This document shows, piece by piece, positions 1-64,000 of a DNA stretch of 64,000 nucleotides. Made by a program: the position numbers and the translations under genes. How positions within the stretch are numbered: position 1 is the stretch's first letter; each line of letters begins with the position of its first letter. The notes beneath the pieces were generated by a model. That model did not search any database. It saw only the letters and a program-made list of their open reading frames with translations, and was not told the origin of the DNA. The stretch covers positions 29,361 to 93,360 of the forward strand of contig JBBDUI010000002.1 in NCBI GenBank assembly GCA_040903985.1, given 5' to 3'. The DNA comes from Candidatus Saccharimonadales bacterium. Its GTDB lineage: Bacteria > Patescibacteriota > Saccharimonadia > QS-5-54-17.

Positions 1-145
1 AATGTACACTCGAAAAGTTACCCTTCGAGCGGTGGAATCAGATGATTCCATGCAAGCCTTATCGTTAAAACTTGCATCGAGTCACCCCTATCGGCAGCTA
101 AGCTATAGACTCACCTTAAATAATAAACAGCTAATCTGTCAAATA

Positions 146-835
146 CTACTGTGTAAGTTGTCGGTAGGACAGTACATGCCCCTTACCGGCTTCCTTAGTG
201 GCGTAGAGGGCATCGTCGGCCTGTTTGTAAAGTTCTGTCCAGTTTGTCTGATCGCTCAATGAGCTAACCCCGGCCGAGATGGTACAGTTGAACTCAGTTC
301 TACCGTTATAGCTGATGTCGGTACCGGCAACCAGGCGGACTAGGTCGACGGCAATCCCTAGAGCGTCATCTTCATCGGCATCGAGTAGAGCTATCACGAA
401 CTCATCTCCACCAAAACGCGCGATAATGTCATTCTCACGCAGACGAGCATTCATCGCGTCAGTAACCGTCTTTAAAGCTGCGTCTCCGGCTGGGTGGCCA
501 TAGGAGTCGTTGATAATTTTAAAATCATCTACATCGATGCAGATTAGAGATAGCCGGGCCGTATTAGGGTTGTCGTGTCGGCGTCGCTTAAGCTTACTCC
601 ATTCCTCGTCAATTAACAGCTCAAAGCCACTACGATTTACTACCTGAGTGAGATGATCGATGTTCTTCTCCGTCGTCAACCGTTCGATCTCACGCTGTTG
701 GAGCTGGATAGTATCGCGCATATCGCTCATGCGGTCACGGATAAAGGCTTCCTGCGCTAGGTCGTTCAGCTCATTACTAGACTGGCGTGCGAGTTCATTT
801 ATCATAGTTATGACATTATATACTACAATAGTCAA
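146..835 (-). CDS. GGDEF-domain diguanylate cyclase with N-terminal coiled-coil region
   Basis: Translation contains the RFGGDEF active-site motif (IIARFGGDEFVIAL) and GGDEF-domain-like flanking motifs. The start may instead be the internal Met near 805. Confidence 0.75.
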   Translation of the reverse strand: MTIVVYNVITMINELARQSSNELNDLAQEAFIRDRMSDMRDTIQLQQREIERLTTEKNIDHLTQVVNRSGFELLIDEEWSKLKRRRHDNPNTARLSLICIDVDDFKIINDSYGHPAGDAALKTVTDAMNARLRENDIIARFGGDEFVIALLDADEDDALGIAVDLVRLVAGTDISYNGRTEFNCTISAGVSSLSDQTNWTELYKQADDALYATKEAGKGHVLSYRQLTQ

Positions 836-847
836 TTAATTCAAGCT

Positions 848-877
848 TTGACATCAGGTAGAGGGATAGGCTATACT
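848..877 (+). promoter_or_regulatory. Putative sigma70-like promoter for the rplJ-rplL operon: TTGACA at 848-853, 18-nt spacer, TATACT at 872-877
   Basis: Hexamers read directly in the sequence about 190 nt upstream of rplJ. No experimental support. Confidence 0.35.
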
Positions 878-1000
878 CTCCGACAGTGAGCCAAAGACCG
901 TAGCGCTCAGCCCTAAAGGTTGAATTAAGAATGCTACCGAGGTATATCCAACTAAGTCGGAACTAAGCCTTAGTTGGCAACAGCTAGATTGTTGAATATA

Positions 1001-1030
1001 TCTCTGACTGGTCGGTGTCAGAGATTTTTT
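1001..1030 (+). promoter_or_regulatory. rplJ leader attenuator-like hairpin: stem tctctgac/gtcagaga, 8-nt loop, then TTTTTT
   Basis: Perfect 8-bp stem followed by a T6 run 34 nt upstream of the rplJ start. A second 9-bp stem (ccaactaag...cttagttgg) lies at about 943-980. Consistent with the known L10-L12 autoregulatory leader. Confidence 0.45.
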
Positions 1031-1063
1031 AATGCTCACTAAACATAATAACGAGGTACCATC

Positions 1064-1591
1064 ATGGCAATTTCTCGTACACAAAAAGAAGCCCAGGTTG
1101 AAGCTCTGAAAGAAGAGTTCACTCAAAGCAGTATGACCGTAATGACGGCCTATAGTGGTCTAACGGTGCATGAGGCGCAAGCGCTGCGCAAGCAGATGCG
1201 TGAACTGGGCGGAAACTTCCGCGTGGTAAAGAACGCGATGTTCAAACTGGCCGTAGCCGACAGCTTTAAGGATCTCGATCTCTCACAGCTCGAAGGGCCG
1301 ATCGCCGTCGCCTTCGGTTACAGTGACCCGGTAGCACCGGCTAAAACTATCAGTGACTACGCTAAGAAACATGAGTCATTGACACCACTAGGCGCTTTTA
1401 ACGCTCAGGGTGAATGGTTCGATGCCACCCAGGTGGCTAAACTGGCCAGCCTGCCAAGTCGCGAGCAGTTGACGGCGCAACTGGTAGGTACTATCGCAGC
1501 TCCACTAAGTGGATTCGTTAGCGTCCTACAGGGTAACCTGCGTGGACTAGTAACGGTTCTCGACGGCGTCGCACAGGCTAAGGAAGCATAA
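1064..1591 (+). CDS. rplJ: 50S ribosomal protein L10
   Basis: 175 aa with a typical L10 N-terminus (MAISRTQKEAQVEALKEEF...). Located immediately upstream of L7/L12. Confidence 0.93.
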   Translation: MAISRTQKEAQVEALKEEFTQSSMTVMTAYSGLTVHEAQALRKQMRELGGNFRVVKNAMFKLAVADSFKDLDLSQLEGPIAVAFGYSDPVAPAKTISDYAKKHESLTPLGAFNAQGEWFDATQVAKLASLPSREQLTAQLVGTIAAPLSGFVSVLQGNLRGLVTVLDGVAQAKEA

Positions 1592-1642
1592 TTAACTTAA
1601 ATTAGATAATTACTCGATTAATTCGAGTTAAAGGAGAATATC

Positions 1643-2074
1643 ATGGCAGAAGCAAAAGATAAGACCGCAGAGGTCGCAGAAGAAGCAAAGACCGAAATTC
1701 CTAAGAAGTTTGAGAAGCTGGTAAAAGAGATCGAGACTCTCAGCACACTGGACTTGAGCGAGCTAGTTAAAGTTCTAGAGGACCACTTCGGTGTGTCAGC
1801 CGCCGCTCCAGCCGCCGCCGCTGCAGCTCCAGCTGCTGAAGCTGGCGAAGCTGCCGAGGAAAAGAGTGAGTTCACTGTAACTCTAACCGATGCCGGCGCT
1901 AGCAAGATCAACGTCATCAAGGCGGTACGAGAGATCACTGGCTTAGGTTTAGCCGAGAGTAAGGCCATTGTTGATGGTGCTCCGAAAGCCGTCAAAGAGA
2001 ACGTAGCGAAGGACGAAGCTGAAGATGCTAAGTCTAAGCTCGAAGAAGCTGGCGCTACCGTCGAGCTAGCCTAA
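1643..2074 (+). CDS. rplL: 50S ribosomal protein L7/L12
   Basis: 143 aa with an Ala-rich hinge ([22 protein letters not shown]) and a conserved C-terminal domain ([28 protein letters not shown]). RBS ggagaa upstream. Confidence 0.95.
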
Positions 2075-2104
2075 GCTAACTCAGACATCGCGCGAAACAT
2101 TATA

Positions 2105-2135
2105 CTGCTCGGGCAAGGGTCCCGAGCAGTTTTTG
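2105..2135 (+). terminator. Rho-independent terminator after rplL
   Basis: ctgctcggg-caagggt-cccgagcag perfect 9-bp stem followed by TTTTT. Confidence 0.7.
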
Positions 2136-2262
2136 TACTCGGCGCCAGACCGGGATAGTAGCTTGTATAAATGTTTTGACTTTTGTATAGTAAAACTGAT
2201 ACAGTGATGGGGAAATAAAGTTAGGGAGCTTTATTCTACGTTTTATTAATTAGGACACAAAC

Positions 2263-2775
2263 ATGACAGACATAGCAGACAAACAGCTAAAACGCTTGCG
2301 GGCGTTGCTTGACGAAGCAGAAACAAGTGTAGCAGCAGCCAAAGAGCTGCTGATTAGTCTTGTCGGTGACGAGGAGACCGTAACACCCAGTTCTAGTGAG
2401 CAGGAAATCGGTAAGGTAATTGAAGGTGTGTTTGACGGTCAGAATATGATTGGACCGGATGGTAAGACCTACCCGGTACCGGCCAACTATGCCTCTAAGT
2501 CAAAGCTAGTTCAGGGTGATATCCTAAAACTAACCATCGCCGATGACGGAACTTTTATCTACAAGCAAATTGGTCCCGTACCGCGCAAGAAGGTGATAGG
2601 TACCGTCGAGCAGAAGGGTGGCCAGTACTATATCAAAGTGGATGAGCAGGACTATCGGGTCTTGCTCGCGAGCGTCACTTACTTTAAGGCTCAGGCTGGA
2701 GATCAAGTTACCGCAGTAATCCCTGAAGACGATACGGCCGAATGGGCCGCTATCGAAGCCGCTATTACGAGTTAA
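2263..2775 (+). CDS. Hypothetical protein (170 aa) between rplL and dnaX
   Basis: Long ORF with coding-like composition and no recognisable motif. Followed by a terminator hairpin. Confidence 0.55.
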   Translation: MTDIADKQLKRLRALLDEAETSVAAAKELLISLVGDEETVTPSSSEQEIGKVIEGVFDGQNMIGPDGKTYPVPANYASKSKLVQGDILKLTIADDGTFIYKQIGPVPRKKVIGTVEQKGGQYYIKVDEQDYRVLLASVTYFKAQAGDQVTAVIPEDDTAEWAAIEAAITS

Positions 2776-2785
2776 AAGCCGCTCA

Positions 2786-2829
2786 GCTCGCCTCCGATTT
2801 CCTCTAGTCGGAGGCGAGCATAGTTTTTC
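2786..2829 (+). terminator. Rho-independent terminator
   Basis: gctcgcctccga / tcggaggcgagc 12-bp stem followed by a T-rich run (atagttttt). Confidence 0.6.
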
Positions 2830-2917
2830 TTAATAACCGTTAGACTTGTAAATTAGCTCTGGAAATTATGGCCGATGTGCGCCATACTAGAATCAGAAAT
2901 TGGAGGAAAACTAACAC

Positions 2918-4360
2918 GTGGGCAAAATAGCGCTCTATCGTCACTATCGTAGTCATGATTTTTCCGATCTGGTAGGGCAGAATCATGTCTCTGTTACGCT
3001 GGAGCAGGCTATTAAGGCTGATCGTATCAGCCACGCATATCTCTTTACCGGGCCTAAGGGAGTGGGGAAGACTAGTGCGGCTCGTATACTGGCGCGACGT
3101 GTGAACGAGATTGAGGAGACAGCTCACCACCCTGATATTATCGAAATCGATGCTGCTAGTAACAACGGAGTCGATGAGATTCGCGAGCTGCGGGAAAAGG
3201 TGCACATAGCCCCCAACTATGCCAAGTATAAGGTTTATATCATCGATGAGGTGCATATGCTTAGCACTGCCGCCTTTAATGCTCTACTCAAGACGCTTGA
3301 GGAGCCGCCCTCCCACGTCATCTTTGTATTAGCTACTACCGAACCGCATAAGCTGCCCCAAACTATTATCTCGCGCACGCAGCATTTCCCCTTTCGTCCT
3401 ATTAGCCATAGCGCTACCCAGAAGCACTTAAAGTCGATTGCTAAGCAAGAGAAGATAAAGATTAGTGATGAGGCACTCTCCTTACTAGCTACTCTCGGCG
3501 AGGGTAGCATGCGGGACAGCATTAGCTTGTTGGATCAGGTCAGCACTAGCGCTACGAGTGAGATTACGGTGACGCAGATAGAAGATATGATCGGGCTAGC
3601 CCGCACCGAACAGATCGCGAGTCTCATCACAGCCGTAGAGGCGCAGGATAATGCAGCTATGCTCAAGGTGTATGACGAGCTGCTTGAGAGTGGTATCGCC
3701 CCACAGCTGTTAATGAAGCAGTTATTATCCTACGTTCGTCGCCAGATTCGCGAACGGATTCAGGCAAAACAGCCGTTAGCCGTGCTTCGCAGCCTGCTGG
3801 AGCAGTTAAGTAGTCTGCCGCCGCATACGGTTAATATCGAATTTGCGCTTGAAGCCCTACTACTAGAAGCTGGCTCGAACCCAACAGATCGAGTCGGGCC
3901 TGCCCCGGCCAAGAATTTCCGGGCCCGAATCGTGAAAGCCAAGCCAAAGTCGGTCGAGACAGCTAAACCGAGTGAGCCTAGCCTTGATCCGACTGCTACA
4001 ACAACGGACTCTACCCAGCTCGATCAAACAGCCTGGATAGAGGCACTAAGCTTAATTAAGCAGCGACACGGAGCGCTCTACGCTCTTTTAAGTAACACTG
4101 ACGTCACATTTAGCGTAGATAGCTGTGAGATTAGTGCGCGCTTCCAGTTTCATTATCGCCGCTTAAATGAGCAGCGAACGCAAGCTTCGATCGCTGACGC
4201 ACTGAAATCAGTCTGTGGTCGGGATATTACAGTCAAGATTAAGTCCGATGCTGCTGCTAAGGCTAAACAGCCACCACCAGAGCCGGAGGCGGAGCAGGAG
4301 GACTTTGACGTGATATCCCAGGTCACAAATATTCTTGGTGGTGAGGTAGCTCATGGCTGA
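2918..4360 (+). CDS. dnaX: DNA polymerase III subunit gamma/tau
   Basis: GTG start. Walker A GPKGVGKTSAARILA, DEVHML box, SRTQ sensor motif, AAA+ clamp-loader architecture. Confidence 0.9.
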   Translation: MGKIALYRHYRSHDFSDLVGQNHVSVTLEQAIKADRISHAYLFTGPKGVGKTSAARILARRVNEIEETAHHPDIIEIDAASNNGVDEIRELREKVHIAPNYAKYKVYIIDEVHMLSTAAFNALLKTLEEPPSHVIFVLATTEPHKLPQTIISRTQHFPFRPISHSATQKHLKSIAKQEKIKISDEALSLLATLGEGSMRDSISLLDQVSTSATSEITVTQIEDMIGLARTEQIASLITAVEAQDNAAMLKVYDELLESGIAPQLLMKQLLSYVRRQIRERIQAKQPLAVLRSLLEQLSSLPPHTVNIEFALEALLLEAGSNPTDRVGPAPAKNFRARIVKAKPKSVETAKPSEPSLDPTATTTDSTQLDQTAWIEALSLIKQRHGALYALLSNTDVTFSVDSCEISARFQFHYRRLNEQRTQASIADALKSVCGRDITVKIKSDAAAKAKQPPPEPEAEQEDFDVISQVTNILGGEVAHG

Positions 4361-5684
4361 TAAGGTCAAACTCCCACCACAGAACGTACAGGCCGAGAGC
4401 AGCCTGCTCGGCAGTATCTTGATCGATCCAGAGGCACTAACTAAGATTGCCGATACCGTTCGGCCGGATGACTTCTACGAGCAGCGGCATAACCAAATAT
4501 TTACCGCCATGCTGCACCTCTATGAGCAGCGTAAGCCGATCGATGTCTTAACCCTCTCAGAGAAGTTGGAGACTAGTGGGAGCATTAAAGCGGTCGGGGG
4601 CTCCAGCTATATTACCGAATTAGCTAACTCGGTACCTAGCGCCGCCCACATCCATGAATATGGTGAGATTGTAGCCAAGAAGGCTACTCTGCGCCGTCTC
4701 ATTAGTGCGGCCCAGGAGATCACCAACCTCGGCTTTAGTGATGATGAGGATACAGATGCGTTAATCGATCAGGCTGAGCAACTGCTCTATGGGGTTTCTG
4801 AGAATAAAGGTCACACCGGCTTTCGCGCTATCGGGGACGTGTTAAATGAGAGTTTTGACCGGATTGAGGAGCTAAACAAAAACAAAGGTCAGCTCCGCGG
4901 GGTACCGACCGGTTTTAAGGGACTGGATAACAAGTTGGCCGGAATGCAGGACTCTGACCTACTTATCCTGGCCGCCCGTCCAGCTATGGGTAAGACGTCA
5001 TTTGCGCTTAATATCGCCCATAACGTAGCAGTTAAAGAGGGCATTCCAGTGGGTATCTTCAGTCTGGAAATGAGTCAGGAGCAGCTAGTCGATCGCTTAC
5101 TCAGTGCCGAGTCAGGAGTAGACTCCTGGAAACTGCGCACCGGAAATCTAGAAAATACCGACTTTGCCAAGATTGGGGAGGCGATGGGTGCTCTATCTGA
5201 GGCCCCAATCTTTATCGATGATACTCCGATGGCTAATGTCATGGACATGCGGACTAAGGCTAGGCGTATCCAGAGTGAGCACGGTCTCGGCCTGATCATC
5301 GTCGACTATTTACAGTTGATGAGCGGGCGCGGTAACTACGGTGAGAATCGAGTCCAAGAGGTTTCAGAAATCTCGCGGGGCTTGAAGGGCTTGGCGCGTG
5401 AGCTAAATGTTCCGGTTCTAGCTCTATCACAGCTTTCTCGTAGCGTAGAGTCACGCAGCCCGCAAATACCGCAGCTGGCCGACCTCCGTGAGTCCGGTTC
5501 GATTGAGCAGGATGCCGATGTAGTGATGTTTATCTATCGTGAAGAAGTCTACAACCCGGAAACCGACCGACAGAACATCGCCGACATACTAATTAAGAAG
5601 CACCGTAACGGGCCGATCGGTGAAGTCGAACTCTACTTCCATGCCGAGAAGACTCAGTTTCGATCAATCGAGCAGAACCGCTAG
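4353..5684 (+). CDS. dnaB: Replicative DNA helicase DnaB
   Basis: 443 aa with a DnaB N-terminal domain and a RecA-like C-terminal domain carrying Walker A (ARPAMGKTSFALN) and the helicase motifs. Overlaps dnaX by 8 nt. Confidence 0.93.
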   Translation: MADKVKLPPQNVQAESSLLGSILIDPEALTKIADTVRPDDFYEQRHNQIFTAMLHLYEQRKPIDVLTLSEKLETSGSIKAVGGSSYITELANSVPSAAHIHEYGEIVAKKATLRRLISAAQEITNLGFSDDEDTDALIDQAEQLLYGVSENKGHTGFRAIGDVLNESFDRIEELNKNKGQLRGVPTGFKGLDNKLAGMQDSDLLILAARPAMGKTSFALNIAHNVAVKEGIPVGIFSLEMSQEQLVDRLLSAESGVDSWKLRTGNLENTDFAKIGEAMGALSEAPIFIDDTPMANVMDMRTKARRIQSEHGLGLIIVDYLQLMSGRGNYGENRVQEVSEISRGLKGLARELNVPVLALSQLSRSVESRSPQIPQLADLRESGSIEQDADVVMFIYREEVYNPETDRQNIADILIKKHRNGPIGEVELYFHAEKTQFRSIEQNR

Positions 5685-5721
5685 CCATGTCTGCTATCTG
5701 CGCCACTAATTTGATTTACCG

Positions 5722-7353
5722 ATGAAGCTACTAGATAACACTTCCAGTCAGATAGAGCGCGGAAAACTCACCCTACCTAATCGTCGCCAAATCTGGAAGT
5801 GGGTGGAGCTAAAACGTGAGGAGCTAGGAGACTGGCTAGTTGCTAATCGCGAACTGACTTTACTAGTCAGTATTATAGTTCTAGCTGCTCTGTTTCGGCT
5901 CTGGCAGCTGCCAAGCCTGCCCTACGGCCTACATCCAGAGGAGGCCGCCAACGGTCTCGACGCTATCTCTATCTTGCAAGGAGATATCCAGCCCTTCTAC
6001 GAGTCTGCTGGGGGACGAGAGGGGCTGCTGTTCTACCTGCAGGCTCTAAGTGTAGCCATTTTTGGCCCTACTATGTTTGCCTTACGGCTGATGCCCGCCC
6101 TAGCTGGCATCGGAGCAGTATTCATGATTTATCTGGCAGGGCGGGTCTGGTTCTCCCGTCGGGTCGGGCTAATGGCTGCATTTTTTATGGCGATTTCGCC
6201 CTGGGCCATTCATATGAGTCGGCTAGCACTACCGGCAGCACTGCTGCTTCTTTTAGTGCCGACTATCCTCTGGCTGTCAGCACGGGCACTCCAGACTAAT
6301 AGAGCAGGCTGGTTTGTAGCTACCGGGGTCGCTATCGGCCTGGGCTTTTATGTTCAGCCGAGTTGGCACGTTTTGCCTTTAGCTCTCGCTCCACTCCTAC
6401 TCTTTAGTCGTTATTTTTATCGTTCTCAGCTTCGCCAGCTTTGGCAACCGCTCTTGATAGTCCTACTCAGTGTCCTGGTGACACTACTGCCTTTTGCTGC
6501 CTATATGGCGACTAACAGCTCCGCCTATTTTGAGCGGCCCACTACAAGTGTCTTTAATGCTGAGCAGCGTGATGAGCCGCTGGCTCAAGTTTTAGTCGAG
6601 TCGGTGGGGCGTACCGCGGGTATGTTCCATATAGCCGGAGATCGTAATCAGCTACATAATCTGCGCGGTGAGCCCCAGCTCACAGCCCTGGTCGGTGTAC
6701 TCTTCTTGCTAGGTCTTCTGTTGAGCTGGCGGCGGCGGCATGACATTCGCTACACGGCGCTGGTATCGCTACTTGCGGTCCTGCTACTACCGGCGGCACT
6801 AAGTATGGGAAATGTCGCTCCTAGCGCATTACGGGCGGTGGCGGCGGCTCCTATCATCTACATCTTAGCTGCTATTGGGCTGAGTGAGCTAATTGCCCGC
6901 TGGCGCGGTGTGTTTCCTCGTAACCCACTAGCACTTCACTTAGCTATAACCATCATCGTGGCCGCAGGTGCTATCACTACTATTTATAGCTATCAGCGTT
7001 ATTTTGTGGCCTGGGCTAATGCACCTCAGACTTTTACGGCCAGTTACGAGCCGATGCGGGCGGTAGCCGAGTTCATGCTGACTCACGATATCGACGGCAC
7101 TTACTTTGTGGTCGCTAGTGAATACCAAGTATTGTCGGTAAGCTTTTTAACCGACGGTAAGGTCGAGTACATCCAGGTCTCTCCACCGGATGCGGGCGAG
7201 GTCGAGTTAGCGGTCGGAGATAGGTTAATCGTGCCTTACCTTAACCGCGAGCAGGACATCGAGCTCGGAGCTGCTGCGCTCGATCAGGTAACCCAGATCT
7301 CTCGCTATCGCTCCGATACAGCTTTATTCACGCTGTATCGAGTGGAAGAGTAG
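5722..7353 (+). CDS. GT-C fold membrane glycosyltransferase, family 39 (PMT/ArnT-like)
   Basis: Polytopic membrane protein. The first periplasmic loop carries an acidic LHPEEAANG motif resembling the ArnT/PMT DE motif, followed by many TM helices and a C-terminal soluble domain. Confidence 0.65.
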   Translation: MKLLDNTSSQIERGKLTLPNRRQIWKWVELKREELGDWLVANRELTLLVSIIVLAALFRLWQLPSLPYGLHPEEAANGLDAISILQGDIQPFYESAGGREGLLFYLQALSVAIFGPTMFALRLMPALAGIGAVFMIYLAGRVWFSRRVGLMAAFFMAISPWAIHMSRLALPAALLLLLVPTILWLSARALQTNRAGWFVATGVAIGLGFYVQPSWHVLPLALAPLLLFSRYFYRSQLRQLWQPLLIVLLSVLVTLLPFAAYMATNSSAYFERPTTSVFNAEQRDEPLAQVLVESVGRTAGMFHIAGDRNQLHNLRGEPQLTALVGVLFLLGLLLSWRRRHDIRYTALVSLLAVLLLPAALSMGNVAPSALRAVAAAPIIYILAAIGLSELIARWRGVFPRNPLALHLAITIIVAAGAITTIYSYQRYFVAWANAPQTFTASYEPMRAVAEFMLTHDIDGTYFVVASEYQVLSVSFLTDGKVEYIQVSPPDAGEVELAVGDRLIVPYLNREQDIELGAAALDQVTQISRYRSDTALFTLYRVEE

Positions 7354-7415
7354 TCTATTATCCACTCATTTCGTCCGTAGGTTTGCTACAATAGGAGAGT
7401 ACTTAAATATATGAG

Positions 7416-7697
7416 GTGTTTCAGATGAATCCTAAGCAACTAATGCAATTACGCAAAATTCAAAAGGAACTGGCTCGCGAGGTGGTCGAGGTCGAGGCTG
7501 GCGATGGTGCCGTCAGAATCCAAATCAGCGGCGAGCAGAAGGTCAAAAGTGTGAAGATAGATCCTGACAAGGTGGCCGATACGACTAAACTTGAGAAGTG
7601 GCTGGAGTCGGCTATCACGCAAGCTATTACTAAGTCACAGCAGATCGCAGCCGATAAGATGAAGAGCGCCTCGGCCGGACTGAATCTCGGAATTTAA
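7416..7697 (+). CDS. ybaB: Nucleoid-associated protein YbaB/EbfC
   Basis: 93 aa with the YbaB-like pattern (MQLRKIQKEL...VEVEAGDGAVRIQISGEQKVKSVKIDP). Immediately upstream of recR, which is the conserved synteny. Confidence 0.85.
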   Translation: MFQMNPKQLMQLRKIQKELAREVVEVEAGDGAVRIQISGEQKVKSVKIDPDKVADTTKLEKWLESAITQAITKSQQIAADKMKSASAGLNLGI

Positions 7698-8284
7698 TGC
7701 TGCCCAAACCTCTAGAACTTCTGGTCTCTGAACTGAATAAGCTCCCCGGCGTCGGGCCTCGTACAGCCGAACGCTTAGCTATGTCGATTCTACGCCGTGG
7801 AGCCGGCGAAGCCAGTCAGCTCTCAGAGGCTTTGACGAGTCTGCACGCTAATATCGTCGAGTGCAGCCAGTGCCACAACCTTGCTAGTGAGCCACTTTGT
7901 TTTGTCTGTAGCGATCCGAAACGTAGTCGAGACGTGGTAGCGATAGTGGAAGACGCTCTAGACGTAGTAGCGCTAGAGCGGGCTGCCAGCTTTGACGGCG
8001 TATACCATGTCTTAGGTGGTATTATCTCTCCCGTCGATGGCATCGGCCCCGACCAGCTCAATCTTGCCTCATTGAAGCGGCGCGTAGAAGGGGGAGGTAT
8101 CGAAGAGTTGATTCTAGCTACTAACGCCAGTGTGGAAGGAGAAGCTACGGCACACTACATTCGTCGGTTCTTACCGGATATTAAGATTACTCGTCTAGCC
8201 CGTGGGCTGCCGATGGGCAGTGATCTGGAGTATGCCGATCAGACCACCCTAGTTCGGGCGCTAGAAGGACGGCAAACGGTATGA
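7697..8284 (+). CDS. recR: Recombination protein RecR
   Basis: HhH N-terminus (LPGVGPRTAERLA), C4 zinc finger (CSQCHNL...CFVC) and a Toprim domain. Start overlaps the ybaB stop (TAATG). Confidence 0.95.
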   Translation: MLPKPLELLVSELNKLPGVGPRTAERLAMSILRRGAGEASQLSEALTSLHANIVECSQCHNLASEPLCFVCSDPKRSRDVVAIVEDALDVVALERAASFDGVYHVLGGIISPVDGIGPDQLNLASLKRRVEGGGIEELILATNASVEGEATAHYIRRFLPDIKITRLARGLPMGSDLEYADQTTLVRALEGRQTV

Positions 8285-9282
8285 ACTATACTCCGGAACT
8301 TTTACTTCGCTTCGGCACATTGTTAGATGAAGCCAGTCATGTCGTGGTCATGCAAGCCGAGCATATCGATGCCGATAGCCTTGGCTCCAGTCTCGGTCTC
8401 GAAGCGGCTCTTACTAAGTTGGGCAAACAAGTTACACTCTACTGTCACGATGAAGTACCGAGCTACCTGAAACATTTTCCAGGACAGGACCGGGTGACGC
8501 AAAATCTACCAGGTAAATATGACCTGGCTATCCTGGTTGACTCTAGTACTCACAGTCAGATTGAGCGGACCTGGAGTGAGCATAAAGCCGCTCTCTCGCG
8601 CCGTCCTTTTGTCTGTATTGATCACCACGTCTCGACTAATAATCAGATCAATGGAGCCAACGTGCTGCTGCTGCTTGACGATACTGCCGGAGCTAGCGGC
8701 CAACAGGTAGTCGAGCTGGCGCAGCACTATGGCTGGGAGCTTGATGCTGAAGCTGCCTATGTCCTAGCCGCCGCCATCAAATCCGATACCGTTAATCTCT
8801 CTACTAGATATACCAGTGCCGCTACTTTTCGGGCGATGGCCTATCTAGTGGAACAAGGTGTAGATCTGGAGGAGCTCAGGCTCAACGTAGAGAAGGTCAG
8901 CAGTATCCCAGCCACCCAGTTGCATTTACGAGCCGAAGTATTAGCCCGTACTAGTTTTTTTAAGGATAATCAGATCGCCGTCACCTACTTTACCGCGGAG
9001 GAGTATAAGCTGCTAAGTGAGGACAAGCTATTGATCGAACGTACTAAGCATGAGTTGAGAACACTCCAGGAAGTCGAGATTGCCGTCGTTATCACCGAAC
9101 GTAAAGGCTACAGTAACGCTTCAATGCGAGCTAACGTTGGGGTAGCCCGGCTTACAGCTGAACATTTCGGGGGCGGGGGGCACGACAAGGCCGCTTCTTG
9201 TCGGTTTGAAAACGCCACTCACACTGAAGTCACCGAAGCTATCGTGCCAGTTATTGAGAGGCTACTGGATGAAGCTCTATAG
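8281..9282 (+). CDS. nrnA: DHH-family phosphoesterase (NrnA-like oligoribonuclease/pAp phosphatase)
   Basis: DHH motif (CIDHHVS) and DHHA1 GGGH motif (GGGGHDKAA). Overlaps the recR stop (ATGA). Confidence 0.8.
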   Translation: MNYTPELLLRFGTLLDEASHVVVMQAEHIDADSLGSSLGLEAALTKLGKQVTLYCHDEVPSYLKHFPGQDRVTQNLPGKYDLAILVDSSTHSQIERTWSEHKAALSRRPFVCIDHHVSTNNQINGANVLLLLDDTAGASGQQVVELAQHYGWELDAEAAYVLAAAIKSDTVNLSTRYTSAATFRAMAYLVEQGVDLEELRLNVEKVSSIPATQLHLRAEVLARTSFFKDNQIAVTYFTAEEYKLLSEDKLLIERTKHELRTLQEVEIAVVITERKGYSNASMRANVGVARLTAEHFGGGGHDKAASCRFENATHTEVTEAIVPVIERLLDEAL

Positions 9283-10642
9283 CACTCTAAACAAACAGGT
9301 TACAGAATTTAAGCCGCTTGCCCCCGGCAGGGTAAAGATGTTTGTCTGCGGCCCGACCGTTTACGAACTGTCCCATATCGGTCACGCTAAAACCTACATC
9401 CAGATGGACGTCCTAGCGCGAACTCTGCGCCGACTGGGCTACGAGCTGACCTACTTGCAAAACATTACCGACATCGACGACCGGATCATTACTCGAGCTT
9501 GGGAGCGGAGTGAGGACTGGCGAGAGCTGGCGAACCATTTTGAGGCAGAGTACCTAAAAGATATGACCACGCTTAACAATATGGCTGTCGATACTTACGC
9601 CAGAGCCACCGACCATATCGACGATATTATTCGTCAGGTGGAGGCGCTGATGACGAAGGGTCACGCCTACGAGATAGCAGATGATGGCATCTACTTCGAG
9701 ATCGCCACTTTTCCTGATTATGGTAAACTGTCCGGTCGTCAGCAGGTTGGTGAGCACGACTCACAAGCGCGAATTGATCAAAGTGAACATAAGCGTGGCT
9801 GGAACGATTTCTGTCTTTGGAAGTTCCACAAGCCTAATGAGCCGGCCTGGGATGCACCGTTTGGTAAGGGTAGGCCCGGCTGGCACATTGAGGATACGGC
9901 TATCAGTGAACACTACTTCGGACCCCAGTACGATATTCACGGCGGAGCCATCGATCTCATTTTTCCGCACCATGAGGCCGAGTTAACACAGATGGAGGCC
10001 ATTTCCGGTCTCACTCCGTTTGTCGGCTATTGGACGCACACCGGCTTTCTGCAGGTGGATGAGGAGAAGATGTCGAAGAGCTTAGATAACTTCTACACCA
10101 TCCAGGATGTAGTGGACCGAGGGTATGACCCGATGAGTTTACGTTTAGCTGTCCTACAATCACATTACCGCTCACCGATAAACTTTACCTGGGACACTCT
10201 CAAATCGGCTCACACCCGTCTGATGGATTTAAGGGCCATGGCCGATCTACGGTGGCAGCTGTATAAGGATGAGTCAGCCAACTCTGATATCAGCTTCGAT
10301 AAGTCGAGCGAATCTTTCCTGAATGCGATGGCTAACGACCTCAACTCGCCCCAGGCTCTGGCTCAAATAGCGAACGATGAAAGACTATTCGCCCAAAATC
10401 TGATCAGTGAGAGTCAGCAGGACGGTTTCATTAATTACTTACAGACCATTGATGATGTGCTAGGCCTAGGCCTACTTAGCTCTAGTGACATTACTGAGGA
10501 GCAGAAGGAACTACTGCAGCAGCGTGAACACGCCCGCACGGCGGCAGACTGGAAAGCAGCCGATCTAGCCCGAGACGAGTTAGCCAAGCACAACTTAGCC
10601 GTACGGGACACTCCGAAGGGTCAGGTCTGGGCGCGTACCTAG
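9269..10642 (+). CDS. cysS: Cysteine--tRNA ligase
   Basis: Class I HIGH motif (SHIGHAKTY) and KMSKS motif. N-terminus MKLYSTLNKQ..FKP is CysRS-like. The ORF-track start at 9206 is an upstream in-frame extension; the ATG at 9269 overlaps the nrnA stop. Confidence 0.9.
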   Translation: MKLYSTLNKQVTEFKPLAPGRVKMFVCGPTVYELSHIGHAKTYIQMDVLARTLRRLGYELTYLQNITDIDDRIITRAWERSEDWRELANHFEAEYLKDMTTLNNMAVDTYARATDHIDDIIRQVEALMTKGHAYEIADDGIYFEIATFPDYGKLSGRQQVGEHDSQARIDQSEHKRGWNDFCLWKFHKPNEPAWDAPFGKGRPGWHIEDTAISEHYFGPQYDIHGGAIDLIFPHHEAELTQMEAISGLTPFVGYWTHTGFLQVDEEKMSKSLDNFYTIQDVVDRGYDPMSLRLAVLQSHYRSPINFTWDTLKSAHTRLMDLRAMADLRWQLYKDESANSDISFDKSSESFLNAMANDLNSPQALAQIANDERLFAQNLISESQQDGFINYLQTIDDVLGLGLLSSSDITEEQKELLQQREHARTAADWKAADLARDELAKHNLAVRDTPKGQVWART

Positions 10643-10645
10643 TCT

Positions 10646-11701
10646 TTATCGGTGTGTGAGAGCTTCAGGCCCACCTTTTTCGATGTAGTAGTTAATCAAA
10701 ATCTTCAGACAGGCTCCGGCCGGTATGGCTAGAAGAGCACCGACGAAGCCAGCAATGTAAACCCCGACTAGGGCAGAGAGTAGCACAAAGAGCGGTGTCA
10801 TACTGATAGTGCGAGACTGAATGATCGGCTCAAATACGTTATTCTCGATTTGCTGATAGATGATATAGAAGATACCTAGCATGATAGCCGTCACTATAGA
10901 CTGCGAAAGTGCGACAGCGATGATTATTACCGCGCCTAATGTGTTCCCGATGAGTGGAATAAGTCCGGTCAGCCAGATGACCGCTGCCAGCGATACGGGC
11001 GCCGGCATACCTAGAATGGTTAGCAGGATTAAGGTAGTTGTAGCTGAGATCGAGGTGACGATCAACTGGCCGTTGACGAAGCCGGTTACCGCCTTATACA
11101 TCCGTGCAATTAAAGTGGCCCCACCTGAACGTAATCGTTTCGATAGTTGCCTAGATAGCCCATCGATCCATGTAGGCCCTTCTATAGTCAGATGGAAAGC
11201 TAGGGCCACGGTAAAGACGAGCAGTAAGAGGTTAGAGAGCAGTCGATTAATCAGACCTATAACAGTGCCGGAAGAGGCAGCTAAGCCGGTAGCTACATTG
11301 CTCATCAGTGTTTCGATACTACCCACTAAATCGACGCTATTAAGCCAGCGACTCAAGGTGCCCTCACCCATTTGCAGCTCATCTAGATAGCTCGGCAACT
11401 GCACGGCTAACTCACGACCTTGAGTGCTAATGACCGGCACTATCAGTGCCACAATTAAGCTAACTATCAGACCGATCAGTATGAATACTAGAGTGGTAGC
11501 CAGCCTGCGATTTTCACCCGGCATGTAAGGGCTTAGACGATTCACTGGCCCGTTGACGGCTATGGCGATGAAGCCAGCTACCACGAAGACGCCTAAAGCC
11601 GATCGGATATGGTAGAGCACTAGGGCTGCAGCTACTAGCAATAAAACGACACCTAAACGCCGGATAATACTTTCGGTCGATATGTCGATCGTTACCGTCA
11701 C
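10646..11701 (-). CDS. AI-2E family transporter (PerM/YhhT-like) paralog 1
   Basis: 351 aa polytopic membrane protein with the conserved FVNGQLI and GLIPLIG...GAV motifs of the AI-2E/UPF0118 family. Confidence 0.85.
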   Translation of the reverse strand: MTVTIDISTESIIRRLGVVLLLVAAALVLYHIRSALGVFVVAGFIAIAVNGPVNRLSPYMPGENRRLATTLVFILIGLIVSLIVALIVPVISTQGRELAVQLPSYLDELQMGEGTLSRWLNSVDLVGSIETLMSNVATGLAASSGTVIGLINRLLSNLLLLVFTVALAFHLTIEGPTWIDGLSRQLSKRLRSGGATLIARMYKAVTGFVNGQLIVTSISATTTLILLTILGMPAPVSLAAVIWLTGLIPLIGNTLGAVIIIAVALSQSIVTAIMLGIFYIIYQQIENNVFEPIIQSRTISMTPLFVLLSALVGVYIAGFVGALLAIPAGACLKILINYYIEKGGPEALTHR

Positions 11702-11710
11702 GGCATCGAC

Positions 11711-12793
11711 CTAACTGTGGGCCAGATTGTGCTGTTCTAAGTAGTCAATGACGAGAATGCGGATACAGCCAGCGATCGGGATGGCCAGCAGTCCACCTAA
11801 GATACCGGCCAGCGTGATACCGACAACGACCGAGGCCAGAATTAAGAGCGGTGACATACCCAGTGATTTAGACTGAATAGCTGGCTGGATGACGTTATTC
11901 TCAACTTGCTGGTAGGCGACGAAGTAGATAGTTAGAATCAGTGCGACTGTGACTGATTCGAATAGTCCAACTGCGATGACCAGTACCGCACCTAGTGTCG
12001 CACCGATGACCGGGATAATGCCTAAGACCGCCACGATACCGGCCAGCGAGAGGGCAAAGGGCACACCCAAGATAGCCAGTATGATGAAGGTGGCTACACC
12101 GTTGATGGAAGCGATAATGAGCTGACCGTTGACGAAGCTCGTGATGACGTTATACATGCGCTGTACCAGCTTCTTACGGTGCTTGCGATTCCCCTTAGGC
12201 TGTAGCTCCCAGAACTTCTTCACCCATTTCGGCCCTTCGACTAGCATGAAGAAGGTGAGGACTAGTACAGTTAGGGTTGATACCAGGTTAGAGAAGACGC
12301 GTTCTAGCACTGTGATCACCGGTTCACCGGCACCCGATACCCGGTTTAGCACGCTGTCCTGTAGATTGCCCGTTCCTTCGTCTAGATCGTAGTAGTTGAC
12401 CACAGTACCTAAGAATCCATCAGCTTCCTGCAGCTCCTCTATGTAGTCAGGAAAGCTCTCGACAAGTTGTACGGTCTGACGCACGATTGGTGGCATTAGT
12501 GAGGTAGCTAGGATAACGACTAAGGAAATAGCTAGGATATAGACCGCGCCAGTAGCTAAGCCACGACTCTTCCGCGGCATTTTCCGCACCAGAAAGTTTA
12601 CGGCCGGCGAGAGGGCAATAGCTAAGAAGAAAGCGACTAAGATCAGCATTAGAGCGTGACGAGTAGCTAGGACTAGCTGTACGGCCAGCACGAAGCCGAG
12701 GCCGATCGCAAAGACACGGAAGATAGTGCGGTTACTAACGTCGACCTTTAGTTGCATAAGTTCACTCAACTTTTTCATTCCCTCTAGTATCAC
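11711..12793 (-). CDS. AI-2E family transporter paralog 2
   Basis: 360 aa with the same motif set (FVNGQLIIASI, GIIPVIGATLGAV) and clear paralogy to the adjacent gene. Confidence 0.85.
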   Translation of the reverse strand: MILEGMKKLSELMQLKVDVSNRTIFRVFAIGLGFVLAVQLVLATRHALMLILVAFFLAIALSPAVNFLVRKMPRKSRGLATGAVYILAISLVVILATSLMPPIVRQTVQLVESFPDYIEELQEADGFLGTVVNYYDLDEGTGNLQDSVLNRVSGAGEPVITVLERVFSNLVSTLTVLVLTFFMLVEGPKWVKKFWELQPKGNRKHRKKLVQRMYNVITSFVNGQLIIASINGVATFIILAILGVPFALSLAGIVAVLGIIPVIGATLGAVLVIAVGLFESVTVALILTIYFVAYQQVENNVIQPAIQSKSLGMSPLLILASVVVGITLAGILGGLLAIPIAGCIRILVIDYLEQHNLAHS

Positions 12794-12901
12794 TTACCTA
12801 AGGCCGATTGGTCAAGTTTGCGAGACTCTTATACCGGCTAAGTAGCACCAGATCAAGCGTTTTGGTACAATACCCTTGCTCAGTAATTATAGTATTGAGG
12901 C

Positions 12902-12929
12902 CAAAACAAAACGATACTGTTTTGTTTTG
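12902..12929. repeat. Perfect 11-bp inverted repeat caaaacaaaac-gatact-gttttgttttg upstream of the AI-2E operon
   Basis: Read directly in the sequence. Located in the 5' region of the minus-strand AI-2E genes and upstream of the tRNA cluster. Confidence 0.5.
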
Positions 12930-13004
12930 AAAAGGAAAAAGAGCGAAAAGTTGAAGTTTATTGCGTTATCGTAATAAACGAAAACTGACAGCATCTTTTG
13001 ACGT

Positions 13005-13051
13005 TGGGGAGTGGCCAAAAAGGTAGTGGCACCAGTTTTTGGTACTGGCAT
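13005..13051 (+). pseudogene. 5' half of a tRNA-Gln-like gene (acceptor 5' strand, D-arm, intact TTG anticodon arm) lacking a T-arm and 3' acceptor
   Basis: TGGGGAGTGGCCAAAAAGGTAGTGGCACCAGTTTTTGGTACTGGCAT matches the 5' 45 nt of the downstream tRNA-Gln except in the D-loop. No CTCCCCA 3' strand is found within the next 160 nt. Confidence 0.5.
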
Positions 13052-13214
13052 GAGGGGCGAGAGCTGCCAGTGGCAGTTCGAGAGCCGGAGCCACGACGGT
13101 GGCGAGGCGGGCCCGACTGAATTTCCAGCAGGAAATTACAGGTGGGTCGAATCCCTGCATAATTAACAATTCGAACCCCCCCCCGCTATCTCGGGGTATA
13201 ATAGAGGTACATAA

Positions 13215-13289
13215 TGGGGAGTGGCCAAGTGGTAAGGCACCAGTTTTTGGTACTGGCATTCGGGGGTTCGAATCCCTCCTCCCCAGCCA
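13215..13289 (+). tRNA. tRNA-Gln (anticodon TTG), encoded CCA
   Basis: Hand-folded cloverleaf: acceptor TGGGGAG/CTCCCCA, D-arm GCCA-AGTGGTAA-GGCA, anticodon stem CCAGT/ACTGG with loop TTTTGGT, T-arm GGGGG-TTCGAAT-CCCTC, discriminator G, CCA. Very close to E. coli tRNA-Gln. Confidence 0.9.
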
Positions 13290-13330
13290 AGCTTTTAGGT
13301 ATACCTTCTGCTATGGCTAAAAGCTTTGTT
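13290..13330 (+). terminator. Terminator-like hairpin immediately after tRNA-Gln
   Basis: agcttttag ... ctaaaagct 9-bp stem with an 18-nt loop, followed by TTTGTT. Confidence 0.5.
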
Positions 13331-13441
13331 AGAGAAGGGGTATGGATTCGAACCCGAGAGGACATAAACTGCCTGTGGCAGTTTATGGTTACCTTGCTTG
13401 GCCGAGCGAGAAACGCATTTCGAGCGAGCATAATAAACACA

Positions 13442-13462
13442 CGAATCCCTCCTCCCCAGCCA
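13442..13462 (+). repeat. Exact 21-nt direct repeat of the tRNA-Gln 3' end (cgaatccctcctccccagcca = 13269-13289)
   Basis: Identical 21-mer found 173 nt downstream of the tRNA. Resembles an att-type duplication of a tRNA 3' end. Confidence 0.7.
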
Positions 13463-13520
13463 TTACGCCTATGCTTATAAATTTATATCTGGTGACCTCC
13501 AAATTTGTTATAGTTAGCAT

Positions 13521-13916
13521 ATGATCCACATAAACTATAAACTACAAGAATCTAAGCTACACGGTGTAGGATTATTCGCAGCTCAAGACATCAAGAAAGG
13601 TGCGCTAGTGTATACTGCCAGCCCTCTTCTCGATCTAGATCTAACTCAAAAAGAATTTGACCAATTAAACAAAAAAGAAAGGGAGGAAGTATTGTGGTGG
13701 GGGTTTTTTGATGTACCTAGCCAAAAATGGCACGTGGACTTTGATGTATCAAAATTTATAAATCACTCATTTGATGCGAGCTTAACACAGGACGAAAACC
13801 ACGACGAAGCATACCTTGTAGCTACTCGTGATATCGGGGCTGGCGAAGAGCTTACGCAAAATTATTTAGAATTTGAGTCGAAAGATGAATTGAAAAGGCG
13901 CGGAATAGAAACCTAA
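13521..13916 (+). CDS. Small SET-domain protein (putative protein-lysine methyltransferase)
   Basis: 131 aa with an N-terminal Gly-rich SET motif (HGVGLFAAQDIKKGALV), an NHS(C/F) motif (FINHSFDAS) and a C-terminal GEELTQNY motif. Same size class as minimal viral/bacterial SET proteins. Confidence 0.7.
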   Translation: MIHINYKLQESKLHGVGLFAAQDIKKGALVYTASPLLDLDLTQKEFDQLNKKEREEVLWWGFFDVPSQKWHVDFDVSKFINHSFDASLTQDENHDEAYLVATRDIGAGEELTQNYLEFESKDELKRRGIET

Positions 13917-13928
13917 TGTACTTTTGGG

Positions 13929-13957
13929 AAGTTGCGAAGTTCATCCACTAAGGGCAG
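13929..13957 (+). repeat. 29-nt exact direct repeat, copy 1 (AAGTTGCGAAGTTCATCCACTAAGGGCAG)
   Basis: Identical to 14280-14308. Lies about 40 nt upstream of the probable start of the next small gene. Confidence 0.85.
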
Positions 13958-13996
13958 CCATATTTGAGTTTAATTACATTCTGTTATTATATACAT

Positions 13997-14224
13997 ATGA
14001 GTGAAAATGAACCAGCGCGCCAAGAACCACCCCTTACTCGAGAACGTCTATTAGTTGATATGATAATGTTTGATGCTGACTGTGGTGATGGTGATTACAG
14101 GACTCGTATTCCAGCAGATGGTAGTAGCCATCCTCCAGAAGTGGTGTCTGGTGAAGTTATTTATGACTTACGACCAGAGAATGAAGGTCCAGTAGTCAAA
14201 TTCATAGAAGAGTCTACTAAATAA
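13997..14224 (+). CDS. Hypothetical small acidic protein. The ORF extends to 13964, but the ATG at 13997 is more plausible.
   Basis: ORF with no recognisable domain. Flanked by the two 29-nt repeats. Confidence 0.4.
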   Translation: MSENEPARQEPPLTRERLLVDMIMFDADCGDGDYRTRIPADGSSHPPEVVSGEVIYDLRPENEGPVVKFIEESTK

Positions 14225-14279
14225 TAGGCAACCCGTAACCTACTTTTTAGTTATATTGATTCCAATATAACTAAATGAT

Positions 14280-14308
14280 AAGTTGCGAAGTTCATCCACT
14301 AAGGGCAG
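14280..14308 (+). repeat. 29-nt exact direct repeat, copy 2
   Basis: Identical to 13929-13957. Lies 43 nt upstream of the start of the YunG-like gene. Confidence 0.85.
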
Positions 14309-14350
14309 TCAAGCATAAGCACCACGATAGACTTATCCGGAAAACCCTTT

Positions 14351-14767
14351 GTGTTTGGTATGATCAGATGCATGGGGAATAGAGCCGCACCGAGTTTAAT
14401 TGAAGTACGTGAAGCAATTGAAGCTTCATGGAGCGCCGATACGGCCTACGGAGCGGTGTTCACGGAAGGAAACCCAGCACTTGGGAATTGTTATCCTACT
14501 TCGCGGGTTGTGCAGCATTTCTTCCCAAATACCGAACTCACTGAGGGCATAATCTTAACTAGTGCAGGTCAGGAAAAGCATTTTTGGAACATGCTCGTTG
14601 CTGATGGCACTGAATACCATATTGACCTTACGTGGCAACAGTTCCCACCGGGTTCAGTAGTTATGGATTATGAAATTCGATATCTTCACAAGCTTAATGA
14701 CGGCGAAGATGCAATTAGACGTGTGGAATTACTGTTAAGCCGCGTTAAACAGTTTATTCAGATATAA
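14351..14767 (+). CDS. YunG-like family protein (function unknown)
   Basis: Motif pattern SWS...NPALGNCYPTSRVV...HFWN...DLTWQQF parallels the Bacillus YunG family (SWS..NPA.GQC.VTALVV..HFYN..DLT.SQF). Confidence 0.5.
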   Translation: MFGMIRCMGNRAAPSLIEVREAIEASWSADTAYGAVFTEGNPALGNCYPTSRVVQHFFPNTELTEGIILTSAGQEKHFWNMLVADGTEYHIDLTWQQFPPGSVVMDYEIRYLHKLNDGEDAIRRVELLLSRVKQFIQI

Positions 14768-14840
14768 CCGGAAAGTTGCATACTAACTCAGCTGGGGGTA
14801 GTCATTGATATATGCTCCACACCCATATTCCTCTCATTCT

Positions 14841-15356
14841 CTAAGCCAGCAAGCTCAAAGCAAGTTTATGCAAATCAGGAAATCTGAGGCTACTATGTTG
14901 CAGGAGGTCTGCTTGATCTATCCAGAAAGCATTTGAGCATTCTACGTTTGGCTTAAAGAAACCAACTGGATCGTAATCACCCTTACATTTAATATGCGCA
15001 ATACTTACTCTATAGCCATCTTCACTGTGAACGCCATCACTGTGATAGCCGGCTACATCAAATATGTGCAGGGTCACATCCCTTGCATCTGTAGAGAAAA
15101 CTGGACTAATTTCTTCCTCTAGACACCGTGATATCCCATCTGCCACACCTTCGTCGGTATGAAGAGTCTCTGTTGGTATGGTGATTTCTTCGCCTCGCTG
15201 AAGTGCTAAGATCTTCCCGTCAGAATTAGTTATGATGATAGCTACCCCATCATTTGGGGCAGTTTCGTACTGCTCGATAGCAGTATCTAGAAGTTCGTCG
15301 ATAGGATTACACTCATACATTGAAGTTATTAAACAATAAATACTAAAGATATGCAA
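14841..15356 (-). CDS. Putative NUDIX-like hydrolase. The start may be the internal Met at 15320.
   Basis: N-terminal GVAIIITNSDGKILALQRG resembles the start of a NUDIX fold. A degenerate Nudix-box-like segment (E...ADGISRCLEEEIS) follows. Weak call. Confidence 0.4.
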   Translation of the reverse strand: MHIFSIYCLITSMYECNPIDELLDTAIEQYETAPNDGVAIIITNSDGKILALQRGEEITIPTETLHTDEGVADGISRCLEEEISPVFSTDARDVTLHIFDVAGYHSDGVHSEDGYRVSIAHIKCKGDYDPVGFFKPNVECSNAFWIDQADLLQHSSLRFPDLHKLALSLLA

Positions 15357-15517
15357 CTACTACGTCGGGTAAGGCGCAGCAACTACATAGTGTATCCCCT
15401 CAGGAGGTGTAGACTTGGGTGAACTTGCTTAAGTATCTTGGATGATCCTTCAACCAGTAGCCTTCACTATAAGTATGAAATAATGTAAAATTTATTGTAT
15501 TAAAGAGAGGTACAGCG

Positions 15518-16036
15518 ATGGCGGAGAAGATGCTACCTATTATGACCCGCAATAATCCGGAAGTTATGGCCGGAATACTGAGAAGAGTACCGCACGCACT
15601 AACAGAAGAAGCACCGAGAGACCTAAATGAATCTGACGGAGAGAGTCTCGATAGACAGCGAAAAGTAGCGGCGACAGGTAAGCTAATAGCAGACTTACTA
15701 AAAAGCCTTGACGTCGAGCCTGAGTCTAGATCTATGCCCACAGGAGACGCGTCTACTCGGTCTGCCGATATCGAAGGATGGACAGTACTAGACCCGGAGG
15801 ATATCGCTGTAGCCAATGGGGTGTTCTTAGCTACAAATGGTGCGATCAAGAGGTTGTGGCATACAAGGTATGGGTCCATGAGTAGTACGTTTATGCATGA
15901 ATGTTGGGAAGGCTCCTCTGAAGCTATGTGGGTGCTAGAAAGTCAGCAGTTCCAGCATGGGATCGCTAAGCTGATTGCACATGCCCAACAGGGTACTGAA
16001 GTCGCTGCGATAACTGATGCAGAAAGCCTGTCATAG
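15518..16036 (+). CDS. Hypothetical protein (172 aa)
   Basis: Good RBS (agagagg) upstream. The overlapping antisense ORF 15400-15879 is Ser-rich and low-complexity and was rejected. Confidence 0.5.
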   Translation: MAEKMLPIMTRNNPEVMAGILRRVPHALTEEAPRDLNESDGESLDRQRKVAATGKLIADLLKSLDVEPESRSMPTGDASTRSADIEGWTVLDPEDIAVANGVFLATNGAIKRLWHTRYGSMSSTFMHECWEGSSEAMWVLESQQFQHGIAKLIAHAQQGTEVAAITDAESLS

Positions 16037-16417
16037 ATTTGGTTTCTGCATAAAGTGCCTTGTTCTTAAGACGGAATTTAACGAGTCTTAAGCGACTAAT
16101 ATCTTCTTGGAACACGTCCACTAGCCCTGAAATACATTAGTTAAGAATAAAACTACATAGCAGATATAATGTAGCTTAGCTGGTACTGATATAATGTGCG
16201 TATGGGTTTTATAGACATAATCATTGAATACTTCACCTCAGATAAAAGAAGTAAGAGGCTCATACTTCTAGCTTGTTTATTGGCGTTCGTGTTCATAACA
16301 TTATTTATAATTTTATAGTATGGTTCGAACCTGGTCCTTACCGATATAGTCAAGCCCAGTAGGGTATAAACTGCCTATGCTTGTGAATACTCATGGTAAT
16401 CGCTTAGAATTAACTAC

Positions 16418-16771
16418 ATGATTGGCAAGCCATACGCAGTAGAGTTAAAGACGCTTGATGATTCTAGTTGCGATGTCGTATTTGAGATTAGACCTCCAGT
16501 TGAGTTCATCAGTGAAGAGGCGAGAAAGGCATTTGGTCGGACTGTCCTAATGCTCATAAACCGAAGGGCTGATACGAGAGATCAAGTACTTGACGATGGA
16601 ATGGTTGAGATTACCCACGATAAGCCGAATGGTGAGTCGACGATGGGTTATGCCAAAATTAAAACTTTGCGTTATGGATCAGGAAAAGAGATATTTACCC
16701 AGGCTTTGCTCCTAGCACTGAATGGCGACGCTCCGGACCTCTACGCTGATGGTGCTGTGCCCTGGGAGTAG
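16418..16771 (+). CDS. Hypothetical protein (117 aa) preceding the repeat-protein cassette
   Basis: ORF with coding-like composition and no recognised domain. Confidence 0.45.
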   Translation: MIGKPYAVELKTLDDSSCDVVFEIRPPVEFISEEARKAFGRTVLMLINRRADTRDQVLDDGMVEITHDKPNGESTMGYAKIKTLRYGSGKEIFTQALLLALNGDAPDLYADGAVPWE

Positions 16772-16980
16772 GTACTGTTAGCCTATTCGTTCAGCTAGAG
16801 ACTGTATCGAAGCAACCGGCTCGTTAAACACTAAATAGTTGTTACTAGTGCCCATCATTTATAGAGGAAAGTTAAGCTTTAAACCCCTTATACTTTAAGG
16901 TAAAATATTCATAAGCACAGAATGTGTAGAACTGTATCAGTTGTTGAGAAAATAAATAGGAATTTTTCAGTAGGAGTATC

Positions 16981-17682
16981 TTGGGCTTAACAATAGTCGA
17001 CAAAAATAATTTTTATGTCTCCGGAACCTCTATCGCTGTCTCCTGGTCGGCTAATACTCAGGTTGGAGATATGATCTTGCTGATTGGGGTAATCAATAGT
17101 TCCGCTTCTTTTGATGTGAACGGATGGAATTTTACTTATGGCAGGGGAAGTTCAAGAACGGCAGTAATCTTAAGGAAGTTTGCTACTTCTTCTGGCACCA
17201 ATGATTACACCTGGTCAGGATGGAATTCTTCACAAGTAAGAGTAACTACAGTAACCTTGCGCAGTACAGATGAGTACAATATAACCCGAAACTACTCTGG
17301 TGAAGATATCAGCTCTGCAAACCTGGCGGGAGAGTGGGGGAATAGTGGAGTGGCATTTATTGCTGCAGCCGATACAACAGGCTTAACCCACACAACTCCT
17401 AGTCCTAGCTACTTTGGATTTGCCTCCCCTGAGATTACTGGATACTCAGGGCCGCATACCGACCCTACTGACGGATACAGTGTAAGTTTTAACAGTAGCA
17501 ACAATGCCATTGCGTCAATTGTCGTGCAATCTAGCAATAACACCACGCCGAGTCTTCCTGTACTCACTAACCCTGAGACCGCTCGCTATCAAGGTGCTTT
17601 TAATCTTGGCTGGACTTTTAATGATGCAGACGAGGATGATTCACAGTCTTCTTATTACCTAAGAATCAAGAGAAGACCGTAG
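16981..17682 (+). CDS. Modular repeat protein 1 (233 aa). The C-terminus carries the first half of the shared SDxDxDxQxxYxLRxxK module.
   Basis: TTG start with aggag RBS. C-terminal LGWTFNDADEDDSQSSYYLRIKRR matches the module FEWSYSDPESGAQSAWALKRQK in gene 2 and FSWSHSDPDGDAQASYALRRQK in gene 3. No signal peptide. The stop overlaps the next start (TAGTG). Confidence 0.55.
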   Translation: MGLTIVDKNNFYVSGTSIAVSWSANTQVGDMILLIGVINSSASFDVNGWNFTYGRGSSRTAVILRKFATSSGTNDYTWSGWNSSQVRVTTVTLRSTDEYNITRNYSGEDISSANLAGEWGNSGVAFIAAADTTGLTHTTPSPSYFGFASPEITGYSGPHTDPTDGYSVSFNSSNNAIASIVVQSSNNTTPSLPVLTNPETARYQGAFNLGWTFNDADEDDSQSSYYLRIKRRP

Positions 17683-20600
17683 TGGCTGAATATTATGTAG
17701 GGTCGTTTACCAAGCAGAATATGACTGGCAATCAGGCTTTTACCGGTATTGGATTTACTCCAAAAGCGATTATTTTCTGGAGCGCAGGTGAAGCACCAAC
17801 AGCAAATGGAACATGGGGCGATCATTTATACCATACAGTAGGATTTACCTCCGGCCCGACTGAGTCTTATTCAGTATCGGGTGCATCACAGGATGCAGTT
17901 GGTACTTCGAATTCTTCTAGATCAATAGCTGCAAAGTGCATACATCGGTCTAGTGTGAGTAGCGGGACTCGTGATGAAGCGGATCTGTCTTCTTTTGATG
18001 CTGATGGCTTCACGGTTAACTGGACTACCAGTTCTGGAGCTACTTCTCCAGAAATAATGTTCCTTGCTATTGGTGGGGATGATGTCTTGGCTAGAGCAGT
18101 AAACTGGACTTCACCGACATCTACGGGTAGTAAGCCGGTGACCGGGGTAGGATTCACTTCGGATCTCGTCCTACACACCCATTCGGGTTCAGCAGGCGCA
18201 CTACCCATCTCTTCACCATTAATGTACGGAAATATTGGTGCAATGGACTCATCAGGGAACGAATGGGTTAACAGTATCTATACCCAAGACGCCCAAACCA
18301 CTTCTAATACTGCGCGATACCAGCGCACAGATAAGTGTCTCGCATTTTCTGATAGTACGGGTGTCAATGAAGAAGCGAACTATGCCAGTATGGACGCCGA
18401 TGGCTTCACACTCAACTTTACATCTGCACTATCTTCCGCGTATCAGTGTATCTCCTTATGTCTGTCGGGTATCTCTGCTAGATCAGGTTCTTTTACACCT
18501 AATTCATCAACCTATTCGGTCTCAGGAGTAGGCTTCCGTCCTGAGGCTATGCTCTTTTCGATGACATATCAGCAGCCTAGCACGCCTCAGCCCAATGCGG
18601 CTTGGTCGCTTGGTGCAAGTGATGGTACTAATCATAGGGCCGTAGGTGTCGACGATGAAGATGCGCTTAGCACCACCTCGGCAGGCTCGATTTGGAGCAA
18701 CTCAGTGGTTGCTTACAATAGTGAAACTGCAAGTTATAGGTTTGATAGGAAGAATACTGTAGCACTTGACTCTTTTGACTCAGATGGCTTTACAACTAGT
18801 AAAGTTGGTGGAGCACAAAGTGAAACCTTATTTCTTGCTCTTGGCACACCAAACGATCCACCAAGCACAACGGCTTTGGCTCCGATAGACAGGACAGCAG
18901 TTAATCTAACCGAGGGTGTAGACTTTGAATGGAGCTACTCCGACCCAGAGAGTGGCGCACAAAGTGCATGGGCACTTAAGCGCCAGAAAGATAATGGGGA
19001 TGGCACCACCGATAGTGAAGAGTGGTGGCGGAATGAGGCATTAGATAATTGGAATAACCCGACACTAAACCCACCAGCTACTATGGGAGCATCTCCGGCT
19101 TCAACTGCTACAGCCTATTCGAATCAGCGTAAAATTGATCGAACTCAAAACGGTGTACTGTGGGCTATGTACTACAACTCAAGCAATGGTGCTATTTATG
19201 ATAAATACTCCACTGATAATGGTCAGACATGGACTACTGGTGTCCTACCATTTTTGTCGGGCGGAACCATAAGCTACACAGGTAACTTCTCGTTTTTTAT
19301 TGATATCGATGATTACTGCCATATTGTTTATAAAAATCCTTTCGACGGTTTTATCTACTACAAGAGAGGAATACCCGACGATGCTTCTCGCACTGCGTAC
19401 ACTTGGAGTAGTGCATTTGCAGTTCAGAACACTGATATATATTCAGACTACCCAGATATAATTGCTTTTCGCACCCCGGGATCAAGTCCTATAACTTGGG
19501 AAGTATGCATAGTAGCCTCTTGGACGAATGGTACGCTATTCGCTCAATACGAAAGACTGCATATAGCCAGTGACGGGTCTATAACTGGCGGCAATAATGA
19601 TGGTCTTTCACAAAACCAAGGTATGGCCATGCTGAGCAGCGCTACTTACAGCACTAGTACACATGCATACCCGTCTATAGATTTTAATCATACTGGTGAT
19701 GGTAAGACTGTAGCCGATAATACGCCACACTTGTACTCTACATGGTCGACCGGTGCTACAGGTTCAGGTAGAGGTATTAGGTTTAAGAAGGCGACTCATT
19801 CAGGTGGATCGTGGTTATGGGGCACAGAACGGGAGATCTCCTCAACTCACTATGTTGCTGCTCATAATTACTGTAACTGTATTTTTGATGGTACAAGAGT
19901 TATCATTGGGGGCAATCTTAACGATGGCGGATATTACAGTGTGGTTTTTTGGGAGCGGGACGCTGCAGATACTGTTACAACAGGCCCGATTTATGTGTTA
20001 GATAATGGAACTTCCGGGAATGACACATCAAGCTTTGCGGCACGAGGGTCAGTTACATATGATGCTGACGGTAACCTATACTTCATCGGTCTTGGGGCAG
20101 GCTCGCCCTGGAGGGTATGTCTCCAGAAGTGGGATCGGGCCACCGAGTCTGTAGAAGATCCTGTAGTTATTGATGAGTTAAATATAAACTCCTACGGTAG
20201 TGATGTCTCTCTCAAGCGCGGCTACTCTAACAACCGTATAGAATTTATCTATACTGACGGTACCAGTTCACCATACGACGTAACGTATGGCAGCATCGAG
20301 CAGCAGACTCTCCCCATTGGCTGGATAGATAGCGAAGTCTGGAACGATGGAGATGATACTTCAGTTAGTATCTCCAACTGGAGTAACGATGATGATACCT
20401 ATACTTGGAGTGTAGCCACCAAAGATGATGTTGGTAGTGCCAGTTCCTATACCACCGCCAGGACCCTTAACCCCTTCCAGTGGTGGGATGCTTCTACTTC
20501 TTCCTGGGTATATATCGAAACAGAAAACATATCCTCAGACACCGAGGTAGCTGTAGCTAACCTTTCTGCTGGTAGCTATAAGTGGAGTGTAGCTACAGAG

Positions 20601-20687
20601 GACAGTGCTGGTGCTAAAAGCAGCTATGCTACTGAACAGACGTTTGAGATTATTCGTTTTGAGCGTTGGGGTGTGGTGCAGATTTAA
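17682..20687 (+). CDS. Large modular repeat protein 2 (1001 aa): three N-terminal ~130-aa tandem repeats, a BNR/Asp-box region, and C-terminal fn3-like modules ending in FEIIRFERWGVVQI
   Basis: GTG start overlapping the upstream stop. Repeats carry FDADGFT/MDADGFT/FDSDGFT. A canonical Asp-box YSTDNGQTWT sits near aa 505. Repeated YTWSVATKDDVGSASSY / YKWSVATEDSAGAKSSY modules. No signal peptide. Thr/Ser/Gly-rich. Confidence 0.7.
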   Translation: MAEYYVGSFTKQNMTGNQAFTGIGFTPKAIIFWSAGEAPTANGTWGDHLYHTVGFTSGPTESYSVSGASQDAVGTSNSSRSIAAKCIHRSSVSSGTRDEADLSSFDADGFTVNWTTSSGATSPEIMFLAIGGDDVLARAVNWTSPTSTGSKPVTGVGFTSDLVLHTHSGSAGALPISSPLMYGNIGAMDSSGNEWVNSIYTQDAQTTSNTARYQRTDKCLAFSDSTGVNEEANYASMDADGFTLNFTSALSSAYQCISLCLSGISARSGSFTPNSSTYSVSGVGFRPEAMLFSMTYQQPSTPQPNAAWSLGASDGTNHRAVGVDDEDALSTTSAGSIWSNSVVAYNSETASYRFDRKNTVALDSFDSDGFTTSKVGGAQSETLFLALGTPNDPPSTTALAPIDRTAVNLTEGVDFEWSYSDPESGAQSAWALKRQKDNGDGTTDSEEWWRNEALDNWNNPTLNPPATMGASPASTATAYSNQRKIDRTQNGVLWAMYYNSSNGAIYDKYSTDNGQTWTTGVLPFLSGGTISYTGNFSFFIDIDDYCHIVYKNPFDGFIYYKRGIPDDASRTAYTWSSAFAVQNTDIYSDYPDIIAFRTPGSSPITWEVCIVASWTNGTLFAQYERLHIASDGSITGGNNDGLSQNQGMAMLSSATYSTSTHAYPSIDFNHTGDGKTVADNTPHLYSTWSTGATGSGRGIRFKKATHSGGSWLWGTEREISSTHYVAAHNYCNCIFDGTRVIIGGNLNDGGYYSVVFWERDAADTVTTGPIYVLDNGTSGNDTSSFAARGSVTYDADGNLYFIGLGAGSPWRVCLQKWDRATESVEDPVVIDELNINSYGSDVSLKRGYSNNRIEFIYTDGTSSPYDVTYGSIEQQTLPIGWIDSEVWNDGDDTSVSISNWSNDDDTYTWSVATKDDVGSASSYTTARTLNPFQWWDASTSSWVYIETENISSDTEVAVANLSAGSYKWSVATEDSAGAKSSYATEQTFEIIRFERWGVVQI

Positions 20688-21688
20688 TGGCAACAGTAAC
20701 ATACGCCTCTACCGGCACCTTTTCTGTACCTGCGAATGTTTATAGCGTCCACCTTGATTGTTATGGGCATCCAGGTGGAGCCTACAGCTATAATACTCGC
20801 GGAGGCCGTGCCTACGGGGACCTTGTTGTTACTCCAGGGGAGACCTTATATATTGGGGTAAATATAGGGGCTGGCACCACCACCTCCGGCGGTAGTGGTG
20901 CTGCTTATTCCTGGGGTGGTGGATATTCGGATGTTCGTAAGGGCGGAAACACGCTTAGCAATCAAAGAGTTGTTGCGGGTGGCGGCGGCGGCCAGTCTTA
21001 TACTTACACAGGGAAAGGTGGTAACGGTGGTGGTTCTTCCGGTGGAAGCGGTTCTACATCGCAGGGTGGTTCAGTTGGTGGTGGTGGAACCCAGTCTTCT
21101 GGAGGTTCTGCCTCGGGTAACGCTACCGTAGGAACCCGGGGACAGGGAGGTAACGGTGGCAGCAGTGGCGGGGCTGGCGGCGGCGGTTACTATGGTGGAG
21201 GAGGTGGCTATAATTATGCAGGTGGTGGAGGTGGCTCTGGGTATATAGGGGGAGTAACCGGCGGAAGTTATAGTACAGGGGGGAATCCAGACAACTCAGC
21301 TAAAGTAGTAATAACTTATACTCCTAACTCTATCCCTTCGACTCCAACTCCCTCAACGCCAACCAGCGGTTTGCGACAACAGGATGGCAGTATTAACTTC
21401 TCCTGGTCCCATTCCGATCCTGATGGAGATGCTCAGGCTTCCTACGCTCTGCGTAGGCAAAAGAGCGGTGGTGGTAACGAATGGTGGGATGGTACTTCCT
21501 GGGTGATAAGTGAAACGTTTGTGTCTACATCTACTCAATCAGTTTCTATTAATACTTCAACATTTGATCCTGGTGCCTACACCTGGAGCGTAGCTACCCG
21601 AGATAGCGTCGGTGCTACATCACCATATTCTTCTGCCAGAACAGTAGAGATTATTCGTTTTGAACGTTGGGGGGTGGTGCAGATATGA
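20687..21688 (+). CDS. Glycine-rich domain protein 3 (Gly_rich-like N-terminus) with the same C-terminal module and the identical tail EIIRFERWGVVQI
   Basis: ATG overlaps the upstream TAA (TAATG). N-terminus ATVTYASTGTFSVPANVYSVHLDCYGHPGG then GGxGG tracts (GGGGGQSY..GGNGGGSSGGSGS..GGGGYYGGGGGYNYAGGGGGSGY). C-terminal module NFSWSHSDPDGDAQASYALRRQK...YTWSVATRDSVGATSPY...EIIRFERWGVVQI. Confidence 0.7.
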   Translation: MATVTYASTGTFSVPANVYSVHLDCYGHPGGAYSYNTRGGRAYGDLVVTPGETLYIGVNIGAGTTTSGGSGAAYSWGGGYSDVRKGGNTLSNQRVVAGGGGGQSYTYTGKGGNGGGSSGGSGSTSQGGSVGGGGTQSSGGSASGNATVGTRGQGGNGGSSGGAGGGGYYGGGGGYNYAGGGGGSGYIGGVTGGSYSTGGNPDNSAKVVITYTPNSIPSTPTPSTPTSGLRQQDGSINFSWSHSDPDGDAQASYALRRQKSGGGNEWWDGTSWVISETFVSTSTQSVSINTSTFDPGAYTWSVATRDSVGATSPYSSARTVEIIRFERWGVVQI

Positions 21689-21889
21689 TCCTTCTTTCGG
21701 ACATGTAATTCCTAGTTTCTAGCACCTTAACGACTGAAGTAGTGTAAGCCTGATGGATGCCCTTTATGGATATTCGTAACAGGTACACTCTCTGGTGGCT
21801 CCGATAGTACTAATGGCACTTACTTCTAGGAGAAGTTGCAAAGTTCCCGATTTTTCATATATGATAATTATCAAATACGAAGGGATTGC

Positions 21890-22162
21890 ATGATGGCTGA
21901 GACACTAGCTGAAAACCTTGGGCTTGACGTGAGAGGTGTAGAGCTTGCCCATGAAGCAAATGATGCATACGACTTACTTCAGTCCGGTATAGAAAAAGAA
22001 GCGTACATATCTACAAAATACAGAAGAAGGGTGTATACATTGCAACTAGCTCAAGAGTTGGCTCATAAAGTAGGTGAGGAAGAGACCGATCCGGCAGAAG
22101 TCAGATATAGTACAATAGTCGAGCAGGCGGGGGCACTCATCGGCCGAGAAAGATTTATTTAG
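21890..22162 (+). CDS. Hypothetical protein. The ORF is open from the TTG at 21836, but the ATG at 21890 is more likely.
   Basis: Short ORF. A partial copy of the 29-nt repeat motif (AAGTTGCAAAGTTC, 21833-21846) lies about 44 nt upstream of the ATG. Confidence 0.4.
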   Translation: MMAETLAENLGLDVRGVELAHEANDAYDLLQSGIEKEAYISTKYRRRVYTLQLAQELAHKVGEEETDPAEVRYSTIVEQAGALIGRERFI

Positions 22163-22215
22163 TCTGGAATAGTGGCGTATATCGCCATGGTAATTCTAGC
22201 CTACAGTAAACGAGC

Positions 22216-22569
22216 TTACTCCTCCCGTAGTATCTTCTCCATCACCTTGCCTTTAGCTAGCTCATCAATTAGCTTATCCAAATATCGGATCTCTTGCATT
22301 AAGGGCTCTTCGATATCTTCTACGCGGATACCGCAAATCATACCCGTAATCAAACTTCTAGAAGGGTTCATCTTCGGAGCGGCGGCAAAGAAGGTTTCGA
22401 AGTCTGTCTGGTTTTCTAGCAGCACCTCTAACTCTTGCGGACTGTAGCCTGTTAACCAGCGAATGATTTCGTCTACCTCTGCCTTTGTGCGACCCTTCTT
22501 CTCGGCCTTTTTGATGTAGTGAGGGTAGACACTAGAGAAGCTCATGGTGTAGATGCGATGTTTTTTCAT
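22216..22569 (-). CDS. DUF2200 family protein
   Basis: N-terminus [42 protein letters not shown] is characteristic of the DUF2200 family. Confidence 0.75.
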
Positions 22570-23396
22570 CCGTTCTCCTTATCTCGGTGTTTTAGAATTA
22601 TCTTTAGCATCAGTGCCAGGACTAGCAGAGTGACACCGAGAAGAAATGCGCTCATGTAGGTGCTACTCAGATACGGCATGATTAGCGGGGCCATGAAGCT
22701 AACAAAGTTACCGGCTAACTCCATCGACCCTTCGCCGGTTTCCGATCGAATCGTTCCAGAGGGCGTATTGGGGTTGCTCGCAGCTATAGCCATAAACAAG
22801 ATGCCCGGTAGACCGGCTAAGAGAAGCAAAACTCCGGGTGTAACTAGGCGTCCTAGGCGGTAGCTGAAGAGCACCGCCATACTCAAGAGAGCTAGGGCTA
22901 TGACCGTAGCGATAGCGAGATACACGCCAATTTGCCTATGTCCAGCGCTAGTCAGAGGAGAGATTAAAACCGCATCATCTTCAATTTGGACAATTGCTTC
23001 CGTATCACTGCTTATATCCTCCGCCACTCCTCCGGCACCTACATCATAAAAGCGTTCAGCAAAAGCTGAGAATATCTTTAATCTTATCTCCCTGGGGCTC
23101 AAATTATCCAGATCTTCAGCCGTAATAGTCACGTTTACGCCACCAAAGGCGACTACCGTCTCCTCGTTAGCATCTAAATCTTGCCGTAGCTGCTCGATAT
23201 CGAAATCACTATCGATGCCTTCACTAGAAGTTAAACCGGCTAACGTGTAGCTAAGAATATCGACCGCTGGTTCTTTAGCCGTGAGACGGTAACTGGCTGT
23301 TAGTAGCAATACGGTAGCAAGGAACGGCAAAGCTAGCAGGGCAAGTAGCCACTTTAAGTCGACATGCCAATAAGGATGAGTTATTGTATTTTTCAC
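22566..23396 (-). CDS. Hypothetical membrane protein (276 aa) with N-terminal and C-terminal TM segments
   Basis: Hydrophobic N-terminus ([18 protein letters not shown]) and several C-terminal TM helices. Overlaps the DUF2200 start by 4 nt. Confidence 0.55.
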
Positions 23397-23686
23397 TAAC
23401 CTTACTATAGCTTATTGTGCGATAACTTTTGTACCCCAGTGGCTCAGCTCACCTGCTTGATCAGCATCTGTTATTATTTTCGGTTGAGAATAGACGCTTT
23501 CGCTGCCTTCAATATGATGGAGAGGACACGGATAGACGCATTAAATCACTTTTAACCCGCGACAAGCAGTTTCTCAGAGGTAAATGAAATATTCCTGACT
23601 ATATCTATCAGGCGTAGTCACTGAGAGCATTTTTGTCGGATAAGCTATTTATTGTAAAGCATGTATAGTATTGTATAATATTCTTT

Positions 23687-24367
23687 ATGGAAGAAATAAG
23701 ATTTACGTTAAGTGATGTATCGTCTGAGGAATACGACCGACTAAGACGTCAAAGCTTGGGTGAAATATCTCTAGCACTGAAAGAGAAGCATGACGAACAT
23801 TTTCGTCAACTTGCTACAGACTGTGAGCCTTATGCACGTAAAGTGAATGAACTGCTTGAAACTCACGGGGGTGATGTTGCGTATCTGTATACTGGGTCTA
23901 CAACGGGTGGGATAGAAGTCGATGGAGTGGTCCATGGAGAGCAGGAACCTGCAGTTAGTGTAACTGCATTTTTTGCATTCGAAACAGAGTTAGAAGGTAA
24001 GCATTCAAAGGTTACCGTGCTCGATATGAAGCGTACCTATAGCGAGTGCCATTTCAATGCACTAGTATTTGCTAGAAACGTAGAGACAGAACAGTTGCGT
24101 CTGTTTAGGGTTTCTACACAAGGATCTGAGTTATTAGATGATGGGCTCAAAATGTATTTCTTTGAAACACTTGGGTTGGACATAGTCGGTATTAGTGAGG
24201 GTGGGTATGGTTGGATTGAGATGGATATTCAAAAGCTAGTGGATGAAGTTGGAACTATGGGTGTGTCTATAAAATCCTTAGCGGATGATCAGCGTATTAG
24301 TGATTTCGTAGATATGTTCATTAGAGATGCAGAAAATGAGCCTATATATTCTGGTCTGTGGGCATAA
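23687..24367 (+). CDS. Hypothetical protein (226 aa)
   Basis: ORF with coding-like composition and no motif recognised. Confidence 0.5.
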   Translation: MEEIRFTLSDVSSEEYDRLRRQSLGEISLALKEKHDEHFRQLATDCEPYARKVNELLETHGGDVAYLYTGSTTGGIEVDGVVHGEQEPAVSVTAFFAFETELEGKHSKVTVLDMKRTYSECHFNALVFARNVETEQLRLFRVSTQGSELLDDGLKMYFFETLGLDIVGISEGGYGWIEMDIQKLVDEVGTMGVSIKSLADDQRISDFVDMFIRDAENEPIYSGLWA

Positions 24368-24368
24368 T

Positions 24369-24419
24369 CTAGTGAGTCATAGCTTTCCCCTTTGCTAGCT
24401 CATCGATCAGCTTATCTAG
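24369..24419 (-). pseudogene. Remnant of the 3' end of a second DUF2200 gene (encodes ...[16 protein letters not shown]), preceded by an in-frame stop
   Basis: Minus-strand translation matches the C-terminus of the DUF2200 protein at 22216-22569 ([16 protein letters not shown]). Nucleotide similarity is about 80% over about 30 nt. Only 17 codons are open. Confidence 0.5.
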
Positions 24420-24588
24420 TTACGGAAGTTATGCCGAGCGATACTTGTCCTATTTTTCGTAAGTGCTCAGATTGTCCTAACGTTAACTCATAAACCCACT
24501 ACAACTTGAGTAGGCAGCAGGATGATTTACAAACTTTAAAAGATGAAATTGGTAAGCCTAGTTTAAGCCGCTATACTAAATAGTAACT

Positions 24589-25266
24589 ATGAGTGAAATA
24601 AGCCAGCCACAACTAGACGCTACCGATAGACTACTTGTCTGGGTAGTGATAATTGTTAGATTACTACTGGTGGGATCGGCTATTATCGGCTTGCTGACGC
24701 TAAACTGGCTCGAGGTGTTTGTCAGCCTAATGGTACTAGCTATGACTTACGCCGTCAGCTTCATCGAGCGCTGGCACAAGATCAACATGCCACTCGAGAT
24801 AGAGGTTTATGCCGTACTGCTCATCTATGCAGCGCTATTCTTAGGCGAGATGCGCGGCTACTATGATCGTTTCTGGTGGTGGGACTCAATCATGCACTTC
24901 ACCGCGGCCATAGTCTTCGGTTTTATCGGTTTCATGATCATGTATGCCATCTACCACCGCAATAAGCTTACGGCCTCGGCCGTGCTAATAGCCCTGTTCG
25001 CTTTTACCTTTTCCATGACCATCGGTGCCATGTGGGAGCTGTTTGAGTTTAGCTTAGATGAGCTCTTTGGTATGACGACCCAGCCGAGCGGACGCGATAC
25101 CATGATCGACCTCTTGCTCAATGCCATCGGCGCTACTATTACCTCGGTAGTTGGATATTTCTATATCAAGACCGGCAGTACTGGTCTGTTTCGAAGACTA
25201 GTTACTAAGTTCATGCGCGATAACCCACGCATTGCTCGGGTAGTATCGAGTCGAAAGAAGACTTAA
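24589..25266 (+). CDS. Hypothetical polytopic membrane protein (225 aa)
   Basis: Six or more hydrophobic helices and a Trp-rich loop (DRFWWWDSIMHF). Confidence 0.6.
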   Translation: MSEISQPQLDATDRLLVWVVIIVRLLLVGSAIIGLLTLNWLEVFVSLMVLAMTYAVSFIERWHKINMPLEIEVYAVLLIYAALFLGEMRGYYDRFWWWDSIMHFTAAIVFGFIGFMIMYAIYHRNKLTASAVLIALFAFTFSMTIGAMWELFEFSLDELFGMTTQPSGRDTMIDLLLNAIGATITSVVGYFYIKTGSTGLFRRLVTKFMRDNPRIARVVSSRKKT

Positions 25267-25368
25267 CTCTAGCTAAGCTATAACTAAACCGCTAAACACT
25301 TACTGAGCCTCACCTTAATGCCGTAAGGGCTGTTGACTAATAATACAAACATTATATAAGATAACAGA

Positions 25369-26058
25369 ATGTCAGAAAAACTATCATCTCGCCACACCGA
25401 AGCTGCGCTCATCAGCGAGCTCGACCATATTTATGGTTTGCCCCAGGAGGGCTTACGCATATTCGGTTCTATAGGACGAAGCGCACTGTATGGCACTATT
25501 TATAACGATAGCTCTCGTGAATTTACTGTTAGGCGGGAACACCCACTTGGTACTATCAATCGACCTCGAGATATCGACTTATTGGGCCTATCAGCTGCAG
25601 AAGCTGAAGGCCATAGTCCCTTCCCGGTTGATGCCACCGGAATGAAGGATGGATATGCCGCTCTAACTCGTGATCGTAATGATTGGTATCTACTGGCTAC
25701 TCATCACGGTTTTGCGGAACAACTCCATCCCGACGTAATGGAACCGATTGCAGCTCAGGGACTGTACGGAGCAGCCATCCTGACTGTGCCGCTACAGACG
25801 CATCTCGGCATGCACGGGATAACTGGTTTACGTAAACGTGATGTGCTGACTCGCGACCTCATGCTAGAAGCTCATCGTGATTTAAACTTAGCAGAGCAGA
25901 AGCGAGACGAATTATACGCTCCATTTATAAAGTTAGCCCATCTCAATTCACGAGTAACTTATCTAACACTGCGTAATGCTTATCGGCGGTACATACCTAA
26001 CAGTGTGCGACTCAAGGCAGTACCAATAATGCGAGTTATAAAAGGCATCCTACAGTAG
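25369..26058 (+). CDS. Nucleotidyltransferase-fold protein (Pol-beta-like NTase motif)
   Basis: GS-x(n)-DxD signature: FGSIGRSALYG...RDIDLLGL. Confidence 0.45.
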   Translation: MSEKLSSRHTEAALISELDHIYGLPQEGLRIFGSIGRSALYGTIYNDSSREFTVRREHPLGTINRPRDIDLLGLSAAEAEGHSPFPVDATGMKDGYAALTRDRNDWYLLATHHGFAEQLHPDVMEPIAAQGLYGAAILTVPLQTHLGMHGITGLRKRDVLTRDLMLEAHRDLNLAEQKRDELYAPFIKLAHLNSRVTYLTLRNAYRRYIPNSVRLKAVPIMRVIKGILQ

Positions 26059-26100
26059 ACGCACTCGAACTTTTAGTTAGTTTGCATCTATACTGGTAAT

Positions 26101-26775
26101 GTGAAATCTATACTGCTTCAACTAGCGACTGATATCAATAAACGCTCTACTTGGATACACCTTGCTATAGCTCTAGTTATATTTACTGTGCTGGCGATCG
26201 GATTTGCCCAGCTGCTGGAAGAGGTGCATGAGGGTGATACTATGTACCTAGATAAAATCGTGCTGCAGCAGATAGGGCAGAGCATTACGGACTCCTGGAA
26301 TAGATTCTACTCAATTGCCACTAGATTTGGTGGCACTCCCTTCATCACCCTAGCGACTATTGTTCTACTCTACGTACTGTTGTGGCAGAGATGGTACTAC
26401 AGAGCTGTCTTTATGGTAGTAAATGTAGTGGGAGCTGGAGTCGCTACTACGGCTATAAAACTATTAGTTGGTCGTGAACGACCTAGCTTGTGGGAACGGA
26501 TTGTGGAGGAGACAAGCTATTCATTTCCAAGCGGTCACGCTGTCGGTAGTATGGCGCTAGCTATTAGCTTGGTCGTAATCTGCTGGCCTACTAGATGGCG
26601 CTGGTCGGTAGTGATTTTTAGTACGCTCTACGTGCTAATCATCGGCTATTCACGTCTCTATCTCGGGGTTCATTATCCAACGGATGTGATCGGTGGGTGG
26701 CTACTGGCCCTGGCTTGGGCCATGACTAGCGGTAGCCTGCTATACGGCTATGGACGGCGGAGGCGTTATGGGTAG
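26101..26775 (+). CDS. PAP2-family phosphatase (phosphatidic acid / undecaprenyl-PP phosphatase-like)
   Basis: All three PAP2 motifs are present: K(x6)RP (GRERPSL), PSGH (SFPSGHAV), and SR(x5)H(x3)D (SRLYLGVHYPTDV). GTG start. Confidence 0.85.
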   Translation: MKSILLQLATDINKRSTWIHLAIALVIFTVLAIGFAQLLEEVHEGDTMYLDKIVLQQIGQSITDSWNRFYSIATRFGGTPFITLATIVLLYVLLWQRWYYRAVFMVVNVVGAGVATTAIKLLVGRERPSLWERIVEETSYSFPSGHAVGSMALAISLVVICWPTRWRWSVVIFSTLYVLIIGYSRLYLGVHYPTDVIGGWLLALAWAMTSGSLLYGYGRRRRYG

Positions 26776-26868
26776 TTGACATGCTGTTCACCCAACTCAG
26801 ACCGACCTAACTATTGACAGAATACGTTCTAGAGTAGATAATCTTAAATAATTAATGAAAGTGTAACC

Positions 26869-27147
26869 ATGAAAAGCCCAGTACTCGCTGCCATCGTCAA
26901 CTTTGTCCTACCTGGATCTGCTTATATACTGCTCAAACAACGGGTACTATTTGGCGGTCTGATTTTAACTTCAGAGCTAATATACCTCCTAGCTCCTCTG
27001 CCACCTGCTGTAGCTGAGGCACTAGATCAATCCTTAGACAACTTTCAGCTTGGAGACTGGAGCTTAGCTATTACCGCCTGGCTGATCTATGCTACAGCGT
27101 TCGCGATTGATGCTTATCGACTCGCTGAAACTAATCTTTCCAGTTAG
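26869..27147 (+). CDS. Small hypothetical membrane protein (92 aa)
   Basis: Two predicted hydrophobic helices. Confidence 0.4.
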   Translation: MKSPVLAAIVNFVLPGSAYILLKQRVLFGGLILTSELIYLLAPLPPAVAEALDQSLDNFQLGDWSLAITAWLIYATAFAIDAYRLAETNLSS

Positions 27148-27181
27148 ATACTAGCAACCAGGTTAAAGAACTGAGTTATTT

Positions 27182-27760
27182 GTGATGTCCGAGTTTGAAC
27201 TAGTACCGATTACTGAAGTAGATGTAGAGAGAACTGCTACCGATCTCCATGCCTGCCTGCAAGAGCAGGAGACCTATCGGCAATTAAAACGTCATCTACC
27301 TGGCCCGCTTAGCTATGGTGAGTCGATTGAAGCAGCTGAGCAGCGCTTGATTAACAATCAGGAAATAGCCAAAGAAGACAGCCGTTTTAAGCCATTCGTG
27401 CAGCTTCTAGGTGAGCACGCTATCGGCATAGCAGTCCTAGACGAGCGATTGGAAGCTAAGCGTCGCCGCTTAATGGCCGGTATCTATATCGGTCACATCA
27501 CAACCACTGGCCCTAGCACATCTAGCTGGATAGCTAGACCTTATCAAGGTAGGGGTTATGGACGGCAATCGTTGGAAGCGAGAATTAAGATCGCGACCGT
27601 AGAGAATGGACATGACGGACTTTGGACAGTAGTAGATACTGGTAATGATGTCTCTAGATGTAACGTAATGGCGCGTGGTTTCGTACCACTCTATACGGGC
27701 GGGAGCTGGGTGGGCGGGCAGACTTTCAAGGATGCGACTGTCTATCAGTACCTTGCTTAA
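27182..27760 (+). CDS. GNAT-family N-acetyltransferase
   Basis: Acetyl-CoA-binding motif Q/R-x-x-G-x-G/A (YQGRGYGRQ) in a GNAT-like context. Confidence 0.55.
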   Translation: MMSEFELVPITEVDVERTATDLHACLQEQETYRQLKRHLPGPLSYGESIEAAEQRLINNQEIAKEDSRFKPFVQLLGEHAIGIAVLDERLEAKRRRLMAGIYIGHITTTGPSTSSWIARPYQGRGYGRQSLEARIKIATVENGHDGLWTVVDTGNDVSRCNVMARGFVPLYTGGSWVGGQTFKDATVYQYLA

Positions 27761-28304
27761 GTGCACTAGCTTCCGGAACGAATAGGGTGCCATCACTGTG
27801 ACGCCTTATCTCATCGGTGCACATTAACTCTTTGAGACGTAGATCGAGAAGTGAGGTGTCCATCTCTAAGCGAGATATAGTGACTAGATCATTACCGCGT
27901 AATGACACGCCTAAGCTACGGATGGTGTCGACTACAAGCGGGATACTAGAACTAAAGGCTATAGTATCACCGTGAAAAGGCTGACTTAGCTCGGTAACTA
28001 ACCGGCCTTGAGGTACTAAAGCTCTTGAGCCGTTTGATCTATAATAGTAACGTTCCAGCCTATCGAAGGGCTTAGTATAGATAGAGAAGCGGATAGGGGT
28101 ACCAGTGTCATTAAGTCTACGTAACTCATCTAGAGACCAGCCCCGACTAAAAGTATCCTCATCTGGATGGAGAAAGGCGACCTGAGACAGTGTAGCTATA
28201 GCAGTATCTAGCTCTTCGTCTTCGTGCTGACGACTGACGAGGCGCAGCAGAAAGGGCTCACTATCGACCGTCTGTCGGGGAGCTCTTTCTAAATTTCCAG
28301 ACAC
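27726..28304 (-). CDS. Hypothetical protein (192 aa)
   Basis: ORF convergent with the GNAT gene. No motif. Confidence 0.4.
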   Translation of the reverse strand: MSGNLERAPRQTVDSEPFLLRLVSRQHEDEELDTAIATLSQVAFLHPDEDTFSRGWSLDELRRLNDTGTPIRFSIYTKPFDRLERYYYRSNGSRALVPQGRLVTELSQPFHGDTIAFSSSIPLVVDTIRSLGVSLRGNDLVTISRLEMDTSLLDLRLKELMCTDEIRRHSDGTLFVPEASALKQGTDRQSHP

Positions 28305-28446
28305 CTTTTTGAGTAGACCTCGTTTTATTACGCTTACGCTATAATTTTTATTGTATGCTTAATCTTTGGTTTGTCTAGTACGCCTTACCCCCTACGATCT
28401 ATTAGATAAGACTAGACCAAGATAGGAGGTTAGGCTGCCAAGGGGC

Positions 28447-28791
28447 TCAGTTAACTGCTTCGGTGTCAGTAGCTGCTATGAATTGTCTGTCGACTGTGCG
28501 AGAGAACTCGTCCACGGCAACCAGTACTGGCAATGCCGCTCGACCTTGACTAGTGAGGCGGTAGAGAACATCGGTTCGCGAGAACTCCCGCCGCTCTATC
28601 AGCCGAGCAGCTTCTAGCTTGCGTAGCTTGGCGGTAAGTGTAACCGGATTGATGTGTCCCGTTGTGCGCTGTAGCTCACAGTAGCGTAGCTCACCCTTAG
28701 AGAGGGCGGAGATTATGCGGAGAGTCCAGTAGTCACCTAGCAACCGAAGGCTGGTAGGACAGATGTTGGTAGTGGACTGAGGCTGATTCAT
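28447..28791 (-). CDS. HxlR-family winged-helix transcriptional regulator
   Basis: CPTSLRLLGDYWTLRIISAL...RYCELQR...INPVTLTAKLRKLEAARLIERRE matches the HxlR/MarR-like DUF24 pattern. Confidence 0.8.
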   Translation of the reverse strand: MNQPQSTTNICPTSLRLLGDYWTLRIISALSKGELRYCELQRTTGHINPVTLTAKLRKLEAARLIERREFSRTDVLYRLTSQGRAALPVLVAVDEFSRTVDRQFIAATDTEAVN

Positions 28792-28917
28792 AATAATTAC
28801 TTGCTACAAAAAATATAGTAGCCTATACTCTAAAATTAAGTGCTATATAAAATATAGTAGCATTTTCGAAGTCGGTAAACTACAACTAATTGATCAAAGA
28901 CTGTAACAGGAGACAAT

Positions 28918-29502
28918 ATGATAACTATCAAAGTAATCGCTGGATCAACTCGACCCGGTAGGTTTAACCCTCAAGTAGCAGAATGGGCTCAGGAGACTGC
29001 CAGTAGGTTCGATGATGAGGTTCGAATTGAGCTAGTCGATCTGGCCGAAATTAACCTACCACTGCTAGACGAATCAGTACCGGCCTCCTCAGGAGAGTAC
29101 GAGCATGAGCACACCAAGGACTGGTCTAAGGTAATAGCTGAAGCGGACGGCTTCATCTTCGTTACTCCCGAGTATAACCACTCTATCTCGGCCGCCCTGA
29201 AGAATGCCATCGACTACCTCTACGCCGAATGGAGCTATAAGCCCGCCACAATCATCAGCTACGGCTCGGCTGGCGGAGGTACCCGGGCCGCTGAACATCT
29301 GCGCGGAATCTGCGCAGAGATAAAAATCTACGATCTACGTGAGCAGTTGATATTGGCTAACTACTGGGATCGTTTGGATGAGTCGGGACAGTATCAGTTT
29401 AGCGAGGGCGAGGAGACTGCCCTGGAGGCTCAACTAAATAGTCTGATATTCTGGGCAAAGCAGATGAAGACTGCGCGTGAGGAGCTAGCTCAAATAAGCT
29501 AG
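28918..29502 (+). CDS. NAD(P)H-dependent FMN reductase (flavodoxin-like fold)
   Basis: MITIKVIAGSTRPGRFN...FVTPEYNHSISAALKNAIDYL pattern of the NADPH-dependent FMN reductase family. Divergent from the HxlR gene. Confidence 0.8.
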   Translation: MITIKVIAGSTRPGRFNPQVAEWAQETASRFDDEVRIELVDLAEINLPLLDESVPASSGEYEHEHTKDWSKVIAEADGFIFVTPEYNHSISAALKNAIDYLYAEWSYKPATIISYGSAGGGTRAAEHLRGICAEIKIYDLREQLILANYWDRLDESGQYQFSEGEETALEAQLNSLIFWAKQMKTAREELAQIS

Positions 29503-29707
29503 GGATTGCTCATATAGACTAAGCCCGACCGATTCTTCAAGAGTATATCGTTCAGTACAAAGCCGGTAGCCGTAAGTAGCCTGAATGACGGAATCGCTCG
29601 CATCAACTGGTATAGTTAACCTAAAGTAGTTATATAAGTTAACGGTTAGCTGACCACCAGCTAACTCAGCTGTGGCGGCTAACACCCGCCTTAATTTAAG
29701 AGGTTCT

Positions 29708-31369
29708 ATGATATTGTCCGCCCACATTACAGAAAAGTCGTTCGGTAGTTCTCAGCTACATAGTAACGTTGATCTTGAGATTCAGGAGAGAGAGAAGGTC
29801 GGTCTGATTGGCCGCAACGGAACCGGAAAATCTACATTATTCCACATTTTAACTGGTGAGGATACCGACTACCAAGGCCAGATAAAGGTTAAGCGAGGCG
29901 CTACTGTAGTCAGTAGTCGGCAGGAACATTACGGTTTTGAGGCCAAGAGTGTCTTAGAGTACATTCTCGGTGACTTACCTGAGTATCAAGAACTAGCCCA
30001 CATCATCGATACCTATCCGCAGACGATGGGGAGCAATCCTCGTAAAATTCAAGCATATACCGATGCTCTAGAACGCTTCGGAAAACTAGAATACTTCGAG
30101 ATTGAAGGTGAGCTAGAACAGTCCCTAAAGCAATACCAGCTTACTACCACTAATCTGCACCAAAGTTTAGGCTCACTTAGTGGTGGTCAGAAGCGGATGG
30201 TAGAGTTGATCAAGATGCAGCGTAGTCGAGGGGATATCATTTTGATTGACGAACCGACCAACCACATGGATTACGTGGCTAAGAACACCTTTATCGAGTG
30301 GCTAGATGCAGCGAATGAGGCAGCTCTCATCGTCACACACGACCGAGACGTGCTGAATAACGTCGACCGTATCATCGAACTCCGTGACGGTATAAGCTAT
30401 TCATTTCGCGGTAATTATTCGAGCTACTTACGTACAAACAAAACTCAAGTCACATCTGAAGTTAGTACCTATGACTTAACCCAAAAAAGAATACAGACTC
30501 TCGAACAGGACGTCATCCGTTTTAAACGCATGAAGGAGAAGGCGCGAAACCCGGGCACCATTAAACGATTTAAGTCTCAAGAACTAAAAGCCCGAGCAGA
30601 ACTAAACAAGCTCTCAGAGCTGGAGAGGCCTTCATTCTGGATCGACCAGGAGACGGCACTTGAGATGAACGATAAGGTTACTAAGGCGTATGACAAGTAC
30701 AAGGCAACTAATATTCGCGTGAGTACACGTAAGAAACAGCGTGAGGGGAGCGGCAAGGTCCTAATTAAAATCGATAAGCTGAGCTTAGGCTATGACGAAG
30801 ATCCGCTATTCGATAAGCTGAGCTTAAGTTTACGCGAAGGAGAGCGTCTGCGGCTACATGGACGTAACGGAAGTGGTAAAACTACCTTAGTACAGGCCAT
30901 TATGGCTAGGGCGCAGCATGAGGTGTCACCATCACAGCAGTTCAGTGGTAATATCTGGATCGAGAATGGTATCCGGATCGGACTATACGAACAAGCAATC
31001 AGCCCAGGCTATCTATCCCTAACCTTAGCTGAGGCTATAGAGGGCATTCATCGGAGCTTAGATTTGCCGGTCAATCAACAACGCGTCAAACAGCTATTGA
31101 GCGACTATCTCTTTGATCCCGGTAGCGATGGTAAAACTCCGGTTAAGTTGCTAAGTGGCGGACAGAAAGCACGGTTGCAGCTGATAGCTATGCTAGCTGG
31201 TGATCCACAGATACTGATCCTCGATGAGCCGACCAACCACTTAGACCTCCCCAGTATTGAAGAGCTAGAGAATGCTCTATCCGACTATCATGGCGCTATC
31301 ATCTACGTCTCGCACGATAGTTTCTTCGCTGACAAACTAGGGGGCGAAGAAATAAAGATTGGTTCCTAG
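29708..31369 (+). CDS. ABC-F family ATPase (tandem ABC domains, no TMD; translation-associated)
   Basis: Two Walker A (GRNGTGKST, GRNGSGKTT), two signature motifs (LSGGQKRMV, LSGGQKARL), two Walker B (ILIDEPTNHMD, LILDEPTNHLD) and an inter-domain linker. Start chosen at MILSAHITEKSFG with aagagg RBS; the ORF extends upstream to 29672. Confidence 0.88.
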   Translation: MILSAHITEKSFGSSQLHSNVDLEIQEREKVGLIGRNGTGKSTLFHILTGEDTDYQGQIKVKRGATVVSSRQEHYGFEAKSVLEYILGDLPEYQELAHIIDTYPQTMGSNPRKIQAYTDALERFGKLEYFEIEGELEQSLKQYQLTTTNLHQSLGSLSGGQKRMVELIKMQRSRGDIILIDEPTNHMDYVAKNTFIEWLDAANEAALIVTHDRDVLNNVDRIIELRDGISYSFRGNYSSYLRTNKTQVTSEVSTYDLTQKRIQTLEQDVIRFKRMKEKARNPGTIKRFKSQELKARAELNKLSELERPSFWIDQETALEMNDKVTKAYDKYKATNIRVSTRKKQREGSGKVLIKIDKLSLGYDEDPLFDKLSLSLREGERLRLHGRNGSGKTTLVQAIMARAQHEVSPSQQFSGNIWIENGIRIGLYEQAISPGYLSLTLAEAIEGIHRSLDLPVNQQRVKQLLSDYLFDPGSDGKTPVKLLSGGQKARLQLIAMLAGDPQILILDEPTNHLDLPSIEELENALSDYHGAIIYVSHDSFFADKLGGEEIKIGS

Positions 31370-31414
31370 TCAATAAGCTACTCTTAATTAGTGGGGCTAG
31401 AGGGCTTTTAAGCC

Positions 31415-31693
31415 TTAGTTAGTATTTCTAGCTAAAACATAATCGTAAGGGGATGGGAGCTGTAGGGGTGGCTTCTCGATTGCCTCAGCTTCATTCTTTT
31501 CTGCTCTCAACACACCGGCCCCGATTAGCTGCAGCTCCATCTTCTCGCTTGAATGTTTAAGTCTCGTGAGTCGAGCGTGAAGTTCAGCATTCTCACGATC
31601 AATGTTGACGTAATGAATGCCATAACCTACCATACCCGCCAAAACAACGGAGAAGGCGACTACGAGAGTAAATACAAGTTTAGAAATATACAC
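31415..31693 (-). CDS. Small TM plus coiled-coil protein, possibly an FtsB/DivIC-like septum protein
   Basis: N-terminal TM helix followed by a heptad-like segment (ENAELHARLTRLKHSSEKMELQL). Weak call. Confidence 0.35.
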   Translation of the reverse strand: MYISKLVFTLVVAFSVVLAGMVGYGIHYVNIDRENAELHARLTRLKHSSEKMELQLIGAGVLRAEKNEAEAIEKPPLQLPSPYDYVLARNTN

Positions 31694-31836
31694 TACTCAC
31701 ACTCCTTGGCACACATATACTATAGTTATATAGTAACTTTTTATCGTCGCTCTATCCGTGACAAAACGCACAACCCCGGTGCTAACAAGATAGCTCGTTA
31801 ATTACAATTAAGTAGGTCTTACTCAGTAAATGGGGG

Positions 31837-32514
31837 TTAAGAGTAAGCTAGCTGCTTAAGCCGTTTTACATCATTAACGGTGATGTATTGGGTGCTATCA
31901 GTAGTAATAATTTGCTCCTGTCGAAGCTTAGATATCTCACGTGAGACTGTTTCTCGAGCGACACTTAATACGTAAGCTAAATCCTGATGAGTCAACGGAG
32001 CTATGATTCGGATCCCAACATCAGAGAACTCACCAAAGGTAGTAGCATAGAAAAGAAGCTGATGTGCTAGGCGCTGATAGGATGAGCGAAGTGCCAGATT
32101 CTCTAAACGTTGAATATTAGAAGTCAGTCTCTCACCGGCCACCTTTAGCAAATCACGATAAATCAATGGATCATGTTCTAAATCGGATGACAGTGTGGCC
32201 GCCTCTAGACCATACAGCTCGACACTAGACATCGCCTCATAATAGAAAGTCTCGGGCCCTCTATACAGATCTTGATCAAAAATCTCCTTCATAACTACCG
32301 TTAAGGGGAATACTGAACCGGCCCCGTATACACTTTGAATACTTTGTAGACCATCAGCAGTGATGAGGTAACGTTTAACAAAACCTGATTTAACCATTAA
32401 TACCAGCTGAGTTTCGTCATCTGTAGTCTGGATGAGCTCACCTTTACTGTAGGTCCTTGTTTTGCCCTGGCGTAAGGCTATTTCGAGATCGGTAAGTTTC
32501 ATGTCATTACTCAT
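31837..32514 (-). CDS. Crp/Fnr-family transcriptional regulator (cNMP-binding domain plus C-terminal HTH)
   Basis: Beta-roll-like region (KSGFVKRYLITADGLQ..YGAGSVFPL) and a C-terminal HTH (ARETVSREISKLRQEQII). Confidence 0.75.
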   Translation of the reverse strand: MSNDMKLTDLEIALRQGKTRTYSKGELIQTTDDETQLVLMVKSGFVKRYLITADGLQSIQSVYGAGSVFPLTVVMKEIFDQDLYRGPETFYYEAMSSVELYGLEAATLSSDLEHDPLIYRDLLKVAGERLTSNIQRLENLALRSSYQRLAHQLLFYATTFGEFSDVGIRIIAPLTHQDLAYVLSVARETVSREISKLRQEQIITTDSTQYITVNDVKRLKQLAYS

Positions 32515-32660
32515 GGTTAAACTAATACAACCACTTTCGGCCTATTAGAGTCAACATGAGTCGTATCGATGGCAGTATCTAGCTCCACACATCATCTTCT
32601 ATTCCTCTACTTATAGGTGGTATAATAGACAATCAATTTAAACTTATACAAGGTTTATTT

Positions 32661-33587
32661 ATGTCAGAGAGATATCAGCGGCCTAGCGAAAGATTTTCTG
32701 ATTACGCTGCGGATAGCGGTGTCTTGCTTTTTGAGCAGTACGCTGGTGAGGAGCCAAACGTCGGTGAACGGTGGAAATATTACGATTTGGCAACCTCGCC
32801 CATTGACTTTGAGCATGAAATATTGAGCCTGCTTGATCTTGATGCCGACGCAATCGTGGCAGATGTCGGATGTGAGAGGGCTACCCTACTTCAAGATATG
32901 CGCTTAAGGTACCGGCATCGTGGCGCTCTAATCGGAGTTGATCTCTATCCTGAGAAGTTAGCGGCGGTTTCCCAAGAACTGAACGACCTCGGGGCCGAAG
33001 GTATTCACTTTATAGCCGGAAATGCTAAAGAGTTACCGCTAAAAACCGATTCTCTAGACGCACTGTTCTGCCTATTTATGCTCTACCACCTAGAAGACCC
33101 CAGGGAAGGATTAAGCGAGATTAGACGTACCGTTAAACCTGGCGGTAAAATCCTAATCAGTACTAGCGGTAAGACTAATAAGAGACGCCACCGTGAGATA
33201 GAAATGGAGATTGCTTCCTATCTAGGCATAAAGCCGCCGCCAATATTTACATCTTCATTTAACTCTATTATCGCTGCAGAAGAGTTGCCGAAGTGGTTTC
33301 AAGTGCAGGGGCGAATCCGCCAGGCCGGATGGGCTAAGATCAAAAGTCAGTCGGGGTATGAAATTTACCGAAACTCGCTTGCTACTATGAGAAGCACCTT
33401 TAGCCCAGCGCCTAGTGATGAGCAGTGGGATGATGCCATTCGTAATGTTTTGGTACCAGCTATAAACTACGATATCGACCAGCAACCGATGTACGATGGG
33501 AGCGGCACCTTACAACCACGTTACTTCCGAGATACAGTTGAACGCGACTTCTTTATCTGTGTTAATAACGAGCCGCACACTGGCTGA
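32661..33587 (+). CDS. Class I SAM-dependent methyltransferase
   Basis: Motif I-like VADVGCE, acidic loop IGVDLYPEK, and a post-II region consistent with a Rossmann-fold methyltransferase. Confidence 0.65.
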   Translation: MSERYQRPSERFSDYAADSGVLLFEQYAGEEPNVGERWKYYDLATSPIDFEHEILSLLDLDADAIVADVGCERATLLQDMRLRYRHRGALIGVDLYPEKLAAVSQELNDLGAEGIHFIAGNAKELPLKTDSLDALFCLFMLYHLEDPREGLSEIRRTVKPGGKILISTSGKTNKRRHREIEMEIASYLGIKPPPIFTSSFNSIIAAEELPKWFQVQGRIRQAGWAKIKSQSGYEIYRNSLATMRSTFSPAPSDEQWDDAIRNVLVPAINYDIDQQPMYDGSGTLQPRYFRDTVERDFFICVNNEPHTG

Positions 33588-33736
33588 GTGGAGCGATTTA
33601 GTCACCCTAACTCCAATACAAAAACTATTAATAAAAACCCAACCGGGACCTTAACTTAGACTCAAATAAGATCATACGACAACCTGAACTTTGCCCCAAA
33701 ATGTTATAATCAAAAGAGCTGTAACGGAGAGGTAAA

Positions 33737-34186
33737 ATGCCGAGCCCGTATAAGTCGCTGTCCCTAACGGTCGGTGTGCACTTTTTAATTATGTTTGCGC
33801 TAACCTATGTCGCGGTTAATGCATTTAGCGATATATTGTTCAGTTTAAATAAACTTTATATGGCCGTGATCATGGTAGTACCTATGGTAGTCCTAATGCT
33901 ACTGTTCATGAGCCATATGTTTGAGAATAAAAAGCTTAATAAGCTAATCTACCTAGCCAGTGCAGCTCTATTCCTGCTAATTTTTGTAGCCATTCGTGAC
34001 CAAACTTTTAGTGACAACGAACGTTTCCTTAGCTCTATGATTCCGCATCACTCTAGTGCAATCGTCATGTGTGAGCGTTCAGAGTTAACCGATCCGGAAA
34101 TCATCACACTCTGTGAAGAGATAGTGGAAACTCAAAAAAAAGAAATCGATCAAATGAATGCCATTCGCACGCGGTTAAACCGGTAG
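33737..34186 (+). CDS. DUF305-family protein (membrane-anchored)
   Basis: N-terminal TM helices. C-terminal FLSSMIPHHSSAIVMCE...IVETQKKEIDQMNAI matches the DUF305 HH...M / Q..EI..M pattern. Confidence 0.55.
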   Translation: MPSPYKSLSLTVGVHFLIMFALTYVAVNAFSDILFSLNKLYMAVIMVVPMVVLMLLFMSHMFENKKLNKLIYLASAALFLLIFVAIRDQTFSDNERFLSSMIPHHSSAIVMCERSELTDPEIITLCEEIVETQKKEIDQMNAIRTRLNR

Positions 34187-34301
34187 CAGCTAATCGGCCC
34201 CCCGATTTCTCGCTTGACGTTAAACTATCTCTATCTGTAGGGCGCTCCTAGTCGGTGGATGGTGTAGAATATTAGGTGATGCAGGATAATGGAGCAACTA
34301 A

Positions 34302-35240
34302 ATGGCTACAACCTCAAAGAATGCTGCGAAAAAAAGTCTTAGATTTGAAAATAACACTGACCTGCTGCTCTACGGCTTAATATTTATCCTCTGGTATGCT
34401 TATCTGTTCATGACCCTGGCAACGCCAATCGATGTACCATATGATCTGTCTAACAATATAGTTTTAACTTTACGCATAACTATAGCTGCACCGTTTTTAG
34501 CTATCTGGTTCTCCGGCATCTATGCTTACATCAGAACAATTGCTTACAGCCACGCCTTAAGGGGGTGGGCTGGTGAGATTGCCTTTAAGCGCATAGCCTA
34601 CGGTATCCTCTTTCTGTTAAGTGGAGCAATCATCCCCTCGCTACTTAGCACTTCCTCTAACTATTTCAGCCTAGACGGTGGTTCTGAAATTATAGTAACG
34701 GTTTTAATTAACTATTTCCGAGTAGTGCCATACTTAATAGCTTTTCTATTGTTCTTCGATGGAGTCCGTCGGTTAAGTCGAGCTGAGAATATATTTATCC
34801 CTGTTAAACGAGCTGTTGTTACACTTGCTCCGTTATTAATTCTAGCCTTCGTTTGGCTTGAGATAATCTTCAGTAATCCGCTTAGGACTGATGGCATATA
34901 CCATCTGCGGGATAGTTTGATTATCTTAACCCTAGTCCTGCCGTCGCTTACTGCCTGGGCTCTGGGCGGACTGGCCGCGCTCAGTTTTCACAACTACGCG
35001 GCTAAAGTAAGTGGAACCATCTACGCTAAGGCCCTTAAGTTTTTCGTAGTCGGTTTAGTGGCCGTAGTCTTCAGCTCTATCATGCTACAATCGTTTACTT
35101 CACTCGGCACTGAACGATTGCTAGAGCTCCGCATTCGAGAACTTCTACTGATCATATACATTTTTCTAGGTTTACAAGGCAGTGGATATTTCTTTATGGC
35201 TAGAGGGGCAAAAAAACTTACTAAGATTGAAGTTGTCTAG
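34302..35240 (+). CDS. Hypothetical polytopic membrane protein (312 aa)
   Basis: Eight or more hydrophobic helices. Immediately upstream of a small ORF and the histidine kinase gene. Confidence 0.55.
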   Translation: MATTSKNAAKKSLRFENNTDLLLYGLIFILWYAYLFMTLATPIDVPYDLSNNIVLTLRITIAAPFLAIWFSGIYAYIRTIAYSHALRGWAGEIAFKRIAYGILFLLSGAIIPSLLSTSSNYFSLDGGSEIIVTVLINYFRVVPYLIAFLLFFDGVRRLSRAENIFIPVKRAVVTLAPLLILAFVWLEIIFSNPLRTDGIYHLRDSLIILTLVLPSLTAWALGGLAALSFHNYAAKVSGTIYAKALKFFVVGLVAVVFSSIMLQSFTSLGTERLLELRIRELLLIIYIFLGLQGSGYFFMARGAKKLTKIEVV

Positions 35241-35242
35241 TT

Positions 35243-35476
35243 ATGGATTCTATTTATCAGAAGGCACTGAGAGTTACCTCCGACTACCTCGGTCCGGCAG
35301 CTGATCGTTTCTTACGACGCCAGATATCATTTCATCTAGAGAAAGAACCAGAACACCTAACGCCTGCCGACGTACCCTTACTAGCGGAATGGGTAAAGGT
35401 ATCAATCGCCATCTTGACCGAGGATAAGCAGATGGTTGATGAGTTCGGTAAACGTTTTAAAGCTTTGGTCGAGTAA
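35243..35476 (+). CDS. Hypothetical small protein (77 aa)
   Basis: ORF located between the membrane protein and HK genes with 2-3 nt spacing. Confidence 0.4.
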   Translation: MDSIYQKALRVTSDYLGPAADRFLRRQISFHLEKEPEHLTPADVPLLAEWVKVSIAILTEDKQMVDEFGKRFKALVE

Positions 35477-35478
35477 AA

Positions 35479-36621
35479 ATGAGTAGTTCGCAAAAGCTGC
35501 CAAGTAATGCCGCTAAGCTCGATGAGTTGATGGAGGTGTACGTTAGCCGGCTAGAGAAGAAAGTGGCCATGGAAAGTAAAAGCTTACAGATGATGGCCGA
35601 TGCTGTGCCACAGATAGTCTGGATGGCCGATCCCGAGGGAAAACCAGACTACTACAATATGCGGTGGTATGCCTATACTGGCCTCCCTCCCGGTTCGGAA
35701 GGCAGAACGCTAAACTGGAGTAAAGTTCTACACCCAGAGGACGAACAGAAAGTTAAAACAGCCTGGCAGCACTCGGTCAAGACAGGAGAAACCTTCGAAG
35801 AGGAGTTTAGGTTAAAGAAGCACGAAACCGGTCAGTACCGCTGGTTTCTAGGTCGAGCAAGATGTGGTCGTGACCCTAAAGGAGACGTCATGCGGTGGTT
35901 TGGCACGAGTACAGATATTCATGAGTACAAACAAGCCCAGCAGGATAAAGATGAGTTTATCGCCATTGCCAGTCATGAGCTGAAAACACCTATTACTAGC
36001 ATTAAGCTGTTTACCGAGGTGATTAAGCGACAATTATCTGAAAAGCGTGACCAAAAGTTAGTCCAGCAGTTCAACCTAATGGATGGTCAGGTGATGCGCC
36101 TTAGTAATCTAGTAGATGATCTGCTTGATATATCACGCTTAGACGCTAGCAAACTAGACTTCCGTCAGGAGAAGTTTAATATCGATCAATTGATAGATGA
36201 TACAGTGAGCAATTTCAGACTAACCAGCGCAGATCACATCTTTCATACGGAAAGCACTCCAAACTTATTGGTCTGCGCCGATAAGCATCGGGTTGAGCAA
36301 GTGCTAGTAAACCTCATCACAAACGGCATTAAGTATTCTCCCGACGGCAGTACTATAACCATAGCGGTGAAACGCCAGAAGATGATGGTGATAGTAAGCG
36401 TAAAAGACGAAGGGATAGGTATACCGAAGTCACAACAAAAACAGATCTTCACTCGTTTTTTCCGTGTCGATGATCCACGCAAGAAGCAGGATTCCACAGG
36501 ATTAGGCCTCGGTTTATATATTTCGGCCGAAATAGTTAAACGGGAAGGCGGCAAAATATGGCTGGAAAGTACAGCCAACAAAGGATCTACCTTCTACTTC
36601 AGTCTACCGCTTGCCGTTTAA
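35479..36621 (+). CDS. Sensor histidine kinase (PAS-like domain plus HisKA plus HATPase_c), cytoplasmic
   Basis: H-box IASHELKTPITSI, N-box LVNLITNGIKYS, G-boxes DEGIGIP and GLGLGLYIS. No TM segments. Confidence 0.85.
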   Translation: MSSSQKLPSNAAKLDELMEVYVSRLEKKVAMESKSLQMMADAVPQIVWMADPEGKPDYYNMRWYAYTGLPPGSEGRTLNWSKVLHPEDEQKVKTAWQHSVKTGETFEEEFRLKKHETGQYRWFLGRARCGRDPKGDVMRWFGTSTDIHEYKQAQQDKDEFIAIASHELKTPITSIKLFTEVIKRQLSEKRDQKLVQQFNLMDGQVMRLSNLVDDLLDISRLDASKLDFRQEKFNIDQLIDDTVSNFRLTSADHIFHTESTPNLLVCADKHRVEQVLVNLITNGIKYSPDGSTITIAVKRQKMMVIVSVKDEGIGIPKSQQKQIFTRFFRVDDPRKKQDSTGLGLGLYISAEIVKREGGKIWLESTANKGSTFYFSLPLAV

Positions 36622-36771
36622 ATCAGCCGCCGGTAATCACTAAGATTCCCGCTACAGGAATTAAAAATGATACTATGTAACATGATATACCATCGACTAT
36701 AAAGTAAGTCGTGGTACTATCCGCTACTAGTTGCTAAATAAACACTTAACACCTATGGAGTAGAGATAGTT

Positions 36772-37173
36772 ATGAGCCGAAAGACTAAAACGCACAAAAT
36801 TTTAATCATAGATGATGAGGCAGCTATTCTTAGCGCCTTGGAATTGTTTCTAGAACAAGAAGGTTATGAGGCAGAAGTTTCAACTAGTTTCGAGAAGTAT
36901 CTCAAGTCATCCAAGCGACCTCGACTTCCAGATCTAATTATCCTCGACATTTTACTCGGTAATGAAGATGGACGTGCTATCGCTCGCCGCTTCAAAGCTA
37001 GTACCGTAACCCAACGCATACCGATTATTATGATTTCAGCTCATCCAGATATAGCCGAGATGTCCCGAAGCGCCGGTGCAGACGCCTATCTGCCTAAACC
37101 GTTTAATACTGAGGTTATCTTGCAGACTATCGATAGGCTGCTTGAAGCAGCGCCTTCATCCTCTTTGAGCTAG
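36772..37173 (+). CDS. Single-domain response regulator (receiver only)
   Basis: ILIIDDE acidic pocket, phospho-acceptor D in DLIILDILL, conserved T/S and the K of YLPKPF. No output domain (133 aa). Confidence 0.85.
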   Translation: MSRKTKTHKILIIDDEAAILSALELFLEQEGYEAEVSTSFEKYLKSSKRPRLPDLIILDILLGNEDGRAIARRFKASTVTQRIPIIMISAHPDIAEMSRSAGADAYLPKPFNTEVILQTIDRLLEAAPSSSLS

Positions 37174-37299
37174 CTAATATCATCAGCTTTCAGCTCCGCG
37201 ATACGGGTGCGTAAACTGGCTTACACAAGCTTTTATTGTCTGTAGCAACTGAGTAGTGTACACTATTAAGCATAATAACTTAGTAAATAAATACGCCAC

Positions 37300-37986
37300 A
37301 TGGATTCACATTTAGTTCTAATTGCGCTGCACCTACTCGGATTTGCTTTCGGTGTGGGTGGAGCTACGGCTAGCGATGCTATTTTCGTTCGATCCGTAAA
37401 GGACGGTAAGGTTACCCGAAGTGAGTACAACATCCTTAAGACTGTATCGATAATCGTTTGGACTAGCGTCACCATCCTCATTCTTTCTGGCACCCTCTTG
37501 ATGTTACTCGAACTACAGCAGGGAGGAGACATACCACGACTTGGCTTTAGCTTCTTTCAACTTAAACTGACCGCTTTCGCCTTGCTAGTAGCTAATGGCG
37601 TCGTCTTCCATTTCAGGGTTTTTCCCTTGCTCAAGAGTACTATCGGGCAGTCGTTTAGAGAAGAGGGTGTACGACATAAATACTGGCTATTTGCACTAAC
37701 TGGTGGGATATCTATCGTTTCCTGGTATACGGCCTTTCTAGCCGTAGCCTTCTCTAGTGTGCTGATAGATTACCCTTATCTATTCCTACTCAACATCTAT
37801 GGCCTGCTAATCTGTGGAGCTGCTCTGAGTGCTTACCTCGTACTTCATTCCTTCGCTATGGAGAGGGGACTAGTCTGGACTCTATCTACCATCTACCGTC
37901 ATCCATTCGTAGTTAAGATGGTATTAGTCGGTCTACTCCTAGTAAGCGGTCTACTAGCGCAGGGCTATGAACTATTTCTGACCTAG
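37300..37986 (+). CDS. Hypothetical polytopic membrane protein (228 aa)
   Basis: About 6 TM helices and no conserved motif. Confidence 0.5.
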   Translation: MDSHLVLIALHLLGFAFGVGGATASDAIFVRSVKDGKVTRSEYNILKTVSIIVWTSVTILILSGTLLMLLELQQGGDIPRLGFSFFQLKLTAFALLVANGVVFHFRVFPLLKSTIGQSFREEGVRHKYWLFALTGGISIVSWYTAFLAVAFSSVLIDYPYLFLLNIYGLLICGAALSAYLVLHSFAMERGLVWTLSTIYRHPFVVKMVLVGLLLVSGLLAQGYELFLT

Positions 37987-38031
37987 TCTAAATGAAGCGA
38001 GAAAACAAATAATTGGAGTTGGAGAGTACAA

Positions 38032-39684
38032 ATGGATAACTTAAAACGACAGATAGAACAGTTAGTTGAAGGTGATGTCAGCGCTGCCACGACAGATTTA
38101 GAGCGAGCCAGTCATGATGCCAGCCTATTTGAGATCGTGCCTGAGCTGGTAGTAGCCCCGAAGACCAGCGACGATGTTGCCGCTCTAATAGGATTTGTCA
38201 CCGCCCAAAAGACCGAACATGCAAACCTCTCTCTGACTGCCCGGAGCGGCGGTACCGATATGAGCGGTGGGGCGGTGAATGAGTCAATCATAGTCGATAT
38301 GAATAAATACCTGACCAAGATCGGCCAAGTAGAGGAGATGCGGATCTCGACCCAGCCCGGTGCCTTCTACCGTGACTTTGAAGCAAAAACCCTGGAACAT
38401 GGATTAATCATGCCCTCCTATCCTGCCTCGCGCGAACTTTGTACCGTCGGTGGCATGGTAGCAAACAACGCGGGAGGGGAGAAGTCGCTGCAATACGGCA
38501 AGACTGAGCGCTTCGTCGCCGAGCTGGAGGTAGTCTTAGCAGATGGTAAAAAATACCACATCCGCCCCCTAAATCGGCAGGAACTGGACGCTAAGATAGC
38601 TCAGGGTGATTACGAGGGCAATCTCTACCAGGCCATATTCGAGCTAATCGATAAAAACTACGACCTCATTCAGGCTGCTCGCCCCCAGGTTAGCAAGGAT
38701 TCGACCGGCTATCATCTCTGGAACGTTTGGGACCGTGACAAAGAGATATTTGACCTCACTCAGCTCATTACCGGCTCCCAGGGTACGCTCGGTTTAGTAA
38801 CCGACATCCGCTTTCGTTTAGTCATCGCACCTCAGCACTCTGGTACTCTAGTCATTTTCCTGCGCGAAACTAAAGATCTAGGCCAATTAATTAACGACGT
38901 CTTAGCCCACGCGCCGGCCACTTTCGAAGGATTCGATAACTACACTTTAATGCTTAGTTTTAAGCTTTTCTTTTACTTCCGGAAGAATCTAGGCTGGTGG
39001 GGGATGATCAAGCTTGGCATACAGTTAATCCCCGATGCGATCAAACTCTTACGCGGCATCCCGAAAATGGTGCTCTTAGTTGAGTTTAATGGCGCTACAC
39101 CCGAAGAGGTGGCCGACAAAGTATCCGCTATGCATACTGCACTCAAGCCTTACGGACACGACGCCTTATTCGAGGAGGATGAGACTGAAGCTAAAGCGCG
39201 TAAGTTCTGGATTATGCGCCGGGAAAGTTTTAACTTACTAAGAAGCAAGGTGAAGAATAAGCACACCGCCCCGTTCATCGACGACCTAGTCGTTCCCCCA
39301 GAACACTTACCGCAGTTTCTACCCGAAGTACGTGCGATTATTAATAAGTACAAGTTACTAGCTACGATCGCCGGCCACATGGGTGACGGCAACTTCCATA
39401 TCATCCCACTGATGGAGATCGAGAAACAATCGGAGCGGGACAAACTGGAGCCGGCAATGCGTGAGGTAAACGAACTAGTTCTAAAATACGGCGGCTCTCT
39501 TTCTGGTGAGCATAACGACGGTTTAGTACGCGGCCCATGGCTAGAAGAAATGTACGGTACAGAGATGTATGGCATCCTCAAGCAGGTCAAGCAGATATTC
39601 GATCCGCAGAACATCTTTAATCCACACAAAAAGACCGATGCTACTTGGGAATACTCTAGCGCCCATATTCGGAAGAAGTTCTAA
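38032..39684 (+). CDS. FAD-linked oxidoreductase (GlcD / D-lactate dehydrogenase-like; FAD_binding_4 plus FAD-oxidase C-terminal domain)
   Basis: FAD-binding PCMH-type motifs (ARSGGTDMSGGAV, TVGGMVANNAGGEKS). 550 aa. Confidence 0.8.
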   Translation: MDNLKRQIEQLVEGDVSAATTDLERASHDASLFEIVPELVVAPKTSDDVAALIGFVTAQKTEHANLSLTARSGGTDMSGGAVNESIIVDMNKYLTKIGQVEEMRISTQPGAFYRDFEAKTLEHGLIMPSYPASRELCTVGGMVANNAGGEKSLQYGKTERFVAELEVVLADGKKYHIRPLNRQELDAKIAQGDYEGNLYQAIFELIDKNYDLIQAARPQVSKDSTGYHLWNVWDRDKEIFDLTQLITGSQGTLGLVTDIRFRLVIAPQHSGTLVIFLRETKDLGQLINDVLAHAPATFEGFDNYTLMLSFKLFFYFRKNLGWWGMIKLGIQLIPDAIKLLRGIPKMVLLVEFNGATPEEVADKVSAMHTALKPYGHDALFEEDETEAKARKFWIMRRESFNLLRSKVKNKHTAPFIDDLVVPPEHLPQFLPEVRAIINKYKLLATIAGHMGDGNFHIIPLMEIEKQSERDKLEPAMREVNELVLKYGGSLSGEHNDGLVRGPWLEEMYGTEMYGILKQVKQIFDPQNIFNPHKKTDATWEYSSAHIRKKF

Positions 39685-39769
39685 GCCCTCCATCCTGATT
39701 AAAGGCCCTGAAATGCTATAATAACTAGACTGATTAGTGAAAATTAATTGCGATTAAGGTAGGACTGTT

Positions 39770-42022
39770 TTGCTTATTAGAACGTATTACCGTCTGCGTA
39801 ACTTCTTCATGCGCGGCTACCGCCGCTTCTCTAGCTATTCCTTGCGGAAGAAAGTAGGTATCATCGTCGGCTCTGGTCTAGCCTTTCTGATCATAGTTCC
39901 ACTCCTAACTTACGCCTATTTCGTGCGTGACATCGCTAACGAAGAACGTCTGATGAACCGTAACAGTACTGGAGTTATCCTCCTAGATCGACATGGTGAA
40001 GAGTTTTACCGCGCATTTAACGCTAATGCCACCGAAACAGAACGAGTACCCTTGGAGCAGTTGCCCCAGCAGCTAGTTGAGGCCCTAATCGCTACCGAAG
40101 ACCGTAACTTCTATGAGCATGGTGGCTACTCAGTGCGTGGCATCGTAGCGGCCCTTTACGGCAATGTACTTAATCGTGATGCCACTAAATTCGGCGGCTC
40201 TACCATCACCCAGCAACTGGCCAAGAACGCCCTCCTAACTAATGACAAAAACTATCTGCGCAAGTACCAGGAGCTGTCCTTAGCCATCGCCATCGAACGT
40301 CACTATGAGAAAGATAAAATTCTAGAACTCTATCTCAACTCTGTTTATTTCGGTGAGGGAGCTTTCGGTATCGAAGATGCCGCCCAGACCTATTTTGCCA
40401 AGCCCGCCACAGAGCTTACTTTAGCTGAAAGCAGTATCTTAATCGGTATTCTACCAGCCCCTTCGGCTTGGTCGCCCATTACCGGGAATCTTGAGCAGGC
40501 GCGCGAACGTCAGGAAGTGGTATTGGATAGCATGGCTGAAGTCGGTTACATCGAAGAAAGCGCAGTCACCGCTACCTTAGCAGAGCAACTCGAATTCCAG
40601 TCTATCGAAGTAGTGGGCGAACAGTACGCCATTCACTTCGCCGAGATGGTTATCGATGAGTTGGAAGAGCGCTACGGCGAAGAGAGGGTGGCCCGCTCCG
40701 GTTTCTTAGTCACCACCACCCTAGATTTGCAGTGGCAGCAGTCTGCTGAAACCGCCGTCACGCAGCATCTAGCTCAACTGCAGTACGCTGAAGTCGATAA
40801 CGGCGCGGTCGTAGCTATCGATCCGGAAAATGGGGCTATTCGCAGCTTAGTAGGGAGTAGCGACTGGAGTAACGAAGAGTTTGGCCGAGTCAATATGGCT
40901 ACCGTACCGCGTCAACCCGGTTCCAGCTTTAAACCGATTTACTATGCCGAAGCGCTAGCCGAGAAACAGATCACCCCGGCCACTATCTTAGAAGATGTCC
41001 CGACAACGTTCGGAAACAGCTACGAGCCAGAGAACTTCGACCTAAGTTATCGCGGTGATGTTACCGTGCGCCGAGCTTTGGCCAACTCACTTAATATACC
41101 GGCCATCAAAGTGATGGAGCAGCTGGGAGTGAGCGAGTCGATTGCCGCTGCTCAACGCCTAGGACTCGATACTATCGATACATCAACCGATTACGGTCTC
41201 TCGCTAGCCCTCGGTACGGCTGAGGTACCCTTAATAGATATGACTAACGCCTACGCAGCCTTCGCAGCTAGCGGCATGCAGCATGAGACGGTACTTATAG
41301 AGGAAATCGATAATAAATATGGCGAAACAATCTTCCGTTTTAACAATCAAGGTAGTCGCGTGCTCGATGCTGGAGCGGCATACTTGATCTCCTCTATTCT
41401 TTCGGACGAATCGGCCCGAGCAGAAACCTTTGGTAGCAGTCTATCAATCGGTCGCACGGCAGCGGTCAAGACCGGCACGACAGAAGACAACCGAGATGCA
41501 TTAACACTCGGCTACACTCCGGAAATTGCCGTTGGAGTCTGGGTGGGGAACAACGATAATCGTCCGATGAGTGCAATCGGTGGTTCTACCGGAGCCGCCC
41601 CGATCTGGCGCAGTGTGATGCAGACTATTACGACTGATATGCCGGCTGGGGAGTTTACCCAACCAAGTAGTATCACTTCTGCCTTAATTTGTTACGGGAA
41701 CGGTCTACGCGCTAGTGAGGCTTTTGCCGGGGCCTACCGCGAATACTTCCTACGTGGCACGCTACCTAGATTCGGCTGCGCAGCGCCCGAACCGGAACCG
41801 GAGGAGGAAGAACCCCCTGCCGACGAAGTCGAAGAAGAAGATACGACACCGGATGAGCCAGAGACAGGACCACCGGAAGATGATACCGGTACCGGGCAAG
41901 ATAACGGTGGGGATGATGATACTGGGCAACCAGATGACGGTGATGATCCAGATGAAGATGATAGCCCGCCTGGAAATGGCGGACAGGGTCAGAATCCCAG
42001 CTCCGGCCAGACTCAAGCCTAA
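39770..42022 (+). CDS. Class A penicillin-binding protein (PBP1A: GT51 transglycosylase plus transpeptidase) with an acidic low-complexity C-terminal tail
   Basis: GT51 motifs (EDRNFYEHGG, GGSTITQQLAKN), TPase SxxK (GSSFKP), SLN (SLNIP) and KTGTT. TTG start at 39770 after an aaggtagg RBS; an alternative ATG is at 39809. Confidence 0.88.
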   Translation: MLIRTYYRLRNFFMRGYRRFSSYSLRKKVGIIVGSGLAFLIIVPLLTYAYFVRDIANEERLMNRNSTGVILLDRHGEEFYRAFNANATETERVPLEQLPQQLVEALIATEDRNFYEHGGYSVRGIVAALYGNVLNRDATKFGGSTITQQLAKNALLTNDKNYLRKYQELSLAIAIERHYEKDKILELYLNSVYFGEGAFGIEDAAQTYFAKPATELTLAESSILIGILPAPSAWSPITGNLEQARERQEVVLDSMAEVGYIEESAVTATLAEQLEFQSIEVVGEQYAIHFAEMVIDELEERYGEERVARSGFLVTTTLDLQWQQSAETAVTQHLAQLQYAEVDNGAVVAIDPENGAIRSLVGSSDWSNEEFGRVNMATVPRQPGSSFKPIYYAEALAEKQITPATILEDVPTTFGNSYEPENFDLSYRGDVTVRRALANSLNIPAIKVMEQLGVSESIAAAQRLGLDTIDTSTDYGLSLALGTAEVPLIDMTNAYAAFAASGMQHETVLIEEIDNKYGETIFRFNNQGSRVLDAGAAYLISSILSDESARAETFGSSLSIGRTAAVKTGTTEDNRDALTLGYTPEIAVGVWVGNNDNRPMSAIGGSTGAAPIWRSVMQTITTDMPAGEFTQPSSITSALICYGNGLRASEAFAGAYREYFLRGTLPRFGCAAPEPEPEEEEPPADEVEEEDTTPDEPETGPPEDDTGTGQDNGGDDDTGQPDDGDDPDEDDSPPGNGGQGQNPSSGQTQA

Positions 42023-42030
42023 GTAGACCT

Positions 42031-43842
42031 TTAACGCTTCTTGTTACGTAAGTTGCGATCAAGCTCGCGTTTACGCAACCGAATACTCTTCGGAGTCACT
42101 TCCATTAGCTCATCATCTTCCAGAAAATCAAGTGACTGCTCTAGGCTAAAACGAGTAGCCGGGGTTAGCTGCACTGTGCCATCACTGCTCTTACTCCGCA
42201 TATTGGTTAAGTGCTTCTCCTTAGTAACGCTAACGTCTAAGTCCTCACTCCGGCTGTTTAGTCCGACTATCTGGCCGCTATATACTTTCTCGCCCGGACC
42301 GACGAAGAGGGTGCCGCGAGCCTCAACCGACTGTAGTGCGTAGGGAGTAGTCACAGCGCTGTCAAAGGCGATTAAGGCGCCGCTGCGTTGCTGATCGAGA
42401 TCAGGGCCTTTTGGTTGATAGCCTTTTAGCATACTGTTCATAACCACCGTACCCTTAGTCTGAGTCACCAAGATATTACGTAAGCCGAGGTAGGTACGGG
42501 TCGGCATCTCATAAATTAGGCGTGCATCTCCGGAGCTAAGGTTAGACTGAGAGATAGCTACTGCCCGCCGCTTGCCCATTTCACTCTGGACAGTACCGGT
42601 ATACTCGGCCGGTACTTCGATCGCGACCTCTTCAAATGGCTCTAAGGTCTGACCGTTCTCCTGACGATAAACCACTCGCGGCTGACCGACCTCAAACTCA
42701 AAGCCTTCTCGGCGCATCGTCTCAATTAAGACACTTAGGTGGAGCTCACCCCGGCCGCTAACGATAAAACCGATCGCTTCCGGTTCGAGTTGGAAACCGA
42801 TATTGGTCTCTAATTCTTTCTCTAACCGCTCGGCGATCTGCCGTGAGGTGGTGAAGTCGCCTTCCTTACCCTTTAATGGAGAAGTGTTGGGACCCAAATA
42901 TATACTTAGGGTTGGGTCTTCCAGCTTAATAACCGGTAGAGCATCCGGATGCTCAGGGTCAACTATGGTCTGACCAATCTGTGCTTCACTCAGGCCACTG
43001 AGCGCGATGATATCACCTTGCTCGGCACGCTGAGCTTCCACCCGGGCTAGGCCTCGATAAGTATAAATCTTATCTACTTTTCCGGTAGAGGTGATGCCGT
43101 CTGGAGTAGCTAGCGCCACTTTCTTTCCAGGCACCACGCTGCCCCGACCGATGCGGCCGATAGCATATTTCCCTTCATAGTTGTCCCAAGCTAGGGAAGT
43201 GACCAATAACTGTAAACCTTCACCCGGGGTAGGCTGTGGTGCCGGCACCTGCTCGATAATGGCATCTAATACGGGGGTAATAGTAGTTTCCGAATTAAAG
43301 TCTACCGGCATAGTGTCCCAAGCCTTACCATCTCGCGCTACAGCGTAATAAATCGAGTACTGTAGTTGTGATTCGATCGTCGCTAGATCCAAGAAGAGAT
43401 CGGCTAGCTCGCTCTCAACTTCCGCGATACGAGCTCCTGGCTTATCAATCTTATTAATGATCACGATCGGCACCAGGCCGGCCGCTAGAGCCTTAGATAG
43501 GACGAACTTGGTCTGGGGCATCGGGCCTTCCTGGGCATCAACTATTAGTAAGCAGCCGTCGGCCATATGCAAAATACGCTCGACCTCACCGCTAAAGTCG
43601 GCGTGACCAGGTGTATCGATGATGTTGATGCGATGCTCAGCATACTCGATAGCGGTGATCTTAGCAGTAATAGTGATACCACGCTCCCGCTCTTGGTCGT
43701 TAGAGTCCATTAGCAGCTCTTGACTCATTTCGGCCTGATTATCCCGGAACAGATTACTCTGCTTGAGAAAACTATCGACCAAAGTGGTCTTGCCATGGTC
43801 GACGTGAGCTATGACGGCGATGTTACGAATATTATTTGACAT
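42031..43842 (-). CDS. typA: Translational GTPase TypA/BipA
   Basis: G1 AHVDHGKTT, G3 DTPGHADF, G4 NKID, and EF-G-like domains. Start chosen at MSNNIRNIAVIAH; the ORF is open upstream to 43863. Confidence 0.9.
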   Translation of the reverse strand: MSNNIRNIAVIAHVDHGKTTLVDSFLKQSNLFRDNQAEMSQELLMDSNDQERERGITITAKITAIEYAEHRINIIDTPGHADFSGEVERILHMADGCLLIVDAQEGPMPQTKFVLSKALAAGLVPIVIINKIDKPGARIAEVESELADLFLDLATIESQLQYSIYYAVARDGKAWDTMPVDFNSETTITPVLDAIIEQVPAPQPTPGEGLQLLVTSLAWDNYEGKYAIGRIGRGSVVPGKKVALATPDGITSTGKVDKIYTYRGLARVEAQRAEQGDIIALSGLSEAQIGQTIVDPEHPDALPVIKLEDPTLSIYLGPNTSPLKGKEGDFTTSRQIAERLEKELETNIGFQLEPEAIGFIVSGRGELHLSVLIETMRREGFEFEVGQPRVVYRQENGQTLEPFEEVAIEVPAEYTGTVQSEMGKRRAVAISQSNLSSGDARLIYEMPTRTYLGLRNILVTQTKGTVVMNSMLKGYQPKGPDLDQQRSGALIAFDSAVTTPYALQSVEARGTLFVGPGEKVYSGQIVGLNSRSEDLDVSVTKEKHLTNMRSKSSDGTVQLTPATRFSLEQSLDFLEDDELMEVTPKSIRLRKRELDRNLRNKKR

Positions 43843-44022
43843 ATCCGCGTAGTATAACAGCATTCGGGGTTAATTTTGAGGGCTAAACCATAAGATGCGA
43901 ACAGTAGGCCCAGACCCAGCGGGGTAGCTACGTGTGATCTACATCACAGATAATGTAAATTTATTTGCTTCTTAAAGCCAATAATGCTACTATAAATAGT
44001 AGTAAATAAAGGAGATACCCAC

Positions 44023-44175
44023 ATGTTATATACAATCATCGTCATCCTACTAGCCCTCTGGCTGTTCGGACTTTTATTCGAAGTTGCCGGCGGCTTAATC
44101 CATCTACTACTAGTGGTAGCATTGGTAGTCTTCATCTATAACCAAGTCACTAAACGCCGCGCCTCGGTCGAATAG
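44023..44175 (+). CDS. Lmo0937-family small membrane protein (50 aa). Not in the supplied ORF track because it is shorter than 60 aa.
   Basis: MLYTIIVILLALWLFGLLFEVAGGLIHLLLVVALVVFIYNQVTKRR matches the Lmo0937 small-protein family. Strong RBS aaggag 8 nt upstream. Confidence 0.55.
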   Translation: MLYTIIVILLALWLFGLLFEVAGGLIHLLLVVALVVFIYNQVTKRRASVE

Positions 44176-44375
44176 GTAGCCGCAGTAGATAGCCGGACCG
44201 TTTCAGCCAGTGTGCTAGCGGTCTGGCGCATTAAGGACAGATAGTGTATAGTTGTAAACTGTGCCAACTGCCCAAACAGGTGCAGGCACTATTTTAATTT
44301 AGAACTTTCAAGATGAATACGAGACTTCGATCTAAACTCGCTGTTCGTCAGCAAGTTTAGAAAGAGGTTACATCT

Positions 44376-45602
44376 ATGCAATACAATTCAACTTCTCGTG
44401 GTGGTACACGTTATCGCGGCGGGAATCAACGCAATCGCAGTGGCGGAGGCGGCAACCGTCGTCGTGCGCCCCAAAAAGGCCGTGGCAACCAAGGCCAATA
44501 TATCCATCCGGATAAATTCGTTAATAAGATGCCAGTAGCCGATCAACCAGTCTTTACAGCCACTCATAGCTTTAGTGACTTCGGACTGTTCCCGGCCCTT
44601 GAGCAGACCTTGCAAAAACGTGGCTACAGCTCACCAACAGCTATCCAAGATGAGGCGATTCTGCCCGCTATGGATGGTCAGGACGTGATAGGCATCGCCA
44701 ACACTGGCACCGGTAAGACCGCCGCCTTTGTGCTACCGATTATTCACCGCCTGAAGACTGGCCAAGCCGATGGTCAAGTGCTCATTATCGCACCAACTCG
44801 CGAGTTAGCCGGGCAAATTGATGAAGAGTTTCGCAGTTTCTCTCAAGGACTCAACCTATACTCGGTCGTCTGTGTCGGCGGTATGCGTATCGACCCTCAA
44901 ATTCGGGCCTTACAACGCCGTCCCCAGGTCGTAATCGGCACTCCCGGTCGACTGAAAGACTTGCTACAGCAACGTAAGCTACATCTAGACTCTACCGGTA
45001 TCCTGGTCCTCGATGAGGCCGACCGCATGCTAGATATGGGCTTCCTACCCGACATCAGGTTCTTACTTGACCGCTTACCGACCAAACGTCAATCGCTGTG
45101 CTTCAGCGCGACTATTACGCCAACCATCAAGGACCTAATGGATCGGATGATGAACGATCCGGTCTCAGTCTCAGTTCGTACCGGTGATACCAGCCGGCAA
45201 GTAGCCCAAGATATCGTTCGGACTACTTCTAAAGAACACAAGCTAGAGGTACTGACTAATCTCCTAGCTCAACCGCATTTTGAGAAAGTACTAGTCTTTG
45301 GTCAGACTAAGTTCGGCGTACAGCGTCTAGCCGATACTCTCAGCCAGCAAGGTACGCCAGCCCAGGCCATACACGGTAATAAGACCCAGTCCCAGCGTCA
45401 ACGAGCTCTGAAAGCCTTCAAGGACGGTCACGTAGACATCCTAGTCGCGACCGACGTCGCTGCTCGTGGGCTCGATATACCTAACGTCAGCCATGTCATT
45501 AACTTTGACCAGCCCCATACTTACGACGACTACATCCACCGTATCGGGCGTACTGGTCGCGCCGGTAAACGAGGCGAGGCCCTGACCTTCATCTCACAGT
45601 AA
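44376..45602 (+). CDS. DEAD-box ATP-dependent RNA helicase with an N-terminal RGG/Arg-Gly-rich extension
   Basis: Q motif (F..F...A), motif I ANTGTGKT, Ia PTRELA, DEAD (LDEADRM), SAT, and motif VI HRIGRTGRAG. Confidence 0.9.
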   Translation: MQYNSTSRGGTRYRGGNQRNRSGGGGNRRRAPQKGRGNQGQYIHPDKFVNKMPVADQPVFTATHSFSDFGLFPALEQTLQKRGYSSPTAIQDEAILPAMDGQDVIGIANTGTGKTAAFVLPIIHRLKTGQADGQVLIIAPTRELAGQIDEEFRSFSQGLNLYSVVCVGGMRIDPQIRALQRRPQVVIGTPGRLKDLLQQRKLHLDSTGILVLDEADRMLDMGFLPDIRFLLDRLPTKRQSLCFSATITPTIKDLMDRMMNDPVSVSVRTGDTSRQVAQDIVRTTSKEHKLEVLTNLLAQPHFEKVLVFGQTKFGVQRLADTLSQQGTPAQAIHGNKTQSQRQRALKAFKDGHVDILVATDVAARGLDIPNVSHVINFDQPHTYDDYIHRIGRTGRAGKRGEALTFISQ

Positions 45603-45636
45603 ACTGGCTCACCCCACCTCGTCACAGTAGAGTGGG

Positions 45637-46083
45637 GTGGAGTCAATAGCTGCTATAGTTATGTTTAAGTATATGAACTACTTAACTCAACAGCTAAAAG
45701 AGCAGCTCATCGCCATACGTAACTCAATACTGTTTGAAGCTGTATTCGTCATACTAGTTATCATCAGCATCGCACTACTACTTGGCGAGTTCGTGCTCCC
45801 AGTATCGTCCACGACCATACAAGCTTTCGGCCAAATCAACATGGCTATCGCTTGGATATTTCTGGCAGACTTCTTTTTAGGACTACTCATTACACCCGAT
45901 CGACGGCTATACCTAAAGTCCGACTGGTTTCTGCTACTAGCCTCAATTCCGGTAAGTGAGTACGTCTTCAGCTCACTGCGAGTTTTCCGCTTAGTCCGAA
46001 TTTTCCGTATTTACGGGACAATCAGCCGAAGCCTAGCCATACCCCACCTCCGCTTCTTATTTAAGCGCCGGCGCAGACACTAG
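45637..46083 (+). CDS. Hypothetical membrane protein (148 aa), possibly ion-transport-like
   Basis: Three hydrophobic helices and a basic C-terminus. Confidence 0.4.
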   Translation: MESIAAIVMFKYMNYLTQQLKEQLIAIRNSILFEAVFVILVIISIALLLGEFVLPVSSTTIQAFGQINMAIAWIFLADFFLGLLITPDRRLYLKSDWFLLLASIPVSEYVFSSLRVFRLVRIFRIYGTISRSLAIPHLRFLFKRRRRH

Positions 46084-46138
46084 TCTCAGCACATTGGTAT
46101 AATGAAGATAGGCAAATTAGAGTAGCAAGGAGGCCGCA

Positions 46139-46459
46139 ATGACAGATTCACAAATTGCTCGTCAAGCAGCTGATCGACGAGACAACGCCAAACGCTTAGA
46201 GCGCGAAAAGGTTAAGAAAGAACAGCGGGTCAGAAGCCTAGAGAGAGAGGCCAACCGCCATAAAGCTGGTGCGGCTGGGCATATCCTAGGAATGCAGGAT
46301 AGCTCCGATATACAGGCAGCCAACTATCAGCGTGAGGAAGCTCAGGAAGCTAAAAACGAAGCCGAGGAACTAGCGGCAGAGGTGGATGAATTAAACGCTG
46401 AGAAAAAGCGCCTAGAAGAGGAAGCCGACCGGTTAAACGAAGAAGCTAAAAAAGCGTAA
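46139..46459 (+). CDS. Hypothetical coiled-coil protein (106 aa, highly charged)
   Basis: E/K/R-rich heptad-like sequence. Confidence 0.4.
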   Translation: MTDSQIARQAADRRDNAKRLEREKVKKEQRVRSLEREANRHKAGAAGHILGMQDSSDIQAANYQREEAQEAKNEAEELAAEVDELNAEKKRLEEEADRLNEEAKKA

Positions 46460-46479
46460 ACTCCCGAAATGACCGTTGA

Positions 46480-47175
46480 CTAGCTATCACGCAGTTCCGG
46501 CTTAGGATTAATGATACGGCGCAGCTGAGCTTGATCTTTTATGATGAGGTGTTTGTCTTTGGCGTTCACAATATCCTCTCTTCTGAGCCACTCCAACTCC
46601 CGGGATATCGTCTCCCGAGCCATACCTAAGCTATCGGCTAAGTCCTGATGGGTTAGGGGTAATTCGATGATTATCTGATCATAGAGCTCACTAGAGAACC
46701 GCTCAGCCAGGACTAGGAGATGATAGGCTAGCCTCTGCCGGGCGTGTTTAAGTGGCGAGGCTTCCACCCGACTCAGGTAAAGTTCGTAATTATTAATCAA
46801 ACTGACCACTAGCTCGCGATACCCTTCAGGGTGTCGCTCGAGATATTTCATCAGCTTATCTGCCGACTGAACATAGACCTCCACCGCCACGATTGCCTCG
46901 AAATATACCATCTCACGGAGATGGTAGGGCGAACGACCTAGATTAGCCCGTAGCGTTGGAGCTAACGGAAAGATCGAGCCTGGACCGTAGATACAAAGCA
47001 CATTATAGTTTCCCTCACTTGTTATAGCGTAAGACTTAACGTAGCCGCTCTCCAACATAAACACTGGGCTACCGTTTTTTTTAGAATCATAAATGATTTC
47101 TTCCTTATCAAACTGAGTACGTGTGCCGGTCTGAAAGAAAGAGGCTATGAGTTGAGGCTGAGACTGCTCGAGCAT
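46480..47175 (-). CDS. Crp/Fnr-family transcriptional regulator, paralog of 31837-32514
   Basis: MLESGYVKSYAITSEGNYNVLCIYGPGSIFPL parallels MVKSGFVKRYLITADGLQSIQSVYGAGSVFPL in the other copy. C-terminal HTH (ARETISRELEWLRREDIV). Confidence 0.75.
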   Translation of the reverse strand: MLEQSQPQLIASFFQTGTRTQFDKEEIIYDSKKNGSPVFMLESGYVKSYAITSEGNYNVLCIYGPGSIFPLAPTLRANLGRSPYHLREMVYFEAIVAVEVYVQSADKLMKYLERHPEGYRELVVSLINNYELYLSRVEASPLKHARQRLAYHLLVLAERFSSELYDQIIIELPLTHQDLADSLGMARETISRELEWLRREDIVNAKDKHLIIKDQAQLRRIINPKPELRDS

Positions 47176-47487
47176 AAAGGTTACTCTTTCTCACTAGGAT
47201 ACTTATCAGTATAGCTGATGACGTGATAAACATCACTGATACCCCCTCAGCTATGCGATATAGTTTAATTCCGAAACACATGTGATGTCATAGCCACACG
47301 TGAAACGGGTGAGGTAGAAAAGTAAATAAGGAGGTGCAATATATGCGTATTGCCTTAAATAAACTAGACCGTAGGGCGACGTCGGTACCCCTACGCTTAA
47401 TGGCCGAGCGCGAACGGCCGCTCTATGCCAACCATAGAGATCAACTCCGGCTACTGTATCGTAAAATTAATGATAGGAGTAGAAGTT

Positions 47488-47949
47488 ATGTATCACCCCG
47501 GCCCTACATTCATTACGCAGACCGGTTTTCAAAGTCTAAAAGATAGGCTCGATCAACTCGGTCGTAAGCGGACTAAACTCGGACACGATCTCCACGCCGT
47601 ACAAGAGCCTGGCAAACGCGTAGAGAATGGTAGTTTCTCTACGATCTGGGACCAGAAACTACAGATCGAGGAAACCATTCACGACATAAACGCCACCTTG
47701 CGTAATTCCAGCGTCATACAGCGGCCTACGCGACGTCTGCGCATAACCCTCGGTAGTCAGGTCAAGCTCAAAGGGGGTGACCAGATGCGCGAGTTCACCC
47801 TAGTCGACTCACCGGAAGCCAATCCGAGTATAGGTCTAATCTCCTATAAATCCCCGGCTGGTAGCTCACTGCTAGGCAAGCGCATCGGTGAGCAAGTGGA
47901 GATCGGCAACGGTAAGAAGATTACCTACACCATTCTCGACATCAACTAG
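47488..47949 (+). CDS. greA: GreA/GreB-family transcription elongation factor
   Basis: N-terminal coiled-coil region and a C-terminal FKBP-like motif (ISYKSPAGSSLLGKRIGEQVEIGNGKKITYTIL). ATG at 47488 preceded by a taggag RBS; the ORF is open upstream to 47425. Confidence 0.7.
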   Translation: MYHPGPTFITQTGFQSLKDRLDQLGRKRTKLGHDLHAVQEPGKRVENGSFSTIWDQKLQIEETIHDINATLRNSSVIQRPTRRLRITLGSQVKLKGGDQMREFTLVDSPEANPSIGLISYKSPAGSSLLGKRIGEQVEIGNGKKITYTILDIN

Positions 47950-48910
47950 CTGGATCACACTGTCCCTCCCAGTCACGCAGCGCCTCGCAGCTGTAGCGGA
48001 CTGGGAGCAGAAAATCTTCGAGTGAGTTTAAATACGTCATCGTGCGACTGGTTATATGTTTTACGAGATCCTCTTCGACATTAGGCTGAGTAAGACTGTA
48101 CTCGGCCTCCGCCGCCCAACGTAGGGTATGAGTGAATTCATGCACGATTGTAGAGTTTAATATCCAGTTCGGGTTCCTAATATAAGGTGGAGGTACCTGC
48201 TCTACATCCAACACCCCAGCCTCAGCATGCGTCGGATAGTCACTCAAAGCAGTAGACCCCGGCGCGATTACAATCGGATGGATACGCGGCTGCAGCTCGA
48301 TAATGTCCTGGAGCCACGATAACTCCTTAATTCGCCATGGCACTGAGCCTCCACTAGCGTGACAGCTAGAGCGGGCGCCCATCTCATTTACAGCGCGGCG
48401 TGATAGCTGCAAACCATTGATGCATTTGCGCGGATCACTACTAATTAAAATCGGTATCTCGTGACCGGCAAACTCGCCTGCACTGAGACGCTCTCGGAGA
48501 CACTCCATAGTGGCACTGAGACGGGGGATCTCATATGGAGCCTCGAAAGCAGCGAGTAAAAGCCGCTCCAGGCCATCGCTATCGATCAGTAGGTCTCCTT
48601 CGGAATAAATCCGCACGGTTATCCCGCTATCCTCCATATACCTCGACTCAATCTCGGAGAAGCTACTCAGTTGATCTAGGGTCTCGTTCAAATTAACTTG
48701 AGTTAAATCCTCATGCTGAAGTGGGTTACGCGAGTTATGATTCGGTATCTCTAGCTCCGACTTCACATCTGGCAGTTCACAACCAGGAAAATCAGGCACG
48801 GCTTCCGGCTGAGCAGAGCCAGCTCCACTACTACAGCCCGACAGCGCTAAACTGCCGGCAGCTAGATAGACTGCCAGTTTCGGGGCACGATTTCGAGCTA
48901 CAAACTCCAA
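47942..48910 (-). CDS. Putative lipoprotein with an HExxH zinc-metallopeptidase-like motif
   Basis: Signal peptide plus lipobox (LALSGCSS). HEFTH motif near the C-terminus (IVHEFTHTLRW). Confidence 0.45.
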   Translation of the reverse strand: MEFVARNRAPKLAVYLAAGSLALSGCSSGAGSAQPEAVPDFPGCELPDVKSELEIPNHNSRNPLQHEDLTQVNLNETLDQLSSFSEIESRYMEDSGITVRIYSEGDLLIDSDGLERLLLAAFEAPYEIPRLSATMECLRERLSAGEFAGHEIPILISSDPRKCINGLQLSRRAVNEMGARSSCHASGGSVPWRIKELSWLQDIIELQPRIHPIVIAPGSTALSDYPTHAEAGVLDVEQVPPPYIRNPNWILNSTIVHEFTHTLRWAAEAEYSLTQPNVEEDLVKHITSRTMTYLNSLEDFLLPVRYSCEALRDWEGQCDPAS

Positions 48911-48916
48911 CCTAAT

Positions 48917-49966
48917 CTACCGGCTAAACTCTTCGACCTCGGTTTGGTCGAAAATATTATCTATGAACTGTTGAATCTCACTAAAACCGCCACTTCGTGG
49001 TACCAGAGAAGACCCAGCTTCATTTTGAACCGGTACTAACAGATTTGAAGTGTCGATCACATACTGGCTTGGAGTCTCAGCATCAAGTTGGCGGGCCAGA
49101 TTAGCCAGCTTGAACATCTCTAGTCGTGTTAAGTTGGTCGTAACGTGTGCTTCAAAGACCGCTAATAATGATCGTATAGTCGAAAAGTCAGTTAGTACTT
49201 CTCGACGCATGATCTCCGTCTGCAGTGCCACCACGACCTGCTGCTGGCGGTGAGCGCGATCAAAGTCACTGGTCGTCGTCTGACGCGAACGAGCATAGCG
49301 CAGAGCAGTTTGTCCATCAAAGTGGTGTTCTCCCGCCTCGATAACTAACGGTTCATAACCGTTATAGCCGGGGGCTGGATAGAAAGGATCCTCCAACAGC
49401 TGTTCGACTTCGACCGTGATCCCTCCGACCGCATCGATTATTTTCTCAAAACCTTCGAAGTCAAGAGCTAGATGGTAGTGGATCGGAATGTCAAAGTGCT
49501 CCTCAATCGTAGCGGCCGTCAGCGCTGGTCCACCACCGCGATAATCGTAATTTTCTCCGTAGGCGTGAGCGGCATTGATCTTAGCTGAATCAAACCCAGG
49601 GATAGAGACGTACAGATCTCGAGGGATACCGACTATGGCCATCTTTGGACGCTCGCTATCTGAGTGATCGATGCTAATCAGCATTATCGTATCGCTCAGC
49701 TTTGCCGCCTCATCCACGCCTAGAACTAGTAGATTCGTCCTCCCGGCGTGATTAGCCAACGGGATAACTCGTACATACCAATAGCCAGCAGCGATTAAGA
49801 GGGCGGCCGCTAGAATAATAACTGCAACTGCTGCTAGAACGAGTTTAAGTAAGTGATGGTGTTTGGGCTTCTCACTATGACGCGCCTTTCTGCGTTCACG
49901 ACGAGTTGGCTTATGGCTCTCCTCCGGAGATTTATCATCAGGTTGATAGTAAAAATAATCGATCAT
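48917..49966 (-). CDS. LytR-CpsA-Psr (LCP) family cell-wall polymer transferase
   Basis: N-terminal basic region plus TM anchor. LCP core motifs (NLLVLGVD...SDTIMLISID...IPRDLYVSIPG...KINAAHAYG). Start chosen at the internal MIDYFYYQ; the ORF is open upstream to 50110. Confidence 0.78.
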   Translation of the reverse strand: MIDYFYYQPDDKSPEESHKPTRRERRKARHSEKPKHHHLLKLVLAAVAVIILAAALLIAAGYWYVRVIPLANHAGRTNLLVLGVDEAAKLSDTIMLISIDHSDSERPKMAIVGIPRDLYVSIPGFDSAKINAAHAYGENYDYRGGGPALTAATIEEHFDIPIHYHLALDFEGFEKIIDAVGGITVEVEQLLEDPFYPAPGYNGYEPLVIEAGEHHFDGQTALRYARSRQTTTSDFDRAHRQQQVVVALQTEIMRREVLTDFSTIRSLLAVFEAHVTTNLTRLEMFKLANLARQLDAETPSQYVIDTSNLLVPVQNEAGSSLVPRSGGFSEIQQFIDNIFDQTEVEEFSR

Positions 49967-50474
49967 TAACTCTATTCTACTGCTAAATGTGAAAAATAAA
50001 CAAAAAGGACATAATTTGCATCGTTCGAAAATGCTCGCTACACTACACCTCATGCGACGTAAAACTCCAGCCAGCCACCCTATCACTATCGCTGTTCTAT
50101 TAGTGGTCATGGTGGGGGCGAGCGTTTTCCTCCTTCAGCAGCCAGATCAGGTCGAGCTGTCTACTAATGAGACGGCCAGTCAGTCTACTGAATCCGACTC
50201 TACCGGCTCAGTTCCTCTCGACATCGACAGCATTGGTGATCTGTCACAAATTGTACCGACCGGTAGTACCTCACCCCAGAGCACCAGCTCAAACCCACAA
50301 CCGACTCAAGGCAGCAGTACCTACGCGCAATTCGAGGGCACCCAGCAAACCGTTCAGCCGCAAGCTAGCACCGCCAACTAGCGGCACCATTTTCGTAATA
50401 AATTTATTTGCGATCGTCAAAAAAGTCGTTACAACCTACGCCACCTAGGAGTGAATTGCAGGGGAGAAACGTCT

Positions 50475-50505
50475 AGCTAGCACTCTTGACGGTAGAGTGC
50501 CAGCT
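50475..50505. promoter_or_regulatory. CIRCE-like inverted repeat (aGCTAGCACTC-N9-GAGTGCcAGCT) overlapping a putative promoter (TTGACG, 17 nt, TAAAAT) upstream of hsp20
   Basis: The core TAGCACTC-N9-GAGTGC matches the CIRCE consensus TTAGCACTC-N9-GAGTGCTAA at 14 of 18 positions. The arms form an 11/12 inverted repeat. It lies 46 nt upstream of the Hsp20 start. Confidence 0.5.
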
Positions 50506-50550
50506 GAGCTAAAATTAAAGTACGTAAGTAACTTATAAGGAGGTACCACT

Positions 50551-51000
50551 ATGGCACTTATTCGTTATAACAACCCCTTTAAAGAGTTGGAAGAGATGCA
50601 AAACCAGCTCAATAAGCTATTTGACGAGTCATTAACTTCAACCGCGAGGTCAGGGCTGACTACACCTACAGCCGATGTCTACATGAACGAGGATGAAGAC
50701 AAGCTCATCGTCGAAGCGCACCTGCCGGGCTATGAGCAAGACGACGTCGAGTTGCAAATCGAGAACGGCGCGCTCATCATCCGGGCCGACCGCCAGGAAC
50801 GAAAGGAGCAGGATGAGAAGCGTAAGTACATCCTGCGAGAAAGCTCCAGCAGCTACTACCGCCGGATCGGTCTGCCGAAAAATGTCGAAGCCGATAAGAT
50901 TATGGCCAACTTCGACAACGGTGTACTAGAAGTGAACGTACCGTTTAAGGAACTACCGAAGCCGCAAACCGTCAAGATTGAAGGAAAAAAGAAGAAGTAG
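50551..51000 (+). CDS. Hsp20/alpha-crystallin family small heat-shock protein
   Basis: Alpha-crystallin domain pattern (...DVYMNEDEDKLIVEAHLPGYEQDDVELQIENGALIIRA...GVLEVNVP). Strong RBS aaggaggt. Confidence 0.9.
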   Translation: MALIRYNNPFKELEEMQNQLNKLFDESLTSTARSGLTTPTADVYMNEDEDKLIVEAHLPGYEQDDVELQIENGALIIRADRQERKEQDEKRKYILRESSSSYYRRIGLPKNVEADKIMANFDNGVLEVNVPFKELPKPQTVKIEGKKKK

Positions 51001-51088
51001 TCAGTACCACTAATCATTGCGATCCGCCTCTCGTTTACACACTGCATTTAGTGTTGTATAGTATAGACAATTTAGTGGAGATATACGG

Positions 51089-51487
51089 ATGCATGAAAAA
51101 AACGGCCTGCGATTTACGAGCTGGGACGATGTAAAAGAACACGAGGGTACGGACACTATCGAGCGCATAAGCCCTAACTGCGATCTCGACCGGCCCGATT
51201 TGCCCGATGAGTTACGTGAGGAGATGCAGGCGCTTTATCCGCCCGAAAACTGGGGGCCGCTCTGGGATCTAGAGGAGCGCCGCAGTTTTATGTTTAACCG
51301 CATCATCAGTGTGGCCGCAGAGGGGGAGATCGATGCAAGAACGATTGTAGCTGCATATCGCTCCCGAGATGCGTTGCAAAAACTAAAAGAAGATGCGAAA
51401 ACTCTACTTCGCCGCCAAGCCGCCAGAAATGAATTTCGTCGCCTAAAAATAGCTAGTCGTAGCCTCGAGACGGCGGACACAGCCTAG
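51089..51487 (+). CDS. Hypothetical protein (132 aa)
   Basis: ORF. No motif recognised. Confidence 0.45.
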   Translation: MHEKNGLRFTSWDDVKEHEGTDTIERISPNCDLDRPDLPDELREEMQALYPPENWGPLWDLEERRSFMFNRIISVAAEGEIDARTIVAAYRSRDALQKLKEDAKTLLRRQAARNEFRRLKIASRSLETADTA

Positions 51488-51518
51488 TTAAGATCTGGCT
51501 ACACCAAACGCTATATTC

Positions 51519-52115
51519 TTGTACCATAGAGGTATGAGTTTGTATCAATCCTTAACTCAACTACCGACCGCCCAGGCGGCTCAACTCCTGCTAGGACAGA
51601 CGCTCGTACGTAGCCAGGGCACTACGGTGCTGGCCGCGCGAATCGTCGAGACTGAGGCCTATCATCAATCAGATCCGGCCGCCCACACTTTCCACGGTCC
51701 TAGTAAGCGCAACCAAACGATGTTCGGTCCGGCTGGACACGCCTACGGTATGCACCACTGTCTTAACGTCACTGCCGGCGAAGCAGGGGAGGGGGCTGGG
51801 GTGTTAATCCGAGCCATCGAACCGCTAGAGGGACTTGAAGCTATGGCTCGAAATCGTAAACTGCCCCGTGTAGTGCTAGATACTGCTGACGGCATCCGTC
51901 AGCTCGGCAGTGGGCCGGGTAAGCTAGCTCAAGCTCTCGGTATCACTCTCGAACTAAACGGCCACGACCTAACCCGACCGCCCCTGCAGCTCATTGAGAC
52001 GGGTACGGTAACCCCGACAAGCATCGTCACTACCACCCGCATCGGCATCACTAAAGCGGCCAGTGAACCACTACGATTCTATATTAAGGACAGTTCGTTT
52101 ATCTCGCGTCCTTAG
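51519..52115 (+). CDS. mpg: DNA-3-methyladenine glycosylase (Mpg/AAG family)
   Basis: GTTVLAARIVETEAYHQSDPAAHTFHGPSKRNQTMFGPAGHAYGMHHCLNV matches the conserved AAG/Mpg core. Confidence 0.85.
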   Translation: MYHRGMSLYQSLTQLPTAQAAQLLLGQTLVRSQGTTVLAARIVETEAYHQSDPAAHTFHGPSKRNQTMFGPAGHAYGMHHCLNVTAGEAGEGAGVLIRAIEPLEGLEAMARNRKLPRVVLDTADGIRQLGSGPGKLAQALGITLELNGHDLTRPPLQLIETGTVTPTSIVTTTRIGITKAASEPLRFYIKDSSFISRP

Positions 52116-54532
52116 TAACGGTCGGCTTGCTTCCGGCTGGAGTAAAAGTAGTAGGCGAAACTCATGATGAGTAGCAAGATTAACAGCCACCACCATAGGC
52201 TCATATCGCTGTCTGCTACCAGATCGACTTCAGCTTCTGTCTCGTTCTCATCCGTAGCCTGGAGTACTTCACCGTCGTCCTGACTCTGTGCAATTATATC
52301 GTTATCGTCCTGTGCACCTAATACTTCACCTTCAGAGTCAGCTGTAACACCAGTGTTGGTACTAGTTTGCTGAGCTGGCTCTTCTGTGTCGGTATCGTCA
52401 TCATCTTCCACTGCCGGATCTGCACTTAGGGCTGCGAAAGTGGTGAAATGCCATGTCAGGATCTCGGTATTGCCATCGACAATCTCATAACATTCACCAT
52501 ACGCCAAAGGATTAACACCATTACACTTAGAGATCATCTCCCATCCACCATCAACTGCGTAGCCCACATTGTTTGCTTCCACGCCTTCGAGAACGACAGT
52601 AACTATCTTGTCGAATATCAATGTTGCACTATCAGAGCCGACTTTTAAGGCCGTACCGTTAAACGTAAAGCCGCTCGGAGCAGCTACATTAGTATCTGCG
52701 CGAGGTGGAGATAGTTCTCCGTTCCAGCTAGATGGGGCCGATATAGTTGTATCATCTGGTATCGTTACGAGTACATTCGACACTGTAGATGCACTACTTC
52801 TAATCTCAATTGGCACAGAGCCTAAGGAGTTTAATTGTACCCGCCGCTCAACGACTATATCTACCCCGTTAACACTAAGTGTATCGGCAGGTCCATCCAC
52901 TACCTGGCTACTTAAATCGAGCGAGGTATTGTCACTAAATGCTATGTGGTTAATATCACTCGGTAAATCAGCATTACCTGGTGTAGTACCGCCAGGCGTA
53001 GGTGATCCTGATCCAACTACTATAGTATCGTTTGAGTCAGTTGTACTCTCGCTAGCCTCCTCGATCGTAGTGAAGATTGTGCAATATTTAACTGTAGCTG
53101 CAGTACATGTTCCGTTGCCACCCTGAATGTAGATTGCTTTATTGAAAGTATTGTCAGCTATAAGAGCCGATACATGGAAATCTGAACCATCTATAATTGG
53201 TTCATAGTCTGCGCTCGTGTAAGCTTTAGCGGCTATCCCGCCCGAAGCGATGTTAAATTCATTGTCAACGATGTTGTTGTCGACAACTACCCAAGAGGTA
53301 GAGCCGACACCAAGACCTTCATCTGTAGCAGTCACATCATTATCACTAACAGTATTACCACTGTTCTGTAGGCTTATACCATGTCTAGCATCTATATCAT
53401 TTCCTGAAATTAGAGCACTACCTACGGAATATTGAGTGGTGGTCTGAATACCCGTCAAAGTGTTAACGATGCGGTTAGACTCAACCGTTACTCCTATACC
53501 TGATACAGAGACACCTACATTAGAACCAACTGCAGTACTTTCGATTCTGAATCCCCGCAAAGTAGTACCATCGGCGCGTAGATCAACTAGACGCCCAGTA
53601 TTACCTATAATTGTCGGGCTTAAGCTGGTAACAGCCTCGATTGTTAGCCCTGAATTACCACCAAAAGAAGTGCCAACTGGAGCATAAGTACCGGCACCAA
53701 CTCTAACAGTTGAATCTGCAGGTGCTAAGTTAACTACATCTTGAAGAGTATCACCGTCATGAACTAAAAACGCACCATCTGCAGCGAACTTAAGTAAGGG
53801 ACTATTGCGATAGTCACCAATCGCCCACTGAGTGTCTTCTTCAAACTCGAAACTATTAGAGTTAAGTAAGCTCGTCAAGTCTCCGCCACTAAGTAATGTA
53901 ACGTCAACACCTAGACCAATACCTTCATTGTTATTAATAAAGGTATTGCTGGAAATTAGCAGTCCTTCAACTCCATCAGTACTACCTATACCTGCTTCAT
54001 TATCGATGAAGACGTTACCGACAATCGATACATTAGTAGGAGCTGTACCAGCAAACTGCAGAGAAACTCCAGTATTAAATCCGGCAATTGTGTTGTTACT
54101 AATAGTCAAACCGTCACTTCGCGCCGAGCCGATACCACGATCGATTACGTCTGAGCTGCCAACTATCTCAAAGCCGTCGATGGTTACATTATTTGCATCA
54201 AATACACGAATTTCCCCCTCGATAATAGCATCGCCTTCAGTTAACGATTCTAAAGTTAGGCCATTCTGGTTGATTAGAATATCCTCGTCATAGTTACCAG
54301 CTTCTACGCACACTGCTCTATCATCTGTGGTAACAGCGTCAATAGCAGCTTGGATAGTCTCGTAATCTTGTCCTCCACCAACTCTGATATCACAGTGATC
54401 GGTAGCCGATACAGACACTGGCACAAGAGCGAGAGTACTCGCAAACACTAGAGAAGCGACCGCTAGTGTGTGGATCGCCTTAGTTAAACTTTTAATCTTT
54501 CGCTCTACCCACCCTGGTATAGCGTTGCCCAT
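52112..54532 (-). CDS. Large secreted right-handed beta-helix repeat protein with N-terminal signal/TM and C-terminal TM anchor (surface protein, possible polysaccharide-modifying)
   Basis: Repeated parallel beta-helix-type motifs (ISNNTIAGFNTGVSLQ, GNVFIDNEAGIG, ISSNTFINNNEGIGL, ISGNDIDARHGISLQNSGNTVSDNDV). Acidic Asp/Glu-rich spacer. C-terminal hydrophobic anchor WWWLLILLLIMSFAYYFY followed by basic residues. Confidence 0.65.
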   Translation of the reverse strand: MGNAIPGWVERKIKSLTKAIHTLAVASLVFASTLALVPVSVSATDHCDIRVGGGQDYETIQAAIDAVTTDDRAVCVEAGNYDEDILINQNGLTLESLTEGDAIIEGEIRVFDANNVTIDGFEIVGSSDVIDRGIGSARSDGLTISNNTIAGFNTGVSLQFAGTAPTNVSIVGNVFIDNEAGIGSTDGVEGLLISSNTFINNNEGIGLGVDVTLLSGGDLTSLLNSNSFEFEEDTQWAIGDYRNSPLLKFAADGAFLVHDGDTLQDVVNLAPADSTVRVGAGTYAPVGTSFGGNSGLTIEAVTSLSPTIIGNTGRLVDLRADGTTLRGFRIESTAVGSNVGVSVSGIGVTVESNRIVNTLTGIQTTTQYSVGSALISGNDIDARHGISLQNSGNTVSDNDVTATDEGLGVGSTSWVVVDNNIVDNEFNIASGGIAAKAYTSADYEPIIDGSDFHVSALIADNTFNKAIYIQGGNGTCTAATVKYCTIFTTIEEASESTTDSNDTIVVGSGSPTPGGTTPGNADLPSDINHIAFSDNTSLDLSSQVVDGPADTLSVNGVDIVVERRVQLNSLGSVPIEIRSSASTVSNVLVTIPDDTTISAPSSWNGELSPPRADTNVAAPSGFTFNGTALKVGSDSATLIFDKIVTVVLEGVEANNVGYAVDGGWEMISKCNGVNPLAYGECYEIVDGNTEILTWHFTTFAALSADPAVEDDDDTDTEEPAQQTSTNTGVTADSEGEVLGAQDDNDIIAQSQDDGEVLQATDENETEAEVDLVADSDMSLWWWLLILLLIMSFAYYFYSSRKQADRY

Positions 54533-54746
54533 TACGAACTCCTTTTAAGTTTATAGATCTATAAATATGGTGTCGTGGGTTCGCTACTAGCTCGATGTAT
54601 TTCAAGCGACCAGGTGAAAAATACACTTCAACGCTGACTTTTTGCCTGTTTTAACTGTTTTTATTGTAGTTATCCTAATCACGGCAGAATAGAAAATAAC
54701 AAGCATGAACATTATCTAGAAATATTTCAAATAAACCACATCCGAG

Positions 54747-56015
54747 CTACTTCTTATCTAACACCGTAATAGTAGCTTCTTCGAGTACTTCGAGCAGCTT
54801 CTGCGCCTGAGCGGCGGCAGTGTAATGCGCGACTATCCGGCGGCTCTCCGCACCCATCGTTTTACTTAGCACCGGATTAGATATAATGTCGGCCACCTTT
54901 TGCGCAAAATCGTCCACGTCATTGTGAGCAAAATAGCCATTCACGCCATCCTGCAACACTTCGGTCACTTCGGGATCACAAATCACTAACGGCAAACCGA
55001 GCTGAGTCGCTTCATGTAGTACTAGGCCCTGTGTATCGGTCAGAGAAGGAAAGACGAAGACGTCGCCACTGGCATAAGCGGCGCCAAGCTCTGACCGTGC
55101 TATCTTACCGGTGAATATGATGTCTTGCGCGTGAGTCTGCTCGGCGGCTAACTCTTTGAGCAAGGGTACGTGCTGATTACTGTCTCCGACCAGGATCAGT
55201 TTAGCCTCCGGCACTCGCAGCTTAATCTGGTCGAACGCCCGAATTGCCAACTCTAGGTTCTTCTCACTGCCTAGACGGCCGACATTTAATATTATTTTAT
55301 CTTTCGCACCTAACCCCCAGCGTTTCCGAAACTTATCGATTGCAGCCTGATCAGTACCAAGCGGAGTGATACCGGTCGGGATGACGTGAATCGGGGCAGT
55401 AGTCTTCCAAGCGCGCAGCTGAGCGGCTACCTTGCGTGAGGGAGATACAACTGCCTGACAGCGGTTATGCAGTACGGTTAGCATCTCAGCCACTAATTTC
55501 TGCGTCCAGTGCTCTGTCTCATCACGCTGGGAGAGTGAGGTTAGAAGTTTACGCAGTTCCGGAGCTTTAGCCCCTAAAGTAAGTGGAGAGCCCATCACCT
55601 GGGCAATCACAGCCGGCACCACCCGTGGGTAGTGCCGAATATATTCATATAAATCGGTACAGTACATTGCCACTAAGGGCGTATCATTCTTCAGTGCAGC
55701 ATATACACCTAGCATGCCAATCTGCCCTGGAGTAGTAAACTCAATCACATCGAGCTGGAGCTCGCGAATTCGCTTGACCTGCTTGGGCGGGAAGAAGAAG
55801 CTAGTCATCTGGTCCTCGAAAAAAACGTCTTTTATAGCCGGTATGCGCAAGATGCGACTTGCTTCGTCATAGACTACTCGTTTTATCTTAATGCCCGGGG
55901 CTACTACGAACACTTCGTGTCCCAGCGCCTCCAGCTCACGCTTCGTCTCATCGACTACAAAAGTGATGCCGTTAATGGTCGGGTGGTAGGTGTCAGTAAA
56001 GATGCCGATGCGCAT
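54747..56015 (-). CDS. Glycosyltransferase family 4 (GT-B fold)
   Basis: C-terminal GT4 signature (GDVFVFPSLTDTQGLVLHEATQLGLPLV) with the EX7E-like pattern. Confidence 0.85.
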   Translation of the reverse strand: MRIGIFTDTYHPTINGITFVVDETKRELEALGHEVFVVAPGIKIKRVVYDEASRILRIPAIKDVFFEDQMTSFFFPPKQVKRIRELQLDVIEFTTPGQIGMLGVYAALKNDTPLVAMYCTDLYEYIRHYPRVVPAVIAQVMGSPLTLGAKAPELRKLLTSLSQRDETEHWTQKLVAEMLTVLHNRCQAVVSPSRKVAAQLRAWKTTAPIHVIPTGITPLGTDQAAIDKFRKRWGLGAKDKIILNVGRLGSEKNLELAIRAFDQIKLRVPEAKLILVGDSNQHVPLLKELAAEQTHAQDIIFTGKIARSELGAAYASGDVFVFPSLTDTQGLVLHEATQLGLPLVICDPEVTEVLQDGVNGYFAHNDVDDFAQKVADIISNPVLSKTMGAESRRIVAHYTAAAQAQKLLEVLEEATITVLDKK

Positions 56016-57181
56016 TATTGGATTACCAGCTTTTGATAAATCGCTACATAGGCGTTCAGCATGATCTCGTGCGAGTGTTCGCGCTCCACAATCTGGCGAG
56101 AAGCCGCCCCGTAGCTTTTTAGGCGCTGCGGGTTACCTAGTAGATCGATCACCTGGGAAGCTATAACCCTCGGCTCTAGATCTGCCAGCAGGATACCGTT
56201 CTCACCCGGGCGAGCTAATTCGCGTAAGGCAGCAATGTCGGCTGCTATCACAGGTAGGCCGCAAGCCATCGCCTCTAGTGTCACGATACTTTGCAGCTCT
56301 GCCGGAGAGGTGATGATAAAGCTATCAGCCGCATTATATAGGGCCGCCTTATCTGCTTCCGCCACAAAACCTGTGAAAGTTATATCCTCACTTAAGCCTA
56401 GCTCTGCCGTTTGTCTCTGCAAACTATCGGCGGCCTTACCCCGGCCGGCTATAACTAAGTGGGCGGGAGTCTGCTTAATTATATGAGCCATAGCCTCGAT
56501 TAAGACATCTAGTCGCTTCTCGCCGTCCACTCGTCCTAAGTAGAGTAAGAGCGGCCGATCCTGAGGCAGGCTAAACTCTTTTACTACCTTGGCGGTATCG
56601 ATTCCCGACCGGAAAGTCTCCGCATCGACGCCATTCGTCACCGCTTGGGCGGCTTGATCGAGGCCATGCCGCTGCAGTAGAGCGACGGCGGTCGGAGTAG
56701 GGGAGGTGACGAAATCGGCCTTATTATGAAACCACACCAGATAACGCCAACAGAGACGAGAAAACGACTCTTTAAATAGTTTCAGCAGAGTTAAGTTTAG
56801 ATAGGCGTTTTCCGGCATGAAGTGATTAGTAGCTACTACCGGAATCTTATACCGACGCGCCCAGAAAAGCGCCGACCAGCCGATGAAGCTAGCCATGTGA
56901 ATGTGGATAACATCCGGTTGGGTCTGTTTGATGATCTCTCGACCGTGCCAAAACGGCCAGTAGCTGACACGATAGCCTCGGTTAGCAAAAAAAGTGAGAG
57001 ACTTCTCGCGGTAGATGGTATAGTCACCGTCCTGTTCAGTATACGAACTCAGCTTACTACCCGGTGCCCACACACTAGTAGATAGACCGCGACGGTTTAA
57101 ATCCTGGACTAGGCGTCGCTCGAACAGGGCGCCACCATCGTAATTCGGCCAGTAACTTTCACTTACGAGTAGAATTTTCAT
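56015..57181 (-). CDS. Glycosyltransferase family 4 (GT-B fold)
   Basis: C-terminal GT4 signature (ADSFIITSPAELQSIVTLEAMACGLPVIAADI). The stop of this gene overlaps the start codon of the downstream GT4 gene by 1 nt. Confidence 0.85.
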   Translation of the reverse strand: MKILLVSESYWPNYDGGALFERRLVQDLNRRGLSTSVWAPGSKLSSYTEQDGDYTIYREKSLTFFANRGYRVSYWPFWHGREIIKQTQPDVIHIHMASFIGWSALFWARRYKIPVVATNHFMPENAYLNLTLLKLFKESFSRLCWRYLVWFHNKADFVTSPTPTAVALLQRHGLDQAAQAVTNGVDAETFRSGIDTAKVVKEFSLPQDRPLLLYLGRVDGEKRLDVLIEAMAHIIKQTPAHLVIAGRGKAADSLQRQTAELGLSEDITFTGFVAEADKAALYNAADSFIITSPAELQSIVTLEAMACGLPVIAADIAALRELARPGENGILLADLEPRVIASQVIDLLGNPQRLKSYGAASRQIVEREHSHEIMLNAYVAIYQKLVIQ

Positions 57182-57314
57182 GCAGTAAACAGTATACCAG
57201 TAGCGACGAACCGTGTATAAGGGGCTTTGCCCTATTGCAATATTACCTATATTATTGTATTATAGTGTCAATTTCACGGCCATTCGGCGGTGGGAAAGTT
57301 CTTCGACAGATAGG

Positions 57315-57932
57315 ATGATCAGGATGCGTAGATTCGTAATCGGTCAGAGCGTGATCGCTCTGATAGCTGTCTTCGTACTTCCACTCGCGTACCAGTTCGG
57401 ACCAGTAGTCGCCTTCGGGGTGGCGCTGGGAATCAGCTGGATTCCGATGCAGCTGATCGCGCGTCTCTTCGAGCACCGTTCGCTCTGGCCGCCTCGCAGC
57501 CAGTACCGTTCGTTCTTCTGGGGAGATCTGCTACTGCTGCCCGGAATAGCCGCCTGTATCGCGCTAGCGGTCAATCGGTTACCGGCAGGCGATCACTGGT
57601 TTCACCAGAGATGGTGGAACTTGTTCTCCCTGCTGGTTGGGGTGATTGCCGGACTGATCTTTCACGAGGCCGATCGTGACAACTACAGCTCGAGGGAGCT
57701 TAACTCTCCAACCAAGCTGTGGCACGACTGGTTCGTCTACCCGGTATTCACCTACTACTTGCTCAGCCGCGCTCCGGCGCTGTTCGAGCGAGTCAATGGC
57801 ATCACCGTGTTGGCGATCGCCCTCTTGGCCGGCTGGCTCTATCTCGGGCTCACTGACGGCAAGCGCGACTACCCCTATGCCCACGTCGGGTATCACTGGG
57901 GTGACCGGACGCCGTCCATTTCCACCTTCTAG
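57315..57932 (+). CDS. Hypothetical polytopic membrane protein encoded in a visibly GC-rich segment
   Basis: Five hydrophobic helices. The surrounding approx 57.3-57.95 kb is GC-rich by eye, and ORFs in other frames (57579-57896 minus, 57676-57984 plus) are interpreted as GC-driven artefacts. Start chosen at MIRMRRFVIG. Confidence 0.5.
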   Translation: MIRMRRFVIGQSVIALIAVFVLPLAYQFGPVVAFGVALGISWIPMQLIARLFEHRSLWPPRSQYRSFFWGDLLLLPGIAACIALAVNRLPAGDHWFHQRWWNLFSLLVGVIAGLIFHEADRDNYSSRELNSPTKLWHDWFVYPVFTYYLLSRAPALFERVNGITVLAIALLAGWLYLGLTDGKRDYPYAHVGYHWGDRTPSISTF

Positions 57933-58011
57933 ATCATCCTCTCGCTCACCGGAGCGCTCGTCACTGCAGTCTGACTGCGGCTGACGGGCGCTCCGTTTTC
58001 ATTTAAGCGGA

Positions 58012-59289
58012 CTAATTTTTCCGAATTATATCGCGATAGACGTAGGCACTGGTGCGAATGGTGCGTTTCTGATCCTGACGATCTACTTGCACTAATCCAA
58101 AACGAGGCCAGTAACCGGTCGACCACTCATAGTTATCTAGCAACGACCAGTAGAAATAACCCCGGATATCGGCTCCATCTGCCATCGAGCGCTGCATGGC
58201 CGCTACATGGCGAGTAATAAAATCGGCTCGGCGTTTATCCTCGGCATCGGCGATGCCGTTCTCCGTTATATACATCGGTAGGCCGTAGCGCTTTAGTTTC
58301 TGGGTAATCTTATACAGCCCTTCGGGGTAGATCTCCCAGCCAAAATCACTCCGTTGCTCGGCCGGAGCCGGCACCTCCCACTGACGCAGACGGGCTACTC
58401 GCGCGCGAAAATGAGCCCGAGTATAGTACTGTACACCTAGAAAATCTTGGGCACCTTTGGTATGACGAAACTTACCGCTACCACCGTTATAGTCCAGCGC
58501 CCAGGCTACCGGCTTGAGCCACCAGTTGCCAGCTTCAAACAGAACGATGCTGTGCGTAAAGCCGATCTGGGCTAGCGGCCGCTGCCGTTTCATTACCCTA
58601 TAAGCCGCCTTATGGGCTGCCACGAAACGGCGCCGTGCCAGTAGATACTTCAGAAAACTCTTCTCCTGATGCGGCCAGCCGGGCCAAAGAGGAGAGCCTA
58701 AGTAGCGGGAGATGAGATAGCTCTCTGGTTCATTAAAGGTAGCCCAGAATTCAACTAAATCGCCTAGTTCCGTGCTCACATATCTTGCATAGCGCGCAAA
58801 CAGCTCTGGGAACTCTCGACCATGCCAGCCCCCGGCCGCTTCCAGCCAGGTCGGATCGCTGAAGTGGTGCAGGCTAACGAACGGTGTAATGCCGGCCTCG
58901 TGTAGGGCAAGCAGTACCTGACGGTAGTGCTCAACTGCCGCCTTATCAAACTTGCCTGGTTTCGGCTCAATACGCGACCACTCGATCGAGAAACGAAAGC
59001 TGTTTAACTCAAGCTCCTGCATCAACGCAATATCCTCGGGGTAGCGGCGGAAGTGATCGCAAGCCAAACCATTTATATAGTTAGACCTCTCCTCAGCCTG
59101 TGTCTTCACTTTGGGCCAAGCCGGTATATCACCATAGCGGCTCTCGGCCGTCGCCATCCAATCCTCGATGTGATCTTTTTCCCATTCGGTCCAGTTGTTG
59201 CGTTGATGGCCCTCGATCTGATGGGCAGCCGTTGCGGCACCCCAGAGAAAATCTCGCGACTGAGAGTCTGCTGTATTCATATGTCTCAC
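58012..59289 (-). CDS. Glycoside hydrolase family 1 beta-glucosidase
   Basis: GH1 signatures: N-terminal LNSFRFSIEWSRIEP, acid/base TFNEPESY, nucleophile YITENGIADAED. Confidence 0.9.
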   Translation of the reverse strand: MRHMNTADSQSRDFLWGAATAAHQIEGHQRNNWTEWEKDHIEDWMATAESRYGDIPAWPKVKTQAEERSNYINGLACDHFRRYPEDIALMQELELNSFRFSIEWSRIEPKPGKFDKAAVEHYRQVLLALHEAGITPFVSLHHFSDPTWLEAAGGWHGREFPELFARYARYVSTELGDLVEFWATFNEPESYLISRYLGSPLWPGWPHQEKSFLKYLLARRRFVAAHKAAYRVMKRQRPLAQIGFTHSIVLFEAGNWWLKPVAWALDYNGGSGKFRHTKGAQDFLGVQYYTRAHFRARVARLRQWEVPAPAEQRSDFGWEIYPEGLYKITQKLKRYGLPMYITENGIADAEDKRRADFITRHVAAMQRSMADGADIRGYFYWSLLDNYEWSTGYWPRFGLVQVDRQDQKRTIRTSAYVYRDIIRKN

Positions 59290-59354
59290 TATAGATATGT
59301 TTCAGTATCAGCACAATTGAATCCGATACCGTATATAACGTATATAATGATCTC

Positions 59355-60377
59355 ATGAAGCTTTCCCGTTCTACCTCTCGCCGCCTACTCTATAGCTGTG
59401 GCGCACTCTCGCTGAGTCTCGGTATAGCTTTTCTAGTCGTACGCTTCATCCCTCACTCGACTCCAGAGTATGGCGTCACCTTCAGTGCGAAATATGCCGA
59501 AGAGCTAGGTCTCGACCCGAACGAGACCCTAGAAGCTATTCTGAGTGAGCTAAAACCAGCCCATGTACGTCTGATGAGCTACTGGGACCGACACGAACGT
59601 GACCGTGACCGTTACGACTTCACTGAACTGGATCAACAATTCGATCTAGCCGAACGCTACGAGGTAGAGGTGCTGCTCGCCATTGGTCAAAGACAGCCAC
59701 GTTGGCCGGAGTGTCATGTACCCGAGTGGGCCAAACAACTATCAAACACTGAGTATGAAATGGCTCTGCTCAAATATCTCCACACTGTGACTGATCGTTA
59801 CGCTGACCAGCCAAGGCTAGAGGGGTACCATTTGGAAAACGAGGCTGCTAACGCTAGCTTCGGTCGGTGCCCTCCTTTCAATAACGGATTGCTGCGACAA
59901 GAATACGCGACGGTAACGGCTGCTGATCCGGATACACCCATCACTATTAGTGTCAGTAATCAATACGGTATACCACTACAGCCACCGCTCGCCGACGAGT
60001 ATGCCATGTCAATCTATCGCCAAGCATACTTCGAATTGGGGGGAAGACAGATCTATTGGAACTATTCATTCGTCCCAGCCGAATGGCACCGGCTACGCGC
60101 CTGGGCAATCCAGCTCATCCACTGCCGCAAAACCTACATCCACGAGCTACAGACCGAGCCGTGGGGTAGACAGGCTACCGTTAACCTGTCCCTAGCCGAA
60201 CAGGCCGCCAGTATGGACCCGGATAAGCTGCGCGCTAACGTCAACTATGCCGAACGAATCGGCACACCGAAAATCTATCTCTGGGGTGGAGAGTGGTGGT
60301 ACTGGCGTCTCCAGAAATTTGACGACCCGACCCTCTGGCACACTGTCCAAGCCATCTTCAACCAACCTGAAATCTAA
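59355..60377 (+). CDS. Putative TIM-barrel glycoside hydrolase (GH5-like / cellulase-like), membrane-anchored
   Basis: N-terminal TM/signal. HLENEAAN (candidate acid/base NE-motif) and ELQTEPWG (candidate nucleophile Glu). Family assignment uncertain. Confidence 0.45.
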   Translation: MKLSRSTSRRLLYSCGALSLSLGIAFLVVRFIPHSTPEYGVTFSAKYAEELGLDPNETLEAILSELKPAHVRLMSYWDRHERDRDRYDFTELDQQFDLAERYEVEVLLAIGQRQPRWPECHVPEWAKQLSNTEYEMALLKYLHTVTDRYADQPRLEGYHLENEAANASFGRCPPFNNGLLRQEYATVTAADPDTPITISVSNQYGIPLQPPLADEYAMSIYRQAYFELGGRQIYWNYSFVPAEWHRLRAWAIQLIHCRKTYIHELQTEPWGRQATVNLSLAEQAASMDPDKLRANVNYAERIGTPKIYLWGGEWWYWRLQKFDDPTLWHTVQAIFNQPEI

Positions 60378-60501
60378 AACCAAGATTTAAATTTAGACTA
60401 CTGCTGTTTTGTACTGACTTTTTTGACGATCGTCAAAAAATTTATTACAAGTTTTTTTGACTTTGGATGGATATTTAGTGCGATCTTGGCTTTAGTTATA
60501 G

Positions 60502-62232
60502 CTAATTTCTAGTATCGTCGGGACGGGCAATCCGCTTCTTCTCAGTCACGTTAAATGCTTCGAGATACTTACCAAATAGCAGCCGAGTCTGAGCATTCAG
60601 AGCAGCCATACTACCGAAGACTATCAAGGTGACCGGCACAAAAGCCCACTGTAGCACCATCATCACGCTACGCAGCGGACCGTAACGATCCGGCCGCGGC
60701 GGCAGACTCATCAGACTGCTTGCAATTGGTGCTAGGAGACCGATTAAAGCCCCGGTTTGGATCAAGCTGACGATGGTCGGTAACTGCACGGCTAAAATCG
60801 AATCCGATGCCTCAACATTAATCAGTAGCGGCAGCCAGCCACCGCCCGCCAGAATGATCGGGGCGACAACCCAACTGAGATAGCCCTCGATCTGCCGAAA
60901 GTTATGCACGATTCGACTAGAGAGAGGTATCTCCGGCTCATGAAATGAACGGCGTAGGACGAACGGAGTATCGGCCACCCCCCAGGCCCAGCGACGTAGC
61001 TGATAAAACTGCGCCTTAAAGGTGCGCCAGTAACCTTCAACCAATACAGCATCCTGATAAATCGGACTGAATATAGGTAAGACTTTATGCTCGCCCTTGT
61101 AGGCGAAATAGGTGCGCCAGTACTGATGTCCATCCTCGACGATCGAAGCGACATTCCAGTAGTCAACATCGATAAGGGTTTGCAAGCTCTGGGCATGAGC
61201 CGAGAAGTTACGCAAACGGTGGGGTCGTAGCGCCTCCATCAACACCCAGAAGCTATTACTGACCGCGATGACCCGCATCAGAGCCGGAGCGTCCCAGATG
61301 TTGTTAAAGAACATCGGAATCGGTTGGTAAGAGTTATGTGTCCGGTTCGGTGTGATGGCATAGCAGTAGGCTGCCTCAGCAAAATAATTCGGACTGGGAC
61401 GGTTATCGACATCAAGTGTCGTCACCATCACTTGCTCGGGATTAATCGCCTGCTCCTCGATATAGCCGGTCAGCCAGCGCGCAGCATAGGTGATATTACC
61501 GGCCTTAGCCTTGGCTTCACCCGGCATATCGGCTGGATGCTCGATCGCAACCGCGGTTTTAAAGATTGGCGCGTGCTGAGCTGCTAAAGCCCGCGCGGCC
61601 GCTGCCGTCTCAGCCCCACCCCGTGCCTCGTGGGCGATGATTAGTATCATCTTATGTGCATCGTAGTTACTATCGATCACGGCCTGCACGGTCGAAGCTA
61701 ATATCTCAGCATCTTCGTTATAGATCGCAATAATTACTGCATGGTAGATATCTTCCGGTGGCATGATCGTATCTCTAGCTTTATGCGCCGACACCAGATA
61801 CTTACTATAGTATTTTATAACCTGTCGCTCGCGCCAATTCTTAGCCTTACTCAGCCGCAGCTGTAAACGCTCCAAGGCGAGCTCTGTATCATTCAAATCC
61901 ATCAGCCGTAGTTGCCAGTCAACCCGACGGCTGAGCCGCATCCGCCAGTAAGCACGAATTAGACGGTTACTATAGCCAAATATCTTGGTCAGCCACCACA
62001 GCGTATAGCCGATCAGTATATAAGCGGCCGTAACGATCGAAAAGTAACTCACCACGATCACTATGATAAAAAAAGACCAGGACATCGCCCCGGTTGCGAT
62101 TTCTAGGACGCGCTGTGTACGATCATGATACTGACTGCCGGCGACGGTTTTCATACATAACCAGCGTATAGACTTATAGGTACCGGGTAAAGAGCTAGGC
62201 GGAGACACAAGGGTAGTAAGTCTTCCACTCAA
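60502..62232 (-). CDS. Processive family-2 glycosyltransferase (cellulose/chitin/PNAG-synthase-like) with N-terminal and C-terminal TM helices
   Basis: D,D,D,QxxRW signature: TLDVDNRP, and QLRRWAWG within YQLRRWAWGVAD. Multiple TM helices. The start could be the internal Met at 62154. Confidence 0.78.
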   Translation of the reverse strand: MSGRLTTLVSPPSSLPGTYKSIRWLCMKTVAGSQYHDRTQRVLEIATGAMSWSFFIIVIVVSYFSIVTAAYILIGYTLWWLTKIFGYSNRLIRAYWRMRLSRRVDWQLRLMDLNDTELALERLQLRLSKAKNWRERQVIKYYSKYLVSAHKARDTIMPPEDIYHAVIIAIYNEDAEILASTVQAVIDSNYDAHKMILIIAHEARGGAETAAAARALAAQHAPIFKTAVAIEHPADMPGEAKAKAGNITYAARWLTGYIEEQAINPEQVMVTTLDVDNRPSPNYFAEAAYCYAITPNRTHNSYQPIPMFFNNIWDAPALMRVIAVSNSFWVLMEALRPHRLRNFSAHAQSLQTLIDVDYWNVASIVEDGHQYWRTYFAYKGEHKVLPIFSPIYQDAVLVEGYWRTFKAQFYQLRRWAWGVADTPFVLRRSFHEPEIPLSSRIVHNFRQIEGYLSWVVAPIILAGGGWLPLLINVEASDSILAVQLPTIVSLIQTGALIGLLAPIASSLMSLPPRPDRYGPLRSVMMVLQWAFVPVTLIVFGSMAALNAQTRLLFGKYLEAFNVTEKKRIARPDDTRN

Positions 62233-62325
62233 AACGGTATAAGTAATAGTAATGAGTACCGCTACCGCTCATCCGAAAGCCAAAATTTCAGTATAACGCC
62301 CCCAACGCGTTATACTTATTAGTAT

Positions 62326-63168
62326 ATGTTAATCGGTCTACACGTATCATCCAGCGGGGGAGTAGAGCAGGCACCGGAACGAGCCGCTAAAGAAACCGGT
62401 GAGGCGCTACAGATATTTGCTGGCAGTCCTCGGATGTGGCGCAAAACTATCTTTTCCAGCGAGCAAGGTGAAGCGTTCCAGGCCAATATGCGCCAGCACA
62501 ATATCGCTCAGGCTTTCGTCCACGTGATGTACCTTACTAGCTACGGAGCGCCAGATACTGAGCACCGAGCAAAATCGGTTGATGCCTTCATCACCGCACT
62601 TACCAACTGCGATACCCTAGGTTGTCGTGGTGCCGTAACCCATCTCGGCTCTCATAAAGGATTAGGTTTCGAGCAGGCATTGCCGCGCATCGCCGCCAGT
62701 TTAAATAAGGTCCTAGCTAGTGATACTAAGGCGCAAGTAATCTTAGAGAACTCAGCCGGTGCTGGCGGCAATATTGGTAACAGCTTTGAAGAATTAGCCG
62801 CCATAATTGAAGCTTGCGATAACCATCCCCGATTGAAGATCTGCCTCGATACAGCGCACGCCTTTACCGCCGGTTACGATCTACGAGGAGAATCCGAATG
62901 GCAAACACTAATGCAAGAGTTCGATAGCATCATCGGACTTGACCGCCTGGCTGTCATGCACCTGAATGATTCGAAAGCCGAATTCACCAGTCGAAAAGAC
63001 CGTCACGAAAATATCGGAGACGGCTATATCGGCAGTGAGGCCTTTACAGCCATTATCAACGACGAACGACTCAGTAGCACCGCCGGCATCCTGGAAGTAC
63101 CTGGTCTAGATGGTAGTGGCCCTGATCAGGCTAATGTCGACCGCCTGCGAGCGCTTCGTCGTGGCTGA
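62326..63168 (+). CDS. nfo: Endonuclease IV (AP endonuclease family 2)
   Basis: MLIGLHVSSSGGVEQAPERA parallels E. coli Nfo [21 protein letters not shown]. Conserved HLGSH, CLDTAHAF and MHLNDSK metal-binding motifs. Confidence 0.9.
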   Translation: MLIGLHVSSSGGVEQAPERAAKETGEALQIFAGSPRMWRKTIFSSEQGEAFQANMRQHNIAQAFVHVMYLTSYGAPDTEHRAKSVDAFITALTNCDTLGCRGAVTHLGSHKGLGFEQALPRIAASLNKVLASDTKAQVILENSAGAGGNIGNSFEELAAIIEACDNHPRLKICLDTAHAFTAGYDLRGESEWQTLMQEFDSIIGLDRLAVMHLNDSKAEFTSRKDRHENIGDGYIGSEAFTAIINDERLSSTAGILEVPGLDGSGPDQANVDRLRALRRG

Positions 63169-63937
63169 TTACCTCAAGCAAACCAGCGAGCCGCTCTTTC
63201 CGGATATATTTTGGAACAAACCCATAAACAAACGTGCAGCTGGATCATTACTCATGCTCGGTGGCCATGGTCAACAGTTCAGCGGCCTGCAGGCCGTCTA
63301 CACTTTAGTCCAGGCCTTCGGTGTCGGTACTGCCCGATTGGTACTACCCGACTCATTGCGTAGTATGGTTGGCGCCATGGAGAACGGGGTCTTCCTGCCC
63401 AGTACACCCTCAGGCTCATTTGCTAGCAGTGCGGCAGAAGAGGCCATCGTAATGGCCAACGAGCACGATGGCGTGCTTCTACCTGGCGAGCTATCAAACA
63501 ACAACGAAACGACCAGCTTCCTAGAATCATTAGTCACTAACACTAAGAGCCACATCTTTACCAGTGGAGAGGTCATCGAACAGCTACTCCCCGTTCCTCA
63601 TGCTATTGCAAATATTGCGGGCTTCGTTGCCACTCCACTGCAGCTCTCGCGCTGGGCTAAAGCGCTGCACGTTCCGATTTACGTCAAGACACCGGACCTA
63701 CACAAAGAAATTGAGCTCCTGACTGCGCTAGGTGAACTAGGTGATCAACTCCTTATCTCCTACACCCCGCAGCAGATTATCGCTAACTATGGTGGGGAGA
63801 TAAGCGTAACCCCGACCAATGATGCCACGTTAAGCGCCGTACTAGCCGCCATCACAGTATTCTGCCTGCAGCACACTGACCGCTTCCAAGCAGCTACTAG
63901 TGGAATCTGGCAAGCTACCCACCCACGTCCTCTCTAG
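63161..63937 (+). CDS. Hypothetical protein. The ORF is open from 63110; a GTG at 63161 overlaps the nfo stop.
   Basis: Coding-like ORF with no confident motif. Start uncertain. Confidence 0.4.
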   Translation: MADYLKQTSEPLFPDIFWNKPINKRAAGSLLMLGGHGQQFSGLQAVYTLVQAFGVGTARLVLPDSLRSMVGAMENGVFLPSTPSGSFASSAAEEAIVMANEHDGVLLPGELSNNNETTSFLESLVTNTKSHIFTSGEVIEQLLPVPHAIANIAGFVATPLQLSRWAKALHVPIYVKTPDLHKEIELLTALGELGDQLLISYTPQQIIANYGGEISVTPTNDATLSAVLAAITVFCLQHTDRFQAATSGIWQATHPRPL

Positions 63938-64000
63938 TACTACCAGCACTACACGCTATGTCGTGCCTTATTTTAAAGTTACCCCTATATGCATAAGAGA

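What the first reader, a model, noticed from the sequence alone, without database searches (positions are those of the whole stretch)
16981..21688. Translationally coupled three-gene cassette of modular repeat proteins (candidate phage-remnant tail fiber or novel surface-adhesion system)
Three co-oriented genes are joined by stop/start overlaps (TAGTG at 17680-17684; TAATG at 20685-20689). All three share a module [F/L]xWSxSDPxxxxQxxYAL[K/R]RQK...EWW. Genes 2 and 3 also share repeated fn3-like YxWSVATxDxxGAxSxY modules and end in the identical tail EIIRFERWGVVQI. None has a signal peptide. Gene 2 has three N-terminal ~130-aa tandem repeats (FDADGFT / MDADGFT / FDSDGFT) and a canonical BNR Asp-box (YSTDNGQTWT), suggesting a beta-propeller sialidase-like carbohydrate-binding domain. 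Gene 3 has a Gly_rich-type domain. The cassette sits in an AT-richer region next to a tRNA integration hotspot. This architecture fits phage receptor-binding or tail-fiber proteins, or a dedicated host-attachment apparatus. I do not recognise it as a described system.
Basis: partly seen in the sequence, partly recalled or inferred. Interest (0 to 1): 0.8.

Follow-up and report, generated by a model that had tools for sequence, protein, structure and literature searches.

The report
Orphan phage tail-fibre cassette, split domain
Three tightly linked genes in an ultra-small Saccharimonadales bacterium are phage-type receptor-binding (tail-fibre) proteins stranded without the rest of a phage, and the first two appear to be held together by one small fibronectin-type domain that is split between them, an arrangement that recurs in at least ten uncultivated phages.

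Summary
There are three co-oriented ORFs (233, 1001 and 333/340 aa) with TAGTG and TAATG stop/start overlaps, shared fn3-like modules, an identical 13-aa C-terminal tail, a triple ~130-aa repeat, one Asp-box and a glycine-rich domain.

The window is a Candidatus Saccharimonadales MAG chromosome (GCA_040876815.1). Relatives of genes 2 and 3 sit in the tail/baseplate modules of uncultivated phages, several of them actinophage-like. No other phage gene lies anywhere in the 64-kb window. The cassette's GC3 (0.38-0.41) is well below that of housekeeping genes (0.53-0.60). I therefore read it as an orphan, horizontally acquired tail-fibre/receptor-binding module.

New point: gene 1 ends exactly after strand C of an fn3 domain. 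Gene 2 carries, near its C-terminus, an extra fn3 half that starts exactly at strand C'. The same pairing occurs in 10 independent phage loci: an orphan N-half on the upstream protein, an orphan C-half on the next, and a stop/start overlap between them. Two of those loci were predicted in advance.

My best reading is a split fn3 "plug-and-socket" joining fibre subunits. This is inferred, not shown.

Unresolved: whether the cassette is a remnant, serves a particle encoded elsewhere, or was co-opted for host attachment.

The parts
16981..17682 (+). g1 (233 aa). It has an N-terminal domain (aa 1-189) of a rare family and ends in an orphan fn3 N-half.
   Evidence: ORF. AGGAG lies 5 nt before the TTG start. 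The N-domain has only one relative in 1.84 billion representatives (P0243, 37% identity over aa 9-115). Weak collinear similarity to the N-terminus of phage protein P0003 (E 0.04) and to the L009 263-aa protein (hhalign E 0.008).
17548..17679 (+). Orphan fn3 N-half of g1 (strands A, A', B, C): PSLPVLTNPETARYQGAFNLGWTFNDADEDDSQSSYYLRIKRRP. The protein ends right after strand C.
   Evidence: fn3 HMM positions 1-43, domain E 2e-4. blastp to the g3 fn3, E 1.4e-7. Strand mapping taken from the g3 model.
17680..17684 (+). TAGTG stop/start overlap between g1 and g2. This is the split point inside the C-C' loop of the fn3 domain.
   Evidence: The same kind of junction occurs in 10 phage loci.
17682..20687 (+). 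g2 (1001 aa), a multi-domain receptor-binding fibre subunit.
17682..18857 (+). Three tandem ~130-aa all-beta repeats (aa 1-392).
   Evidence: Pairwise E 5e-16, 9e-15 and 2e-5. AF2 pLDDT is mostly above 90. No Pfam family. A DUF7483 phage protein and phage minor tail proteins are among the Foldseek hits.
18867..19040 (+). N-part (strands A to C') of the first fn3 of g2, into which the propeller is inserted.
   Evidence: fn3 HMM positions 4-57, E 2e-9.
19074..20306 (+). Sialidase-like beta-propeller (aa ~465-875) with one Asp-box at 19209-19232.
   Evidence: AF2 pLDDT about 85-90. Foldseek PDB hits to sialidases and PL24/PL25 lyases, E 3e-8 to 1e-6 at about 10% identity. 108 invariant columns shared with 7 relatives.
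20319..20471 (+). C-part (strands E to G) of the first fn3 of g2, after the propeller.
   Evidence: fn3 HMM positions 57-107, E 3e-10.
20478..20648 (+). Orphan fn3 C-half of g2 (strands C' to G). It starts at 'FQWWD' right after a conserved 'NP'.
   Evidence: fn3 HMM positions 51-107, E 4e-7. g1 C-terminus plus this segment gives an end-to-end fn3 hit, positions 1-107, E 1e-17.
20646..20684 (+). C-terminal tail EIIRFERWGVVQI of g2.
   Evidence: Identical to the g3 tail, with only synonymous DNA differences. [F]ERWG[AV]V[FQ]I also ends phage proteins P0003, P0021 and the L009 604-aa protein.
20685..20689 (+). TAATG stop/start overlap between g2 and g3.
20687..21688 (+). g3 (333 aa from the ATG). 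It has an ALK/LTK-type glycine-rich (TG/GRD) domain at aa 1-215, an intact fn3 at aa 217-321 and the same tail at 21647-21685.
   Evidence: PF12810 at 28.1 bits against a 24.5 cut-off. AF2 pLDDT 93.5, with the tail falling to 56. Foldseek hits to ALK/LTK GRD at E 1e-5 and to fn3 domains. fn3 HMM positions 1-107, E 1e-48.

Best explanation
The cassette is a horizontally acquired, phage-type tail-fibre / receptor-binding module. It now stands alone in a Saccharimonadales chromosome.

(1) Shown: identity. g2 combines a triple beta-repeat, a sialidase-like propeller inserted into an fn3 domain, an extra fn3 half and a short tail. g3 combines an ALK-type glycine-rich domain, an fn3 domain and the same tail. 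Their relatives are encoded at the distal end of tail/baseplate modules of uncultivated phages.

(2) Shown as a sequence pattern, inferred as a mechanism: g1 and g2 are two pieces of one assembly.
- g1 ends exactly after strand C of an fn3 domain.
- g2 carries the missing strands C'-G just before its tail.
- I propose that the two halves fold together in trans. This would be a split-domain plug-and-socket, akin in principle to donor-strand complementation, tying g1's N-domain to the g2 receptor-binding domains.
- Tight translational coupling (TAGTG) would deliver both chains together.

(3) Inferred: the identical, unstructured tail RFERWGVVQI on g2 and g3 docks both into the same acceptor site.

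(4) Inferred: the propeller and the glycine-rich domain bind (and the propeller possibly cleaves) cell-surface glycans.

(5) Inferred: because no baseplate, tube, capsid or integrase gene lies in the 64 kb, the module is most likely a leftover of a phage or island integrated near tRNA-Gln, not yet ameliorated or decayed.
For: Phage context of relatives:
- P0003 lies between Baseplate_J-type genes and Tail_P2_I.
- P0015 lies after TMP, LysM, M23, Baseplate_J, Tail_P2_I and PTL_trimer, and before an amidase.
- P0013 lies next to portal and protease genes.
- P0126 lies near a portal gene.
- P0021 lies before endolysin genes.
- The L009 pair lies after phrog_5287 (minor tail protein) and phrog_1887 (tail protein), E 1e-93 and 1e-102. 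That tail protein is 41.5% identical to Gordonia, Rhodococcus and Streptomyces phage minor tail proteins.
- L025 carries WhiB and RusA.

Folds.

Fused relatives: the glycine-rich domain is inserted inside g2-like proteins P0015 and P0029.

Split fn3:
- In the g3 model, strand C is aa 250-259 and C' is aa 264-267.
- g1 stops after C and the g2 orphan half starts at C'.
- HMM mapping shows an N-half (positions 1-44/45) at the extreme C-terminus of the upstream ORF and a surplus C-half (positions ~50-107) in the next ORF. This holds in L001, L004, L009, L012, L014, L016-20, L021 and L023.
- Two prospective tests, L025 and L026, also showed it.
- All junctions overlap or lie within 2 nt.
- The partners on either side vary: g1-like domain, sialidase-like propeller, WD40-like propeller or glycine-rich domain. 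So the junction itself is what is conserved.

Tail under purifying selection.

Orphan status and foreign composition.

Not an assembly artefact: the same neighbourhood occurs in 3 assemblies.
Against:
- The fn3 parts of the g2 model have pLDDT below 50, so trans-folding is untested.
- g1's half-domain matches the fn3 HMM only weakly (E 2e-4).
- The similarity of g1's N-domain to the phage g1-like domains is marginal.
- Neither g2, g3 nor their closest phage relatives match any of 50,697 GenBank phage records. The phage assignment therefore rests on metagenomic contigs.
- Three intact ORFs spanning 4.7 kb are unusual for a decaying remnant.
- Only 64 kb of a genome of at least 739 kb was examined.
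Confidence: 0.65

Rival explanations
1. The cassette is functional but works in trans. It would supply the fibres for a phage-like particle (prophage, tailocin, contractile injection system or gene-transfer-agent-like element) whose body is encoded elsewhere in the genome.
For: All three ORFs are intact. g2 keeps every invariant residue of the propeller family. The tail is under purifying selection. From general knowledge, RcGTA encodes its fibre and head-spike genes away from the main structural cluster.
Against: In every phage locus recovered, the fibre genes sit directly beside baseplate or tail genes. Nothing phage-like lies within -17/+42 kb.
Confidence: 0.15
2. The cassette is a domesticated adhesin. 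The episymbiont would have co-opted an actinophage-type receptor-binding fibre to recognise the envelope of its actinobacterial host, as Bdellovibrio uses phage-like MAT fibres.
For: The g1-like to g2-like gene pair closest in architecture is in an actinophage-like contig. Saccharibacteria parasitise Actinobacteria, including Gordonia (PMC11880426, abstract). There is a precedent for cellular phage-like fibres on a predator's surface (PMC10769870, abstract). A second Saccharimonadales MAG has a 55%-identical propeller gene next to host genes.
Against: There is no signal peptide, TM segment, sortase motif or adjacent secretion gene. GC3 is foreign, so the acquisition looks recent rather than an old domestication. 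In the second MAG, the gene upstream of the propeller carries a classic tail-fibre motif and the locus lies at a contig edge, which suggests a phage. Lower-GC phage contigs with the same proteins exist, so the donor may be a phage of Saccharimonadales itself.
Confidence: 0.1
3. The split fn3 is only an evolutionary scar or recombination junction. Fibre gene cassettes would be swapped by recombination within conserved fn3 coding sequence. The orphan halves would not fold together, and g1 would be a non-functional fragment here.
For: Very different modules flank the same junction in different phages, which is what a module-shuffling hotspot would produce. g1's half is the most degenerate of those found.
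Against: The same stop/start position in the C-C' loop is kept across loci that share only about 25-45% identity. The core residues of both halves (W of strand B, Y-x-L of C, WW of C', Y-x-W-x-V-A-T-x-D of F) are conserved in the orphans. A three-stranded or four-stranded half cannot fold alone. N-halves and C-halves balance in every locus, including two predicted in advance.
Confidence: 0.15
4. The cassette is a cellular glycan-degrading operon, with a sialidase-like enzyme and accessory proteins serving the bacterium's own metabolism.
For: The propeller fold resembles GH33 sialidases and PL24/25 lyases. Glycoside hydrolase genes occur elsewhere in the window.
Against: There is no FRIP motif and only one Asp-box. 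There is no sequence match to solved sialidases (best E 0.29). No export signal is present. The architecture and the relatives are those of phage fibres.
Confidence: 0.03

Closest known systems
Phage tail fibres / receptor-binding proteins with enzymatic or lectin beta-propellers (e.g. coliphage K1F endosialidase; actinophage 'minor tail proteins')
   Same: Encoded at the distal end of the tail/baseplate module in the relatives. Modular build from Ig/fn3 spacers plus glycan-binding heads. No signal peptide. The propeller has a sialidase-like fold.
   Different: No sequence match to any cultured phage. The propeller is inserted inside an fn3 domain. No FRIP motif or Arg-triad signature was seen. 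Here the module has no phage around it.
Donor-strand complementation in chaperone-usher and type V pili
   Same: An incomplete Ig-like fold in one subunit is completed by strands from another subunit, giving a very stable non-covalent joint. This is a functional analogy.
   Different: In pili a single strand is donated. Here three to four strands (A-C) would come from one protein and four (C'-G) from the other, and the two are adjacent phage genes. Not demonstrated. There is no homology to pilins.
ALK/LTK glycine-rich (TG/GRD) domain, Pfam PF12810
   Same: g3 aa 1-215 passes the Pfam threshold, and its model matches ALK/LTK GRD structures.
   Different: g3 is a bacterial/phage protein with no receptor kinase and no EGF module. 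Its ligand is unknown. In phages the domain is a fibre head.
Bdellovibrio MAT (mosaic adhesive trimer) fibres (PMC10769870)
   Same: Phage-fibre-like, mosaic, glycan-binding proteins encoded in a cellular genome of a bacterium that lives on other bacteria.
   Different: MAT proteins are shown to be surface-displayed, and the family is expanded in Bdellovibrio. Here there is a single cassette of foreign composition, no export signal and no localisation data. No homology was tested.

Membership tests
Phage tail-fibre / receptor-binding module | Homologues encoded within the tail/baseplate gene modules of phages | tested here: met
Phage tail-fibre / receptor-binding module | Structural similarity to known phage tail proteins | tested here: met
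   Foldseek against BFVD: Bacillus phage G gp424/gp427 and a Mycobacterium phage PP minor tail protein, E 1e-10. TM-scores are modest (0.3-0.5) because the query has several domains.
Phage tail-fibre / receptor-binding module | Physical part of a virion, attached to a baseplate | not testable with these tools
   Needs virion proteomics or cryo-EM.
Prophage (intact or recognisable) | Adjacent integrase, terminase, portal, capsid, tail tube or baseplate genes, and att repeats bracketing the element | tested here: not met
   No such Pfam or PHROG hits occur anywhere in the 64 kb. No window ORF outside the cassette matches the phage loci. The only tRNA-derived repeat is 173 nt from the tRNA.
GH33 sialidase / BNR family | Six-bladed propeller fold | tested here: inconclusive
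   A propeller fold is confirmed, and the best PDB hits include sialidases (six-bladed) and PL24/25 lyases (seven-bladed). The blade number was not resolved.
GH33 sialidase / BNR family | Several Asp-boxes, a FRIP motif and a sequence match to the family | tested here: not met
   One Asp-box and no [FYW]R[IVL]P motif. Pfam BNR scores 16.2 bits against a 27 cut-off. The profile search against PDB sequences gives a best E of 0.29.
ALK_LTK_GRD (PF12810) | Score above the Pfam gathering threshold, and a TG/GRD fold | tested here: met
   28.1 bits against a 24.5 cut-off. Foldseek hits to ALK/LTK GRD at E 1e-5 to 6e-4.
fn3 / Ig_Rha78A_N (PF25788) | Seven-stranded fn3-type sandwich | tested here: met
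   The g3 model has pLDDT above 90 with strands A, A', B, C, C', E, F, G. fn3 domains are hit with TM 0.55-0.67. The Pfam score itself is just below threshold, 24.3 against 27.4.
DUF7483 (candidate family for the triple repeat) | Pfam match | tested here: not met
   No Pfam hit at E <= 1. Only one DUF7483-named protein appears among the Foldseek hits.
Split-domain (fragment-complementation) connector | The two halves map to complementary, non-overlapping parts of one domain, on adjacent genes, and this recurs | tested here: met
Split-domain (fragment-complementation) connector | The halves physically fold together | not testable with these tools

The most novel reading that the evidence does not exclude
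An episymbiotic Saccharimonadales bacterium, whose kind lives on Actinobacteria, has captured an actinophage-type receptor-binding fibre. The fibre would be assembled through a split fn3 domain and used, by the cell itself or by a particle it makes, to recognise the envelope of its bacterial host. That would make phage receptor-binding proteins a source of host-range determinants for ultra-small symbionts.
Probability: 0.1. Interest if true: 0.85.

Novelty: new variant of a known kind. Interest (0 to 1): 0.6.

Why it matters
- The split fn3 joint, if the halves do fold together, would be a simple and portable rule for how modular phage fibres are bolted together and exchanged. Diverse receptor-binding heads share one connector. 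That is useful both for reading host range from metagenomes and for engineering fibres.
- The whole fibre family (triple repeat, fn3-embedded propeller, glycine-rich heads, ERWG tail) is absent from cultured phages, so it marks unexplored phage diversity, partly actinophage-like.
- Very little is known about phages of Saccharibacteria or about how these symbionts recognise hosts. An intact orphan receptor-binding module gives a concrete, testable set of proteins.

Tried and rejected
- AF2 of a g1-linker-g2 C-terminus chimera, to test trans-folding.
- The search for related loci with the single protein P0003, and with the wide alignment A1. Neither found anything usable. Narrower alignments A2 and A3 worked.
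- tblastn of g2, g3, the L009 604-aa protein and P0190 against 50,697 GenBank phages. No match.
- NCBIfam on the cassette and its unknown neighbours, and PHROGs on the neighbours. No hits.
- Cluster look-up for organism names of NCBI-sourced homologues. None carried a name.
- Programmed frameshift or readthrough at the g1/g2 junction. I considered and rejected this. The stop codons differ (TAG, TGA, TAA), there is no slippery site, the next ORF has its own start and, in L001 and L004, a GGAGG inside the 'RRP' codons. A fusion would also not place the two fn3 halves next to each other in sequence.
- Stop-codon recoding. Rejected for the same reason.
- A distal att repeat bracketing the cassette. 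None was found.
- Promoter and terminator scans. No better than shuffled sequence.
- Literature searches for a split Ig/fn3 domain in tail fibres and for DUF7483. Nothing was found in the held library. That is weak evidence of novelty only.

Full report
WHAT IS THERE

The region holds three co-oriented ORFs:
- g1: 16981-17682 (TTG start, 233 aa)
- g2: 17682-20687 (GTG start, 1001 aa)
- g3: 20687-21688 (ATG start, 333 aa; an upstream TTG at 20666 would give 340 aa)

The window is part of contig JBBDOY010000002.1 (739 kb) of a Candidatus Saccharimonadales MAG, GCA_040876815.1. The cassette occurs with the same neighbours in three assemblies, so it is not a chimera.

NCBI called shorter versions of g1 (203 aa) and g2 (988 aa). 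Homologue N-termini ('MALQTKVGSF...', 'MALTITTGG...') align with the residues upstream of those starts. The longer, overlapping ORFs are therefore the better models.

DOMAINS

g2 begins with three ~130-aa all-beta repeats. Pairwise E-values are 5e-16, 9e-15 and 2e-5. AF2 models them at pLDDT above 90. No Pfam family covers them.

Next in g2 comes an fn3 module interrupted between strands C' and E by a ~410-aa beta-propeller:
- Its pLDDT is about 85-90.
- Its best PDB matches are sialidases and PL24/25 lyases at about 10% identity.
- It has one Asp-box and no FRIP motif.
- It has no sequence match to solved sialidases.

I therefore call it sialidase-like in fold only.

g3 is an ALK/LTK-type glycine-rich domain followed by an intact fn3:
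- PF12810 scores above threshold.
- The AF2 model has mean pLDDT 93.5.
- Foldseek matches ALK/LTK GRD structures and fn3 domains.

g2 and g3 end in the identical 13 residues EIIRFERWGVVQI. The DNA differs at 3 of 39 positions, all synonymous. The preceding 47 residues are only 30% identical. The tail is therefore under purifying selection. In the g3 model it is unstructured, with pLDDT falling to 56.

None of the three proteins has a signal peptide or a TM segment.

WHERE THE RELATIVES LIVE

g2 has 335 word-sharing relatives. The propeller alone is widespread and is fused to C25 peptidases, subtilisins and other domains. Proteins sharing the fibre architecture are encoded in phage contigs:
- P0003 lies between gp25/Baseplate_J-type genes and Tail_P2_I.
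- P0015 lies after TMP, LysM, M23, Baseplate_J, Tail_P2_I and PTL_trimer, and before an amidase.
- P0013 lies beside portal and prohead protease genes.
- P0126 lies near a portal gene.
- P0021 lies before endolysin genes.
- P0123 lies among giant Laminin_G_3 proteins.
- Five IMG/VR contigs also carry the propeller.

In IMG/VR contig L009, a g1-like 263-aa gene and a g2-like 604-aa gene follow genes matching phrog_5287 (minor tail protein) and phrog_1887 (tail protein) at E 1e-93 and 1e-102. The latter protein is 41.5% identical to minor tail proteins of Gordonia, Rhodococcus, Tsukamurella and Streptomyces phages. L025 carries WhiB and RusA. Several carriers are therefore actinophage-like. Others have lower GC (0.49-0.53).

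In P0015 and P0029 the glycine-rich domain is inserted into a g2-like protein, which links the g2 and g3 types functionally.

The g2 model also matches Bacillus phage G gp424/gp427 and a Mycobacterium phage minor tail protein.

None of these fibre proteins matches any of 50,697 GenBank phage records.

THE CASSETTE IS AN ORPHAN

Pfam and PHROG scans of essentially all sizeable ORFs in the 64 kb found housekeeping and accessory genes. They found no integrase, terminase, portal, capsid, tube or baseplate gene. The genes found include:
- dnaX, dnaB, recR, cysS, BipA, a PBP and a DEAD helicase
- glycosyltransferases
- AI-2E transporters
- YunG, NUDIX, DUF2200 and PAP2 proteins

No window ORF outside the cassette matches any of the phage loci.

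GC3 of g1-g3 is 0.38-0.41, against 0.53-0.60 for housekeeping genes. Some neighbours are similarly low: YunG, NUDIX and the unknown ORFs at 21.8, 23.7 and 25.4 kb.

tRNA-Gln lies 3.7 kb upstream, and its last 21 nt are repeated 173 nt downstream. This is a local scar of integration, but no distal repeat brackets the cassette.

The simplest reading is a horizontally acquired island of which only the fibre module is recognisably of phage origin.

THE SPLIT fn3 DOMAIN (main new result)

In the confident g3 model the fn3 strands are as follows:

| Strand | Residues |
|---|---|
| A | 221-224 |
| A' | 229-231 |
| B | 235-241 |
| C | 250-259 |
| C' | 264-267 |
| E | 285-289 |
| F | 296-306 |
| G | 318-322 |

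Aligned to this:
- g1 ends two to three residues after strand C ('...QSSYYLRIKRRP*').
- g2 contains one N-part (A-C') but two C-parts.
- The surplus C-part begins exactly at C' ('NP|FQWWD...') and runs to G, followed by the tail.

Across the cassette the halves balance: three N-halves and three C-halves.

g1 aa 187-233 joined to g2 aa 932-991 aligns end to end with an fn3 HMM, positions 1-107, E 1e-17.

The HMM (108 positions, built from four intact modules) was run on all ORFs of the fetched loci. The same pattern appeared in L001, L004, L009, L012/13, L014, L016-20, L021 and L023:
- An N-half (positions 1-44/45) sits at the extreme C-terminus of one ORF.
- The next ORF starts within 2 nt or overlaps the stop.
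- That next ORF carries a surplus C-half (positions ~50-107) after a conserved 'NP[WFY][EQ][WFM]W[DN]'.

I then made a forward prediction from protein sequences alone. P0190 and P0162 each have a full fn3 plus a surplus C-half, so each should be preceded by a gene ending in an orphan N-half. Both predictions held.

The modules on either side of the joint differ between loci: g1-like domain, sialidase-like propeller, WD40-like propeller or glycine-rich domain upstream, and various heads downstream. What is conserved is the joint itself.

In L001 and L004 the 'RRP' codons contain GGAGG, placed as the ribosome-binding site of the next gene. That explains part of the sequence conservation at the junction.

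Frameshifting or readthrough is unlikely:
- The stop codons differ between loci.
- No slippery site is present.
- The downstream ORFs have their own starts.

HOW IT MOST LIKELY WORKS

A three- or four-stranded half of a beta-sandwich cannot fold alone, yet both orphan halves keep the core residues of the domain. I therefore infer that they fold together in trans, and that this fixes g1 to the C-terminal end of g2.

Topologically, g2 behaves as a giant insertion into the C-C' loop of a 'g1 N-domain - fn3 - tail' protein. That protein would have the same layout as g3 ('glycine-rich head - fn3 - tail').

The shared tail would dock both units to a common acceptor. The propeller, the triple repeat and the glycine-rich head would contact surface glycans.

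All of this beyond the sequence pattern is inference.

WHAT THE CASSETTE DOES IN THIS BACTERIUM

This is open.

For a remnant:
- No phage body is nearby.
- The composition is foreign.
- There are no export signals.

For retained function:
- Three intact ORFs are present.
- All family-invariant propeller residues are kept.
- The tail is constrained.

A second Saccharimonadales MAG (L010) has a 55%-identical propeller-only gene. It is preceded by a gene fragment with the classic fibre motif 'VADPVNDSDVANKGYVD', lies at a contig edge and sits next to host genes. This suggests that phages of Saccharimonadales carry such proteins.

The most exciting reading is co-option of an actinophage-type receptor-binding fibre for recognising the actinobacterial host. 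Saccharibacteria parasitise Actinobacteria, including Gordonia (PMC11880426). Bdellovibrio displays phage-like MAT fibres (PMC10769870). This reading is not excluded, but it has no direct support.

VERDICT

The tail-fibre interpretation is supported, and the 'novel cellular adhesion system' interpretation is not.

The cassette is a new variant of a known kind: a phage receptor-binding module. It has two features worth follow-up:
- a recurrent split-fn3 connector, not described in the literature I could search
- orphan residence in an episymbiont genome

Noticed in passing
window 13006-13170, 13215-13289, 13442-13462: The last 21 nt of tRNA-Gln (CGAATCCCTCCTCCCCAGCCA) are repeated exactly 173 nt downstream. 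About 210 nt upstream there is a 30-nt copy (93%) of the tRNA's anticodon-arm region, inside a tRNA-like stretch that neither ARAGORN nor Rfam calls. These look like scars of repeated integration and excision at this tRNA.
   Followed up: partly
window 13929-13960 and 14280-14311: A 32-nt direct repeat (97% identical) brackets the small ORF 13964-14224. Its meaning is unknown.
   Followed up: no
window 16981 and 17682 (gene starts): The NCBI annotation starts g1 at Met31 and g2 at Met14. Homologue alignments support the upstream TTG and GTG starts, which create the TAGTG overlap.
   Followed up: yes
L012 10882-13671 and 13672-19173: A second kind of split. A 929-aa fibre protein ends in fn3 strand F ('...YSWTVATGD*'), and the next gene (1833 aa) begins 'MRGPYAAEQVF...', which looks like strand G. 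One fn3 domain may therefore be shared among three polypeptides there.
   Followed up: partly
L025, L026, L016-L023 (C-termini of the downstream fibre proteins): These proteins lack the ERWG tail. They end instead in two or three repeats of a 'R[IV]W[DN]G[ST]xW[LV]' hairpin that resembles fn3 strand C' (weak HMM hits to positions 51-84). The ERWG tail may be a shortened version of the same element.
   Followed up: no
L010 1-1768 (Candidatus Saccharimonadales MAG JBBDOS010000010.1): This is a propeller-only 425-aa protein, 55% identical to the g2 propeller. It is preceded by a gene fragment with a tail-fibre motif and followed by ComF-like, Hsp20 and a row of VirB2/TrbC-like small membrane protein genes. 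The locus is at a contig edge.
   Followed up: partly
P0015, P0029 (relatives of g2): In these proteins the glycine-rich ALK-type domain is inserted inside the propeller-bearing protein. Nested domain insertion thus seems to be the family's usual way of building new fibres.
   Followed up: partly
window 52112-54532 (- strand): An 805-aa protein with a NosD/beta-helix domain lies in a second low-GC patch (GC 0.43-0.44 at 53-55 kb), next to glycosyltransferase genes. It may be another acquired surface or glycan-active protein.
   Followed up: no
window 31837-32514 and 46480-47175 (- strand): There are two Crp/Fnr-type regulators with the same domain layout 14 kb apart.
   Followed up: no

What the first reader, a model, noticed from the sequence alone, without database searches (positions are those of the whole stretch)
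20600..21688. Identical C-terminal 13-aa tail encoded by near-identical DNA in two adjacent genes (not a DGR signature)
Nucleotides 20645-20687 (gagattattcgttttgagcgttggggtgtggtgcagattta) and 21646-21688 (gagattattcgttttgaacgttggggggtggtgcagatatg) are nearly identical while the upstream module DNA is only about 70% identical. A conserved extreme C-terminus (-EIIRFERWGVVQI-COOH) on otherwise diverged paralogs suggests a functional tag. It could be a sorting or secretion signal, an assembly or beta-augmentation strand, an intramolecular-chaperone remnant, or a gene-conversion tract. The substitutions are not adenine-specific, and no reverse transcriptase is present in the window, which argues against a diversity-generating retroelement.
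Basis: seen in the sequence. Interest (0 to 1): 0.55.

Follow-up and report, generated by a model that had tools for sequence, protein, structure and literature searches.

The report
Shared C-terminal tag on phage-fibre-like proteins
Two neighbouring genes of an uncultured Saccharimonadales bacterium end in the same short peptide, which also ends diverged relatives in uncultured phages and sits in gene arrays where one fibronectin-type domain is split between two genes.

Summary
Gene A (17682-20687) and gene B (20687-21688) both end in EIIRFERWGVVQI. The 38 nt encoding it differ at 2 positions, against about 60% identity just upstream.

The first two residues belong to the last strand of an FN3 domain, so the true appendix is 11 aa (IRFERWGVVQI).

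It is not a local accident:
- Two more proteins 150 kb away in the same genome end in ..FERWGAVQI.
- About 20 diverged proteins from metagenomic and viral contigs (45-68% GC) end in a related motif, core [WF]-G-x(1-3)-I-COOH.
- The motif follows FN3, a beta-propeller or a repeat domain, so it is a portable C-terminal tag.

Relatives lie in phage tail and baseplate gene clusters. Codon comparison shows peptide-level selection plus modest homogenisation within a locus. There is no DGR pattern, RNA structure or sorting-signal anatomy.

My best reading (about 0.4) is a docking or assembly peptide that fixes modular glycan-binding heads to a common partner. This is inferred, and no partner was identified.

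A side finding is stronger. In all 12 distinct arrays with such a downstream gene (15 loci), an upstream gene ends after FN3 strands A-B-C, and the next gene ends with strands C'-E-F-G plus the tail. This split FN3 occurs here between ORF1 and gene A.

The parts
16981..17682 (+). ORF1 (233 aa, TTG start with an AGGAG 6 nt upstream). It has an N-terminal 'GDxxLL' domain shared with P0005, P0017, P0030 and P0154. It ends in half an FN3 domain.
   Evidence: Homologues place the GD(M/L)(I/L)L motif about 30 aa from the start. This favours TTG 16981 over the 203-aa database call.
17593..17670 (+). Opening half of a split FN3 (strands A-B-C, profile positions 10-34 of 98). It is followed by KRRP and the stop.
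   Evidence: hmmsearch, E 1.6e-5. The same truncation ends every upstream gene of the 12 distinct split arrays found in 15 loci, L005-L009, L011-L015, L017, L019, L020 and L024.
17668..17684 (+). Junction between ORF1 and gene A: AAG AGA AGA CCG TAG with the overlapping GTG. The purine-rich K-R-R codons double as the ribosome-binding site of gene A.
   Evidence: Relatives have AAG CGG AGG CCG TAG..ATG (GGAGG). Gene A's frame is closed 4-15 codons upstream and there is no slippery heptamer, so the two products are separate polypeptides.
17682..20687 (+). Gene A (1001 aa, GTG start). It has an N-terminal triple repeat domain, a nested split FN3 that carries a beta-propeller, a closing half FN3 and the tail.
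   Evidence: Its N-terminus VAEYYVGSF..GIGFTPKAII aligns with the N-termini of P0156 and P0169.
18909..19040 (+). Inner FN3, opening part (aa 410-453, profile positions 9-47).
19074..20291 (+). Beta-propeller with one Asp-box (aa about 465-870), inserted in the inner FN3. It is 46% identical to the stand-alone protein C508 of the second locus.
   Evidence: The fold resembles PLL/PHL lectins, sialidases and PL24/25 lyases.
20322..20471 (+). Inner FN3, closing part (aa 881-930, profile positions 48-97).
20478..20651 (+). Closing half of the outer split FN3 (strands C'-E-F-G, aa 933-990, profile positions 41-98). It complements the half domain at the end of ORF1.
20652..20684 (+). Tail of gene A, IRFERWGVVQI.
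20687..21688 (+). Gene B (333 aa). It has an ALK/LTK-type glycine-rich domain (aa 1 to about 215), a complete FN3 (aa 225-322, nt 21359-21652) and the tail.
21653..21685 (+). Tail of gene B, IRFERWGVVQI.
   Evidence: In the AlphaFold2 model it is coil, and pLDDT falls from 98 to 51.

Best explanation
The 11-aa appendix (IRFERWGVVQI; family core [WF]-G-x(1-3)-I-COOH) is a portable C-terminal docking or assembly peptide of phage-tail-type modular proteins.

Each unit carries a variable head and one common foot. The head is a glycine-rich TNF-like domain, a lectin- or sialidase-like propeller, or a repeat domain. The foot is usually an FN3 domain followed by the tail.

I infer that the free C-terminus, with its invariant Gly and terminal Ile, inserts into a pocket or beta-sheet edge of a shared partner. 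That would fix different heads to the same structure.

In the window there are two such units:
- ORF1 plus gene A. I infer these are joined by reconstitution of an FN3 that is split between the two genes.
- Gene B.

Shown:
- The tail is conserved in distant relatives.
- It occurs after different preceding domains.
- Relatives lie in phage tail clusters.
- Selection acts at the peptide level.
- The tail is not packed in cis in the model.

Inferred:
- That the tail docks.
- What it docks to.
- That the split FN3 halves reassemble.
For: Conservation within the genome. Two more proteins on the same contig (L002: C508 ..KIIRFERWGAVQI and P0005 ..EVIKFERWGAVQI) keep the peptide. Their codons diverge as elsewhere in these genes: the same codon is used at 4/9 to 5/10 identical residues between loci, against a background of 0.39-0.48.

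Conservation outside the genome. Related tails end proteins from independent contigs of 45-68% GC:
- ..GGFERWGAVFI..IFERFGSNFI..VERFGNFI..PREGWGGINI..REGWGQTFI..PFGGWGQAI..RFVGWGVPI
- P0154 and P0172 ..FERWGAVFI
- the IMG/VR contig L025 ..GGFERWGAVFI

In a 12-sequence alignment the tail's Gly and last Ile are invariant.

Portability. The tail also directly follows non-FN3 domains: the repeat domain in P0156, P0160 and P0169 (..GGWGFPA..FIGWGIPI..FAGWGIPL) and the propeller in P0179 (..NRWGIIPI).

Alternative tails. At the same position other lineages carry different tails, namely (W[ND]GxAWV)x3..YVPQIML and ..REKMKARGFNI. This is as expected of lineage-specific connectors.

Phage context of relatives:
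- L015 runs tube, gpD, V, gp25, Baseplate_J, a 'TVDID' protein, X, the tail-bearing Y, Tail_P2_I, lysis genes and replication genes.
- L005 has a tail sheath and minor tail proteins.
- L017 has lysis genes.

Heads are binding or enzyme folds: the ALK/LTK TG domain and a propeller like lectins, sialidases and lyases.

Structure model. In the AlphaFold2 model of gene B the FN3 has pLDDT 96-98. The tail is coil with pLDDT falling to 51, so it is not confidently packed on its own protein.

Tails match within a locus:
- VVQI twice in the window.
- AVQI twice in L002.
- GGWG twice in L010.
This fits a shared partner encoded in the same genome.
Against: - No partner was identified.
- The window holds no baseplate gene and no 'TVDID' homologue. 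What the tail would dock to in this bacterium is therefore unknown.
- Known phage fibre anchors are N-terminal, not C-terminal.
- Low model confidence for the tail is weak evidence. The alignment over the tail is shallow, and monomer models cannot show oligomeric packing.
- Matching tails within a locus could come from gene conversion rather than co-evolution with a partner.
- The family has no cultured or structurally solved member to lean on.
Confidence: 0.4

Rival explanations
1. The tail acts within its own protein or homo-oligomer. It could be a cap on the FN3 pole, or a short strand that zips three copies together, as in trimeric fibre proteins. It would not be a docking peptide for a different partner.
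For: Phage fibre and spike proteins are commonly trimers (general knowledge). The tail leaves the FN3 at the pole that also carries the C-C' loop. It is hydrophobic and strand-prone. The monomer model cannot show such packing.
Against: The tail follows three unrelated domain types (FN3, propeller, repeat domain). A cis cap would have to fit all three. Other lineages replace it with quite different tails at the same position.
Confidence: 0.2
2. The conservation is partly at the nucleic-acid level. The tail-coding stretch would serve as a homology patch for exchanging or converting head modules between neighbouring genes or between phages. Alternatively it carries the ribosome-binding site of a translationally coupled downstream gene.
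For: - Same-codon use in the tail is higher within loci than the background of 0.39-0.48: A versus B 9/12 (P = 0.013-0.056), and C508 versus P0005 7/9 (P = 0.02).
- TGG GGN GTG is G-rich and lies 9-13 nt before the next start where genes overlap: window A/B, L006, L007, L015 and L016.
- At the ORF1 end, the K-R-R codons clearly double as a ribosome-binding site.
Against: - Between loci the codons diverge normally while the peptide stays.
- ..ERFG.. variants lack the G-run.
- The tail is equally conserved where no gene follows closely: gene B 199 nt, C508 62 nt, P0005 123 nt, L005 84 nt.
- A ribosome-binding site does not explain the invariant terminal Ile.
- There is no RNA structure: z = 0.28 and 1.10.
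Confidence: 0.1
3. In the bacterium the tail is an export or surface-sorting signal for proteins that lack a signal peptide.
For: None of ORF1, gene A or gene B has an N-terminal signal peptide, yet their folds are extracellular types. The second locus lies beside tatA and tatC.
Against: - The tail has no sorting-signal anatomy: no LPXTG, no hydrophobic helix with a basic end, and no roughly 80-aa T9SS domain.
- The same tail occurs in phage genomes, whose virion proteins leave by lysis.
- Tat signals are N-terminal.
- No secretion genes flank the cluster.
Confidence: 0.07
4. The tail is a recognition site for a C-terminal processing or tail-specific protease, or a degron that controls the level of unassembled subunits.
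For: The invariant hydrophobic last residue at a fixed distance from W-G resembles peptides read through their free carboxylate by PDZ-type domains (general knowledge; not tested here).
Against: No protease gene is linked in the loci examined, except unrelated lysis peptidases. There is no evidence of cleavage.
Confidence: 0.05
5. The identity comes from a recent duplication or gene-conversion tract with no function of its own.
For: The genes are adjacent, the repeat is direct with a 1001-bp spacing, and the DNA is near-identical.
Against: The tail is conserved across very distant relatives and after different domains, with synonymous divergence. The longest run of perfect identity is 17 nt.
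Confidence: 0.03

Closest known systems
Anchor-and-branch attachment of multiple receptor-binding proteins in phages (for example CBA120 tailspikes, G7C gp63.1/gp66, Klebsiella phage depolymerases). Recalled from general knowledge, not tested here.
   Same: Several different binding or enzymatic heads are encoded in tandem and mounted on one tail structure through short conserved attachment modules.
   Different: Known anchors are N-terminal domains. Here the conserved element is an FN3 plus an 11-aa C-terminal peptide. No sequence relative exists among 50,697 deposited phage records.
Engineered split FN3 (monobody) fragment complementation at the C-D loop
   Same: An FN3 cut between strands C and C'/D reassembles from two peptides. 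That loop is reported as the most efficient split site (PMC11666773, citing Dutta et al. 2005, PMC2253215). The natural split here lies in the same loop, at profile positions 35|39-41.
   Different: That system is man-made. Here the two halves are the C-termini of two natural gene products, each carrying large domains. Their reassembly is inferred, not shown.
Donor-strand complementation in chaperone-usher pili
   Same: An incomplete immunoglobulin-like fold in one polypeptide is completed by strands from another. This links subunits without a covalent bond.
   Different: Pilins lack one strand and receive an N-terminal extension. Here three of seven strands come from the partner, and no chaperone or usher is present.
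Dockerin-cohesin assembly of cellulosomes
   Same: Diverse heads share a C-terminal docking module that targets them to a common scaffold, with lineage-specific pairing.
   Different: A dockerin is a calcium-binding domain of about 70 aa. This tail is 11 aa, and no receptor module has been identified.
C-terminal sorting signals (LPXTG, PEP-CTERM, GlyGly-CTERM, T9SS CTD)
   Same: They are conserved extreme C-termini on otherwise unrelated proteins of one genome.
   Different: Here there is no signature motif, no hydrophobic helix plus basic end, no 80-aa domain, no N-terminal signal peptide and no linked sorting enzyme.

Membership tests
Diversity-generating retroelement (variable or template repeat) | Differences between the repeat copies are confined to adenines of the template copy | tested here: not met
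   The 120-nt repeat has 35 mismatches. At those sites copy A has A 12, G 10, T 8, C 5, and copy B has C 15, A 9, G 6, T 5.
Diversity-generating retroelement (variable or template repeat) | A reverse transcriptase gene nearby | tested here: inconclusive
   No RT domain was found in the 24 window ORFs scanned. The ORFs beyond 26 kb were not scanned.
Fibronectin type III fold (domain preceding the tail) | A seven-strand beta-sandwich recognisable by profile and by structure | tested here: met
   A family profile covers gene B aa 225-322 (143 bits). The AlphaFold2 model has pLDDT 96-98. Foldseek matches titin, Robo3 and Eph FN3 domains. Pfam gives only Ig_Rha78A_N, below its cut-off (24.3 against 27.4 bits).
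ALK/LTK glycine-rich (TG) domain, PF12810 (gene B head) | Pfam score above the gathering cut-off, and the TNF-like/glycine-rich fold | tested here: met
   28.1 bits against a cut-off of 24.5. The top Foldseek hits are ALK/LTK TG domains, E 3e-5.
Phage tail fibre or baseplate-associated module | Encoded among tail or baseplate genes of a phage | tested here: inconclusive
   Met in relatives: L015 lies between Baseplate_J and Tail_P2_I, L005 has a tail sheath, and L025 is an IMG/VR contig. Not met in the window, which has no tail, baseplate, capsid or integrase gene within the 12-26 kb examined.
Cell-surface sorting signals (LPXTG, PEP-CTERM, GlyGly-CTERM, T9SS CTD) | A signature motif followed by a hydrophobic helix and a basic end, or a CTD domain of about 80 aa, together with an N-terminal signal peptide | tested here: not met
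   The tail is 11 aa, IRFERWGVVQI, with no such motif or helix. The N-termini MATVTYAST.., VAEYYVGSF.. and MGLTIVDKN.. are not signal peptides (read directly).
Intramolecular chaperone of tailspikes and fibres (Peptidase_S74 / CIMCD) | A C-terminal domain of about 150 aa that cleaves itself off | tested here: not met
   There is no Pfam hit, and only 11 aa follow the FN3.
Chaperone-usher donor-strand complementation | A pilin fold lacking the G strand, an N-terminal donor extension, and linked chaperone and usher genes | tested here: not met
   The split lies between strands C and C', the pieces are C-terminal, and no chaperone or usher gene is present.
Split-FN3 two-gene architecture (defined here) | An upstream gene ending at profile position 34-35, with the next gene starting within 3 nt and ending with positions 39/41-98 | tested here: met
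   ORF1 aa 205-230 covers positions 10-34, and gene A aa 933-990 covers positions 41-98. The same pattern holds in all 12 distinct arrays, spread over 15 other loci. Physical reassembly of the halves was not testable here.

The most novel reading that the evidence does not exclude
The FN3-plus-tail is a universal foot. These phages, and a Saccharimonadales episymbiont that has kept the genes without any phage tail, build branched multi-headed adhesin complexes from it. They do so by nesting whole genes inside the C-C' loop of that FN3. The domain is then encoded in two pieces on two polypeptides and reassembles in trans, as a natural split FN3. The 11-aa tail plugs the assembled unit into a common receptor. 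In the bacterium the set would be a domesticated, phage-derived device for attaching to its actinobacterial host.
Probability: 0.12. Interest if true: 0.85.

Novelty: new variant of a known kind. Interest (0 to 1): 0.6.

Why it matters
If the tail is a docking peptide, it marks a previously undescribed attachment system for receptor-binding modules in a group of uncultured phages. It would also give a simple handle, an 11-aa peptide, for finding the partner.

The split FN3 would be a natural case of protein-fragment complementation, used to join the products of two neighbouring genes. Its nested, balanced arrangement shows how new heads can be added to an existing anchor without disturbing it.

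Finding the modules in a Saccharimonadales chromosome with no phage tail genes beside them raises two possibilities. These episymbionts may reuse phage receptor-binding parts, or the genes may be prophage debris. Either can be tested.

Tried and rejected
- Word-index protein searches with the C-terminal 121 aa and with a 12-sequence alignment found nothing. Only the exhaustive HMMER search and a full-length gene A query worked.
- The exact back-translated tail RFERWGVVQI is absent from IMG/VR and from 185,579 GTDB species genomes.
- The type-2 junction alignment found no relatives in IMG/VR or GTDB and only 4 loci in JGI metagenomes.
- There is no match in deposited phage genomes or in PDB sequences.
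Trans-complementation could therefore not be modelled.
- The model of gene A aa 395-1001 gave a confident propeller but low confidence (30-63) for all FN3 fragments. It neither supports nor contradicts the nesting.
- A programmed frameshift fusing ORF1 to gene A was considered and rejected. There is no slippery site, and in relatives the downstream frame is closed 4-5 codons upstream.
- A DGR was rejected.
- An RNA structure was rejected.
- Promoter and terminator scans were at chance level.
- I considered a link between the tail and the W[ND]GxxW motif, which is both the FN3 C' strand motif and DUF2510-like. The resemblance (W-G-x-x-hydrophobic-I against W-D-G-x-x-W-V) is suggestive but was not tested.


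Full report
**Observation.** Nucleotides 20646-20684 and 21647-21685 both encode EIIRFERWGVVQI followed by a stop.
- A degenerate 38-nt pattern with up to 3 mismatches hits only these two sites in the window. Shuffles expect 0.00.
- The copies differ at 3 of 39 positions, all synonymous.
- The 77 nt just upstream are 60% identical. Further upstream the genes align only with gaps.

Three + strand genes are translationally coupled:

| Gene | Coordinates | Length | Junction with next gene |
|---|---|---|---|
| ORF1 | 16981-17682 | 233 aa | TAGTG |
| Gene A | 17682-20687 | 1001 aa, GTG start | TAATG |
| Gene B | 20687-21688 | 333 aa | none |

**Source.** The window is a chromosome. DnaX, DnaB, RecR and CysS lie upstream, and tRNA-Gln is at 13215-13289. 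It comes from a MAG named Candidatus Saccharimonadales bacterium, GCA_040876815.1, on a 739-kb contig.

**What the proteins are.**
- Gene B has an ALK/LTK-type glycine-rich domain (PF12810, above its cut-off; phrog_7388) and a complete FN3.
- The AlphaFold2 model has mean pLDDT 85.6, with 96-98 for the FN3. The last strand ends at aa 322.
- Residues 323-333 are coil, and confidence falls to 51. The true appendix is therefore 11 aa, IRFERWGVVQI.
- Foldseek confirms the ALK/LTK TG domain and the FN3.
- Gene A carries a triple N-terminal repeat domain. It also carries a propeller with one Asp-box. That propeller is 46% identical to a stand-alone protein of a second locus, and its fold resembles lectins, sialidases and polysaccharide lyases.

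**Is the tail conserved elsewhere?** Yes.

An exhaustive HMMER search of 1.84 billion representatives and a search with gene A recovered about 20 proteins with related C-termini:

| Tail | Carried by |
|---|---|
| ..EVIKFERWGAVQI | P0005 |
| ..KIIRFERWGAVQI | C508 |
| ..FERWGAVFI | P0032, P0154, P0172, and L025 from IMG/VR |
| ..IFERFGSNFI, ..VERFGNFI | P0017, P0053 |
| ..PREGWGGINI, ..PREGWGTVLI, ..REGWGQTFI | P0030, P0070, the 775-aa protein of L005 |
| ..PFGGWGQAI, ..RFVGWGVPI | P0094, P0143 |
| ..GGWGFPA, ..FIGWGIPI, ..FAGWGIPL, ..NRWGIIPI | P0156/P0170, P0160, P0169, P0179 |

- P0005 and C508 lie 150 kb away on the same contig as the window.
- In a 12-sequence alignment the Gly and the last Ile are invariant.
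- The last four tails in the table directly follow a repeat domain or the propeller, not an FN3. The tail is therefore a portable tag.
- Other lineages carry different tails at the same position: three W[ND]GxAWV repeats (DUF2510-like)..YVPQIML and ..REKMKARGFNI.

**DNA-level or peptide-level constraint?**
- At residues that are identical between copies, the same codon is used in 39-48% of cases in the FN3 part.
- Between loci the tail shows the same rate, 4/9 to 5/10. The peptide is therefore what is conserved.
- Within loci there is a modest excess: A versus B 9/12 (P = 0.013-0.056), and C508 versus P0005 7/9 (P = 0.02).
- Tail variants also match within a locus: VVQI in the window, AVQI in L002, GGWG in L010.
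- This points to local homogenisation or a shared partner.
- Substitutions are not adenine-specific.
- The tail regions form no unusual RNA structure.
- A role purely as the ribosome-binding site of the next gene is unlikely, because the tail is equally conserved where no gene follows closely.

**Context of relatives.**
- L015 is a contractile-tailed phage. Its order is tube, gpD, V, gp25, Baseplate_J, a 'TVDID' protein, X, the tail-bearing Y (P0154) and Tail_P2_I, followed by lysis and replication genes.
- L005 has a tail sheath and minor tail proteins.
- L017 has lysis genes next to the tail-bearing gene.
- L025 and L019/L020/L024 are IMG/VR contigs.
- The 'TVDID' protein (C-terminus ..TVDIDxVGS..GADLTVxVRYxRA) accompanies the tail proteins in L002, L005, L008, L010, L015 and L016.
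- The window has no 'TVDID', baseplate or other phage gene near the cluster.
- The family is absent from 50,697 deposited phage genomes, from the GTDB species genomes by the patterns tried, and from the PDB.

**Split FN3, found on the way.**
- ORF1 ends ..FNLGWTFNDADEDDSQSSYYLRIKRRP-stop. That is FN3 strands A-B-C.
- A profile of complete FN3 domains of this family (98 positions) shows that every such upstream gene X ends at position 34-35, 2-3 residues before its stop.
- The next gene Y starts within 3 nt. It ends with positions 39/41-98 and then a tail.
- This holds for the window and for L005-L009, L011-L015, L017 and L019/L020/L024. These form 12 distinct arrays, because L019, L020 and L024 are near-identical to each other, as may be L011 and L012.
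- All of them have the upstream half. Proteins with a complete terminal FN3 (gene B, C508, P0005, P0094) do not.
- The last codons of X (AAG CGG AGG CCG TAG, or AAG AGA AGA CCG TAG) double as the ribosome-binding site of Y.
- There is no slippery sequence, and Y's frame is closed just upstream. X and Y are therefore separate polypeptides.
- Gene A shows a second, in-frame level of the same nesting. Aa 410-453 cover positions 9-47, the propeller follows, and aa 881-930 cover positions 48-97. Then aa 933-990 cover positions 41-98 and close ORF1's half.
- P0172 (L017) has the identical two-level arrangement.
- The halves pair like balanced brackets and are conserved from 45% to 68% GC. This argues that they fold together.
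- Engineered FN3 domains split in this same loop reassemble from two peptides (PMC11666773, citing PMC2253215).
- I could not model the complex.

**Interpretation.** Each unit carries variable heads and one foot, the FN3 (whole or reassembled) plus the tail.
- I take the tail to be a docking or assembly peptide read through its free hydrophobic C-terminus (confidence 0.4).
- Rivals are a cis or homo-oligomeric structural role (0.2), a nucleic-acid-level role (0.1), an export signal (0.07), a protease or degron signal (0.05) and a functionless conversion tract (0.03).

**Novelty.**
- The tail is a new variant of terminal attachment tags.
- The split, nested FN3 across genes appears to be undescribed.
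- Neither has a characterised relative.

Noticed in passing
window 17593-17682 with 20478-20651; also L005-L009, L011-L015, L017, L019, L020, L024: An FN3 domain is split between two adjacent genes. The upstream gene ends after strands A-B-C, and the downstream gene ends with C'-E-F-G. All 12 distinct arrays, found in 15 loci, show this. Gene A and P0172 contain a second, in-frame nested level with a propeller inserted in the inner FN3.
   Followed up: yes
L002 (same contig as the window, about 150 kb away) 2787-12391: This is a second locus of the same MAG. It holds two more tail-bearing proteins (C508 at 8412-9938 and P0005 at 10001-10978) and two 'MPRLP..' fibre-like proteins (2787-3770 and 11102-12391). 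tatA and tatC are interspersed, and no other phage genes were seen.
   Followed up: partly
L002 11102-12391; L005 8887-9465; L008 2-697; L010 8429-9355; L015 4888-5877; L016 9332-9997: A protein with the conserved C-terminus ..TVDIDxVGS..GADLTVxVRYxRA (no Pfam family, phrog_27064) lies next to the tail-bearing genes in six loci, just after Baseplate_J in L015. It is a candidate partner. It is absent from the window.
   Followed up: partly
window 17682 and 16981: Database gene starts look too short. Gene A is called as 988 aa from ATG 17721, but homologues conserve the N-terminus from GTG 17682. ORF1 is called as 203 aa from ATG 17071, but the conserved GDxxLL motif and an AGGAG favour TTG 16981.
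   Followed up: partly
window 13269-13289 and 13442-13462: The last 21 nt of tRNA-Gln are repeated exactly 173 bp downstream, like a leftover attachment-site duplication. From about 13.3 to 24.5 kb the GC content is lower (0.40-0.46) than in the flanks.
   Followed up: no
window 13929-13960 and 14280-14311: A 32-nt direct repeat (97% identical) flanks a small ORF between the SET-domain and YunG genes.
   Followed up: no
window 21684-21707: Gene B's stop overlaps an ATG (ATATGA) that opens only a 7-codon ORF (MILLSDM). In relatives (L007, L016) a downstream gene starts in exactly this 4-nt overlap. This may be the vestige of a lost downstream gene.
   Followed up: partly
L012 6451-7872; L014 4845-6284; L019 5128-; P0168, P0158/P0159, P0163-P0165: Other lineages carry alternative C-terminal tails at the same position: three W[ND]GxAWV repeats (weak DUF2510 match), ..YVPQIML and ..DLYREKMKARGFNI.
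   Followed up: partly
window 22240-22278 and 24378-24416: A 39-nt direct repeat (79% identical) lies in or near two otherwise unrelated genes downstream of the cluster.
   Followed up: no

Follow-up and report, generated by a model that had tools for sequence, protein, structure and literature searches.

A predicted minimal cellulose-synthase-like enzyme within a mosaic of envelope-sugar modules in a Candidatus Saccharimonadales genome

Introduction

Membrane-embedded GT-A synthases such as BcsA (4HG6/4P00) and RiGT2 of Romboutsia ilealis share a DxD motif, an ED catalytic base, an interface-helix QxxRWAxG motif, KAGN and FxVTxK (PMC10374906). The last of these is the UDP-coordinating signature of the gating loop, which reads FAVTAK in BcsA and FNVTLK in RiGT2 (PMC10374906, PMC8892547). 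Cellulose operons also offer precedents for accessory hydrolases, namely the membrane-tethered GH5 enzyme CcsZ and BglX; in the clostridial CcsA/CcsB/CcsZ system a single-membrane bacterium combines a synthase with a membrane-tethered hydrolase of clan GH-A, and a beta-glucosidase gene can be attached to the synthase operon (PMC8892547). With regard to glycolipids, the adjacent GT4 genes bgsB and bgsA of Enterococcus faecalis form a pair that makes MGlcDAG and DGlcDAG (PMC3083329). Mgs and Dgs of Acholeplasma are a similar pair of adjacent GT4 (GT-B) genes.

Stand-alone membrane GT2s are also found in the Mollicutes, where the glucan and galactan synthases of Mycoplasma and the glycolipid synthase MG517 produce surface glycan or glycolipid without export partners. 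Their hosts have a reduced genome and a single membrane, and a minimal genome cannot do without such a gene, which parallels the call of essential for an inferred orthologue of the Saccharibacteria GT2 described below.

The present analysis concerns a 64-kb stretch of DNA (the window) from a Candidatus Saccharimonadales MAG (Saccharibacteria, or TM7), about 10 kb of which had been interpreted in an earlier note as one cell-surface polysaccharide locus. Comparison with related genomes indicates that these 10 kb are a mosaic of envelope-sugar modules and not one polysaccharide operon.

Gene content of the locus

All six open reading frames (ORFs) that the earlier note had placed within 10 kb were found exactly where it had put them, together with a seventh inside the cluster, encoding a multi-pass membrane protein, that was missing from its list (Table 1). 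The genes lie on both strands and form at least five transcription units, and the cluster is therefore not one operon. The GH-A and GT2 genes converge, and the perfectly abutting inverted repeat between their stop codons is probably a bidirectional terminator that parts the two transcription units. The GT2 frame, given previously as 60502-62232, is indeed open from a TTG at 62232, but its most likely start is the ATG at 62154, which yields a protein in agreement with NCBI protein P0001 (100% identical) and with all homologues. An LCP ligase gene is located 2 kb to the left of the cluster.

Table 1. Features of the 10-kb region, in window coordinates
Feature	Position	Strand	Evidence
GT2, minimal cellulose-synthase-like synthase (predicted), 550 aa	60502..62154	-	motifs, fold, NCBI protein P0001
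Abutting inverted repeat, 21-nt, 86% complementary, T-rich (probable terminator)	60409..60450	.	between convergent GH-A and GT2 stops
Clan GH-A hydrolase (predicted), 340 aa, N-terminal TM and TIM barrel	59355..60377	+	Pfam, AlphaFold2
GH1 beta-glycosidase, 425 aa	58012..59289	-	Pfam, 280 bits
Multi-pass membrane protein, ~205 aa	57315..57932	+	no family match
GT4b, 388 aa, first gene of the two-gene GT4 unit	56015..57181	-	Glycos_transf_1 and Glyco_transf_4
GT4a, 422 aa	54747..56015	-	Glycos_transf_1 and Glyco_transf_4
Beta-helix surface protein, 806 aa	52112..54532	-	NosD/PbH1 repeats

The GT2 enzyme

The GT2 protein begins with two transmembrane (TM) helices, followed by a GT-A domain and an interface helix bearing QLRRWAWG; two more TM helices and a hydrophobic helix then lead to the gating-loop motif FNVTEK. 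The motifs IYNED, KAGN, DVD, EDG and QLRRW are all present, and those conserved across the family comprise YNE, EERGG, KAGN, D248xD250, SYQPIP, VED341GHQYW, Q385LRRWAWG and F534xVT537xK539. Among 28 diverse members, E176 (in EERGG, which takes the place of DDG), D248xD250, E340-D341 and Q385LRRW389 are invariant. Within FNVTEK (residues 534-539), T537 and K539 likewise never vary, and at least 90% of members keep F534. On the other hand, QxxRW is present in non-processive GT21 lipid glucosyltransferases as well, which counts against a polymer-synthase reading.

Profile searches placed the protein far from every curated family. The window GT2 had no Pfam match at E<=0.01 and passed no Pfam or NCBIfam threshold (17 bits against the NCBIfam CelA model, cut-off 699), and a search with the family profile found no PDB sequence. 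Across the family, sub-threshold matches were obtained to Glyco_trans_2_3 (14/28 members), CelA (10/28), Chitin_synth_2 (6/28) and NodC (5/28). GT2 falls below every curated HMM cut-off; its class rests on the motifs, these family-level matches and the fold. The AlphaFold2 model (pLDDT 87.6) was compared with the PDB by Foldseek, and the best matches were CvHAS (7sp7), BcsA (9b8v/4p00/5ej1/4hg6), XlHAS1 and Chs1, with probability 1.0 and full-length alignments of 470-630 columns that include the TM helices; the TM-scores to these solved synthases are just ~0.40-0.45, and HAS, a GlcNAc/GlcA enzyme, scores equal to BcsA. Together with QxxRWAxG and FxVTxK, these matches bear out the earlier proposal of a processive GT2 with QxxRW, in that sequence and model support membership of the membrane-integrated processive synthase class, and the window enzyme would itself be expected to be processive. 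A GT2 of the dolichol-phosphate-sugar type, which the earlier note had named as the contrary case, was rejected.

Compared with BcsA and RiGT2, the window protein has the same membrane-embedded GT-A synthase fold and the full set of motifs listed in the Introduction, but it is only ~13-17% identical to them and carries EERGG where the DDG motif is expected. Furthermore, BcsA has eight TM helices, whereas GT2 has about four plus one hydrophobic helix and stops after the gating loop, so that equivalents of TM7-8 are missing. The protein ends 11 residues past FNVTEK and has no PilZ or other regulatory domain, a check which the earlier note had called for; the model shows no domain beyond residue 526. 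On sequence and predicted fold, it is a very divergent, stripped-down cellulose-synthase-like enzyme, and with about four TM helices it may be unable to form a channel alone. The GGDEF gene at 146-835, from which a c-di-GMP link had been suggested, is real and lies ~60 kb away, and the link is thus unsupported given this distance and the lack of PilZ. The missing bcsB/bcsC and pgaABD partners had been recognized correctly, as a scan of ORFs from 38 to 64 kb found no BcsB, BcsC or PgaABD domain. Saccharibacteria are assumed to have a single membrane, in which case the lack of outer-membrane partners is expected.

GT2 belongs to the core genes of Saccharibacteria, and its family was found in at least 588 species genomes. 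Most lineages have it next to a small TM protein, nrdR or an mraY-like gene, and the partners seen in the window are absent there. A gene for a 3-TM protein of 105-130 aa lies directly upstream of GT2 in 64/82 related loci, sometimes with overlapping frames; none is encoded in this 64-kb window. The small protein resembles IcaD and PgaD, and the arrangement recalls IcaA/IcaD and PgaC/PgaD. The likeness is one of gene arrangement; the partner is absent from the window, and the catalytic motifs of GT2 are cellulose-synthase-like. The Saccharibacteria family has a motif set of its own (VEDGHQYW, NFSAHAQS and a C-terminal FxVTEK), which probably sets it apart from the Mollicutes GT2s. Transposon sequencing (Tn-seq) of Southlakia epibionticum (S. 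epibionticum) called essential the inferred orthologues of GT2 (SEML1_0125), of its small TM partner and of the GT4s (SEML1_0337/0335), and did not call essential that of GH1 (SEML1_0266) (PMC10633639 Table S1).

The two hydrolases

GH1 was identified correctly in the earlier note: it matches PF00232 far above the cut-off of 22.6 bits, and its acid/base motif NEP (TFNEP) and nucleophile motif TENG (ITENG) are intact. Its score against the BGL equivalog TIGR03356 is below the cut-off (290 vs 478 bits), and substrate specificity is therefore not assigned. The best PDB sequence matches are 6z1h and 1vff, of which 1vff is the best natural one and is, we presume, a membrane-associated alkyl-beta-glycosidase. 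As neither a signal peptide nor a TM segment was found, the protein is predicted to be a cytoplasmic beta-glycosidase, which could not act on an exported polymer.

The 340-aa protein also proved to be a TIM-barrel hydrolase, as had been proposed. A TM anchor at residues 10-33 is followed by a single 300-aa barrel, modelled by AlphaFold2 as a (beta/alpha)8 barrel with a pLDDT of 92.1. All 29 members compared share N162-E163, the candidate Asn-Glu acid/base of clan GH-A retaining glycosidases, together with E264, E268, Cys120 and Cys172; the nucleophile Glu and the strand placement of the catalytic residues are presumably those general to the clan, from which they were assigned. Foldseek returned 838 PDB matches at E<=1e-3, and the best 50 of the 838 were all TIM-barrel glycosidases, from families such as GH5, GH10, GH35, GH42, GH39 and GH1. 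The fold matched GH5, GH10, GH35, GH42 and GH39 equally (TM-score ~0.5), and the best single match was endoglycoceramidase II, a glycolipid-cleaving GH5. The source annotation as a GH42 beta-galactosidase was rejected: the Pfam match, at 32 bits, spans just positions 9-140 of a 376-position profile, and a single barrel behind a TM anchor is not the full GH42 architecture of barrel, trimerisation and C-terminal domains. Judged by sequence and model, the protein is a membrane-anchored extracytoplasmic clan GH-A hydrolase of no established GH family, and by analogy a BcsZ/CcsZ-like glycan-trimming role is proposed. The synthase with a membrane-tethered clan GH-A hydrolase and a beta-glucosidase gene thus parallels the clostridial ccs system and BcsZ/BglX. 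The window differs from them in that its GH-A protein stands outside the established families, its beta-glucosidase is a predicted cytoplasmic GH1 and not a secreted GH3, and CcsB/BcsB and acetyltransferases are lacking.

The GT4 pair and the adjoining membrane protein

As noted earlier, the two GT4 genes overlap (by 1 nt), and both proteins match Glycos_transf_1 and Glyco_transf_4 (E 1e-30 to 1e-36). The best NCBIfam match of GT4a is Mgs (NF049988; 143 bits, cut-off 400), and it also remains below the equivalog cut-offs for IagA/BgsA (83 vs 460 bits) and Dgs (59 vs 500); GT4b scores 78.5 bits against Mgs, again short of the equivalog cut-off. The nearest characterised family of GT4a is nevertheless the alpha-monoglucosyl-diacylglycerol synthase (Mgs, KEGG K19002), and many of its homologues are named 1,2-diacylglycerol 3-alpha-glucosyltransferase in JGI data. 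With diacylglycerol glucosyltransferases as their closest characterised relatives, the pair points to a glycolipid and not a polymer, and GT4a is proposed from these matches as a putative membrane-glycolipid synthase. The pair resembles BgsB/BgsA and Mgs/Dgs in being two adjacent genes, here with overlapping frames, but differs in its scores far under the equivalog cut-offs and in the conserved membrane protein that accompanies it.

The pair is conserved in two other loci, L087 (55%) and L089 (53%). In L089 the overlapping genes occur without a GT2, and in L087 they occur with the TM protein. The GT4 pair is therefore an independently conserved module, which, along with its nearest relatives, speaks against the earlier assignment of the GT4s to a polysaccharide locus. 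The membrane protein, whose ORF is open from a GTG at 57213, is encoded divergently from the pair and kept beside it in L087 (43% identity); it has no family match in Pfam or NCBIfam. It was also considered as the small TM partner of GT2 known from other lineages, and was rejected as unrelated.

The beta-helix surface protein

The earlier description of an 806-aa, membrane-anchored protein with parallel beta-helix repeats holds, but its suggested kinship with lyases or hydrolases is unsupported. NosD/PbH1 repeats (Pfam, 46 bits) occur in two blocks between an N-terminal TM or signal anchor (residues 19-44) and a C-terminal TM (~771-797), together with a ~200-aa module common to many large surface proteins and an acidic linker. 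Profile searches returned only the generic NosD/PbH1 repeats and placed the protein in no family of lyases or hydrolases, and there was no PDB sequence match at E<=0.1. Among 1.84 billion representatives the protein has no full-length relative and is matched only module by module. The gene has an atypical codon composition (GC3 0.36 vs 0.50-0.58 in its neighbours) and is missing from the equivalent slot in L087. The best reading of these sequence features is a lineage-specific addition, that is, an independently acquired surface protein.

Proposed functions and alternatives

The explanation that we favour, with a confidence somewhat above even, is a beta-glucan synthase lacking PilZ and BcsB, accompanied by two hydrolases and located beside a glycolipid module and an independent beta-helix protein. 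In the first module, GT2, as a member of a Saccharibacteria-wide family, would work as a stripped-down BcsA. Its cytoplasmic GT-A domain would take a UDP-sugar, most likely UDP-glucose, and add it at the non-reducing terminus of a beta-linked chain that rests on the QLRRW Trp, the growing chain would pass through the enzyme's own TM bundle, and the C-terminal FNVTEK loop would shut over UDP, all without a PilZ domain or BcsB. In the clade of the window, this synthase would be coupled to GH-A and GH1: the membrane-tethered GH-A enzyme may trim or free the polymer outside the cytoplasm, as a counterpart of BcsZ or of CcsZ from clostridia, and the cytoplasmic GH1 may process short beta-glycosides, much like BglX except that it would act at the inner side of the membrane. 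The second, distinct module would consist of the membrane protein and the two GT4s with overlapping frames, which most likely glycosylate diacylglycerol stepwise to give membrane glycolipids, as do BgsB/BgsA or Mgs/Dgs. The beta-helix protein would be a third module, independently acquired.

A different and, in our view, unlikely possibility is that all of these genes serve glycolipids. GT2, which may still be processive, would then be lipid-directed and make beta-glycosyl-diacylglycerols, the GT4s would make alpha-glycosyl-diacylglycerols, and GH1 and GH-A would turn over the headgroups; the models for such a GT2 are the glycolipid synthases of Mycoplasma or GT21-type enzymes. The kinship of GT4a with Mgs/K19002, the 1vff match of GH1 and the calling as essential of the S. 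epibionticum genes inferred to be orthologous to GT2 and the GT4s, which would suit membrane-lipid functions in a reduced genome, are in accordance with this. The endoglycoceramidase match of GH-A also fits, but it is no better than those to GH10, GH35, GH42 and GH5_18 (E 1e-10 to 1e-8, TM-scores ~0.5), and the FxVTxK and QxxRWAxG motifs of GT2 and its full-length alignment, TM helices included, to polymer synthases argue for a polymer.

It is rather improbable that GT2 makes a GlcNAc polymer, as chitin, PNAG, NodC-type or hyaluronan synthases do, teaming up in other lineages with the small TM partner as IcaA does with IcaD or PgaC with PgaD, and with the GH1 adjacency incidental. Such a product would be consistent with the hyaluronan synthases heading the Foldseek list, the sub-threshold NodC and Chitin_synth_2 matches and the essential TM partner commonly encoded upstream. 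However, KAGN, QxxRWAxG and FxVTxK are signatures of the cellulose-synthase type (PMC10374906), and GT2 lacks the WGTR-type loops that mark chitin and hyaluronan synthases; in addition, CelA is matched by more members than NodC, and a PgaB/IcaB-type deacetylase was not found nearby.

Gene order across related genomes

The interval between GT2 and mpg holds anything from zero to six genes among close relatives. It is empty in L005 (72% identity) and L086 (64%) and contains GH1 alone in L085 (67%), and these cases turn the proposed single locus into a mosaic. That locus, at 52112-62232, would have had GT2 polymerise, the GT4s decorate or prime, the hydrolases remodel and the beta-helix protein act as lyase or adhesin, possibly under c-di-GMP regulation. 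The envelope or glycan theme of all seven genes within 10 kb, the nearby LCP ligase gene and the recurrence of GT2, GH1, GH-A and GT4 permutations close together in L001, L090, L091, L092 and L087 speak for it, but we consider it very unlikely in view of the transcription units on both strands, the slot content of the closest relatives, the GT4 pair found without GT2, the compositionally foreign beta-helix gene, the absence of PilZ and the remote GGDEF gene.

The association of GT2 with the hydrolases is narrow: GH1 and GH-A are truly associated with GT2 in its clade, but in most lineages they do not accompany it. In relatives of the window's clade, GH1 lies immediately downstream of GT2, often with overlapping reading frames (14 nt in L085, 17 nt in L090, 4 nt in L091); the frames abut in L001 and are ~30 nt apart in L022. 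GT2-GH1, with GH-A, recurs in this clade only, and tracing the adjacency to a single clade indicates one evolutionary event. The GH-A gene neighbours GT2-GH1 in L001, L090, L091 and L133. In the window it separates GT2 from GH1 and is encoded on the other strand, and the three genes are thus not co-transcribed there. The co-location of GT2, GH1 and GH-A is beyond chance, as the arrangement recurs in related genomes; that of the beta-helix gene has no comparable support from recurrence.

That the GT2-mpg interval is merely a permissive insertion hotspot gathering functionally unlinked carbohydrate genes seems highly improbable, for although its content is variable, the inferred GH1 orthologue of S. 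epibionticum is unlinked to GT2 and non-essential, and the majority of GH-A loci are without GT2 (GT2 and GH1 lie near GH-A in just 2/49 metagenomic GH-A loci), the GT2-GH1 frame overlap persists down to 45% GT2 identity and GH-A repeatedly adjoins glycosyltransferases. It is next to a GT4a-like gene in 10/49 loci and to a small GT2 in 7/49, and in L001 it is fused to a GT2 domain.

Gene content and arrangement of the 10-kb region

The apparent 10-kb exopolysaccharide cluster is composed of three or four independently inherited modules. The window is part of a Candidatus Saccharimonadales (TM7, Patescibacteria) metagenome-assembled genome; the three window proteins that were looked up all matched NCBI or Logan entries from a 747-kb contig at 100% identity. 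By using an ORF scan and domain searches, all six genes listed in the earlier note were confirmed, and a gene for a multi-pass membrane protein was added. Two DNA-repair genes border the cluster, with mpg to its left and nfo to its right. Both strands carry genes of the cluster and a palindrome separates the GH-A hydrolase and GT2 genes, and therefore at least five transcription units are present rather than one operon. The earlier interpretation of the region as a single locus for synthesis and remodelling of a beta-linked glycan is partly supported, as the synthase class was upheld and the single 10-kb locus was not.

Features of the region between mpg and nfo
Feature	Position	Strand	Characteristics
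Beta-helix protein, 806 aa	52112-54532	-	NosD/PbH1 repeats; hydrophobic anchor at each end
GT4a	54747-56015	-	GT4; frame overlaps GT4b by one base
GT4b	56015-57181	-	GT4; frame overlaps GT4a by one base
Multi-pass membrane protein	57315-57932	+	No family match; absent from the list of the earlier note
GH1	58012-59289	-	NEP and TENG intact; without signal sequence
GH-A, 340 aa	59355-60377	+	N-terminal TM helix; weak GH42-type TIM-barrel match
Abutting palindrome, 21 nt	60409-60450		Between the convergent GH-A and GT2 genes
GT2, 550 aa, membrane	60502-62154	-	IYNED, KAGN, DVD, EDG, QLRRW

A promoter/terminator scan of 51.9-62.5 kb revealed no excess over shuffled sequence (10 vs. 11.7; 8 vs. 7.9), and its sole use was to lend weak support to the chosen start of the membrane-protein gene. 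A search for flanking repeats detected no insertion-marking direct repeats, yielding just short chance matches and a single intergenic palindrome. A second 550-aa ORF (38032-39684) was rejected as a GT2 paralogue, as it encodes a FAD-linked oxidase.

A minimal cellulose-synthase-like GT2 family

The window's GT2 alone did not pass any curated model and had no Pfam match (CelA reached 17 bits vs. a cut-off of 699), and PDB sequence searches with the single sequence or a 28-member family profile returned only noise. More than 7,500 relatives were found at E<=1e-3, those listed being almost all Saccharibacteria or metagenome entries, and the family is present in at least 588 species-representative genomes. 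Sub-threshold matches among the 28 members were to Glycos_transf_2 (16/28), Glyco_trans_2_3 (14/28), CelA (10/28), Chitin_synth_2 (6/28), and NodC (5/28).

In the AlphaFold2 model of GT2 (pLDDT 87.6, pTM 0.87), a pair of N-terminal helices is accompanied by a GT-A domain, a long helix with the QLRRW motif, and three further hydrophobic helices. Its best Foldseek matches in the PDB were the hyaluronan synthases of Chlorella virus and Xenopus, BcsA, and chitin synthases, which aligned over 470-630 columns with a probability of 1.0 and TM-scores of about 0.40-0.45. In the family alignment, YNE, EERGG (standing where DDG is usual), KAGN, DxD, SYQPIP, NFSAHAQS, VEDGHQYW, and QLRRWAWG are invariant or nearly so. 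Both motifs and fold place the protein with the processive synthases, as the earlier note had proposed, and not with the non-processive dolichol-phosphate-sugar type. A glycolipid-directed role of GT2 is one of the main rivals to the assignment as a glucan synthase.

At the extreme C-terminus, the family carries F-x-V-T-E-K (FNVTEK, residues 534-539, in the window protein). FxVTxK has been described as the UDP-coordinating gating-loop signature, which reads FAVTAK in BcsA and FNVTLK in the Romboutsia mixed-linkage glucan synthase (PMC10374906, PMC8892547). With its combination of FxVTxK, KAGN, and RWAxG, GT2 stands nearer to the beta-glucan synthases of the cellulose type than to the synthases of chitin or hyaluronan. 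Judged by these motifs, GT2 would be a cellulose-type beta-glucan synthase-like protein with a presumptive sugar and linkage; a GlcNAc polymer as the product is another main rival.

Positively charged segments flank the last hydrophobic helix of GT2 on both sides. Both ends of this helix may thus be cytoplasmic, making it a putative IF3-like interface helix, in which case the gating loop would stay in the cytoplasm. As GT2 ends 11 residues past FNVTEK, no PilZ domain is present. The GGDEF diguanylate cyclase gene mentioned in the earlier note is real (146-835, minus strand; Pfam 136 bits) and lies about 60 kb away; with PilZ absent and at this distance, the link to c-di-GMP was rejected.

Genomic context of GT2 in related genomes

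A total of 80 genome loci around GT2 relatives were searched with all window proteins. The beta-helix protein and the membrane protein were absent from every locus, as was the GT4 pair at >=35% identity. When neighbouring genes were clustered and a neighbour-joining tree of GT2 was built, two arrangements emerged. In most lineages (e.g., loci L025, L007, and L030 from related genomes), a small 3-TM protein of ~119-130 aa is encoded directly upstream of GT2 on the same strand (64 of 82 loci; an example is L004:9608-9997), and nrdR or a mraY/wecA-like gene lies downstream. The two sequence clusters of this small partner are homologous (hhalign probability 98%), and the protein is reminiscent of IcaD or PgaD.

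The second arrangement is that of the window's own clade, which comprises the window and L022, L091, L001, L090, L005, L006, L085, and L086. Here the small partner is missing and GH1 directly follows GT2, the two frames overlapping in L085, L090, and L091, abutting in L001, and being separated by ~30 nt in L022. The pairing of GT2 with GH1 is old and specific to this clade. HMM searches of the window's six frames for the small partner found nothing, and the 239-aa membrane protein was rejected as the missing partner (hhalign probability <1%). In L001, L090, and L091, which are deeper members of the clade, a ~240-aa AA_kinase-family gene lies directly upstream of GT2 on the same strand (3-bp gap in L001), a position taken by the divergently transcribed nfo in the window's closer relatives.

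The interval between GT2 and mpg is empty in L005 (72% identity) and L086 (64%), contains only GH1 in L085 (67%), and is filled with all six genes in the window. L087 shows GH1, the membrane protein, GT4b, and GT4a, and its contig begins inside GH1, so that GT2 is out of view. Such varying content among close relatives indicates that the 10 kb is a variable slot beside a core gene, and the single locus envisaged earlier was not borne out. That the neighbouring genes are functionally unlinked is a further main rival to any joint interpretation.

A LytR-CpsA-Psr (LCP) glycopolymer ligase gene (48917-50110, minus strand) and a family-less 322-aa ORF (47942-48910, minus strand) are located 2-4 kb to the left of the cluster. 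L087 likewise has an LCP gene with a family-less 327-aa gene behind it, and an LCP gene occurs in the same neighbourhood in L086, so the LCP gene belongs to the stable backbone and not to the variable slot. Moreover, L085-L087 carry hsp20, clpB, and mpg in a row, and the window (50551-52115) has hsp20, a family-less 132-aa ORF, and then mpg; clpB is absent from the 64 kb (tblastn found only a weak AAA match in dnaX).

Published transposon sequencing data

Presumed counterparts of several window proteins were recognized in Southlakia epibionticum, with orthology inferred from length, domain calls, and synteny. SEML1_0125, a "glycosyltransferase family 2 protein" of 564 aa, has a weak PF13632 match and a domain assigned to the BcsA type (e4p02A1). 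The gene before it overlaps it by 4 bp and encodes a 105-aa hypothetical protein, and the flanking genes are PH-domain and SurA-like genes and thrS (PMC10633639), a neighbourhood that is the same in L004. Both SEML1_0125 and its 105-aa neighbour are core families and were called GD/ES/ES, and insertions in SEML1_0125 numbered 54 in the input DNA and 1, 0, and 0 after passaging (PMC10633639). This neighbour, SEML1_0124, is the presumed counterpart of the small partner and was thus called essential in the Tn-seq data. Essential calls were also made for SEML1_0337, a K19002 GT4 according to its annotation, and for the adjacent GT4 SEML1_0335, and the GH1 SEML1_0266 is non-essential and unlinked to SEML1_0125 (PMC10633639). 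The main text of Wang et al. 2023 does not mention SEML1_0125 or its 105-aa neighbour (PMC10633639), and no paper connecting Saccharibacteria with a cellulose synthase turned up in the library searched.

The clan GH-A hydrolase

The family of the GH-A hydrolase includes 716 detected members, mostly stand-alone proteins of ~350 aa, which keep an N-terminal anchor, an invariant N162-E163, E264/E268, and two invariant cysteines. These features fit a putative extracytoplasmic retaining glycosidase of clan GH-A. The structural model (pLDDT 92.1) matched endoglycoceramidase II, GH10 xylanases, GH35/GH42 galactosidases, GH5_18, and PslG, with TM-scores near 0.5 that were about equal for all matches. 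The protein is within clan GH-A but in no established family, and "beta-galactosidase" is an over-annotation.

The GH-A gene adjoins GT2-GH1 in L001, L090, L091, and L133. In L001 (14351-16096, minus strand), a 581-aa protein combines GH-A with a small GT2 domain (PF00535) in a fusion, and in L091 (7596-9462) the two are separate adjacent genes with overlapping frames. The fusion would be a bifunctional GT2/GH-A enzyme that can be loosely compared with the GH17-GT2 glucan synthases. Among 49 metagenomic GH-A loci with at least 3 kb of flank, GT2 plus GH1 were found in only 2, a GT4a-like gene in 10, and the small GT2 in 7, thus indicating an association with glycosyltransferases in general; the backbone in which the GH-A genes lie, SNase ... 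Exo_endo_phos, is conserved. A precedent for hydrolases beside the window's GT2 is provided by known cellulose systems: CcsZ of clostridia is a GH5 enzyme tethered to the membrane, and the beta-glucosidase BglX is found in some bcs operons (PMC8892547).

The GT4 pair

GT4a has thousands of relatives in Saccharibacteria/Patescibacteria, many of which are JGI-named 1,2-diacylglycerol 3-alpha-glucosyltransferase, and its best NCBIfam match is alpha-monoglucosyl-DAG synthase (143 bits vs. a cut-off of 400). The order GT4b-then-GT4a with overlapping frames is kept in L089 without a nearby GT2, and L087 keeps the pair plus the divergently oriented membrane-protein gene. The pair resembles the adjacent GT4 pairs of Gram-positive bacteria that make mono- and di-glucosyl-diacylglycerol membrane lipids, such as bgsB/bgsA of E. 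faecalis (PMC3083329). Conservation without GT2, together with this likeness, makes the GT4 pair a separate module; by analogy, and with a match below the family cut-off, it probably makes glycolipids.

The beta-helix surface protein

An HMMER scan of 1.84 billion representative proteins found no full-length relative of the beta-helix protein. Module-level matches comprised two beta-helix blocks and a ~200-aa module common to many surface proteins of 1,000-1,600 aa. No PDB sequence match and no lyase or hydrolase family match were obtained, and a lyase or hydrolase function was therefore rejected; with no full-length relative either, the place that the earlier note had given this protein in a glycan locus was not supported. 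The gene has a GC3 of 0.36 (vs. 0.50-0.58 in neighbouring genes) and is absent from the equivalent position in L087. The most fitting view is that of a surface protein which was acquired recently or is evolving fast. The membrane-protein gene is also a compositional outlier, in the opposite direction (GC3 0.75).

Interpretation and significance

The locus consists of a divergent, minimal cellulose-synthase-like synthase lacking PilZ and BcsB together with a clade-specific hydrolase pair, an independently conserved GT4 module that probably makes glycolipids, and a surface protein unrelated to them. Of these, the GT2 family is of most interest, along with the small membrane partner that it has elsewhere; the family is widespread and apparently essential. 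A joint reading, tentative and on balance rather unlikely, is that GT2 may represent an unrecognised, phylum-wide essential family with a BcsA core cut after the gating loop, without PilZ or BcsB and completed elsewhere by the small 3-TM partner, which would make a beta-glucan indispensable to the envelope of the epibiont or to the interface by which it attaches to its host. On this reading, the partner gene beside GT2 would, within the window's clade, have given way to the frame-overlapping GH1 and to a new family of clan GH-A, both of which would remodel the glycan. If true, this would be the smallest cellulose-synthase-type architecture described.

The envelope composition and host-interface molecules of Saccharibacteria and other CPR bacteria are largely unknown, and a GT2 family found in hundreds of species escapes domain annotation. 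As its presumed orthologue scores as essential in the one Tn-seq data set that was found for these bacteria, GT2 is a concrete, testable candidate for the synthesis of an essential envelope glycan, and its minimal form is relevant to the question of what in BcsA polymerisation and translocation require. Annotation and experiments should handle the modules of the cluster separately.

Other envelope-related genes in the window

A 1,001-aa ORF without Pfam match is followed by a frame-overlapping gene for a 340-aa protein with a weak ALK/LTK glycine-rich domain and an Ig-like domain (17682-21688). The two may be a pair of surface or secreted proteins, and the GC content of the region around them, 14-38 kb, is lower (0.42-0.49). 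In addition, the window encodes a PMT_2/ArnT-like GT-C glycosyltransferase (5722-7353, plus strand) and a class A PBP with transglycosylase and transpeptidase domains (39770-42022, plus strand).
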